Assembly (NCBI GenBank): GCA_048213135.1
Contig: PS015178.1
Coordinates: 120,069-162,911, forward strand
Origin: Reclinomonas americana ATCC 50394
Taxonomy: Eukaryota
DNA: 42,843 nt
Reading direction: 5' to 3'
Shown here: in pieces, positions 1 through 42,843 of the stretch
Layout of the letters: the number at the start of each line of letters is the position of its first letter
How positions within the stretch are numbered: position 1 is the stretch's first letter
Translations under genes and position numbers: made by a program
Notes under the pieces: generated by a model
Databases searched by the model: none
What the model saw: the letters and a program-made list of their open reading frames with translations, nothing else
What the model was told of the DNA's origin: nothing

Positions 1-489
1 CCGTCGGAATCGATTCGCCACCACTCATCACCGGCGGTAGCGGCGGCGGCGGCGGCGGCTGTCGGCTTCTCAAGGAAACGACCATCCGACTTTGGGGTGT
101 CGTCGGCACCGGCATCGCGCATGACATCACGCCGAGGCAGCGAGGACGTGATTGGCGGGGGTGGCATGCTGGCGCCGTTGCCACCGTATCCCATGGGACT
201 GTCGCACTCGCCGGTTTCCGCGGGCCACCCGCCCGTACCCCCCATGTCCATAGCGGCGGCCCTGGCTGCCAATGCCGCACCCGGAACAGTAGCATCTGGT
301 CCGGTGGACCGCGAGGTCAAGATGAAGCGACGAAAGGTCACGGTTCACGTAATGGATTACATGGGCATCATCGTGGGCGAGGAGGACGCCGAAACCAGCG
401 GCGACAGTGAAGACGGCGACGACGAGGAGGAGGAGGAAGAAGAGGAAGAAGAAGAAGAAGAAGAGGAGGAGGAGGAGAGCGAAGAATAA
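1..489 (+). CDS. 3' end of an unknown protein with low-complexity Ala/Pro-rich region and poly-Glu acidic tail (5' truncated)
   Basis: Frame 1 is open from base 1 to TAA 487-489. It ends ...KMKRRKVTVHVMDYMG...DDEEEEEEEE...SEE*, followed by AT-richer UTR-like sequence. No family recognised. Confidence 0.6.
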   Translation, partial: PSESIRHHSSPAVAAAAAAAVGFSRKRPSDFGVSSAPASRMTSRRGSEDVIGGGGMLAPLPPYPMGLSHSPVSAGHPPVPPMSIAAALAANAAPGTVASGPVDREVKMKRRKVTVHVMDYMGIIVGEEDAETSGDSEDGDDEEEEEEEEEEEEEEEEEESEE

Positions 490-863
490 GGAGAAGCGGG
501 CATAGTTCAGTTTTAGGGTGTTGTTATTTGCGACGATGAACCGCCGCGATTGCCGTGTTGAGAACAGTCAGCACTGTCGCTGGTGGTCACTCACTCATTC
601 GCAGTTTGTCGTTGGTGTTCCTTTTTCTAGTCTTCTTCGTCGTCGACCTGTTGTTAAGTAACTGCATTTTCTCTCGATTTTTTCATCTTGCGATAGTTAA
701 AAAAGAAAACAATCACTTTCCGTGTGTTCCGCTAATGCATATGTACTCACGATACCCCCATCAAACTTCACCCTCCTCCATCACTGTCACCCAGTCGTCG
801 GTCGCATCGACTGCACGCGGNNNNNNNNNNNNNNNNNNNNAGAGAGAGAGAGAGAGAGAGAGT

Positions 864-3800
864 TCAGCCCTTGATGCACCACGGCAGCAGTACCGGTAAT
901 TCGCAACACACCAGCTCCGTCAGGATCAGAGGCCAGAAGGAAATCAAATTCGAGGGAGAGATGCGCGTAATCAACACCCGGAGAGTGAAGAACACTTGCT
1001 TCTGCACCTCCGCAGTGGCTCCCGCGTACGAGCCCTTCAAACAGTCGACTGCACAGCACGAATAAGCAATTGGCCTCCCCCTCCTCCCCTCTCTCTTCTT
1101 TCCTCCACACTCACCGAGTCGCTCCTGGATGGCTGTCAGTTGCGTCAAGTAGAAATCAAAGGGTGCGGCGAACATGGCAAACGAGATGCGTTGCAGCAGG
1201 CGAGCGCGCAGAATGCCCTCGGACTCGCGCGACGCAAACACGTTCATGCTCTGGGTGCTGTTGAATTTGGCTGCGCACACACACGCGAATCAGTTTTGCC
1301 CGCTTCTCACATCATCGATATTGCACAGGGGTGCACGGACGCACCCAACAAGTCCGAGAACGACGGCTTCTCTTGGCACAACATATTGTGCACAATCGGC
1401 TTCCACGTCGATATTGTGCTCTTGTCGGACTCGAAGAAACGGTGGTCGAGGAAAATGTCCCAGGCCTCCTTCCGGAACGCCTTGACCATGTACGGATACT
1501 TGCAGAAGGAGCCCATGAGCACCACACCAGAGTAGATGTGCTGGCGCGAACTGTGACCCGCGGAGCAAATGAGCGACGAGAGTGCGCAAGTGCGCCTAAT
1601 GGGAAAGCAACACTGACCACCGCTTCTTGGAGGTGGTCGGGCGCAGCAGGTTCATCAGCTGCTGAATAGCACCCGAGACCACACTGACGGCGCGGTCCTT
1701 GTCGTCAAAGATGCGATCCACGAAACCGGCGAGGAACTCGGACAGCGTCATCAGTGGACTCTGTGGGAGTGCGGAACATGAGAAAAGAGAGGCCAGTAAA
1801 ATGCACAAGAAGATTGATGCTCCGCCGCACCTGCGACGAGTCGCGCGTCGGATCGACCGTGTCGTCGAGAACGAACGAAGCTGACGGATCTTGCAGTCTG
1901 TGTAGGTGAAGATTAGCCGCAACACTGGGCGATGAATCAACACAACAATGCCAGCCGCAACTGTGAGCTCGCCGCCTCCTTCACACCACGCTGGAATGTC
2001 TTGACCGCAACAGAAATGGAGAACTCTACATGCCGACCCACAATATCCTGTCACAAGATATACACGAGGAGTGGTGAGCCGAGTCAAGTCAGGCAGCATG
2101 CCCTCCCGCTGCGCGGGGCTGACGTACCAGCACGTCGCGCTTGACCTTGCGGTCGTCTAGCACCGCTGGTACCCGTCGAAGCAAGTCCTTCAGGATCCTG
2201 CCGACAACACATGAGCACCACCACACAAATTTGTGCTTCACATACACGCACGCACCGCAAATGCGCGACGTGGGACCACGGGTGCATGACGCGATTCATG
2301 TTGCTGTGCGAGACCACATCCTTCATGTGCTGGCACAACACTGGCACCACCGCGCGCAGCGAGTCGGGCATGGCACACTGACACACATAGTGCCACAGGA
2401 AGCTGTACACGGCTGTCTCTGACCTATTGTCACCGTGTCAGACGAAAACATCACTCGCAGAGAGAACCATCCAAGCACCACATACGCACACAGTGGCGTA
2501 GAGAGACTGCAGAGCAGCTAGTGTCGCCGGATCGGCCGACCGGCGACTCGAAGCTGAGCGCTGTCCGAGAGACTTCACGCGAACGACTTCAGTGGCCACC
2601 TGAAGGCCAGCCGCCATGATCGCATCGGGAGTGGCGCTGTCGACGCAGTTGAGTACCTCTACGACAACTGCGGGCCAGTCGCTGTCAGCTTGCGCATCGA
2701 GACCGTCCTCAAACTGTGGAGATGTGTAAGTCTACCACCCCACATGCACGCATGTGAGCTGCGAACAACAACGACGACGACGACGCAACGACCAACTCCG
2801 GCCACAGCTGACTGATGGCGCAAATCAGCTGCAAGGGGTAGTGCAACAGCAGAGGATCCACAAAGCGCAGGATGGGCTTCTCGATGCTGACTTTGGTGTG
2901 CAGACCGCCAAGTCGTGGTGCTTGTGGAGCGGCACCCTGCAAGCACCAATCAGTCACACTGTCGCCGCTGCATTACGTCTCAACGCAGGCGCAGCAAATT
3001 CCGCACCTTGGCCAACGACGGTACTCTCAGACACTTCCACACCGTGAAGAGCGACTTGAGCACTCCAGAGAGCGAGCTGAAAATGTACGTGTGCGCCTGT
3101 AACATCAATCACCAGTCAGCATCACACCGGCGTGGCAGGATTGGGAGTAGGTGGAGGGGAGAGATNNNNNNNNNNNNNNNNNNNNNNNNNNNNNNNNNNN
3201 NNNNNNNNNNNNNNNNNNNNNNNNNNNNNNNNNNNNNNNNNNNNNNNNNNNNNNNNNNNNNNNNNNNNNNNNNNNNNNNNNNNNNNNNNNNNNNNNNNNN
3301 NNNNNNNNNNNNNNNNNNNNNNNNNNNNNNNNNNNNNNNNNNNNNNNNNNNNNNNNNNNNNNNNNNNNNNNNNNNNNNNNNNNNNNNNNNNNNNNNNNNN
3401 NNNNNNNNNNNNNNNNNNNNNNNNNNNNNNNNNNNNNNNNNNNNNNNNNNNNNNNNNNNNNNNNNNNNNNNNNNNNNNNNNNNNNNNNNNNNNNNNNNNN
3501 NNNNNNNNNNNNNNNNNNNNNNNNNNNNNNNNNNNNNNNNNNNNNNNNNNNNNNNNNNNNNNNNNNNNNNNNNNNNNNNNNNNNNNNNNNNNNNNNNNNN
3601 NNNNNNNNNNNNNNNNNNNNNNNNNNNNNNNNNNNNNNNNNNNNNNNNNNNNNNNNNNNNNNNNNNNNNNNNNNNNNNNNNNNNNNNNNNNNNNNNNNNN
3701 NNNNNNNNNNNNNNNNNNNNNNNNNNNNNNNNNNNNNNNNNNNNNNNNNNNNNNNNNNNNNNNNNNNNNNNNNNNNNNNNNNNNNNNNNNNNNNNNNNNN

Positions 3801-6800
3801 NNNNNNNNNNNNNNNNNNNNNNNNNNNNNNNNNNNNNNNNNNNNNGCAACTCGGGTCCTTCTCGCTGCTGCAGTACTGGATCGACTATGTGTGTGCCTTC
3901 TTGCCGCTGCTCAACTCGTCGTTGACGGTGGTGGTATCGACCTTGGTGCCCAAGTTCTCCGAAATGATTGCCACCATGGCACTCGCTGGCATTGATGCGG
4001 TGACGAGCTCCGAATTGCAAGGTCTGCTGCGCGGCCTCACACAAACAGTGTCGTACTGCTTGCTCGAGTATGAGCCGCGTGCGGGCACGAAAGGCTGGCG
4101 AGGTGCGTTGTTGGTCGAGACCCCCACGTTCTGCAGGGTTCTGTAGACTTAGTTTGCGCGCACACGCAGTGTCGGACATGAGCTCGGGGGGCAGCGATCT
4201 GTCGCCGATCGATGTCGGCCGGGACTCATCGTTTGCCAACGACGACGCAGGCAATCAGCCCGTGGGTCTCGCCGGCAGCGGTGGAAGCTCTGGTCGCGGA
4301 CCCACGCCCAGCTCGCCATCGAACGGCGGAGGTGCTGGTGCCGATGTGGGAGCACAGGACAGTGCCGGTGGTGATGGACAAGGTGCCGCCGGTGCTTCTG
4401 CTGCTGGGTACGTGTATGTGCTTGCACAATCGTCGCTGCTGTCGCTGAATTCAATGCAGTGATGATTCAATGACTGGTGGTGTCGATCGACGGGGTGGTG
4501 CGGGCGCTCGCGGTGGAACTCTGTTGAGTGCGCCACTGCGCATGTTTACGGACTTTATCAAGGACACGTTTTCGAGCGAGAATCCGCAGGCTGAGGGTCC
4601 CTCGGCCAAGGACGAGGTAGGGAGGGAGTTTTTCGTTCAGGAGACGGGAGGAGTAGAGACGACCATTTGTTCTCCCTCCTTGTTTCCCCTCCCCNNNNNN
4701 NNNNNNNNNNNNNNNNNNNNNNNNNNNNNNNNNNNNNNNNNNNNNNNNNNNNNNNNNNNNNNNNNNNNNNNNNNNNNNNNNNNNNNNNNNNNNNNNNNNN
4801 NNNNNNNNNNNNNNNNNNNNNNNNNNNNNNNNNNNNNNNNNNNNNNNNNNNNNNNNNNNNNNNNNNNNNNNNNNNNNNNNNNNNNNNNNNNNNNNNNNNN
4901 NNNNNNNNNNNNNNNNNNNNNNNNNNNNNNNNNNNNNNNNNNNNNNNNNNNNNNNNNNNNNNNNNNNNNNNNNNNNNNNNNNTTCCTGCAGCGACCAAAA
5001 CAAGGAAGACATGTTTGGCCGACAGTTTTCCCCTCATTACAGTGACGTGAGCACCAACCTCGAGCCACTCGGTCGTGTCCAAGCCGGCATCTGTGACTGG
5101 CGACTGTGCACCAGCGCCAACCACAGATATGATCGGCAAACCGCCGGGGCCTGGACGATGTCGAATCATGGTCGATTTGGACACGGCCGCCGCCAAACCA
5201 GTGTGAATGATGCTCAAGAAGTGCGCCGACGTCACAAACGAGTCGGGCGAGATGCCACCGAGAATCAACTCCAACTCGGTGCCGCCGATAACTTCTGAAG
5301 CGCAAGAGACGAGTGCGTGAGCAAACGCACCGGCGACGACGCCATCGGTGAGAGTGTGTTGACTCACCAAACTGATCCTCGCGTCGCTGGCTGTCCGAGT
5401 CGCACGGATACTCTGCATGTTTATGCGTGTGGTGTTGGTAAACGGGATGATGCGATTCTCCCACCTTCCCCACACACACATCCACGCAACGAGGGAACAG
5501 CGAGAGAATCGACGAGGCCCACGAGCCGACCTCGGCCGACGCACGCAGCGGAGGATGACCGTCCACGCTGCGCTGCTTGCTCTGGTACTGCACCGAATCG
5601 AACTCGTATAGACGCACCAGCACCGAGTGAATGAGGGCCAGCAACTACACAGAGTACACCACGCGTTATAAGGAATTGAATTGAAACCATAGAGACACAA
5701 CCCCCTGCCGCATCAAGACGAAACGTGGACTTGCAGCACAGGATCGGCGTGCTCGACAGCGACACGCAGGTGATGGAGCGCCATGTTGGCCAGCGAGGCC
5801 GCGCACAGGACCGATCGCTTCAGCGGGCGCATGTGGAACAGCAGCGATCGGAGCAGGAACACGCTGCAGGCAAAAAAGGCAAAAAGTTACGCTCTGGCAA
5901 AGAAAGCCAACACTCAAATGTCACACAAACCTGTTGGTGCGGATTGCTGCCGCGCTGACAGCGTCCTCCACACGCAAGTCACCGTAGCCGTACACGACCA
6001 GCCGCGAGCACACACCAAGCAGCAATCCGAGGTAATCCTCGGAGCTTAGCAGCGACGTGCGGGAAGCACCGATGCCCATGTACTCGTCTGATCGTGATCG
6101 CGCACCCGTGAATACATCCCTTCATCTCACGCTAACCCTCCTCTTTGTTCCTCCACGTACCATCAGCAAACTGTGGCGGGCACACATTGGTGGCAAAGCT
6201 GTTGTACAGCGACCGAGTGACTCGGCGCGTGGCCAGCGCCTCGATGAAATCCACTGGACACACTTCGAGAATGGACTGGATCTTGCGCAGCGAATACAGC
6301 GTGCGTCTGCACAACATATACGTCAAGACACGCACACCGCCGTGTTTTTTCACAAGGCCACACACACACACACCCCTCATCCAGCATCAGCTGCGTCGTG
6401 CTGCCATTCTGTCGGCCGTACGCGAGAAACTCGTCGTCGTACAGCAGCCACAGCAGTGGATCCAGCAGACGATTCACATTGGCCACCACGGCATCGCGCA
6501 TCCACGTGCGTCCAAGCAACTGCAGATTCGGCTGTGTGGCATAGACCGTGTCGAGCATCAGGGCCAATCCGGTCTCCAGGCCGCACTCGTTCGGCTTCAG
6601 CTCGTCGAGAATACGCCAGAAGAGTGCGTAGCGGCAGTACGGCTCCAGGAAAAAGTTCTTGCTCGTCGAATCCTTGCGCACCATGTCGTCTGCATCGCAG
6701 CGAGGATGTGAGGAAGACGTCAACAAGAGTGCATGCGCCTGCGACTCTGCACACTTGCCTGTGATGACACGCTGGCACGTGTCGACGCACAACTCGTTCA

Positions 6801-9800
6801 ACTCGATGAACATTTTGGCGGCCTCAAAGTGATGCGCGGCAGCATCAAGCGCCAAGAAATTCCACAGCTGCCGAGAGACCATAACGCGTGTGTGCGTCGA
6901 TGAAGGTCGTCACAACATTAATCAGCTGCATGCCGTGCGCGCGCCTTACCTGCGAGGCAATGATGCGCGGATAGTCCGAGTAGTACAGCATGTGCTCCAT
7001 CACGGCTGGCGGGTAACCGAGGTGCACCACCGAGAAGAGATCCAAGAAGGCGCGGATACCCGACGACGCCACGTACACATCCGGCAACTGCGCAGAAACA
7101 CATGCATCACATGCCAGCTTCTATTCACCACCGACGTCAAGACGACAAACACGAACCTCGCAGAACTTGATCAGCGCAGCAAAGTGCAGACCAGGGAACG
7201 CGTCGGCCGACGGTACCGCCGTGTGTACGCCCTTTAACTTCTGCCACTCAGTGCGCACGGCGATAAACTCATGCACAAGCTGCGAGAAGCCGTGTGGGTC
7301 GGCAGGAACGCCGTACAGAGTCTCCGTCTGCATACGCACGGTCATTCACACTTGTACACACACTTCCCCACGACGAAGACGGCGACGACGACGACGCAAC
7401 ATCCGCTGGACCCTCGGACGGGGGCGGATCCTGCGAGGCCACCGACGGCAGATCCTCGTGCGACGCAATCGCCTTGGCCACGCTGCTCGTGGAGACCGTG
7501 GTCTCCAAAATAACCAACACCGACGTGATGAGACGCACAATCTCAGGCAAGTCCTCGGTGGCATGTGCCTGCACTGCGACCACGCGTGCACTAAAGAACT
7601 CGGCGAGGAACTTTTGGTAGAGCAGGCGCGCATGCACCACGTCACAAAACGCCGGCAACACACGGGACGACACGCCATACGACATGTCCATGCGATTGAT
7701 CTGGCGAGGTTCCCGCAAGTCAGCACTGCATCACACGACATGAGATGACAGGGAAACTCAGATGCACTGACCAGCTTCAACGCCAGCTGCAGTGCCGCGT
7801 AAATCATGAGGAAGTCTGCCTCGTAAACGTAGTCCTGTGGGGAAGAAGTGATGATGAGTATCTCGCAGGTGTCATCATCCGCAGTCGTTTCACACGCAAC
7901 GAAGCAAAACTTGGTCACCGACAGCAGCATCCGCGGAAAGTGTTTCCACACCACGGCCTCGCTCTTCGGCAGCACGTCAAGCGTGTAAATCAGCATGTGG
8001 AAGCGCTGTGCGATGCAGCGTGGGCGTGAGTTTCTAGCCGTGCTCGTTACAGTCTCGAGCTACACGACTCACTTCGACATCACCACTGTCCGTGATGTTT
8101 GTGGTGGCCAGCAGCGACTCGATGCACATCCACACATCCTCGTAGGTGACGAGCTCAAAGAACCGCTGCTGCGCCTCGGTCAGCTGCGCGACGTCCTCTT
8201 CGCAGTCAGCCACAAAACGGCACCATAGAATGTGATCAATTGCACACAAAAACACACCGCCCCGTTTGACATGTAGATTGCGCGCAGTGCCGGCACCACA
8301 ATGTACGGCACAATGTCCATGTCGATGAGCTCCGAGCGCGACACAATGTTGGTCGCCACGCGGAAGGCGCGGTCCAGAATGGCGGCGTTGACCTTGCTCG
8401 TGTTGACGGCAGCACCCGAGGATGCAGCATCGCCACTCACACTCGTGTCCGCACTACCGCCACTCCCAGCTGCTCCCGCTGCTCCCCCAGCAGAGCCACC
8501 CGCCGATGAGCTGGCATTCGGCATCGGCAGTGCCGAGACCAGGAACAGATTCTGTGAATATAAACACCCGTCGATGCATCAGCCTCCAACGCAGGATTAG
8601 ATAGAAACAGTTGATCGCACCTGCAACCCTTCGATCAGGAAGCCGCGGGAGTACTCCATGAAATACTCACGGTCGAATTCGCCACCACCGTACAGCCAAC
8701 TAAAGAAGCGACGCATGATGGGAACCTCCCGTGAGGCCAGTGTCGGTAACGAGGCCTTGAGCAGCAACAGCTTGTGACTCGGATCAAACATGCTGTGTTG
8801 GATGGTGAGTTGCGGAGCTCACACGAGACAGATAATGTCGCTGTGACGCAACTCGTCGCTGAACGGCACCAGAGTGGTGATAAAGTCCAGTGATCCACGC
8901 TGCACCAACACGGCCTGGTCTTGCACGCAGGCACACAGTGACTTGAGCACCACACCGCGTTGTCGTTGCAGGCAGTTGCGCATGACTGTGTCGACGGAAG
9001 CATGAGGAATACACTTCCATAATCAGCCAGTGGCAACACACACGCACACACCTGGAGCCCCGTCCTTTGACAACTTCTCGTTGAGGTAGTTGAAGCCGCC
9101 GAGTCGGTACTGTGCACACAACAAGAGACCCTCGAAGATGGCGCGGTAAAACTCGTCTGGGCTCGTCATCTCCTCAATGTAGTCCAGAAAGTCGCGGACC
9201 TGACGGGAGACACAAGTGGTCAGTTGCGCTGTGGCGGCATGCACATCGCGCGTGAGTGCACGTGCCTTGTCAAACACATCGGTGCCTGGCTCCTCCATGC
9301 CAGGCAGCAGAGCCAACACCAGACCCGGCAACGCCGGAGCGAGTGCCGCTTGCAACTTGTCCACCAAGTGCTCACGAATCAGGGCCAGCACTTGCGGCTG
9401 TACGCATACATGCACAGTCACGACCACTACCTCTCACACACAATCACACGCACACGCGTGCGCACCCTAATTTGCACAGAGGCTCGCTGAAAGAACGGAA
9501 ACAAGCCGACGCTGTACAGCGGCAGATCCCGCGCCAGTGTGGACGGCTGTGCATTCACCGACACGCGTAATGAGCAAAGGAAGCGCGCGTGATGCATGTG
9601 CCTCGAGAGCGACAACGTGCCTCCATGCGATTCAAGATAATAGCATACGTCTCCAACACCTTCATGTGCACGCCACCCGGCAGCGCCGGATTCAAGCACT
9701 GCGCCAGTCGCTTGGCCACCGTGACCTTGTCCTGCGCACCGCTGTGAGGGAAGGCACACACGCACACAGCATGCAACTACAGCAAGCAGCGCGGGCGCAA

Positions 9801-9874
9801 CTGGCACAGTGGTGAACTCGTTGAAGCGTTGAAACGTCTGCATGCACTTAATGAGCCATTGCAATCACAGCAGC

Positions 9875-9906
<32 letters not shown>

Positions 9907-10308
9907 GAGCAACAGTGCCTTTTGCAGTCTTTGCAAGCAGCGAATGAGATCGGCCCTGCACAAGAACACACACAGTCAATCACACTCTGTCGTGCTGAAC
10001 AAGCCGCGTGCACATGAGCGTGCGAGGGAGAGACGCACCACTCGCGCACTTGATCAAACAATCTGCAATCACATCATCAATGTGAGAAATGCATGCGCAC
10101 GCCTGGATCACACGACACACTCACCGCAACACCGCCTGCATCTCATCCGCGAACGGGCGATAGCGCGACTTGCGCGATTCTGCATGTGCGTGGGCGTGTG
10201 TGTGTGTGAGAGCGTGAGCAAGAACCAAAATGAACAACATGGCGCACACGCGCTCACACAGACACACACGCGTGCTCGCCACTCACCCATCTCCTCCATT
10301 GACTCCAT
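864..10308 (-). CDS. DOP1: Dopey/DOP1 family large HEAT-like trafficking protein, multi-exon (C-terminus runs into gap; one internal contig flipped)
   Basis: Putative ATG 10308. Spliced N-terminus has Dopey_N motifs '[28 protein letters not shown]', '[16 protein letters not shown]', '[11 protein letters not shown]', 'RRFFSWL'. C-terminal '[27 protein letters not shown]' matches recalled Dopey C-terminus. Internal exon boundaries not all resolved. Confidence 0.9.
3846..4694 (+). CDS. DOP1: Internal Dopey segment on an inverted contig
   Basis: '[27 protein letters not shown]...[14 protein letters not shown]' resembles the Dopey mid/C region (recalled human 'HWIGLITSTLPYMG...LLEGITAIIHYCLL'). 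It reads on + while flanking Dopey exons read on -. Bounded by N gaps. Confidence 0.7.
9877..9905. repeat. (AAC)n microsatellite in a Dopey intron
   Basis: Direct reading of tandem aac units. Confidence 0.9.
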
Positions 10309-10408
10309 CGCTAACAATGCGCACACGTGTGTGTGCGTGTGTGTGTATCGATGGCAATCACAGCTGAGCGCGGATCGACTAAAATCTTCACTTGCCAGTA
10401 CTGTCACA

Positions 10409-11308
10409 ATGATCGAGAGGAGATTACACGTGCTTGTTCTCTCGTGTTTGTTGCTTGTGTGTGTGTGCGATGCGGGGAGAGCGCCACTGACATACCACCC
10501 CGACACGCGCTTGTACACGGTCGATGTGGTGTTTGGAATCAGTGATGACACGGGTGACTTGGCGTCGCCTCCACTGCCCATGGTGTTTGACACTGGTGAG
10601 TAAGCAAAGAGTGTGTGTGAGTGAGTGTGAGCAAGAGCAAGTGACAGATGCCTTATGTGTCGCAGGGAGCTACTGGACGATGGCGATCTGTTGCTCGGCG
10701 ACTGACACCTCGGCGGGATGCTCGTCGCCGCGCGTGTTGCCTCTGTGCAGTTGAGTGTCTCACACTGTGCCACGTACACTCATGGCATCCTCACTCGGTT
10801 GTCCGCAGGCGATCGACCACTGAAGGTGTCAGAGTTGCGCATTGATGGCACCACGGTGTCGATGCGTGGCGAGTACTACTCGAGGTACACGCTGGCGGTG
10901 CCTGGGGCGCTGCCAAACAAGAGCGACAAGACGTACGATCTGTTTGCTGGCACCCCGCAGGGCGATTCGTCGCCGTTCTACTGGGGCAACACCAAGGGTC
11001 AGCTGGGCTCCGCCGGTCTCATTGTGGTGCGCGACAGCGTGGTGCAGTTTCTCGGCTTCTACCAGCTGGCTTCGCAGCAGCAGGTGACACGCTTTGCGTT
11101 GGATTTGCACGGCTCGTCGGGCGCCAGCTTCTTGACCACCGACACGGATGTGGACACGGGTGGCACGCTGTTGGCCTCGGAGCCGTACCTGGGTGGTGTG
11201 AACACGCGCAGTCATGTGTTGCGCATCTACCACCTGACTGCGTGCGGCGTGGACTTGTTCTCGTACTACGCCTCCAACTGGTTGACGCTGGTCGATACGG
11301 GCTCGCGG
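10409..11308 (+). CDS. Secreted pepsin-like (A1) aspartic protease, 3' part lost in gap
   Basis: Signal-peptide-like 'MIERRLHVLVLSCLLLVCVCDA'. Two catalytic-type motifs: 'PMVFDTG|SYW' (split by an intron) and 'LTLVDTGS'. Confidence 0.75.
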
Positions 11309-11480
11309 NNNNNNNNNNNNNNNNNNNNNNNNNNNNNNNNNNNNNNNNNNNNNNNNNNNNNNNNNNNNNNNNNNNNNNNNNNNNNNNNNNNNNNNNNNNN
11401 NNNNNNNNNNNNNNNNNNNNNNNNNNNNNNNNNNNNNNNNNNNNNNNNNNNNNNNNNNNNNNNNNNNNNNNNNNNNNNNN

Positions 11481-11974
<494 letters not shown>

Positions 11975-12537
11975 CTGCACAGTGAGAGAGAGAGAGAGAG
12001 AGAGTGAGAGTGAGTCACAATCAGCGAGAGANNNNNNNNNNNNNNNNNNNNNNNNNNNNNNNNNNNNNNNNNNNNNNNNNNNNNNNNNNNNNNNNNNNNN
12101 NNNNNNNNNNNNNNNNNNNNNNNNNNNNNNNNNNNNNNNNNNNNNNNNNNNNNNNNNNNNNNNNNNNNNNNNNNNNNNNNNNNNNNNNNNNNNNNNNNNN
12201 NNNNNNNNNNNNNNNNNNNNNNNNNNNNNNNNNNNNNNNNNNNNNNNNNNNNNNNNNNNNNNNNNNNNNNNNNNNNNNNNNNNNNNNNNNNNNNNNNNNN
12301 NNNNNNNNNNNNNNNNNNNNNNNNNNNNNNNNNNNNNNNNNNNNNNNNNNNNNNNNNNNNNNNNNNNNNNNNNNNNNNNNNNNNNNNNNNNNNNNNNNNN
12401 NNNNNNNNNNNNNNNNNNNNNNNNNNNNNNNNNNNNNNNNNNNNNNNNNNNNNNNNNNNNNNNNNNNNNNNNNNNNNNNNNNNNNNNNNNNNNNNNNNNN
12501 NNNNNNNNNNNNNNNNNNNNNNNNNNNNNNNNNNNNN

Positions 12538-13498
12538 TCTTTGGCACACGCGTCGTCGACACCGCCGTGACGAGCTTGGCTCCGTTGCGCGCAATACCCT
12601 CTGACTCGTACTTGCGACCGACCATGAAGCCGGTGATATTCTGTCGCTCCCCGGTTACAAAACTTGACGAACACAAACGATGACACACGACCGACTTGTG
12701 TGTGCGCGCGCACCTGCAAGAAGAGCAGCGGAACCTTGCGTTGCGAGCACAACTCGACAAAGTGCGCTCCCTTCAACGCCGACTCGGAGAACAGAATGCC
12801 ATTGTTGGCAACAATGCCGACCTGCTGGCCGTACAACTTGGCGAAGCCGGTGACGAGCGTCTCGCCGTACAGCTTCTTCCACTCGTCGAAGCGACTGCCG
12901 TCCACCACACGCGCAATGACCTTGCGGACATCGAACGGTTGGCGCAGATCGTGCGGCACAATGCCCCACAGCTCACGAGAATCGTAGCGCGGTTCCTCAA
13001 TCTACGATAGAGAGAGAGGGGTATGTGATTGATTATTTTGTGAACCGAGAAGCAAAGAAATGATGACCGCGTCACGTACCTCGCCAGCGGAGAAGCCACG
13101 CAGTGGGTCGTTGTGCTGGCGGTAGTTGAGTGTGGCGACGGCACGGCGAGCCAGGTAGAGAGCATGCAGGTCGTCGGTGGCGTAGTGATCGGTCACACCC
13201 GACGTGCGGCAGTGCACATCGGCGCCACCGAGATCCTCAGCCGACACCACCTCACCCGTGGCGGCCTTGACCAGCGGCGGGCCGCCGAGGAAAATGGTGC
13301 CATTGCCCTTCACAATGATTGATTCGTCGCACATGGCCGGCACGTAAGCGCCACCGGCCGTGCACGAGCCCATCACCACGGCGATTTGTGGAATACCCTG
13401 CGCACTCATGTTGGCCTGGTTGAAGAAGATGCGACCAAAATGATCGCGGTCGGGGAACACGTCGGCCTGGCGTGGCAAGTTTGCACCACCGCTGTCCA
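12538..13498 (-). CDS. MCCC2: Methylcrotonoyl-CoA carboxylase beta subunit, middle exons (inverted contig)
   Basis: '[31 protein letters not shown]', '[13 protein letters not shown]', '[24 protein letters not shown]', '[12 protein letters not shown]...TTRVPK'. Confidence 0.95.
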
Positions 13499-13560
13499 CT
13501 GTGCGCGCAGAGTTGGTGGTGAGAAGAACNNNNNNNNNNNNNNNNNNNNNNNNNNNNNNN

Positions 13561-14151
13561 TCACCACCATTATCGGCGGCAGCTTTGGTGCCGGCAACTA
13601 CGGCATGTGCGGTCGTGCGTTTGATCCGCGCTTCCTGTTCATGTGGCCAAACTCGCGCATCTCGGTCATGGGCGGCCCGCAAGCGGCCAGCGTCTTGTCC
13701 ACAGTTTCGTTGGGAGAGAGACGGAGACAAAAAGGGGGTCGTTGCTGAACTCCCTTTGCTCTGCCGTGCAGATTCAGCGCGACAATATGGAGAAGAGCGG
13801 CAAGACGTGGAGCCAGCAGGAGGAGGCCGATTTTACGGTGAGTTGGCATGTCTGTGTCGAGGCGCTGCTACGCCGAACTCATTTCATTAACTGCGCTGCG
13901 TGACAGGCACCCATTGTTGACAAGTACGAGAAGGAGGGCCACCCGAGCTTCAGCTCGGCTCGTTTGTGGGACGACGGCGTCATTATGCCGCACGACACCC
14001 GCCGCGTCCTCGGTACGTTGTGCACACACGAGATTGATTGCTTTTTCAAGCTGTCTCTCACTGTGCGTGGGTGCATGCAGGCTTGGCGCTGTTGGCGTCC
14101 GTCAGGAATGCACCAATCGAGGACACGAAGTTCGGTGTGTTCCGCATGTAA
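13561..14151 (+). CDS. MCCC2: Methylcrotonoyl-CoA carboxylase beta subunit, C-terminal exons
   Basis: '[30 protein letters not shown]', '[10 protein letters not shown]', ends 'FGVFRM*' at TAA 14149-14151. Confidence 0.95.
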
Positions 14152-14248
14152 CACGATACGCTGCCCGTTCGGCTACACCCGGGATGAATACACGACGTGG
14201 TTTTCGTTTACTGATGACGCGTTCATGGCACACGATTCGATCGACCAC

Positions 14249-17200
14249 TCAAAAGTCCAGTGGGAACTTGGCTTGCTGTGCTCGGCAGGCAGTGGTGAGT
14301 GAGTTGGCCACTGGCAATAGAAGAAAGACAGAGCTCACCGTGTAGCCAGACTGATGCAAGTAATTCAACTCGTCAGTCATGTACTCGGCATACTGCTTAC
14401 GGTTGACTCCGGCGCAGCACTCCTGAATGACGCGCAACAGGTGCTCAAACGTGTACGCGTAACTCGTCGCACCTGCACGAAAGGATGGTGAGCAACACAG
14501 ATACATTGGAGAGTATCAGCAGTGACGCGCACCGAGAGCCAGCACTTTCGAGGTGCGTACGCCGACATTGTGAGACTCGCTGCCAAAGACCACCACTGGC
14601 GTCATTGCACCGTCCCTTCGCATGTCGGTGATGTGGCTGTGTGGTGTCAAAATAAGCACTCAGAAGGAAACAATCTCGGCTGCGTGCGAACAGTGACGCA
14701 ACCTGCGCATGGCACGAAGCAACTGGCACGCTTGCGCCTCAGAGTTGATGCGGTGCGTTCCACCATAGTACGTGATCACTGTACGCTCGTAGTGAGAACG
14801 GACTGCACAGCCTGCTCTGCTCTTGCAACACGCACCGAGATCAAATGGGACTTGGGCCTTGGCAGCGCGCACAAGCACCCGAAGAGCTCGCTTGATGGTT
14901 GTTGCGTGTGTCACCACGGCGCACTTGGCGTCGGTGGTGTCCAGCCATTGGCGGCGAGTGATGAACAAGTAGTCGCGTACACATCGCTGGAAGAAGCGGG
15001 TGATGAGCACGCTCCACTTGTACTGCGGTCCGACCCACAGAATCTTGCGCTCGTACAGCAGGCGGCCGACTCTGCACGAGAGTGAGCACACTGCATGTAT
15101 TGCGCGTAAGAGAAGATTGGTGGGCACGACAAACTTGAGCACTGGATTGGTGGCCTCGTTGATTCTCGACAGGTAGCCTTCGACGCCGGTGAAGTCGGTG
15201 AATCCTGTACAGCACGACAACGGGTCAGTCACAGTCGCCAGGCACCAGTGAGTGCATTCTAATGCCACACCAACCTTTGGAGTTCCACGTCAGCACATGC
15301 ACACCCTCGTGCCTCCGATAGTACTCGATCTGCATGGGTTTTGCACGAATGAGCAACGAGCAGTCCTGAACAAAGAGATCTCCATCGTGTCACACAAAGA
15401 AACCTGATGCGGCTTCATGTCCGGCAGAATGGCATACGCCGCCGGCGTGTCGCCACCAAACATGGACATCATTTCTGTGGTCGCCAAGAATTATCAGCAC
15501 CGTGGGAGAACGCAGAATCACGCGTGCATGGTCTCACCACTGCGCAGCTCATTCAAGTAGCCGTCGCTGAAGCTGAAGCCGACAAACAGCAGCGTGCAGG
15601 TCGACATGACCGACATGAGGAATGTGCGATACGGTGTTCTGTAAAAAAAACAACAGTGGTCGTCGTCGTGAGCTTGGAATGCTTACTAAGAGTGAGAAGG
15701 CACCGACAATGGAAGAGTCGCACTTGTACAGCAGATTGCGGTATCCCTGACGGGTGAACACCAACGGACCAGTGCCCGTGGTCGAGCCGTGCACCTGCAC
15801 AACCGGTGGAACATTGGTGGCTGTGCACACTTGTCAGACCTCGCTGCCCTTCAATGCAAGCGCGACAGAAACTAACCATAGTCGAACTCTTCCGCCTTCA
15901 TCACCTCGTTCCACCAGCGGTCTACGGAAGGCGGACGGAGGAAAGAGCGGAAAGCGTCGGCGCCGTCGAACGGTGTCTTGCCCGACAGCAGCGAGTCGAA
16001 ATTGGTCGTCAACTGCAAAGCCAGAGATGAGATGTGCACGAATATGCGCATGACACGGCTCGATAATGAGTGCGACGCACGATTCCACGGAAAGGAATGG
16101 AGAGCAAGAGTCGCAAGCGGTTTTTCATCTTGGGTGGAAGAGTGCCACCTGCAGAGAGTGGCACAGATGACATCAGTGGTCTTACCAGTGTCGTCTACTC
16201 GACTGAGGATGCGGAGTACGCACCTGGCAGCGTCAGCACTTGACCACACAGCAGTTTGAGCTGCACGCGGTCAAAGTTCAGTATTGAGAAAATGTTGAGA
16301 GAGATACGATAGCACGAAACTTGCTCGGGACCGAGGTGGTCTTCGAGGACTTGCGCAGCGGCATCGAACTCACGAGCATCGAGGAACGACAGCGTGCCGG
16401 CAACATCGGCCTCGGAGAACTGATCCGGATATAGCTCGCGCGCGAGGCGGGCCATGTTGCGCACAAGGCCATCCCATCTATTTACCAAGTGGTGAGTTAG
16501 TCATATCCGACATGAGTGCCAACCACGACAACACGCAACGTGGGGAAACCGGCCGGTGCCGAGAAGCCACTGCCCACGAATGCCACCACATTGCCGCGCC
16601 GCACAGCTTCAAGGAGCTCTGGAGGAACGTCGCTGAGGTTGGCGGTGGTCTCGATGAGATCGAGATCCGTACGTTCCATCAACATTGGGCCGCCGGGTGT
16701 GAGCGGAGGCTCCGACAGGGAGCGCTCCATTTGCATGCCGAAAATGTCGTCGCTGGACGACCCAGAATCCGAGACTGCGCGCGGCAGTGAGCACCACTCA
16801 CAGCACAACAGAGACACGCCAAAACGCACACACGGATCCGGAATCCATCGACGACTGCGGCGTCTCCGATCGACTCGGCGGGTGTAATGGGGCTGCCGAT
16901 GCAAAGTCGCCGGGTTTGGCCATCCACGTGGGTACGCGCATGTGCGCTGCGCAGAACAAGTCGCCCTGAGGCCAGCACGATTGAGCAACGACGAAGAGTG
17001 CTCACACCAAACCTTCAACTTGCGATATCGCGTCGTCATCGCCGTCATCGTCATCGAGGTCGTCAGCAAACAGATCGTGGTCATCGGAAGCCGCCGCAGA
17101 ATCTGCTATGCAAGCAGTGTCGTGAGAAGAGGAACGGGGGAGAAAGCAGATACGCGCGCAGACACAGGCCACCTTGAAGCGGGAAGCGCCCGAACTTGGA

Positions 17201-17952
17201 GAGATGCACCTGCGCAATGGCCTCTTGCAGACGCGGATCCGCAATGTACTCGTCACACTTGTAGCACCACACCGCCATGTCGGTCAGGCTGATGGCGATG
17301 CAGTTGGTGGTGCCGTCGGCTTCGCACGTGGCCTCGTAGTGCTTCATCATGTGTCCATGCACAAATCTGGCGGCCGCCCGTGAGAAGAGAGCTTCCTGTG
17401 GAAAGATCGAGCGAACACGGCACACGATGTGCTCATACGTACCGCGAACAGTACACTTCGTGTGACTCGAGGTTGAGCCTGGTGTGAATCAGCAACGGAT
17501 CATCATCATCAACAATCCTGACATGACAAACCAGTTCTCGCCCACATGCTCACACTCGCCACACGGACGATGCACTGTGCGGTACACACACACACACGTA
17601 CATGAGAGGAGGAATGTGCGAGAGAGAGAGAGAGAGCGTGCGCGAGGAGAGCAGACCATCAAACAATCGCTTGAGCTCAGCAGAGTCCGGATAAATGACA
17701 TGCCTGGCGACATGCGGGCACACTGTGCGTGTGTATGCGGAAAGTGAGTGATTCCCAGTGAGCTGTGACGCACAGCGACACGGCACCATCACACGCACGG
17801 CGAGAGGAGCTGGCCATGCTGGCGTGCATGCTGACAGCCGCCAGAATGTGCTGTGAGGGCGAAAGAGTGAGTGAGTGAATCGGTGGAGCAGGGGTGGGCG
17901 AGGTTCAACGCACTGGTGCGACACTTCCGTGATGCTCGTCGGCGAGAGACAT
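14249..17952 (-). CDS. zf-UBP + SIR2_2-type (ThsA/FAM118-like) sirtuin + receiver-like domain protein, paralog A (start codon uncertain)
   Basis: Spliced 'CPHV...[33 protein letters not shown]...[17 protein letters not shown]' (zf-UBP). SIR2_2 core: '[22 protein letters not shown]', 'LTTNFDSLL', 'VQVHGS...LVFTRQGY', '[13 protein letters not shown]'. C-terminal 'ILWVG...FDLVIT...PVVVFG...LALGATSY'. Confidence 0.85.
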
Positions 17953-18049
17953 GATGGGAGTTGCTTGGTTGTCCGCAAGCAGGATTTTTTTTTTGGATTG
18001 CAACGTTCATAAGTCGCTGTCTTTGGACACTATCAGTTTCATTACTTGT

Positions 18050-21000
18050 TTAGTACGTGTCGCGGGCATACCCGTGCACCTGCATGGGCACCATGTAGTG
18101 AGCACGAAGGATGCCAACAAAATACGGCAGTGTTACTACCGATCGCGACTGATTACGAAACTGGAGAATTGCCTCGATCTGCCATGTATTCGAGGAGGTC
18201 GCGCTGCGAGGCAGCCGCACAGCACTCCTCCATGGCGCGCAACAGCTGCTCAAAGGTGTACGTGTAACTCGCCGCTCCTGCGCTCACACACGAACGTCAG
18301 CATCTGCCCAGCCGCAGTGGCCGTCCCGACCAACGCACCGAGATTGAGTACTTTGCGAACACGCATGCCCACATTTGGTGACTTGCTACCAAACACAATC
18401 ACTGGCGTCAGTGCGTCGTCGCCTCCGCGATCTGTAATGCGCCTGTACCACCAAGAAAACAGAGATTGGCATGGTGACAATGTGCACGACCACCGACAGT
18501 GTGACTACTCACGCCCGCATCGCTCGCAGGACCTTGCACGCCACGGCTTCGTCTCCCTGCTGCCGTGTGCCACCGTAGTGAGTGATCACTGCACAGTGTA
18601 CAATAGTGAGATGGATCGTACAGCGACACAGCGACGGCAGCTGCAGAAACGCACCCAAGTCGAATCCGCGCTCTCTCTTCAACAACTCCATCGCGCGACC
18701 CATGCGCGTAACAGCCGTCACAATGCAGCACTTGGGGTCACTCGTCTCCAGCCATTGTCGTTGAGTGATGAACAGGTAGTCGCGAACGCATCGCCGCAAG
18801 AACTTTTGAATCAGCACCGACCATCTGTGTGCATTTGTGAGTGTGAGTGCACGATCGCGATCCACCTCAGGCGCGACAAGCATCGGTGTGTCGCCGCAAC
18901 TTGTAATGTGGACCAATCCACAGCAACCGGCGCTCATGCAGCAAGCGTCCAATTCTGTCTCGTCTTTCAGCACAACTTGCAGCAACAGCGACAACAGAGA
19001 GACAGACGAGACCACACCGAAGTACTGGGTTGGTGGCCGCATTGATGCGTGACAGGTAGCCCTCCACGCCACTCCAATCCGTGTAACCTACTTGCGCTTA
19101 GCATCAACGAGCCGAAGGCACGATGAAAACAACGCAAATAAACCTTTTGTGTCCCAAGTCAACACATGCACACCCTCGTGTCGGCGGTAATGCGCAACCT
19201 ACAGCGACAGCAGTGAGCAAGACGATAAGCAGACTACTTTCCTCACGATCGTGTCGCTTCAAAACCTGGTGCGGCTCCATGTCGGGCAGGATCGCGTACG
19301 CTCCGGGTCGATCGCCACCAAACATGGACATCATTTCTGCGGGTACGGGGGATGAGATGCTCAGCACCCAGTTCGTTTCAGCGAGCAAAAAAACAACCGG
19401 CGTACCACTGCGCAGCTCGTTCAGGTAGCCGTCGGTGAAGCTGAATCCGATGAACAGCAGAGTGCAGGTCGAGAAAACCGACATGAGGAAAGTACGATAC
19501 GGCGTGCTGCGACGCAAGGAGTTGGATGAGATGACTTGGCATGCGCGATATGCAGCAACGAATTCTCCCCTTACCGATACAGCAGATTGCGGTAGCCCTG
19601 GCGGGTGAACACCAACGGGCCGTGGCCAGAGGTGGAACCGTGCACTTGCAAGATCGGTGGCACATTCGTGGCTGCCGCGTGAAGCAACAGTTGGTCGATC
19701 TTAGTCACAACGGAAGAGAGGAGAGGCAGAGCCACTCACCATAGTCAAACTCTTCGGCCTTCATCACCTGCCACATGCGATGCAAACAAACGAGTTAGAA
19801 CGGTCCTCCACGATGTGCATCACCAACTGTGATCATGATCACCTCGTTCCACCAGCGATCCACAGGAGGTGGCCGCAAGAACGAGCGGAACGCGTCGGCA
19901 CCATCGAATGGTGTCTTTCCGGGCAGCAGCTGATCAAAGTTGGTGGTCAACTGCGCGACCGATGACGTCAATATCAGCAGAACGGAACACCAGAAGAACC
20001 ATTCAGCATGGCACGCAACAATGCCGCGGAACGGAATGGAAAGCAGCAAGCGCAGTCGGTTCTTCATAGCCGGCGGCAGCACTCCGTCTGCACGTACAGA
20101 TACACAGTCAATGACAAGCACCGCAGGAGATCGATCATGTGCATGAGAACTCACCAGGAAGACTCAGTCCATCAGCCACGAGCGCCTTGAGCTGCTACAG
20201 GATGAGCAAGGGCATATCATCCACCACTTTTGCCGACACGCACCTGCTCAGGGCCCAGGTAGTCCTCCAACACCTGCGCAGCGGCATCGAACTCGCGCCT
20301 CCGGAGAAACGCCAGCGTGCTCTGCACCTTGTCCTCTTGAAACTGTTCCGGGTACACCTCGTGGGCGCGATGCGCGACCTGTCGCACCAGCCCGTCCCAC
20401 CTGCCCCAGCCGCTCGAGTAAGCACACCACCGCATCACCCTTGTCGGTGCGTCATGGCTCGACGCAACGTCGGAAAGCCAGCGGGCGCGGAGAAACCACT
20501 GCCGACAAACGCCACCACATTGCCTCGCGCCACCTCCTGCAGCAGCTCATCGGGAATGCCACTCAGCTCTGCCGTCGTCTCACACAGATCCAGATCCGAC
20601 CGCTCCATCTGCATGACACCACCGGCCGCACTCGGCGTCGATGGGCACTGTTCCGACAGCACACGCTGCAGGTCGGCGAAATCCTCTGCGCCTCCACCAC
20701 TGCCGTTGCTGGCTGTCGTACGCACACACACGCAGATGAGCAAGCAGCGTGGCACACAGAGAACCATAATAAGCACACACGCACAAGTGTCTGATGGCGA
20801 CGAGCGGCTGGAGTTGGGCGGACTCGGCACCAAATCTGGCTCCGCCGCCGCCCATGCGTCAAGACGCGGAGTCGCTGCGATACATAACACAGTGAGCATC
20901 GTTGCTATGTACACCGCGCACAGAGACAGACGCAACGCTCTTCCTCCTCTTCTCCCTCCATCAACTCAGCATGAACACCACTGCCACTGGCCACTGAATG

Positions 21001-21102
21001 GCGCAGATACCGATCATCGCCTGCAGCTGCTGTTGCTGTGGGAGCAGCAGCAGCAGTAGTGGCCCAGAGAACGCGACGTGGCGATCGCTCGGCTTCACTC
21101 AT
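18050..21102 (-). CDS. SIR2_2-type sirtuin + receiver-like domain protein, paralog B (no zf-UBP; low-complexity N-terminus)
   Basis: ATG 21102 'MSEAERSPRR...'. Same motifs as paralog A: '[22 protein letters not shown]', 'LTTNFDQLL', 'LQVHGST', 'LLFIGFSFTDGYL', 'FDLVITHYGG', 'PVIVFG'. The 3' end at 18050 assumes a final intron. Confidence 0.85.
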
Positions 21103-21153
21103 CGTCCGTCGCTGATTACGTCCTGTGATCGTCGTCCTCGCGCGTTTCCGATC

Positions 21154-22422
21154 ATGTTGCAGGCGATTGCGCGACGACTGCCTACGCGTCGCCTTGTCCT
21201 CTGCGCGACTCGCTGCCTGTCGCAGCACAACCGACCACCAACCAGTGGCGATGACATCGATCTGATGTCGCTGCTGCAGGAGCAGAGCAGTGCGCCAGTG
21301 ACGCGCATTGAAGGCGCACGGCCACCACCGCCACCACAAGCCACAGCACCACCAGAGGTCGCACCAGTGCAGACGAGTGCGGGTACTGTGGATCTGAGCA
21401 AGAGTTGAGGCCACACGCGCGCGTGATTGCACAGTTGGATGCTCACATGCATGTGTGGATGCAGTGAGTGGAGGCGAGCTGTACGCGTTTGGGCATCGAT
21501 TGTATGAGCAGCAGGATGTAAAGGGTGCGGCGGAGGCGTGGCGATGGGCGGCGGAGAAGCACGGACACACGGACGCGCAGTATGCGTGGGCTGGTGTGTT
21601 GCGAAAGGGCGAAGGTGGTGTTGCGCGGGATTCGCTGGCTGCAGCCCGGCTTCTGCAGGATCTGGCCGCGCGGGGACACCCGTGGGCGCAAAAGAGTCTG
21701 GCTGACATGCTGTATGCGGGCGAGGGTATCAAGAAGAATGCGGCAGATGCGGTGCGAGGGTGGACGATTGCCGCACAGAATGGCATCGTCACGGCGTTGC
21801 ACAACATTGGTGCGTGCGCTCACTGCAGCAGCAGCATCTGCATACTCGTCTCTCACTTGTGTGCTTTAGGCAATGCCTATGCCTTTGGCGAAGGAGTGGA
21901 AAAGGACGTCGAAAAAGCAATATCGTGGTACTCGAAGGCAGCAGCGCAAGGCGATCCACTGGCGCAGTTCACCCTCGGCGATCGCCACTCGCGTGGCGAC
22001 GGTGTCAAGCAGGACCACAGTCTGGCTTTCGAGTACTTTTCCAAGGCCGCCACACAAGGCCTGGCCAAGGCCATCTTCAACTGCGGTGTGATGCACTTTG
22101 CCGGTCTCGGCACCCCACAAAACCTCCAAAAGGCCGCCGACATGTTCCTCGACTCGGCCTCCAAGGGCTTCGCTGCCGCCGCGGTGCGTGCATCGCTCCG
22201 TCCCACACTCACAACCGAGTGTGTGCTGACTCACAACTGCAGATCAACCTCGGCCACATGTACCGCGACGGCACAGGCATGGAGAAGCCCGATCTCAACC
22301 TCGCCCTGCACTGGTACCGCCGCGCCGCCACGCAAGCCGAAGCCGACGGAAACACCGCACAACGTGAACACGCACAGCTGCTCATCCAACGAGTCACCGA
22401 GCAGCAGCAGCAAAAGTCATGA
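21154..22422 (+). CDS. Sel1-like repeat protein with probable mitochondrial presequence
   Basis: Arg-rich, acid-free N-terminus 'MLQAIARRLPTRRLVLCATRCLS'. Multiple SLR repeats, e.g. 'AYAFGEGVEKDVEKAISWYSKAAAQGDPLAQFTLG' and 'MHFAGLGTPQNLQKAADMFLDSASKG'. Confidence 0.9.
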
Positions 22423-22434
22423 TGATTTGCTTCT

Positions 22435-22988
22435 TCACTTTATCGTCAGTGAACGCTGCGAGTCGGTGATTGTCGTGAAGCGGCCGCGATGATTAAAGTG
22501 CATGAAGCCGGGTCGATGAAACGTGCCCTCAAAGCTCCTGAGCAAGCAGCAGTGTGTGAGAGAGAGAGAGTGCAATCGGAGCATGACAGGTGGAGAATGA
22601 GCTCAACTTGCGCGCCAGCGAGTTGCGCAAGAGAATGGGTCGCAGTCGCCCTGTTTGCTGCACGTAGCCCCACACTGCCAGCGCAAAGCCTGCCACCGTC
22701 TCCACCAACACCTGCACATTGGCGCGCGGGGTGAGTGTTGACAAGCAAGCAAAGAGAGACTGAGAGTGAGAAGACGCACATCAAATGGCGGCCACGTCGA
22801 GTCATCCGCCGCCAACTCCGCGTCCATATCCGCCAGCAGCTGGCGATCTGTGCGTGCGTGTGTGCAGAGTGAGACATGTGCACACGTGTGTTTGCGCAAA
22901 GAAATGCAACGCAACAGTGCCAATAGGAGAACGCTGCGTGACATAGAATCAGCAGGCCAACGAGAACAAACACTTGCGCAAGTCGCAT
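22435..22988 (-). CDS. EMC5: ER membrane protein complex subunit 5 / MMgT family
   Basis: Spliced 'MRLAQVFVLVGLLILCHAAFSYWHYR...PPFDVLVETVAGFALAVWG...FHRPGFMHFNHRGR'. Two TM helices and the characteristic C-terminal F-x-H-R-G motif. Confidence 0.85.
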
Positions 22989-23148
22989 TTGAGAGAGAAG
23001 AGAACGAGAGAGGATGGACTCGTTCACCGATCCGATTGCTCGTGGATCACTCCCTGTCTCTGCTCAAGTCGTTGTTGTGGAGCACAGGCGGCGACGTTCC
23101 TCGCTCAGCTCGACGTCGTCACTAGCGCACGCACGACGAGCAAGGCGA

Positions 23149-23269
23149 ATGGACGTGGAAGTGCGGTGGCCGCACAGTCCCGCAGGCACCGCAGCAGTGG
23201 TCGAGGTCACTGGCAACTTCCCCGCATATGACGTTGCGTCTGTGCACACTGATTGACGCGCACACAAGA

Positions 23270-23322
<53 letters not shown>

Positions 23323-26312
23323 GCTGATCAAGTGCGACACGCACAGTGGCAGAGATTCGCACAACTGCGTTGGGACGATTCGGAACGAGTGCACAAGGTG
23401 CGTTTTCATTCTTTCTCTCTCGTTTGCTCGCTCTCTGTGTGCTGCTCATATGTGTGTGATGCGGATGGCAGGTCGTTTTGTCGGCGATTCCACCGGGAAC
23501 ATGGTGAGAGACGAATTTGCTACACATACGCGCGCGCGGTTTCGTTCACCGACTGTGTGTGTGTGTGTGTCCAGGGAATACAAGGTTGATTCTCTCTTTC
23601 ATACAGCGCATGTCAGTCGCTCAGTGCACATGTCTGATCGTCGCCGTGGTTGTGTTAGTTTCGCGTGGATGGTGAGTGGCGTGAGGACTGGACGCGACCA
23701 CGCGTGCAGAACAGCTTGGGATCGTACAACAACGTGATCCACTTGGAGCGACGGGCCATGTCGTCGTCGCCGCCGAGGCAGCGGTTGCGAGTGGGATCGG
23801 TGCACGAGACGGACCCGGCGATGCGGCATCAGGTGAGCTGTTGTCGCTCGCCGCGAGTGCCAGTCTTCTCTCTCAATCGCACGTGTTGTCTAGTCACCGG
23901 CCAAGGCGTCGGCGATTCCCGATTCGCGGGTGCGTGCTCGATTCGGTGTTGCTCTTTTGTGTCTGTGCCTTTGCTGAGCGGGGAGAGCGCGTATGTCACA
24001 GAGTTCGGCGTCGTGCGTGTCGGCGTCGTCCAGCACGTCGTCACTGGTGCGATGCGACGCTGTTCTCTCTCTTTCCTTGTCTCTCTTTCCTCATCGATTG
24101 TTGCCGAGCAGGAGGATGTCACTGATGCTGGGAGCATCACCAAGGAGGACTTTCTCACGCCGGTGCGCTTGTGGGAAATGCGACTGATGCGTCACTCGGG
24201 CACGTGGACCATGTGTGGCGAATCCGTGAGCAGCACACTGGATCAGCACCTGGCGGCCGGCGACACCAAGTTCTCGCTGGAGGATCGTGGAAGTTTCGTC
24301 GTGTTTTCGTTGCCACATCTCTCCTTCATCGGCGCGATGCTCACACACACGCACAGAGACGTACACTGTCGACCTGAAGAGCATGCTGCTGACGAACACC
24401 GCCGACGGCAAGGAGCGTGCACTGCGCTCCACCGAGTGCTACTCGTTCCCCGACAACTGCGCCCTGTTGGAGGCCATTGGCGCACCGCGTGGCTCCATGT
24501 GGGAGTACGAGACGCGCCAGACGTGGCGTCGATGCAGCGATGAGTGGTGCATGGCACTTGAGAAGTTGTACCAGATGATTCGCGCCGGCGAGGCAACCTC
24601 GCATTTGTTGCTGCTGAAGATTGGGCGAGCAAGGTGCGCGTGATTGCCGACAAGGTCGTGTGTGTCAGTACTGCCAAATTGACCGGCGATGCCGCCCAGA
24701 TTTCTCGTGGACCTGGCACGCTGCCACCAACGGCGACTCGACTCACACTCGGAGCGCCGATTAATATGTCGGCAGCACGCCGGCTCCACGGGACCGGTGC
24801 GTGAGAAGTTATTCACAGAGGAGAGTGAGCATGTAAGGAGGGTTGGCTGACTCCGACAATGATGGCTGCAGTTGTGTGCTCCGGACGACGTGGAGGGTGC
24901 GTTGGCTACGTTGCCGGTGGGGCGACCGCTGGCCGGCACTGCGGTGGACGAGGTGCTGTCCGACGGCGCCGCTTCGTCGGCTGCGTACTTTCGAGTGCCC
25001 ATGCTGCTGTCGGAGCCGCCGCACGATCACCTCAAAGTCTGTCAGGCGATACGGGATTTCATTGAGTATCGTGATATGCAAGCCCTGCGACTAATCCGCC
25101 GTCAAATCATGGTCCAGACCGGTGAGTCGCTTTCCTCGCCACGTTGTGCTGTCCCCCGAGTCGCTGACGTGTGGTGGTGTCTCGACATGATGATGGCAGT
25201 GGCTCGTGTGTACAACCTCTGGTTGCACCACGAACTGGAGGACAGCGAAGCATTTGTGCGTGCCGCACGCATGTACGCCTCGACTGCGGATCTGGTGGTA
25301 ACCGAGATGCCACGGTGTGACTCATTTTGTGTATGTTTGGTGGGATTGCATATCGAAGGAGAACTCATTCGTGCAACAGATACGAGACGCGACTGGAACT
25401 CGTCGGCGGTGACCCCATCGACAGCGCTATCGAGATGCAGGCCAGTGGCTACTCGCCCGCCGTAATGATGGTGGCCTCGTCGTCGACACCCGGTGGCGGC
25501 TTCACCCAGGGCAACAGCGGCCAAGAGGAGATGGTGTACAGAAGAACCTCCATGTTCCTCCACGGTAATCCGACTGCGTTGCCACTTCGTTCAACTTCGC
25601 TCCTCGTTTGTCTCACTTTTGTGCTCCACCAGCGCTGGATCCGCTGGGCATTGATGGTGCGCGCGACTGGCATTTCCCCTTGCCGCAATACGGTGTGTTG
25701 TACACGCCTGGCGTGCGCGTTTTGAGGCGAGGAGAGGATGCCGGCTACATGTGGTATCGCCCGCAGGGCGGCCGTCAATTGAATTTCATCACGGTGGCGG
25801 CATATGCCGATCCTCTCACTGTGCGCGGTCGTGATGGGTACGTGCTATGTCATTGTGTGCGTGTGAAGCTGTGAAGTGCCCTCATTCGGCACTGCCGGTG
25901 CAGTGAGCTGCACCTGAAGGAGGACTGGATCGTGGAGGGCATTCGCGAAAAGATCCGCTCACTGCTGCGGGTGGCTCTGCACAACGAACGCGACAGTGTG
26001 GTGCTGACGCCACTCGGCTGTGGCGCACACCGCAACCCACCCGGACACATCGCACGACTGATGCGCCACGTGCTGCTGGAGCCCGAGTTTGTCAATTGCT
26101 TTGCGTGGGTGCGAATCGCCGTCACGGAGGACGAGAACAGGTGAGAATGATCGCACGTCACGTGCACTGCACTGCGCATTGCATTCATGTGTGTAACCTC
26201 GCAGTGGTCNNNNNNNNNNNNNNNNNNNNAACCACACAATCCCGACGGCAACACGCTACCCTTCCAACGAGTCTTTGCAGATATCGTAACGAAGAAGCGC
26301 AGAGTCAAATGA
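23149..26312 (+). CDS. CBM48 (AMPK-beta-type glycogen-binding) + tandem WWE + DUF2263 bacterial-type poly(ADP-ribose) glycohydrolase
   Basis: Exons 23149-23232, 23347-23397, 23472-23503, 23575-23584 and 23659- give 'VEVRW...VEVTGNF...PPGTWEYKFRVDGEWREDWTRPRVQNSLGSYNNVI'. WWE-like 'TYTVDLKSMLLTNTADGKERALR' and 'WEYE...FLVDLARCHQRRLDSHSERRLICR'. PARG 'PGGGFTQGNSGQEE', 'GVLYTPGV', 'LGCGAHRNPP', ends 'HNPDGN...KKRRVK*'. Confidence 0.85.
23274..23321. repeat. (GT)n microsatellite in intron 1 of the CBM48-WWE-PARG gene
   Basis: Perfect GT dinucleotide run. Confidence 0.95.
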
Positions 26313-26741
26313 AATCCACCATCTGTTTGCTGTACTCGAGCTTCGTGGCGACTGAAAAAAGCAGGAAAACGGGGCGACAGCGAGCGACTTACCGATGTAG
26401 CAGGCTTTGCTTCCACGAACCCACCTCACTCATCAGCTGGCCAGGTTTGTACGCATGTGAGGTCTTCTTCCTACTCCTTCCCGCCACGGATCCACCACCG
26501 CCGCCTCCTCCTCCTCTTTCCTCTCCGACAAAACCGCCGCTCAATAATCCACACCACCTCCACATCCACCGTCGCATGAGCGGGGCACGAGCACGGATCA
26601 CGAAGATCAGCAGCATTGGTACACGATAGGCCGGTTCCAGGTCAGGGAGGGGGCACGAAACCAGATTGGCAACAGGAGAAGGTACTATGGAGGGCAACAG
26701 ACAGAGAAGGAGGATGCTAAGGCGGTGACTACGAGAGAGAC

Positions 26742-28694
26742 TCAGACAACTTGTCGCTTGGCGGCCGGGCTGATGGAGCGGCGTCGCGGTGACGACACAC
26801 GCTTCGCTCCCGAGTGGTCGACCTCGCCAGCCTCTCGCGACGACGCCGAATTGGACCGCGATCGTCCACGGTTCCGCGACGTGTGAACTGCGCGAAAGAA
26901 AAATGAGTGAGGGGTGGAAGATCGCGTATCACACACACGCNNNNNNNNNNNNNNNNNNNNNNNNNNNNNNNNNNNNNNNNNNNNNNNNNNNNNNNNNNNN
27001 NNNNNNNNNNNNNNNNNNNNNNNNNNNNNNNNNNNNNNNNNNNNNNNNNNNNNNNNNNNNNNNNNNNNNNNNNNNNNNNNNNNNNNNNNNNNNNNNNNNN
27101 NNNNNNNNNNNNNNNNNNNNNNNNNNNNNNNNNNNNNNNNNNNNNNNNNNNNNNNNNNNNNNNNNNNNNNNNNNNNNNNNNNNNNNNNNNNNNNNNNNNN
27201 NNNNNNNNNNNNNNNNNNNNNNNNNNNNNNNNNNNNNNNNNNNNNNNNNNNNNNNNNNNNNNNNNNNNNNNNNNNNNNNNNNNNNNNNNNNNNNNNNNNN
27301 NNNNNNNNNNNNNNNNNNNNNNNNNNNNNNNNNNNNNNNNNNNNNNNNNNNNNNNNNNNNNNNNNNNNNNNNNNNNNNNNNNNNNNNNNNNNNNNNNNNN
27401 NNNNNNNNNNNNNNNNNNNNNNNNNNNNNNNNNNNNNNNNNNNNNNNNNNNNNNNNNNNNNNNNNNNNNNNNNNNNNNNNNNNNNNNNNNNNNNNNNNNN
27501 NNNNNNNNNNNNNNNNNNNNNNNNNNNNNNNNNNNNNNAAACACACACATATACACACCGGCGGGTGATCGTGAACGCGGGCGGTCGCGGTGTGTGCTGC
27601 GCAGGAGGTCAACACAAGAGAGAAACAGAGGAGAGAGAGGAGAGACAATGGGGCAAAAGCTCACCGCGCACGCGAGGCCGATGGCGAGGGAGTGCGGCTG
27701 AAGGATCGCCGGCGGTGTCGTGGCAAGCGATCCACGCGGTGCTCGTACGACGGGCGACGCGGACTCGACCGACGTGGACTCGCATGACGCCGCGGGCTTG
27801 CGCGACGCGGGCTGCGTGCCGGACTGCGAGCCGGACTGCGCGACTTGTAGCCTTCTCGACGGTACGAAAAGGCGCGGTCTCGCTCAAGCACCGCACTGTC
27901 GCCGAGGTGAGCAACATGCCAGCAGTAATGACAGAGACAACGTACACGCACCCCGTGTTCTTGCTGCGCTTGCCGAGATCAAAGTCGACGCGGAGAACGC
28001 GGCCCTCCAGCTCCTTCTCATGGAAGCGACCGTGGGCTTTCTCGGCCTCCGCCTGGAAGAGGACAAGAGGAGAAGAGAAGGAGGAGAAGATAAGAGATGA
28101 GATGAGAAGAGATGAAGGAGGAGGAGAGACAGACGAGAAGAAAAAGAGATGAAATGAATAGAGAGGTGACACAGTGAACAGACATGCACACAGCGCAGAG
28201 ACACAGAGGGTGAGAGACAGACCTGCTCGTTGAACTCGATAAAGGCATATCCCTCGCTCTGCCCGCGATTATTCGTGCCAATCTTGATCGACTCCACTTG
28301 CCCGCACTGCCCAAAGAGCTCCTCCAGCGACTTGGCAGTCGCCGAGTACGGCAGGTTGCCCACAAACAAGTACCGCGACGGCGGGTTGCGTTGCAAGCTG
28401 CGTTGTGTAAACACACACAAAAGTGTGACATTTCCACACACTCGTTTCCTCCACAACGCACAGAGACAACTCACCGCGCACCACGTCGGAAGCCACCACC
28501 GCCGCCACCACCACCACCGTGGCCACCATGCCCGCCCTGCGCGCGCGTGTTGAGCATACACACACACAACTTGACAAAGCAAAGTGTCACAAGGGAATCA
28601 CCTCTCGCCGCTCACGTCGCCGATAGTGATCCCGATCGCGGCTCCCCGCACGCTCCGCACTGCGACTCCGACTGCGGCTGCGACGATCGCTCAT
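26742..28694 (-). CDS. SR-rich RRM RNA-binding protein (Tra2-like layout RS-RRM-RS)
   Basis: ATG 28694 'MSDRRSRSRSRS'. RNP2 'LFVGNL' and RNP1 'EGYAFIEF'. C-terminal 'RSPARSPARSPRR'. The last exon lies across an N gap. Confidence 0.8.
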
Positions 28695-28847
28695 CAAAGT
28701 GCAAACAAAAGCAAAGTGCGTCCAAAGTCACGCTGTCGGAGAAATTTCGCGCGCTGCAAACAGGTAACCCCTCAATCACACGTGTGGAGTGCGCGCTTGT
28801 GTTTGTTGTCACCAGCAGAGTGCAAGTGTGAGTGCCAAGTGTGCGAC

Positions 28848-31800
28848 ATGTCTGCTGCTGCGGGTGCTGGTCGGCGACGCGCCATGTCGCCTCCGTCGTC
28901 GCGCAGTGTCTCCGAGCTGCACAGTGAGTTGCACAGTGATGACACAGCGGGAGGAGCGTCTGTGGACGGAAATGTGTCGCCAAGCAGCTCTGTGGGAGGC
29001 GGCGGTAATCATCGTGTGGCGTCGGTGCCGGATGTCACTGTTGTGCGAGGACACATCATTACGCCCTCCAATGCCTCCTCTCGGTGCGGAAAGTATCAGT
29101 GATTCTGTCTGCCTGTCTGTCTATGTGTGTGCGCGCACGCAAGAGTGATGCATTTGTCGGTGGATGCAATGTGGCTGACGACGGCGTGTTTGTTGTGGTT
29201 GGGAAGAATCACGCGACAGGAGCTGTATGCGCACGAGTGGGAGGGCGAGGCGCGGACGCCGGCGGAGGAGCGCGAGGTGCAGTTTATGATTGAGGAACGC
29301 ATGCTGCATGAGATGAAGAAGAGTGCGGTGAAGCGCGAGAAGCGACAGGCTCCGTTGCGTTGTTTCCTCGACTCGGCTTGTGTTGCGTTGCGAGGGAAAG
29401 TGGCTGACGGCAGTGTGTGGTGCGCAGGTTGGTGTTCACTGAGCTGTTGCCGTTTGCGCGCGACGGTGTCAAGAGCATCATTGAGGATGTTGCGTCTTGC
29501 TGTCTCACTCGCTGGATTCTGTTATCTCTCTCTGACGATGAGTGTGGTCTGCAGGANNNNNNNNNNNNNNNNNNNNNNNNNNNNNNNNNNNNNNNNNNNN
29601 NNNNNNNNNNNNNNNNNNNNNNNNNNNNNNNNNNNNNNNNNNNNNNNNNNNNNNNNNNNNNNNNNNNNNNNNNNNNNNNNNNNNNNNNNNNNNNNNNNNN
29701 NNNNNNNNNNNNNNNNNNNNNNNNNNNNNNNNNNNNNNNNNNNNNNNNNNNNNNNNNNNNNNNNNNNNNNNNNNNNNNNNNNNNNNNNNNNNNNNNNNNN
29801 NNNNNNNNNNNNNNNNNNNNNNNNNNNNNNNNNNNNNNNNNNNNNNNNNNNNNNNNNNNNNNNNNNNNNNNNNNNNNNNNNNNNNNNNNNNNNNNNNNNN
29901 NNNNNNNNNNNNNNNNNNNNNNNNNNNNNNNNNNNNNNNNNNNNNNNNNNNNNNNNNNNNNNNNNNNNNNNNNNNNNNNNNNNNNNNNNNNNNNNNNNNN
30001 NNNNNNNNNNNNNNNNNNNNNNNNNNNNNNNNNNNNNNNNNNNNNNNNNNNNNNNNNNNNNNNNNNNNNNNNNNNNNNNNNNNNNNNNNNNNNNNNNNNN
30101 NNNNNNNNNNNNNNNNNNNNNNNNNNNNNNNNNNNNNNNNNNNNNNNNNNNNNNNNNNNNNNNNNNNNNNNNNNNNNNNNNNNNNNNNNNNNNNNNNNNN
30201 NNNNNNNNNNNNNNNNNNNNNNNNNNNNNNNNNNNNNNNNNNNNNNNNNNNNNNNNNNNNNNNNNNNNNNNNNNNNNNNNNNNNNNNNNNNNNNNNNNNN
30301 NNNNNNNNNNNNNNNNNNNNNNNNNNNNNNNNNNNNNNNNNNNNNNNNNNNNNNNNTTTCACGCCGTGCTTCCAGAGCAAGCCACCGCCGCGATGGAATC
30401 ACAGCCCGCTCCTGTTCATCATGTGGGTGGTGGGCGTTTTGATTCGCTACCTGATCTTGTTCCCCATCAAGTTGCGTCCATGTGTGGTGTGTGTGTGGTC
30501 GCGTGCGCTCACCAGCTGAGTGGCCGCCTCGCGCAGGGTCTTGTTTTTGGTGGGTGGCACGCTCTCTCTCGGCATCGTGTTTGCCATTGTGTTGCTGCTG
30601 AAGAACGGGCCGAGCAAGACATTTATTATTGTGCGTGGGCGTCGGAGATGTGCTTGTCCCCACTCAACTCCGCTCGCTCACTGTGACGCTTACGCAGCGC
30701 AAACTGTTGCAATGGTGGGCCGGTGTCTTTATCCTGTCGTGGTTTGGTGTCATTCGCTACCACGGCGTCTTCCCCGCACGGCGAGCCAATCAGGTGCGGT
30801 GCGGTCGGCACTATTTCTGCCATCGCCTTTTTCTCACCTCGTTCTCGTGACAGATCTTTGTGGCGAACCACTCGTCGCTGACCGACTACATTCTGCTGCT
30901 GCACTTTTCGCCGTTTGCCAGCGTCGGTCAAGCCCACCCTGGGTTCCTCGGTGGGTGCATTTGTGCCACGAAGAAAGGCTGTGTCACCTAACTGACTGAC
31001 GCTCGTCTGCAGGTGCTCTGATCAAGGTGATCTCGCCCCTCGGCAACATCATGTTCAATCGGTAAGCCATGGCCATGATAGCCAGCATACATACTGATTG
31101 GTGGAGTGGTGTCTGACCCCCGGATCGCTGCAGCTTCGAGGCTCGCAATCGCCACTTGGTCACGGAGAGGTGCGACGCGCCGACAATTTTTCTTGCATCC
31201 GCCTGTGATGTGCGTGCTGACTGCGTATTACAAACAGACTGAAGGCACACATTGCCGACGTGAGCAACCCACCGCTGTTGATTTTCCCGGAGGGCGTCTG
31301 CGTCAACAATCAGTACACGGTGCGTGCACACACACAGTGTTTTTCTTTACCACCTATTTCTCTTTGGTACTAATATCATTGTGTCGACATGCAGGTCATG
31401 TGGCGCAAGGGAGTTTCGTGGTGGAGAATGCATTGTGGTCATGTAGGAAGGTGCTGAAACTCATGTGTGTCTATGTTTCTGCAGGCTTTTGAGATCGATG
31501 CCACGGTGTGCCCGGTGGCCATCAAGTACAACCGCAACATGTGCGATCCCTACTGGAACTCGAAGCGCGAGGGCTTCCCCACGCACCTCCTCCGGTGAGT
31601 GTGTACAAGAGACAAGCTGCTGCTTACGACGACTTGCTCACCTTCATGTTCCGTAGGTTGATGCGATCGTGGTTCATCGCCGCCGATGTGTACTTCCTCG
31701 AGCCACAGCGCATCCGCGACGGCGAGTCTCCCATCGACTTTGCGTCGCGCGTGCAGGTATGTTGTCGGTACCTGTCACCAGAGTGAGAGACCTGGCTGAA

Positions 31801-32128
31801 CGCGGCTTGTGTGCAGAAATTGGTGGCCAACAAGGCGCGCCTGAAGGTGTGCCCATGGGACGGCTACCTCAAGTTGCGTCCGCGCCTTTCTCGAAGCACA
31901 TGCACAGTTGTCTCACGCGATATTTCGCCGTGCAGGTACTTTGAGCCGAGTCCACGCTTCAAGGAGCGCAAGCAGAAGCTGTTTGCCGACATTCTGCTGA
32001 AGAACTACGAGTCCACCGCACTCGGAATGCCGCGCTCCTACACGGAGGACAGTCTCGCAAACAGCGACACGGAGGAGGTCGGCGAGGCGGACAAGTCGTC
32101 GCAACAACCGGCGAGGAGTGCAGAGTGA
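28848..32128 (+). CDS. Glycerol-3-phosphate acyltransferase (GPAT3/4, plant GPAT9-like)
   Basis: PlsC-type motifs 'IFVANHSSLTD' (HxxxxD), 'LIFPEGVCVNN', 'KGAFEIDATVCPVAIKY', 'WDGYLKYF'. Contains an N gap. Confidence 0.9.
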
Positions 32129-32235
32129 CGAACGAATCATATCGCTCCACGCACGTAATACTCACTGAGGATTGTACAAAAGCTTGTCGAAACTCTCGCG
32201 TGTGTGTGTGCGCGCGTGTATGCTCTCATACACAC

Positions 32236-33678
32236 TCAGCTACAAATGACATCGCGGAACGGCGCCACATTTCCGTTGGGATTGTGACTCTTTCGACTGT
32301 TGTGGTCCTCGATGATGGCGAAACAGACGTATCTGCATGTGTGTGTGATGCGTCAGGTATACGAACAGAGGCGACGACCACTGGGAAGAGACGCACTGGA
32401 ATTTGCGGGCAAACTCATCCTCGGCAAACACCTCGCGGAACAGAAGTGCCACGTGCCGCGGCGGACAGCAGTATGCGCCACACCCAAACGCACTCAGCAC
32501 CAGCGCCGTGCGACCATGAGCCAGACTCATGCGCAGAATGGTGCGGATCTTGGCCTTCATGGCACGAATATCGCGTGCATCGGCCAGCTCTTGCCTGTAT
32601 CGGGATGAGAAGGAGCGGAGCGTGTCAAAAACACATGCGACGTAACCCTCGCAGTGGCGGGTGATGAAGGGCGGCCACGGCAACAAAGTCCATGAGGAAC
32701 GGCTTCTCCAAGAACGGATAGCCTGTGTGCGCGACGCAGTGAGTGCCCATACAGTAATTCCCACCATCTCCAGGCATCCCCGCTGCGAACCGAGAGCCTC
32801 GTTGCCGCGTATCACCGGCACACCGGGCGAGTACACACCACCCTCCAGTTCAAGCGGGTATCGCCAGCGGCGGCCAGAATCCAAACGTGCCGGATCCTGT
32901 GCAAGTGTCAACATGACAAGTCGATATCACGAGCGACACAACGGCACACGCACCACTAACGCCATAAAGTAGGCACTCCGGCGGAACAGGTTCTCCTCCT
33001 GTGCACCGGCACCACCCACCACGCCACCGCCCGGATGCCTCGCCGATGCCATGTTCAGCACGACCACGCTGTATCATGCAAGCTCAGCATGCAGACTTTT
33101 ACACAAGAATCCAACCAACGCAAACCTGTGGCCCACATCCAGCAACTGCTGCGCCTTGTCCAGACAGTCGCACTCGTCGACCTCAAACACCGTGTCGTAC
33201 CTGTGTGTCACGATCGAGTTGAACATGCAACGATCAAAGTCCGAGAATACTCCCTGCCTGCTCACCCCTCATCCTCCGACGCCACCGGAGCCGACACCAA
33301 CGCTCTCGAATCCGCATACATGACCGTGCCACGCGCAGCGCGCACACACTGCTCGAGGAACTCACCCGCCGACTCCATACTCGTCTCCACAAACGCGCGT
33401 CCGCCGCTAATCACATGCTCGCACGTCTGCACATACACCAGCTTGCGCAAGCGCCGCAGCGAGTCGCGCATGCGGTCGCCACCTCCGCGCTCCACTGCTG
33501 CATCAAAGGCGTCGCGCCACGCGCCTGCATTGTGCGAGCGCCACGGTGATCGAAGTGCGGCAGTCAGCATTTTGCGCTGTTGTCGCAGGAAGTGGCGAAC
33601 GGCGTCAACGGCATTGAGGTCGTCGCCGCAAATGTCGCTGTAGTCGTCGGAGGAGGATGAAGAGGCGGCCGAGGCCAT
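32236..33678 (-). CDS. Stand-alone DUF2263 / bacterial-type poly(ADP-ribose) glycohydrolase
   Basis: 'VVLNMASARHPGGGVVGGAGAQEENLFRRS', 'GGVYSPGVPVIRG', 'KIRTILR...LVLSAFGCGAYCCPP', ends 'HNPNGNVAPFRDVICS*'. Confidence 0.9.
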
Positions 33679-33803
33679 GTGCGCGATCGAATTGAAGTGG
33701 GAGGTAATGGATCGCCAGTCAGTCGACCGCGCGGAGTTGTCTTAGTAAGTCTCTAACTACGAGAGTGAGAGAGGTTGCGCTTTAGGCGAGCAAGCAAGCA
33801 AGA
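33679..33803. promoter_or_regulatory. Putative bidirectional promoter between PARG and NAD synthetase
   Basis: 125 bp between divergent ATGs (33678 on -, 33804 on +). Inferred from geometry only. Confidence 0.5.
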
Positions 33804-34076
33804 ATGCGTTTGGTGACAGTCAGCACGACGGCGCTGGATCAGTGGGCGATGGATTTCGAGGGCAACCTTGCTCGTTGCGTTTGCTTGTCTCCTCCACCAC
33901 ACGAGCGTGCTTGCATGCGTGTCTGCACTCGTCTGTGGCGGGAGACGCAGAGTGCGAATCTCCCTTTTCCCTCGCTGTGTTTGTGTTGTGTGTGATCACG
34001 CACTGCTGCACATGTCACGCACACTTTCCCACTCACTGTGTGTGTGTGTGCGTGCGTGTGCGCGACTGCAGGCACG
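33804..34076 (+). CDS. NADSYN1: Glutamine-dependent NAD+ synthetase, first exons
   Basis: 'MRLVTVSTTALDQWAMDFEGNLAR' matches the eukaryotic NADSYN1/QNS1 N-terminus. Confidence 0.9.
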
Positions 34077-34358
34077 NNNNNNNNNNNNNNNNNNNNNNNN
34101 NNNNNNNNNNNNNNNNNNNNNNNNNNNNNNNNNNNNNNNNNNNNNNNNNNNNNNNNNNNNNNNNNNNNNNNNNNNNNNNNNNNNNNNNNNNNNNNNNNNN
34201 NNNNNNNNNNNNNNNNNNNNNNNNNNNNNNNNNNNNNNNNNNNNNNNNNNNNNNNNNNNNNNNNNNNNNNNNNNNNNNNNNNNNNNNNNNNNNNNNNNNN
34301 NNNNNNNNNNNNNNNNNNNNNNNNNNNNNNNNNNNNNNNNNNNNNNNNNNNNNNNNNN

Positions 34359-35030
34359 CGTGTGCGGACTGTCCGTGGCAAACAGCTCCTCGCACGTCTC
34401 CGATCCAATCACCACTCCGTCGCTCAACTCGAGCACGGCCTCACCAAACGGAACTGCAGCACTCCACGACGTGAGATCACTGTGCGATCGCCGTGAGTGA
34501 TGTGACAGGCAGACCTTCCGTCTGCCCCGTGGCCTCCTGCACAAAGAGCGGCAACGTGTGCTGCTCGTACTGGAAGCGACGATCCCACGGCACGAACCAG
34601 CGACCCTCACGATAGTTTCTATCGCGCATCGTGAGACAAGTGCTCGTTGCTGAGTAAGTTGTCCTCGCGAAGAACGCATACCCATCGTTGGCCAGCGACA
34701 TCTTTGGTCGCAGCAGGAGGATCTTGCCGTTGAGGACCCACGCGCGACAGTTGTACCGCACTCCACGATGGATCACCGGCATGCCGACATCGACCAGGAT
34801 GTCTTGGCTGTGCTCCGACTGCAGCACCTCGCACAGCGCCTGCCACGAGTGCATCTCCGTGTCGGCCTCCAGAAAGTGATCCTCGCATCCATAGCCTGCG
34901 CGGTGTGCATGAGTGGTCAGTGATGCAGCAGCTGCAATGATCATGCATGGAGGCACGTGCCTGGGAGCTCCAACTCCGGTCCCAATCGGTATCGCGCGCC
35001 CATTTCGCGCGCGGCCTTGATGCTGCCCAG
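34359..35030 (-). CDS. NADSYN1: Glutamine-dependent NAD+ synthetase, nitrilase-domain exons (inverted contig)
   Basis: '[23 protein letters not shown]', 'LLRPKMSLANDGNYREGRWF', 'IGSETCEELF' (Glu-Lys-Cys triad motifs). Confidence 0.95.
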
Positions 35031-35212
35031 NNNNNNNNNNNNNNNNNNNNGAGAGAGAGAGAGGGAGAAAGCAGAAAGGGAAAACAGAGAGGCACTGACG
35101 GATTCCGAGGGAGCAGACAGCCACACACACACATGAGCGCCCACACGCTTAGTGAGAGATAGGAAGCCATCAATGGAAACGCCTTGGCCTTCCTTCTATC
35201 TCTCACACACAC

Positions 35213-36346
35213 CTCTTCGGCCAGCTTCCGTGCTCGTGTGCACGTTTCCTCCGAGCTGCTCTCAGCGATTAGTGAAACAATGGCGGCACCAACACACCAC
35301 GAAGGCTGGCATACCTATTCACAGTGCCCATGTACGTGGTGTGCATGATGCGATTGGCAAACTCCTTGGCCTCGAGTGGCACATACTCCGGGTCGCCCAC
35401 GATGCGACGAGCGTCGGCAATCACTCGCTCGTTGCCGATCTTGGCAGCAGCGGCCACCAGCTGGCACATGGAGCCCACAATGGCACATGTGGACGACGAA
35501 TCGGCTCCACCAGACAGCGGCAAGAAGAAGCCACCTGCACAGATGACGGTGAATGAAGGGCAGGGAGGATAGAGAGAATGGTGACAGGTACGCACTGGCA
35601 CCCGATCGCCGCAGGTAATCCCACAGCCAGCAGGCCGGACCGAGGGCAATCTCCTCCTCCGGGCAGTGATAGAAGACATCAATCGGACCTGCTCGACCCA
35701 GAGTTGTCAGCAATGCAGAAAGAGTGTAGTGCAGTCGTGAGTGCGCAACTGGAGATGGTGCGGCTAAAGTGCGCACTGGGCTCGGTGAGCGAGAAATCGA
35801 CCGCAATGCGCGGCAGAACCTGACACTCGGCCGCCTGTGCACCATGGCTCATGGCCGCTCCACGACGGCTGCGTATTTGATCCAGGTCAATGGTGGCAGT
35901 GACGACCTGCGTCGCGAGAGTCATGTCAGAGGAGAAAATAGCCCTTGTCTCTCTCGCTCTTTCTCTCTCACACCCACCTCAATGTCGTTGACCGAGAACT
36001 GACTGCCCTGCGCAATCACGTTGCCGTTGACCGAAACCATGGCGCAGCCGTCGAAATACAGGCGGCCGCCGTCGCAGCCCTGCTGGTTGGCATACAGATA
36101 CACACCTCCACACTGACAGAAGACGAGATCATCAGCAACCACATCCACACATGAATGAGAGTGGACGCACCTTGGCAGTGGAGCCATTGATAAGCTGCAC
36201 GCGCTGGTGCAGCTTGCGCAGCTGGTGATGACTGCCGGAGCCATTGGCCACAATGTCCACACCTGGTGCACACGCGCACCTCGTGTTCAGCCGAGGGCAC
36301 ACACTACACACACTCGCGCCCTGTACCAACCATTCAACCACATCAG
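35213..36346 (-). CDS. NADSYN1: Glutamine-dependent NAD+ synthetase, middle exons (inverted contig)
   Basis: '[12 protein letters not shown]', '[18 protein letters not shown]', '[18 protein letters not shown]', '[12 protein letters not shown]'. Confidence 0.95.
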
Positions 36347-36980
36347 NNNNNNNNNNNNNNNNNNNNNNNNNNNNNNNNNNNNNNNNNNNNNNNNNNNNNN
36401 NNNNNNNNNNNNNNNNNNNNNNNNNNNNNNNNNNNNNNNNNNNNNNNNNNNNNNNNNNNNNNNNNNNNNNNNNNNNNNNNNNNNNNNNNNNNNNNNNNNN
36501 NNNNNNNNNNNNNNNNNNNNNNNNNNNNNNNNNNNNNNNNNNNNNNNNNNNNNNNNNNNNNNNNNNNNNNNNNNNNNNNNNNNNNNNNNNNNNNNNNNNN
36601 NNNNNNNNNNNNNNNNNNNNNNNNNNNNNNNNNNNNNNNNNNNNNNNNNNNNNNNNNNNNNNNNNNNNNNNNNNNNNNNNNNNNNNNNNNNNNNNNNNNN
36701 NNNNNNNNNNNNNNNNNNNNNNNNNNNNNNNNNNNNNNNNNNNNNNNNNNNNNNNNNNNNNNNNNNNNNNNNNNNNNNNNNNNNNNNNNNNNNNNNNNNN
36801 NNNNNNNNNNNNNNNNNNNNNNNNNNNNNNNNNNNNNNNNNNNNNNNNNNNNNNNNNNNNNNNNNNNNNNNNNNNNNNNNNNNNNNNNNNNNNNNNNNNN
36901 NNNNNNNNNNNNNNNNNNNNNNNNNNNNNNNNNNNNNNNNNNNNNNNNNNNNNNNNNNNNNNNNNNNNNNNNNNNNNNNN

Positions 36981-36995
36981 TCTCTCTCTTCTTCT

Positions 36996-37040
<45 letters not shown>
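36981..37040. repeat. (CT)n microsatellite at a contig end inside an NAD synthetase intron
   Basis: CT-rich run. Similar GA/CT runs flank other gaps (841-862, ~11984-12031, 35051-35061). Confidence 0.9.
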
Positions 37041-37042
<2 letters not shown>

Positions 37043-37098
37043 GTCTACCTTCTCCCTCCCCTTCTCGGTGACTCGCCCTCATCTCATGAACCCCACAG

Positions 37099-38466
37099 GT
37101 CGGCTGCCACCACCTGGACGTGCGCATTGACCCGATTGTGACGGCCATGTACGACATGTTTGTGTCGGCCACTGGATTTGAGCCGCATTTCCGTTCACAA
37201 GGAGGTGCAGTGTTCGCCTGTGTGTGCAATCACTCTCCCTCCCCCGTCTCACCGCCGGTGTACAGGCTCTGCGGAGGAGAACCTCGCCCTGCAAAACATT
37301 CAGGCTCGACAGGTTCCTTATTGTGGTGTCCACCTTTTGAGTGCGTGGATCTGACCACCATTCCCTCTCCCGCCCCTCCCCACAGCGCATGGTGTTCTCG
37401 TATTTCTTGGCACAGCTGCTGCTCAAGACGCGCGGTCGTCGCGGCTGGCTGCTGGTGCTCGGCTCCGCCAATGTCGACGAGGCCTTGCGTGGATACATGA
37501 CCAAGTACGACTGCTCGTCGGCCGACATCAACCCAATCGGCGGCATTTCCAAGACCGATATTAAGCGCTTCCTGCGATGGGCTGCCGTGAACCTCGGTTA
37601 TTCGACTCTGGGTGAAGTTGCGTAGCGAGTGGTGATGACGGTGGTGGTGGTGGTGTCGATTGTGAGTTGCTTACCCTCATCGCAGGTGGTGGCAGCGCCG
37701 CCAACCGCCGAACTGGAGCCGATTGAGGCGAATTACACGCAGACCGACGAGGCCGACATGGGCATGACGTACGACGAGCTGAGCGAGGTTGGTGTTGTGT
37801 TCGCGAGGTCATTTCTATCACCCTCACTCACCCGGCCTGTCACCAGTTTGGCCGTCTGCGCAAGGTCCACATGTGTGGTCCCGTGTCCATGTTTGAGCGA
37901 CTGGTGCTCAAGTGGCAGCACCTGTCGGTGCCGGTGGTGGCCGAAAAGGTGTGATCGCATGCGTGCATGGCGGCGTTGTTCACGTCTCATCCCTCGTTGC
38001 AGGTCAAGTTCTTCTTCCGCGCCTACGCCATGAACCGACACAAGATGACCACGCTGACGCCGTCGTACCACGCCGAGTCGTACTCTCCAGAGGACAACCG
38101 CTTCGACCTGCGGCAGTTCCTCTACAACACGCGCTTCCCGTGGCAGTTCCGCGAAATCGATCGTCTTGTGGAGATGGCCGCCGATGCACCACCACCCGAC
38201 ACTGCTGGCGAAGGCTCTTCGTCCTCTGCCCCGATGGCCTCGATCGCCACACCCGGTGAGCTTCGCCGCCCACTATCGTCGTTGTTCCTTGTCGCGCGTC
38301 TGTGAGTGTGGAATGAACGGAAACGCTGGAAACTGATACTCCATGTGTTGCAGCGGAATTGCCGCTGTCGCAAATCCAGCGCAAGCGGCAGCCACCACCA
38401 CCACCGCCGGCCACTGTCGACGGCGCATCGGGATCGGGCTCGCACGGTGCCGATGGTCACCCGTAG
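37099..38466 (+). CDS. NADSYN1: Glutamine-dependent NAD+ synthetase, C-terminal exons
   Basis: '[11 protein letters not shown]', '[31 protein letters not shown]', 'PTAELEP', '[31 protein letters not shown]'. Stop at 38466 if the last intron is spliced, otherwise 38305. Confidence 0.95.
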
Positions 38467-38592
38467 ACGACGACTACCGGGGGGAAACATCCACACACAC
38501 TTTCCAATGGCGGGAAGGCCATTTCCGGCTCGCCAGTCTGTCTTTCATTCATCACGCTCTCTCTCTCTTGTGTGCAGTGAACTCTCTCGACC

Positions 38593-41248
38593 ATGTCATT
38601 AGCACAGCTTCTGAAATCGGCGCGCACGCGGCACAAGCCATCCTCAGCGCATCATCACAATCATCGTCCGCATGCGTGGCACAGCAGCACCAATCATCAT
38701 CACGGCCATCGCAAGACAAGTGCAATCGCCATCCCCAACATGTACGCCAGCAACGCCTGCTTTGATCTGCGCGTGTGGGCCGGCTACGTCGACACCAACA
38801 TGTGCCTCATTATGCAAAACGTTGCGCGCTGAGAGAAACGCGATGTTGATTGCATGCATGCATGTTGATCGATCACAGGGCACCGATGTGGCCGCCGAGC
38901 ACGGACAATGTCGCTTTGCGCAGGGCGACTATGGGCGTGCATTGCCGCAGTTGCGAGTCGCGGCGGGCGATGCGTCGGCCAGGCATCGTCGTGGTGAGCT
39001 GGGAGCAGTGCTGCTCAAGCTGGTGAGATCGGTAGCCGCAGCGATCGGCTGTCCGTGTCGATGTTTCCGACAATGTATGCGCAGGGGCGACTGCACGAGG
39101 CGATCGTGGAACTATCGGCGTGCGCCCGAGATGCAGAGATCGACGGCGAGTGGCGCACGTGTGTGGGGGCGTTGCAGTTGCGAGCGTTTTGCTTGGAGGC
39201 CGTCGGGAGTGTATCGCGAGCGCTGGAGGACTGGACGCGCGTGCTGGAGGAGAGGCCGCTGATGCGGTGCTTGTCGCCGTCGGAGCTGCGGCGGTGTCAA
39301 CTGCAACGGGAGCGGCTGATCAACGGCGAGCACTTCCGCATGGTGCACACGCCGCGCGAGGTGCTTACCGTGCTCAGCGAGATGGTGGTGCTCTTCGAGT
39401 TGTGTCAGCCGAGTTACAACGATCGGCTCACCTCGGACGACTCGTTTTACGCGGCACCGTCAGCGGAAGAACTGCGGGCGGCAACGGCGGTGCCGGGTGC
39501 GTCGTGCATCGAGCGTGCACTGGCGCCGTTGAACGATGTGGATCCGCTGCGGTCGTCGACATTTTTGCGATCTGCACCGTGGGTGGCGCAGGAGCCAGTG
39601 CTGAACAAGGCGCTGTTTGAGCACGCTCCTCTGCAGCAGTGCCTGCACGAGTGTGCGAGATTATGTGTGCGATTGGCACAGGAGGTGAGTTTGTTGTTGG
39701 GAGAGTGAGAGAAGTGGTCAACAAGATTGTGCTGACCGACATGCAGGATGGAGAGGAGGTGGAGGAAGAGGAAGAGGAGGACAGGCAAGCCATGTACCTG
39801 GCTCGTGCGGTGGAGTCGTACTCAAACATGTGCTTTTGCTGCCAGCGACGGAGGTATGTCTCAGCGGTGAAGTTGTGAGCTTTCTCGTCCACTCATTATC
39901 ACTCCAACAGTTATCGCCGACGAGGGCAACTGATCCCGGAAGCTCAGATGGTGGCCATCTTTAGCGAGTGCATCGACATTCTTCTGGCCACGCAGCACCA
40001 AATCCGGTCAGGAGTTGCGTGCACGCTGTGTCGACTTTGGATCAGGAAGACAGCTGTGTTGAACACGCATGCAATTAGCCGTGGGAGTCTCCGCGACATG
40101 CCGTGAGTATTGCCGTCATCGGGTGGCAGCTCTGCGCAGTGTACTATCGCAACGAGTCGGTGGATCTGACGCCGTTGTGGTGCGATAGCCATTCCCCCTC
40201 AGTCGCCATTTTTCCGCACCGTGCCTCACTCGATACAGGTACGCCGGTGTACGCGCCTTTGCCAATGCGCTGGGCGAGGGCACAAACTGCTGCGTGTGTG
40301 CGTTTTGCTGGGACCCCGCACTGGCACTGTGCGGAAGTCACGTGGTGCCGGCCAAGAGTTTCGTTGCATCGGCGATTACGAGTGCGTCGTCGCGTGAAGC
40401 TGTGCGACTCATGCTATTCTCTTTTTTTGCAGTTCTCAAGTACGCACGACTCACGGCCAGTGAGTCGGGATTGTGGGGTCACCAGCTTCGACTGCAGGTG
40501 CCGCTGCTCTGCAAGCACTGCGACATGATCACCACGTCGAGACACGAGGCCCTCTTTATGCAGACCGTCTTCAATCCATACGTCTCGGTTCGTATTTCTG
40601 CGTGCTCTTCTTTGTCTCAGCGTTGCCCCTCACTGTCGACAGCAGGGATTGCTGGCGGCCGAGGTGCCGTGCCACGAATCGGTGCACTTCTTCGCCTGGT
40701 CGCTTCTGTGGCGCGTTCTGTGTCTGCCATCGGGCGACGCACATCGCCACCGCAGCATGCAGATCACCGCGCTGTTTGGCGGCCTCTTGGCCGGCCTGCG
40801 TCCACCACTGAACGCCTCGCACCTGCCGCTGACCGCCACCGTCTTCATGTTCCCACTGGCGGTGGATGCGGAGACAGAAGGCGAGGCGCTCCTGCATTTC
40901 GTCGAGGTCGGAGTCGTGGCCGGCACATACGTCGACCACCACGACAGCCAGCACACGCTCGTCTTTGCCAAGATTCCGAGATTCCTCTTTGTCGCTGTCG
41001 AGAGCACCGACGGCGACCACGACCACGACCACACCAGCGAGTGGAGCTCATTCGCACTGCGTCCAGGCGTCACCCGGGTCCCATCGCTGCGCGTGTGGAC
41101 CGAGACAAGTGGGGAAGACGACGTTTTGCAATGCGACGTTCGATCGCCAGCCTTCAATCGTCTCTTTCGCGGTGCGTGGATGGCATTCGAGGGCGCAGAG
41201 CTCGGTGCCGAGCAAGTCGACGTGAGACTACGTGCCAAGGGATCATGA
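38593..41248 (+). CDS. Uncharacterised protein: TPR-like repeats + C-terminal Zn-binding HNH-like domain
   Basis: TPR-like 'GQCRFAQGDYGRAL', 'LGAVLLKLGRLHEAI', 'RAFCLEAVGSVSRALEDW'. C-terminal spliced 'CAFC...LCGSHVVPAKILK...LLCKHCD...FFAWSLLWR'. Middle exons not fully resolved; could be two genes. Confidence 0.55.
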
Positions 41249-41349
41249 TAAAAACTTCAGGGACAACATCGCAATGTTGCTCGCACGCCGACGCCTGCAT
41301 CAGCACTCGCCCACCGACTGCATTACTCCGCTCCGCACAGCACATCGCC

Positions 41350-42843
41350 ATGTCTCACGGACACGTCAAACAGGCACGCACGCGTCTCTCCCTCCCACGC
41401 GCGCACATGTCCATCGCTCTCACACTCTCACAGGAAGGCTCTCGCGCGCCCGACGAGCTCCTCCTCAAGTTGGCCGCCTACGCCACCTCCTACAAGGTCA
41501 CCAATGCCGACACGCTGACCACGGCGCGGTATTGCCTCATTGATGCTATCGGTAATGCATGCATGCATGCATGCACGAGACACACTGATGCACACTCTCA
41601 CACACACACTTGCACGCGCACAGGATGCGGTCTGGCCGCACTCGAGTACCCGCAATGCCTGCGTCTGTTGGGCCCTGTTGTCCCAGGCACAGTGGTGCCG
41701 AATGGCGTGCATGTGCCTGGCACTGATGTTGCGTTATGTTACATTCTTTCTGTCCGTGTGTGTGCGGAAGATTAACGTGCGTGCCTGTGCGTAGTTTGAG
41801 CTGGACCCGATCACCGGCGCCTTCAACATTGGCGCCTGTGTGCGCTGGCTCGACTGGAACGACACCTTCCTTGGCAAGGAGTGGGGTCATCCGTCGGACA
41901 ACTGCGGAGCGATTCTGGCGGTCGCCGAGTACGTGTCGCGTCAGCGTATGGCTGCTGGTGCGACTATGATGGATCGAGAATGTGTGCGCGCGCGTGGCTC
42001 ACTGTGCTGTGTTGCAGGTCAGGAGCCACTGACGATGCGCGTTGTGCTCGACGCCATGGTCAAGGCGTACGAGATTCAGGTGCGCATGCAAGTGTGGTGT
42101 GTGTTTCGTGCGCGGAGACACGGGGTTTCATTGTTTGGTGTGCAGGGCCGCATCGCCATTGAGAATGCCTTCAACGGCATCGGCTTGGATCATGTCATCT
42201 TGGTGCGCATCGCCTCGACAGCAGTGGCTGCCGATTTGCTCGGTGAGAACTTGTGCATTTTACGCTCACCCGTGCCCATCCGCTCACTGTGCCCACCAAC
42301 AGGCTGCTCTCTCGAGGAGACGGTGAATGCTGTCAGTCATGCGTTCATCGACGGCGGTGCCATGCGTTGCTACCGGCACTACCCCAACACCGGCATCCGC
42401 AAGTGCTGGGCCGCCGGTGACGCCACCTCGCGTGCTGTCTTCCACGCCATCAACGCCAAGAAAGGTGAAATGATCTGGCTGCACGGCGAAGTTTTTGTAC
42501 TCTTTGCTTATTGATGGCGCGCAGGTGAAATGGGCTACGCCGCGGCGCTGAGTGTGCCACGATGGGGCTTCTACGATGTGTACATGCCAGTGCATCTGAC
42601 GCAGCCGCTCGATCACTACATCATGGACAACATTCTGTTCAAGGCCTCGTTCCCGGCCGAGTTCCACGCGCAGACGGCGGTGGAGTGCGCCTTTGCGCTG
42701 CACTCGGAGGTGGCGCCCCGCCTCGACGAGGTGCAGGAGGTGCACATTTGGACGCAGGAGTCCGCCGTGCGCATCATCGACAAGAAGGGCCCGTTGACGT
42801 TGCGTGATTGTTTATTATCCGTGATGCTTGGAGGCGACTAGCT
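41350..42843 (+). CDS. prpD: 2-methylcitrate dehydratase (PrpD/MmgE), 3' truncated
   Basis: '[14 protein letters not shown]', '[20 protein letters not shown]', 'GLDHVILV', '[22 protein letters not shown]', '[19 protein letters not shown]'. Confidence 0.95.

Follow-up and report, generated by a model that had tools for sequence, protein, structure and literature searches.

Defence-type sirtuins of the SIR2_2/SIRim kind are known in eukaryotes and, to our knowledge, the trigger that activates such proteins is known only for bacterial members, for example ThsA and DSR2. HDAC6-type zf-UBP fingers carry three zinc sites, the third of which uses an extra CxxC pair, and this third site is missing in USP5. 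For SIR2_2 members, among them ThsA, DSR2 and FAM118, the reported activity is that of an NADase, in the portions of the literature available here. According to the available text of PMC12700824, absence of the zinc-binding module is a trait of the SIR2_2/SIRim family, this module is required by canonical deacetylases, and FAM118 membership requires placement in a clade restricted to vertebrates and an identity of 41 % or more to the human proteins. The locus described below is predicted to join these two kinds of domain, a ubiquitin-tail finger and a defence-type sirtuin, in one gene.

Gene A has a predicted coding span of 14249–17952 within a window of 42,843 nt, the whole stretch of DNA that was analysed. 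Positions are those of the whole stretch, residue numbers are those of the 768-aa spliced model of gene A, and gene A, its exons and the neighbouring paralogue B all lie on the minus strand. A sequence-only reading of this region had quoted finger and sirtuin motifs separated by an acidic linker. All of these motifs were present on the minus strand of 14249–17952, and the acidic linker corresponds to an exon at 17013–17105. The exon model built from these coordinates comprises 22 exons in a single open frame and encodes 768 aa when a probable extra linker exon is included and 729 aa when it is omitted. Inclusion of the extra exon leaves every intron GT-AG and 53–85 nt long. The predicted layout from N- to C-terminus is a zf-UBP domain, an acidic and Ser/Pro-rich linker, a SIR2_2 domain and a C-terminal domain of about 180 aa. 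At this locus, all of the confident introns (31 of 31) were GT-AG with lengths of 49–85 nt. This indicates that the locus is eukaryotic, and on the predicted exon structure gene A is an intron-rich eukaryotic gene. The stop codon is at 14249–14251 and the predicted candidate start codon at 17950–17952. Alternative in-frame ATGs occur within the second exon and, provided that the stretch is left unspliced, upstream of the third. Two putative 5′ exons with candidate start codons (17914–17952 and 17799–17850; span 17799–17952) were placed by splice-site scores, with donors of 7.1 and 4.8 bits and acceptors of 7.2 and 5.2 bits, and are uncertain. Three features did not figure in the sequence-only reading: the C-terminal domain of about 180 aa, the probable extra exon of 117 nt and a tandem paralogue that lacks the finger.

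The zf-UBP domain is encoded by four exons (17657–17722, 17532–17574, 17443–17478 and 17173–17366; span 17173–17722) and was assigned from Pfam family PF02148, a match to HDAC6 and its motifs. The ORF of the last finger exon matched PF02148 with an E-value of 5e-8 and 33.5 bits (cut-off 22.7) over profile positions 23–62 of 63. The missing profile positions, 1–22, number 22, as do the residues of the C57–S78 stretch contributed by two upstream exons, and this fit supports the splice model. The finger motifs are CPH (C32, H34), CGEC (C57, C60), ENW, CSRF.HGH (C77, R79, H84) and WCYKCDEY (C113, C116). Predicted zinc ligands are present as C32/H34 with C113/C116 and as C57/C60 with C77/H84, and the extra CxxC pair of the HDAC6-type third zinc site is absent. 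When the last finger exon was compared with solved structures, eight sequences were detected at E≤0.01, six of them HDAC6 and two USP16, with 5g0f as the best match (E 4.8e-7). In the alignment to HDAC6, the Arg of CSRF falls opposite that of HDAC6 CGRY, and WCYKC and HDAC6 WCYYC coincide at the Trp and the Tyr. The pocket for the ubiquitin tail is made by a key Arg and aromatic residues, as described in the available part of PMC13493902. In the putative pocket of gene A, R79, W112 and Y114 align with the HDAC6 Arg, Trp and Tyr, and F80 stands where HDAC6 has Tyr. By these similarities the finger is of the HDAC6/USP kind of zf-UBP.

The sirtuin domain, encoded by ten exons (15135–16774), was assigned from Pfam family PF13289, PADLOC models and alignment to bacterial SIR2 domains. 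SIR2_2 (PF13289) matched the ORF at 15518–15682 with an E-value of 5.5e-7 and 30.2 bits (cut-off 24.5), and canonical SIR2 (PF02146) had no match at E≤1 in any of the ten ORFs scanned. The sirtuin motifs of gene A are GSGFS (281), TTNFD (N383), VHG (H435) and GFSFSD (477), with TTNFD in place of the canonical TQNID-type motif. Only two CxxC pairs occur in the predicted protein; both are in the finger and none is in the sirtuin part. The assignments of the sequence-only reading, an HDAC6/USP5-like zf-UBP and a SIR2_2-clade sirtuin devoid of Zn-ribbon CxxC pairs and of TQNID, were borne out, and PF02148 and PF13289 both scored above the Pfam cut-offs on single exons. PADLOC models also matched single exons, namely LmuA (4e-5), Dsr1 (7.6e-5) and ThsA (ThsA1, 1.5e-4). 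Scanning with the sirtuin exon alignment detected five bacterial loci in metagenomes and none in the viral contigs or genomes covered. At all five metagenome loci, which were fetched for this comparison, spliced residues 227–539 aligned in one stretch each to bacterial SIR2 genes that are themselves uninterrupted (E 1.6e-17 to 1.6e-12). Two of the five (L001 and L002) were scanned with PADLOC, and their SIR2 ORFs typed as ThsA1 with E-values of about 1e-42. Solved-structure searches with single exons, which are short for such a comparison, gave no FAM118 chain at E≤1. On the basis of these profiles and motifs the sirtuin is a SIR2_2, defence-type domain without the zinc module, and its nearest detectable relatives are most likely bacterial ThsA-type SIR2 domains.

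The C-terminal domain, encoded by four exons (14249–15071, about 180 aa), belongs to no known family. No family match was found in Pfam, PADLOC or NCBIfam. The C-terminal ORFs and the query P0001 gave nothing at E≤1 to 10 against Pfam and the PADLOC ThsA models, the SLOG part included. A profile search of solved structures gave no match (best E 0.39). An exhaustive search with the C-terminal ORF recovered two relatives among 1.84 billion representatives, both short distant fragments, and no full-length protein. Scans with an alignment of the domain detected no loci in the metagenomes, prokaryote genomes or viral contigs covered. An AF2 model based on a nine-row alignment showed alternating strands and helices at low confidence (pLDDT 49.0, pTM 0.42), and the fold is probably alpha/beta. 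The domain is nearly absent from public protein records and could be a new ligand-sensing module.

Paralogue B (18153–20904), found by tblastn with the exons of gene A, lies in tandem with it and has a 617-aa exon model containing the sirtuin and C-terminal domains without a zf-UBP. It matched SIR2_2 with an E-value of 7.3e-7 and 29.8 bits, keeps the Asn and His motifs that correspond to N383 and H435, and contains no CxxC pair anywhere. Its upstream ORFs gave no Pfam domain and no zf-UBP. The sirtuin domains of A and B share 82 % identity across 293 residues (dN/dS 0.097 at dS 1.37), and the C-terminal domains share 62 % identity (dN/dS 0.30). Both parts are under purifying selection in both copies. 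The only upstream splice available to paralogue B requires an intron of 32 nt and a donor of 1.5 bits. For this reason an upstream acidic exon was rejected as a homologue of the acidic exon of A, and B likely starts at an ATG in a 120-nt exon; a further 5′ exon at 20937–21102 is doubtful. The absence of the finger from B shows that the conserved core consists of the sirtuin and the C-terminal domain, in a layout like that of ThsA, with the finger as an addition to one copy, and B offers a natural control for the finger-bearing copy A. The stop codon of B and the candidate start of A are separated by 200 nt (GC 0.48), about 254 nt separate the likely start of B from a divergent Sel1 gene, and gene A and a convergent carboxylase gene have their stop codons 97 nt apart. 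The genome is very compact and short spacers are not without precedent here. About 3 kb beyond paralogue B is a gene for a WWE domain (an ADP-ribose reader) and a microbial-type PARG (an eraser). The ORF at 32243–32926 was rejected as PARG-like as it had no Pfam match. A TIR-domain partner of the ThsB type was not detected nearby: the ORFs of the window that were scanned (109 in one set, plus others) gave no TIR family, although short exons could hide one. Rfam and tRNA scans across the window gave nothing.

Two linker exons, one of them probable, lie between the finger and the sirtuin. The acidic linker exon (17013–17105, 93 nt), defined by its translation and donor score, is phase 1 at both ends. 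It contains no in-frame ATG and could therefore be translated solely from the finger exons. Its donor is the best-scoring one of the 7.2-kb region: at 9.4 bits it ranks at the 99.1 percentile among 567 GTs and exceeds each of the 31 donor scores from a leave-one-out test. An in-frame TGA (17002–17004) follows 9 nt past this donor. A probable extra, Ser/Pro-rich linker exon (16830–16946, 117 nt, also phase 1 at both ends) is suggested by intron lengths, GC3 and an exon of paralogue B. It divides an outlier intron of 238 nt into introns of 66 and 55 nt, its GC3 of 0.72 is similar to that of coding exons, and the 120-nt exon of B occupies the matching place and phase. From the last finger exon through these two exons to the first sirtuin exon (16540–16774), the junctions are all phase 1, and the combined linker of about 115 residues is flexible in the proposed model. 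In a control, 300 shuffles per setting were searched for a frame-preserving GT-AG path from finger exon to sirtuin exon. Such a path was present in 51 of 300 with introns of 45–90 nt, in 46 of 300 with stricter site scores and in 268 of 300 with introns of up to 250 nt. An open frame alone is weak evidence for fusion, because about 15–17 % of shuffles also give one.

The strongest competing explanation is that two adjacent genes are present: a small separate zf-UBP protein (about 175 aa) terminated by the TGA past the acidic exon, and a sirtuin/C-terminal protein that starts in exon 16830–16946 as B does, the splice path being coincidental or a minor read-through isoform. The position of the TGA directly after the acidic exon fits this explanation, as do the ATGs a few codons into the next exon and into its counterpart in B, the finger-less state of B with its implausible upstream splice, the frequency of frame-preserving paths among shuffles and the compactness of the genome, with 97 nt between convergent stops. 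The ATGs in exon 16830–16946 could plausibly start a sirtuin-only protein from copy A. However, separate genes would leave only 59 nt of GC 0.61 between the TGA and the next ATG, unlike the 200-nt, GC 0.48 spacer upstream of A. A terminal exon needs no donor, yet the acidic exon has one that exceeds all 31 scored donors, and all four junctions share phase 1. On balance we regard two genes as rather unlikely, and it is somewhat probable that the zf-UBP and SIR2_2 domains are encoded as one polypeptide, a prediction drawn from the splice signals and reading frame. No zf-UBP plus SIR2_2 homologue was found by word-based protein searches, which covered longer proteins only, by the exhaustive C-terminal search or by scans of metagenomes, prokaryote genomes and viral contigs. 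The word-based searches gave nothing with the first sirtuin exon, a finger exon or P0001.

The best explanation of the whole is one four-part polypeptide, inferred to consume NAD+, in which the finger serves as an input for ubiquitin tails; in this complete form it has a little less than an even chance of being correct. The NADase activity of ThsA, DSR2 and FAM118 suggests that the sirtuin would consume NAD+. By analogy with the effector-plus-ligand-domain layout of ThsA, the core switch would be the sirtuin and C-terminal domain, as in B. In copy A the zf-UBP would add an input by binding the free C-terminal Gly-Gly tail of free ubiquitin or unanchored chains. Such binding could recruit or concentrate the enzyme and so lead to assembly and activity, and the likely setting would be stress, infection or cell-death control. 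If the fusion is true, it would propose a concrete trigger and would connect an effector with its origin in bacterial immunity to the ubiquitin system, which is specific to eukaryotes.

A different activity would be compatible with the same fusion. The sirtuin might not deplete bulk NAD+ and might instead ADP-ribosylate or deacylate a protein or ubiquitin, with the finger bringing ubiquitin or ubiquitin-marked material to it, as that of HDAC6 does. Sirtuins can transfer ADP-ribose to acceptors, and the SirTM subfamily ADP-ribosylates proteins (PMC12700824, available text). HDAC6, to which the finger is closest among solved structures, is a deacetylase, although one of a different fold, and the WWE-PARG gene is nearby. 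However, the domain is SIR2_2 and neither SirTM nor canonical SIR2, it has no zinc module of the kind required by canonical deacetylases, the activity reported for its relatives is that of an NADase, and in eukaryotes the neighbourhood of a gene carries little weight as evidence. This alternative is improbable. That the finger is a non-ubiquitin module, structural or binding another C-terminal tail, with no ubiquitin sensing, is likewise improbable. The available part of PMC13493902 lists six human ZnF-UBPs, out of 14, that fail to bind ubiquitin, and states that the finger of USP16 has histone H4 and Fubi tails as further ligands. In addition, one zinc site is missing from the finger of gene A; against this, its pocket Arg, Trp and Tyr align with those of ubiquitin-binding HDAC6. 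A pseudogene was rejected, given open frames across 18–22 exons in both copies and the sirtuin dN/dS of 0.097.

The proposed NAD+-consuming fusion can be extended to a protist cell-autonomous immune or death switch, although this wider proposal is improbable as a whole. The finger would read free ubiquitin-type C-termini, arising as unanchored chains, from pathogen deubiquitinase activity or as viral Gly-Gly-ended polyprotein fragments, and the ThsA-like NADase would then assemble and become active. Paralogue B and the shared C-terminal domain would respond to a further signal, a small molecule, while ADP-ribose products would be read and erased by the product of the WWE-PARG gene. The locus would then be the eukaryotic equivalent of a defence island in bacteria.

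The sequence-only reading did not recall this architecture as described, and no description of a zf-UBP combined with a defence-type sirtuin was found in the literature searched. Gene A resembles the eukaryotic SIRim/SIR2_2 proteins (clades A–E, and FAM118A/B) covered by the 2024 preprint of Bonhomme et al. in being a eukaryotic defence-type sirtuin with extra domains; fusions of this kind are taken there as a sign of immune function. However, the fusions named in the available text of that survey are to NACHT/NB-ARC with repeats, TPR-like and Macro domains, and the terms 'ubiquitin', 'UBP' and 'zinc finger' are absent from its main text. FAM118 differs in being vertebrate-specific and in consisting of the sirtuin domain alone (PMC12700824, available text). 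HDAC6, whose finger is the closest to that of gene A among solved structures, likewise couples an enzyme to a domain that reads free ubiquitin tails. Its finger is C-terminal, and the enzyme is a deacetylase that depends on zinc and has another fold, whereas the finger of gene A is N-terminal to an NAD-using sirtuin-fold domain and lacks one of three zinc sites. In ThsA of Thoeris, as in A and B, an N-terminal SIR2_2 domain precedes a single compact C-terminal domain; gene A has intact NAD-site motifs (GxG, Asn and His), and the typed relatives (two of the five loci) are ThsA1. In ThsA, by contrast, the C-terminal domain is SLOG or Macro, while that of A and B has no sequence similarity to ThsA models or Pfam families. 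Copy A has the added zf-UBP, both copies are eukaryotic and intron-rich, and no TIR partner was seen among the ORFs scanned. As far as the gene model allows, this architecture is real and unusual, and is a variant of the eukaryotic defence-type sirtuins with a putative NAD+-consuming function.

The predicted minus-strand gene at 14249-17952 (gene A) would encode a zf-UBP finger, a linker, a SIR2_2 sirtuin and a C-terminal domain, in that order. All motifs quoted in the sequence-only reading were located in minus-strand stop-to-stop ORFs and in the sequence, and both of its domain assignments held. The finger matched Pfam zf-UBP (PF02148, E 5e-8, 33.5 bits against a cut-off of 22.7) and the sirtuin matched SIR2_2 (PF13289, ORF 15518-15682, E 5.5e-7, 30.2 bits against a cut-off of 24.5), with a second, weak SIR2_2 fragment on ORF 15549-15833 (E 0.028). 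The locus is eukaryotic, since its coding sequence is split into short exons by GT-AG introns, which are 49-85 nt long among the 31 confident introns of gene A and its tandem paralogue B; GC3 of the coding sequence is ~0.70 versus an intron GC of 0.54. The window is draft scaffold sequence interrupted by 12 N runs, and the stretch containing both genes (13561-26209) is gap-free. Joining the gene A exons by coordinates gave an open frame of 729 aa with 21 exons; adding a 117-nt Ser/Pro-rich exon (16830-16946) extends it to 768 aa. Omission of this exon leaves one 238-nt intron, far beyond the 49-85 nt range, while its inclusion gives introns of 66 and 55 nt. In the 768-aa numbering, the finger extends from C32 to ~140, the linker (an acidic exon, 17013-17105, followed by the Ser/Pro-rich exon and more low-complexity sequence) to ~250, the SIR2_2 domain from ~255 to 555 and the C-terminal domain to ~735. 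The NAD-site residues are intact, and the sirtuin carries GSGFS at 281, N383 in TTNFD, H435 in VHG and GFSFSD at 477.

The sirtuin had been described as non-canonical, which the searches bore out: no canonical SIR2 match was detected among the 10 ORFs scanned (E <= 1), and the only two CxxC pairs both lie in the finger. Alignment of the spliced gene A protein by tblastn to five bacterial metagenome loci, fetched as matches to the sirtuin part, gave a single stretch in each of the five, covering residues 227-539 at most; four alignments were long (E 1.6e-17 to 1.6e-12) and the fifth comprised residues 255-316 only (E 8.9e-8). These single-stretch alignments provide an independent check of the sirtuin splices, and the matching bacterial SIR2 gene is a single uninterrupted ORF in all three loci with ORFs listed. 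Single gene A exons matched the PADLOC models Dsr1 (7.6e-5), LmuA (4e-5), ThsA1 (1.5e-4) and also Aga_SIR2, and the NCBIfam model Dsr1 at 2.1e-4, far below that model's cut-off. The SIR2 ORFs of the two loci scanned with PADLOC (L001 and L002, of the five) matched ThsA1 with an E of ~1e-42 over the model's SIR2 part. These exon-level matches and the ThsA1 typing place the gene A sirtuin, as judged by sequence similarity, in the SIR2_2/SIRim subfamily, described as being without a zinc module and as including ThsA, DSR1/2 and FAM118 (PMC12700824). The VHG histidine of gene A and paralogue B is a tyrosine in the closely related bacterial SIR2 proteins (L001 6280-7569, L002 4859-6571 and a third locus, L004 471-1307). 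L002 also encodes, at 321-4223 (+), a 1300-aa ORF that starts with a SIR2_2-like domain (match to spliced gene A, E 3.4e-13), followed, by eye, by a P-loop NTPase and then an Hsp70-like part; its ThsA-type gene at 4859-6571 (+) is a second SIR2 gene after this ORF.

The sirtuin and C-terminal domain are duplicated exon for exon in paralogue B (minus strand, 18153-20904). Identity between the copies is 82 % over 293 residues of the sirtuin, 62 % over 141 residues of the C-terminal domain and 61 % over 44 residues ahead of the sirtuin. Purifying selection has acted on both domains, with dN/dS values of 0.097 in the sirtuin (dS 1.37) and 0.30 in the domain C-terminal to it, which argue that these are old, functional copies. 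Paralogue B lacks the zf-UBP, for which tblastn gave no match and Pfam no domain on the upstream ORFs; a Sel1-repeat gene on the opposite strand begins ~250 nt away. The finger-less paralogue points to a conserved core of sirtuin and C-terminal domain, with the finger as an apparent addition to copy A. Paralogue B has two extra introns, 19768-19842 (75 nt) and 18825-18900 (76 nt), where the gene A exons are unbroken, and these are gains or losses after the duplication; all remaining intron positions and phases of the shared region match.

Several NAD or ADP-ribose genes lie within ~22 kb, comprising the two sirtuins, a WWE-PARG gene and pieces of a NAD synthetase. A WWE domain (PF02825, E 1.7e-6, 24230-24640, +) and a microbial-type PARG catalytic domain (PF10021, E 1.1e-10, 25321-25722, +), both above the Pfam cut-offs, probably form one multi-exon gene, a predicted ADP-ribose reader and eraser, located ~3 kb past paralogue B with only the Sel1-repeat gene in between. 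The glutamine-dependent NAD synthetase pieces (~34000-36300, -) are an NAD_synthase match in one of the 109 ORFs scanned (E 8e-4) and a CN_hydrolase match below the cut-off at 35924-36286 (-; E 1.2e-3). On the other side of gene A is a carboxyltransferase of methylcrotonyl/propionyl-CoA carboxylase beta type (12021-14151, PF01039, E 1.3e-42), whose front and middle run from 13832 to 12021 on the minus strand and whose C-terminal part is on the plus strand, past a gap at 13530-13560, with a stop at 14149-14151. This strand split probably reflects an inversion made in scaffolding the draft assembly. This gene and gene A converge, with 97 nt (14152-14248) between their stop codons, so the 3' untranslated regions are necessarily very short or overlapping. 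Dopey N-terminal (E 2.1e-15) and DOP1 C-terminal (E 5.9e-13) domains were each found on two of the 109 ORFs scanned, likely at 5-10 kb, and the window also encodes an RRM protein (27884-28597) and MmgE/PrpD (41795-42514, E 1e-45).

The proposed fusion of finger and sirtuin was upheld in part: an open spliced frame runs through both domains, but no homologue with the two fused was found in any of the homologue searches. The competing explanation is a separate finger gene next to a sirtuin gene. Between the last finger exon (17173-17366) and the first sirtuin exon (16540-16774), all four junctions are in phase 1, the linker exons are 93 and 117 nt long, and the acidic exon is without an ATG. At 9.4 bits, the donor of the acidic exon outscores each of the 31 confident donors scored leave-one-out, and it ranks at the 99.1 percentile among the 567 GTs of the 7.2-kb region. 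Were the genes separate, the finger TGA (17002-17004) would lie only 59 nt from the next ATG, compared with spacers of 200 and 254 nt measured here. Against the fusion, shuffled sequences also give such open paths: a frame-preserving GT-AG path over the 398-nt middle region arose in 51 of 300 dinucleotide shuffles (46 at stricter site scores, 191 without a score threshold and 268 with introns <=250 nt). There is also an ATG a few codons into the 117-nt exon and likewise in its paralogue B counterpart, at which paralogue B probably starts, since the sole splice further upstream would involve an intron of 32 nt and a donor scoring 1.5 bits. Furthermore, the acidic and 117-nt exons share a genomic frame with one TGA, that at 17002-17004, between them; a fused protein would equally result from read-through of this TGA, or from read-through combined with a retained 66-nt intron. 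Overall, a single protein with both domains is moderately favoured, two separate genes are possible but doubtful, and a sirtuin-only isoform may also be present.

The Pfam match of the finger (ORF 17081-17488) covers profile positions 23-62 of 63, and two small upstream exons provide exactly the first 22 positions, which supports the finger splices. Among solved structures, the finger exon matched eight sequences at E <= 0.01, six of HDAC6 ZnF-UBP and two of USP16, the best being 5g0f (HDAC6 ZnF-UBP, E 4.8e-7). NADase activity has been reported for the SIR2_2 members ThsA, DSR2 and FAM118 (PMC12700824, among others), and ThsA, Avs5 and FAM118 are described as having to form filaments to be active (PMC12700824). 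By analogy with this family, the gene A sirtuin would be a NADase, and the switch would consist of sirtuin and C-terminal domain. The finger, on a flexible linker of ~115 residues, would let the protein also recognise free Gly-Gly tails, and this could raise the local concentration of the enzyme and promote its assembly. Given the family activity, a sirtuin that acts as a ubiquitin-directed modifier and does not deplete NAD is improbable. A finger that does not bind ubiquitin is likewise improbable, as the CSRF Arg and the WCYKC Trp and Tyr align with their HDAC6 counterparts in the solved-structure alignments. Ubiquitin is reported to be bound by 8 of 14 human ZnF-UBP domains, whose tail pocket is described as a key Arg and up to five aromatic residues (PMC13493902).

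The architecture had been thought undescribed, and in agreement with this the literature search found no paper combining zf-UBP with SIR2, or antiphage SIR2 with ubiquitin binding; the papers listed for finger, NADase and sirtuin topics held nothing relevant, and those on unanchored ubiquitin and NAD+ depletion were unrelated. Fusions in a survey of eukaryotic SIRim proteins (Bonhomme et al. 2024 preprint) include NACHT/NB-ARC, TPR-like and Macro; its main text does not contain 'ubiquitin', 'UBP' or 'zinc finger', and its supplementary tables may list this clade.

The C-terminal domain had no Pfam, PADLOC or NCBIfam match and no solved relative by profile search (best E 0.39). Among 1.84 billion representatives searched exhaustively, two relatives reached E <= 0.001: P0001 (185 aa, E 7.9e-8) and P0002 (114 aa, E 2.1e-6), each a singleton, on contigs 1071 and 559 nt long. 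The AF2 model of P0001 (9-row alignment) was poor (pLDDT 49.0, pTM 0.42), with strands and helices alternating in a Rossmann-like alpha/beta manner. The absent family matches, the two relatives and this alternating secondary structure suggest an orphan domain, probably alpha/beta. In ThsA, a ligand-binding domain occupies the position held here by the orphan domain, a likeness that may be drawn in terms of place only.

Follow-up and report, generated by a model that had tools for sequence, protein, structure and literature searches.

A predicted gene of Reclinomonas americana that joins a CBM48-type module, two WWE domains and a microbial-type PARG

Introduction

Fused domains are a clue to pathways. 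Our picture of PARGs comes chiefly from DNA repair, and that of CBM48 modules of the AMPK type from energy sensing and glucan metabolism. Does a single gene join the two, and what might its product do? The question is raised by a locus in Reclinomonas americana ATCC 50394 (GenBank assembly GCA_048213135.1, contig PS015178.1), where we analysed a window, that is, the whole stretch of 42,843 nucleotides from position 120,069 to 162,911 of the forward strand. An earlier note on this DNA had described a glycogen-binding CBM48 fused to two WWE-like repeats and a PARG. The gene, called G1 here, has the following architecture: CBM48, Ser-rich linker, WWE, WWE, microbial-type PARG (DUF2263) and basic tail, in that order (Table 1).

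Table 1. Coordinates of G1, its parts and its paralogue, as positions of the window
Feature	Position	Strand	Basis or remark
G1, whole gene, 16 exons, ~690 aa	23149..26312	+	frame, splice and coding statistics; predicted
G1 exons 1-6	23149-23232, 23347-23397, 23472-23503, 23575-23584, 23659-23832, 23894-23929	+	
G1 exons 7-11	24002-24046, 24112-24292, 24357-24633, 24700-24796, 24872-25121	+	
G1 exons 12-16	25200-25314, 25380-25564, 25633-25837, 25904-26140, 26205-26312	+	
CBM48 / AMPK1_CBM-type module, aa 1-~90, exons 1-5	23149..23757	+	W29 (or Y27), K59, W66, L79, G80, S81
10-nt microexon; completes Trp56 codon, encodes Glu-Tyr-Lys	23575..23584	+	splice-path and splice-site scores
Ser/Pro-rich linker, aa ~91-162 (exon 5 end, exons 6 and 7, exon 8 start)	23758..24165	+	coding scores
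WWE domain 1, degenerate, aa ~163-229	24166..24430	+	C-half Pfam WWE E 0.015, profile 44-66
WWE domain 2, aa ~251-321	24494..24772	+	N-half Pfam WWE E 0.017, profile 2-31
DUF2263 PARG of microbial type, including an N-terminal helical extension, aa ~375-684	25007..26291	+	Pfam, TIGR02452, profile
Catalytic loop, M481-V482 then GGG-x7-QEE (G489-E501)	25468..25530	+	alignment
Diphosphate-binding loop GCGAH, His623 at Phe/Tyr place (T. curvata Phe227)	26016..26030	+	
20-N assembly gap within last G1 exon	26210..26229	.	placeholder length
KKRRVK, a basic cluster at the C-terminus (candidate nuclear localisation signal), with the stop	26292..26312	+	sequence; frame by homology
PARG2, 338 aa, single-domain paralogue, canonical motifs	32240..33678	-	alignment, TIGR02452, tree

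Results

The Gene Model

All 15 introns of G1 are of the GT-AG type, with lengths of 61-114 nt (23 introns from four other genes of the window measure 52-75 nt). The reading frame runs without a stop across 661 codons as far as the assembly gap, so that the predicted product consists of 661 aa, a few unread residues and a 26-aa tail. Taken literally, the 20 N are not a multiple of three and would change the frame of the tail. We dropped this reading: the run is a placeholder that occurs three times in the window, and a DUF2263 profile prefers the frame ending in KKRRVK (55.6 bits, versus 40.7 and 39.0 in the other two), which on grounds of homology is taken to be the frame of the tail. The NLS-like basic end of the earlier note is thus present in the sequence, but it lies behind the gap and takes its frame from homology only.

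A coding-versus-intron model trained on other genes was used to score 15 exons and the 15 introns. In the phase of the gene model 14/15 exons are positive, the exception being exon 3, and 14 introns are negative, the exception being intron 9; in the same coding and splice scoring, a phase other than that of the model is slightly better for exon 10, and weak scores fall on three acceptors. An alternative donor for exon 8 at 24287 was rejected (score -2.8, versus 6.5 for the chosen donor).

Could the locus instead hold two genes? A short CBM48 gene would end at a stop at 23975, reached by read-through of intron 6, and a WWE-WWE-PARG gene would start from the in-frame ATG at 24052. Both stop and ATG exist in the sequence, but the gap between them is only 75 bases and contains a 45-nt coding-scoring stretch with proper splice sites; the donors of introns 5-7 lie at the 96-99th percentile and the acceptor of intron 7 at the 99th, the ATG sits 5 bases inside a strong donor, and a poly(A)-like hexamer is absent from 23585-25200 (a weak test). 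In the linker, exons 6 and 7 have coding scores and introns 5-7 intron scores, and from exon 5 into exon 8 the frame stays open even when unspliced. We regard two separate genes as very improbable and G1, with its predicted splicing, as very likely a single fused gene.

A CBM48-Type Module with a Predicted Microexon

Pfam was run exon by exon. Exon 5 alone matches AMPK1_CBM with an E-value of 1.7e-4 and 22.2 bits over positions 51-80 of the profile (30/85), below the cut-off of 26.8; this score covers exon 5 only, and the module spreads over exons 1-5. The best PDB match of exon 5 is AMPK beta-2 (E-value 0.0012), and this C-terminal half of the module aligns with residues 127-157 (full-length beta-1 numbering) of the AMPK beta CBM (CBM48, PF16561). 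In the ESM Atlas, all ten of the best named matches are AMPK1_CBM (top 0.92), a result of low recognition value. The spliced N-terminal half aligns to a GlgB-type CBM48 profile (E-value 0.012 on the spliced protein), while exon 1 alone has no match in Pfam or among PDB sequences.

Papers on the AMPK-beta CBM name W100, K126, W133, L146, G147 and T148 as glucan-contact residues (PMC2642990, PMC6274970). The alignment places K126 at K59, W133 at W66, L146 at L79 and G147 at G80, with T148 replaced by S81; W29 or Y27 would take the place of W100, an assignment made by motif only, and in G1 the first aromatic stands about four residues further from the lysine. Since these contacts are matched, targeting of G1 to alpha-glucan is reasonable, and we consider it quite likely that the module binds glucan.

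K59, the equivalent of K126, is encoded by the predicted microexon, whose donor and acceptor lie at the 95th and 97th percentiles. Between the ATG and exon 5 there are 3892 splice paths free of stops, of which 2614 were scored with an independent GlgB-type CBM48 profile. The G1 model ranks second at 5.9 bits (absolute scores are weak), the top 14 paths all contain the microexon, and the best path without it reaches 2.3 bits. The proposal that a 10-nt microexon exposes an AMPK-beta-type CBM48 is supported by these paths and by the lysine supplied.

We rejected the idea that G1 is itself an AMPK beta subunit, since AMPKBI, the C-terminal domain of such subunits, is absent from 11 exon Pfam scans; exons 2-4, 6 and 7, outside these scans or too short for them, are too short to contain AMPKBI. 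Unlike the AMPK beta CBM, the module of G1 is joined to an ADP-ribose enzyme.

Two Probable WWE Domains, One with RNF146-Type Pocket Residues

Exon 9 contains the C-terminal half of one WWE domain followed by the N-terminal half of another, which indicates two WWE domains. The two halves give 16.1 and 15.9 bits singly and 26.9 bits summed, above the cut-off of 21.1 (PF02825). Exons 8 and 10, which hold the remaining halves, have no Pfam match when scanned alone. Viral WWE profiles of two sequences (a thin profile built from two true WWE proteins, L066 and L069) match G1 with E-values of 0.002-0.03, and the one that was compared with shuffles scored no higher than they did; other viral WWE-pattern matches are chance or unrelated. 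PF02825 is found in 0/301 genomes searched and PF16561 in 0/151, with matches below the cut-off in 4/300 genomes. Single-sequence folds of exons 8 and 9 have a pLDDT of 52, and with these folds Foldseek returns nothing at E 0.001; the highest listed probabilities (0.21-0.25, over 20 columns) belong to the WWEs of TRIP12 and HUWE1, a result to which we give no weight.

We mapped the pocket by eye on the RNF146 chain. WWE2 keeps Y255, R258, Q307 and R316 (Y255, Q307 and R316 being the equivalents of Y107, Q153 and R163 in RNF146), with F298 at the place of Y144 and the hydroxyl lost. WWE1 has M167 (Y107), Y207 (Y144), L216 (Q153) and R225 (R163) at these places; the buried Gln is absent and there is no Glu. 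Judged from this mapping, the adenine-pocket residues of the RNF146 type are kept in WWE2 and not in WWE1. The two WWE-like repeats of the earlier note are supported, and only the second keeps these residues. Tandem-WWE proteins such as Deltex and ZAP/PARP13 also have two consecutive WWEs, and in ZAP, as described in PMC8853533, only the second binds PAR and has the pocket residues, the same pattern as in G1. Binding of PAR by WWE2 is reasonably likely. In RNF146 and the tandem proteins, the partners of WWE are ubiquitin ligases or PARP domains; in G1 the partner is a predicted eraser.

A PARG Domain with an Altered Active Site

PARG_cat_microb (PF10021) gives 42 bits on exon 13 alone, above the cut-off of 23.5. 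TIGR02452 matches exon 13 (E-value 5.7e-6, 26.1 bits) and exon 15 (E-value 6.5e-7, 29.1 bits), single-exon values to be read beside a whole-protein cut-off of 50, and our own profile of 10 PARG sequences gives 143 bits on spliced G1. The domain matches Deinococcus radiodurans PARG with an E-value of 5e-6 and is 38-39% identical to its nearest references. With microbial-type PARGs (PF10021/TIGR02452; T. curvata 3SIG, D. radiodurans 5ZDA series) it shares the macrodomain, the helical extension, GGG-x7-QEE and the GCG loop; it differs from them in the CBM48 and tandem WWE in front, in four changed conserved places and in its introns. The C-terminal HNPxGN motif of a Bacteroidales-and-phage-like PARG subgroup is also present.

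The catalytic signature is intact, as the earlier note had read it: G489-G491, seven residues, then Q499, E500 and E501. GGG and QEE are invariant among the references having those columns, and a motif of the GGG-x-QEE type is described as separating ADP-ribose erasers from readers (PMC8699189). S484 and the GCG backbone are also kept. The same note had pointed to two deviations (VMMVAS and GCGAH) from the usual residues of the PARG at 32-33 kb; both deviations are confirmed, and the paralogue is canonical. The deviations are in fact more numerous. M481-V482 replaces Asn-Met/Phe, G498 replaces Ala, and each of Met481, Val482, Gly498 and His623 is found in 0/154 reference rows, a count that overstates their rarity because the references are of narrow range, drawn for the most part from one bacterial subgroup and from phages. 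Among 52 non-redundant rows, Phe/Tyr occurs in 46, Asn in 45 and Ala in 44; the Phe/Tyr and Asn places are conserved features, not formal PARG family criteria.

PARG2 lies head to head with an NAD synthetase gene. The two PARG domains are 34% identical over 288 columns and have one intron common in column and phase, possibly a second. PARG2 is a single domain with canonical residues and no basic tail. In a quick tree, which does not resolve the two as sisters, the end branch is 2.87 for G1 and 1.22 for PARG2, and by these branch lengths the PARG domain of G1 evolves faster.

These findings leave it slightly favoured that the macrodomain of G1 hydrolyses PAR. Because the altered places exceed two, a reader or an enzyme with a changed substrate is a serious rival. 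The macrodomain might be no ordinary PARG, binding ADP-ribose uncut or cutting another linkage (mono-ADP-ribose on protein, nucleic acid or sugar), and G1 might then act as an adaptor carrying ADP-ribosylated molecules to the glycogen, or else as a specialised hydrolase. The four active-site neighbours and the long branch fit such a change, as does the altered place of Phe227, a residue said in PMC8699189 to orient ribose and to be replaced in reader macrodomains; the canonical PARG2 nearby would release G1 from the old job, and Perina (2014, PMC4245714) notes bactPARG copies in eukaryotes whose signatures are altered and whose activity is not known. Yet the signature, S484 and the GCG backbone are kept, His is still a ring, and the narrow reference set inflates the contrast. 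We hold this reading to be unlikely, though it is the main rival.

Search for Relatives

Searches were made with parts of G1. Exon 9 as a single-exon query gave no homologue among 189 candidates, and exon 15 none among 59; the latter also missed known DUF2263 proteins, which shows such single-exon searches to be insensitive. Nothing was found for exons 11-12 with their intron among 1.84 billion representatives, for exon 9 in the ESM Atlas or among PDB sequences, for exons 9 and 5 in metagenome contigs, for exon 5 in viral contigs, for stretches of G1 by tblastn in plasmids and phages, or in PHROGs. From 8000 candidates, 315 long DUF2263 proteins were obtained, and the best 120 of them were examined: 0/120 carry a CBM48 or WWE Pfam label and 0/120 match aa 1-395 of G1. 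No relative was found for the N-terminal part, and the fusion is known from one genome.

In the literature searched, we found neither a description of a CBM48-WWE-WWE-PARG architecture nor a link of PARG to glycogen particles. In the text of Perina (2014, PMC4245714), the additional domains named for PARGs are confined to PBZ, Nab2 finger, G8, transmembrane and L32e; architectures given in its figures may add to these. The same text provides a precedent for reader plus eraser in the PBZ-PARG of Adineta vaga, where a PAR-reader module is fused to PARG; G1 has WWE instead of PBZ fingers, plus a carbohydrate module. The earlier suggestion that the architecture is undescribed holds for this literature and for the best 120 of 315 long DUF2263 proteins. 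G1 appears to be a lineage-specific new architecture built from known parts.

Discussion

It is tempting to hypothesize that G1 is a glycogen-tethered reader-eraser of PAR, and we put this forward as our best, though tentative, reading. A microbial-type PARG would have been duplicated in this lineage, and one copy would have gained CBM48 and two WWE domains. CBM48 would dock the protein onto glycogen or another alpha-glucan store, WWE2 would grip a PAR chain via an internal unit with WWE1 as structural partner, and the macrodomain would trim the chain from its end using E500/E501. The ribose cap sets the exo or endo mode of PAR hydrolysis; in G1 this region coincides with the assembly gap. Bacterial-type PARGs bind chain ends (PMC4030884), so that a reader of internal units would complement the enzyme. 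The eraser might be enriched at the sugar store, or kept there until the store shrinks and then released, with PARG2 doing general PAR work. Against this reading stand the four altered residues, the long branch, the sub-cut-off CBM, the score of exon 3 and the lack of a relative with the fusion. For the eraser targeted to or regulated by alpha-glucan, perhaps with altered specificity, that was proposed earlier, the glucan contacts and the catalytic signature are matched; the targeting we infer.

The CBM48 might also be a mobile head with no special link to PAR, serving protein contact or binding glucan of prey or pathogen. G1 would then be a fast-evolving WWE-WWE-PARG belonging to a neighbourhood for NAD/ADP-ribose defence or stress. 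Two SIR2_2 (SIR2-like) genes, two PARGs and the NAD synthetase do lie within 24 kb. However, unrelated genes also occupy this neighbourhood, the grouping was noticed after the fact and in one genome only, and the kept sugar-contact residues suggest selection for glucan binding. We find the mobile head doubtful.

Glycogen synthase, laforin and debranching enzyme move to the nucleus upon glycogen loss. G1 might similarly be a glycogen sensor: glucan would hold it in the cytosol or inhibit it, and loss of glycogen would send it to the nucleus via the KKRRVK tail. In this way the removal of PAR, and NAD economy with it, would track carbon supply, e.g., in starvation or encystment. The AMPK-beta module is described as a regulatory glycogen sensor, more than an anchor (PMC2642990), the basic tail is absent from PARG2, and genes for NAD synthetase and SIR2-like proteins are near. 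But the tail lies behind the gap and its NLS role is putative, and a flexible linker of 70 aa and two WWEs between the CBM and the enzyme argue against direct allostery. A sensor of this kind seems rather improbable.

A bolder and distinctly improbable view is that glycogen particles bear an ADP-ribose mark of their own, placed on granule proteins or the glucan itself, with G1 as its dedicated eraser: CBM48 would sit on the granule, WWE2 would read the chain, and the His/Met/Gly changes near the distal ribose would fit a new leaving group. If so, the SIR2-like genes, PARG2, NAD synthetase and G1 would form a clustered NAD/ADP-ribose module tying carbon storage to NAD signalling.

WWE and CBM48 modules are freely shuffled by protists and the fusion comes from one genome, which could make it no more than a local curiosity. 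As a predicted protein, G1 would provide two things made by nature: an eraser to which a WWE reader is attached, and a His variant at the Phe227 position, for which the canonical PARG2 of this locus is at hand as control. The presence of CBM48 and PARG in one protein predicts PAR turnover at the glycogen store, or under its control.

Gene Model and Domain Architecture

The window, a eukaryotic scaffold with approximately 58% GC, many introns, 12 N gaps and a gene style somewhat reminiscent of amoebozoans, contains the fusion gene G1, which starts with an ATG and runs through GT-AG introns of 61-114 nt for 661 stop-free codons until it meets a run of Ns. Four further genes from the window, with 23 introns of 52-75 nt, served to train the splice-site and coding models; they include PARG2, a single-domain PARG paralog, so the models possibly favor the PARG exons of G1. 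By this model, 14 of the 15 scored exons are coding in the model phase (the exception is the 32-nt exon 3) and 14 of the 15 introns are non-coding (the exception is intron 9). Exon 10 scores slightly higher in a different phase; weak acceptors are found at introns 4, 5 and 11. The splice junctions decisive for the fusion are strong. If left unspliced, the frame of exon 5 stays open for 294 codons and reaches exon 8. A reading as two genes, broken in the region between exons 5 and 9, is very unlikely, since only 75 bases separate the required stop (23975) from the required start (24052), and the donors of introns 5-8 lie in the 93-99th percentile among the 272 GT sites of the gene. Taken literally, the gap of 20 Ns breaks the frame; 20 N is a recurring placeholder in the window. 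Among the three frames after the gap, the one with the basic KKRRVK end that the earlier note assigned to the protein scores best (55.6 bits versus 40.7 and 39.0) and restores a motif common to PARG2 and most reference sequences. A small spliced gene appears divergent from G1, with a short upstream region in common.

Features of the fusion gene and its surroundings in the window
Feature	Position	Strand	Remarks
SIR2_2 paralog	~14300-17100	-	tandem; 30 bits, above cut-off; extra C-terminal domain
SIR2_2 paralog	~18100-20900	-	tandem; 30 bits, above cut-off; extra C-terminal domain
Small spliced gene	~22450-23000	-	
G1	23149-26312	+	16 exons
G1 exon 4 (microexon)	23575-23584	+	10 nt
Ser-Ser-Ser-Pro-Pro run	23760-23790	+	after the CBM
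N run in G1	26210-26229		
Exon of acyltransferase-like gene	31395-31412		18 nt
PARG2	33678-32240	-	338 aa
PARG2 exon 2	33302-33266	-	gene model requires unusual GAG acceptor
NAD synthetase, start	33804	+	
NAD synthetase, end	37.1-38.3 kb	+	
Inverted piece between N gaps	34359-36346		
Inverted piece between N gaps	11481-13529		

Family libraries were scanned exon by exon, and the spliced protein was analyzed with our own scripts. Exon 5 matches AMPK1_CBM (E-value 1.7e-4, 22.2 bits), below the cut-off because it carries only positions 51-80 of the 85 in the profile. Its 15 best PDB matches are all AMPK beta chains, and the ESM Atlas agrees with an AMPK-type assignment at a low recognition value. 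The N-terminal half was tested with a profile of 34 GlgB-type CBM48 segments: 3892 splice paths free of stops lead from the ATG into exon 5, and 2614 of them obtained a score. Absolute scores are low, with the G1 model ranking second at 5.9 bits; the microexon is present in all top 14 paths, and the best path without it reaches 2.3 bits, in support of the claim that microexon splicing reveals a CBM48.

In AMPK beta, residues W100, K126, W133, L146 and T148 touch the sugar and their mutation reduces binding (PMC2642990 and PMC6274970, in excerpt). W66, L79, G80 and S81 of G1 align with W133, L146, G147 and T148 of AMPK beta-1. The first residue of exon 5 aligns with F127, and therefore the last microexon codon is the K126 equivalent; the W100 equivalent, placed by motif only, is W29 or Y27. 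The module may derive from an AMPK beta gene. G1 is ruled out as an AMPK subunit, as exon scans with Pfam found no AMPKBI domain. The AMPK beta-2 linker also has a Ser-Ser-Ser-Pro-Pro run, and the two runs align at a non-significant score.

Two WWE repeats had been proposed. Exon 9 passes the Pfam WWE cut-off (26.9 bits) in two stretches, a C-terminal half followed by an N-terminal half, and is therefore not a single WWE domain; the complementary halves, on exons 8 and 10, were matched by eye. These two exons alone give no WWE match in single-exon Pfam scans, and WWE profiles built from viral sequences are too thin to prove their halves. Set against the RNF146 chain, whose pocket residues are named in PMC8853533 (in excerpt), WWE2 has Y255, R258, F298, Q307 and R316, and WWE1 has Met at the Y107 place and Leu at the Q153 place. 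In ZAP, PAR is bound by the second WWE only (same paper); in G1, too, the pocket residues are kept in the second WWE and not in the first. WWE domains also occur on viral contigs: an RNF146-type RING-WWE protein is encoded at L069:1-726, and the WWE domain encoded at L066:226-771 carries a 43-residue insertion.

A Diverged PARG Duplicate

Pfam, TIGR02452, PDB and our own profile concur that residues ~395-684 form a microbial-type PARG with the GGG-x7-QEE signature intact, as first noticed; by score and signature G1 belongs to PF10021, with atypical active-site neighbors. The reference set, drawn mainly from a single bacterial subgroup and from phages, has 145 proteins in 154 rows, of which 52 are non-redundant at 80%. 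None of these rows has Met481, Val482, Gly498 or His623, and one has Ile652. The two motif deviations reported earlier (Met481/Val482 and His623) are real, and Gly498 is a further one.

PARG2 is 34% identical to G1, has one intron in common in column and phase, keeps the usual residues at the altered positions and sits on a shorter branch (1.22 versus 2.87, in a tree that gives no resolved sister relationship for the pair); by these sequence comparisons, G1 is a diverged duplicate of a microbial-type PARG. PARG2 is approximately 50% identical to its nearest references. Complete DUF2263 PARGs from PARG2's subgroup are encoded on the large phage contigs L001-L012 and L015 (28-410 kb).

The G1 macrodomain might be a non-cutting reader or act on a new substrate, which we consider rather unlikely. 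In T. curvata, the ribose is oriented by Phe227, for which reader macrodomains have another residue (PMC8699189, in excerpt). In the D. radiodurans PARG, the diphosphate is bound by main-chain atoms of the equivalent loop (PMC6445106, section 7), a contact that His623 would not disturb.

Gene Neighborhood

The region 14.3-38.3 kb holds the two SIR2_2 genes, G1, PARG2 and a glutamine-dependent NAD synthetase, interspersed with a Sel1-repeat gene, an RRM gene and a gene we take to be acyltransferase-like. That three families related to NAD occur in a set of roughly a dozen genes, a pattern seen after the fact, is suggestive of a neighborhood rich in NAD/ADP-ribose functions. The NAD synthetase and PARG2 are arranged head to head in the same gap-free stretch, their starts separated by 125 bases, and NAD-making enzyme and ADP-ribose eraser likely share a promoter. 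Scaffold order at gaps is unreliable: two segments flanked by N gaps run opposite to the genes they belong to, residues 52-122 of the NAD synthetase lie on the minus strand, and a carboxyltransferase-like gene, presumably methylcrotonyl-CoA carboxylase beta, appears split likewise.

Relatives and Proposed Function

No relatives of the N-terminal part of G1 were found with exon-sized queries, which are insensitive. Among the best 120 of 315 long DUF2263 matches (530-2000 aa; an apparently prokaryotic, biased sample), none has a CBM48 or WWE Pfam label, and other Pfam partners are present. Fusions with PF13306, PF03747 and PF08837 are frequent in these bacterial proteins (P0001-P0120). Rare extra PARG domains are PBZ, Nab2, G8, transmembrane and L32e (Perina 2014, PMC4245714, section 3.2); the text of that paper does not mention glycogen, CBM or starch. 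Among the papers listed on DUF2263, PARG and WWE (20 of 253), judged by titles and abstract openings, none concerns such a fusion; the two listed for CBM48, ADP-ribosylation and glycogen are unrelated, and further full-text searches, one of them for a link between PARG and glycogen particles, gave nothing. Within the literature searched and these best 120 of 315 proteins, the architecture is, as suspected, not previously described.

As the likeliest reading, we tentatively propose that the G1 product is a glucan-tethered reader-eraser: the CBM48 would dock it on glycogen, WWE2 would hold the chain and the macrodomain would trim it. That the CBM is a passenger on a defence-type protein seems improbable; that G1 encodes a nuclear enzyme released from glycogen is slightly more so. 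All parts of G1 are already known; their combination, found here in one genome, was not found described. As a reader-eraser, G1 would work like the microbial PARG it resembles, to which a reader like that of Deltex or ZAP and an anchor like that of AMPK have been added.
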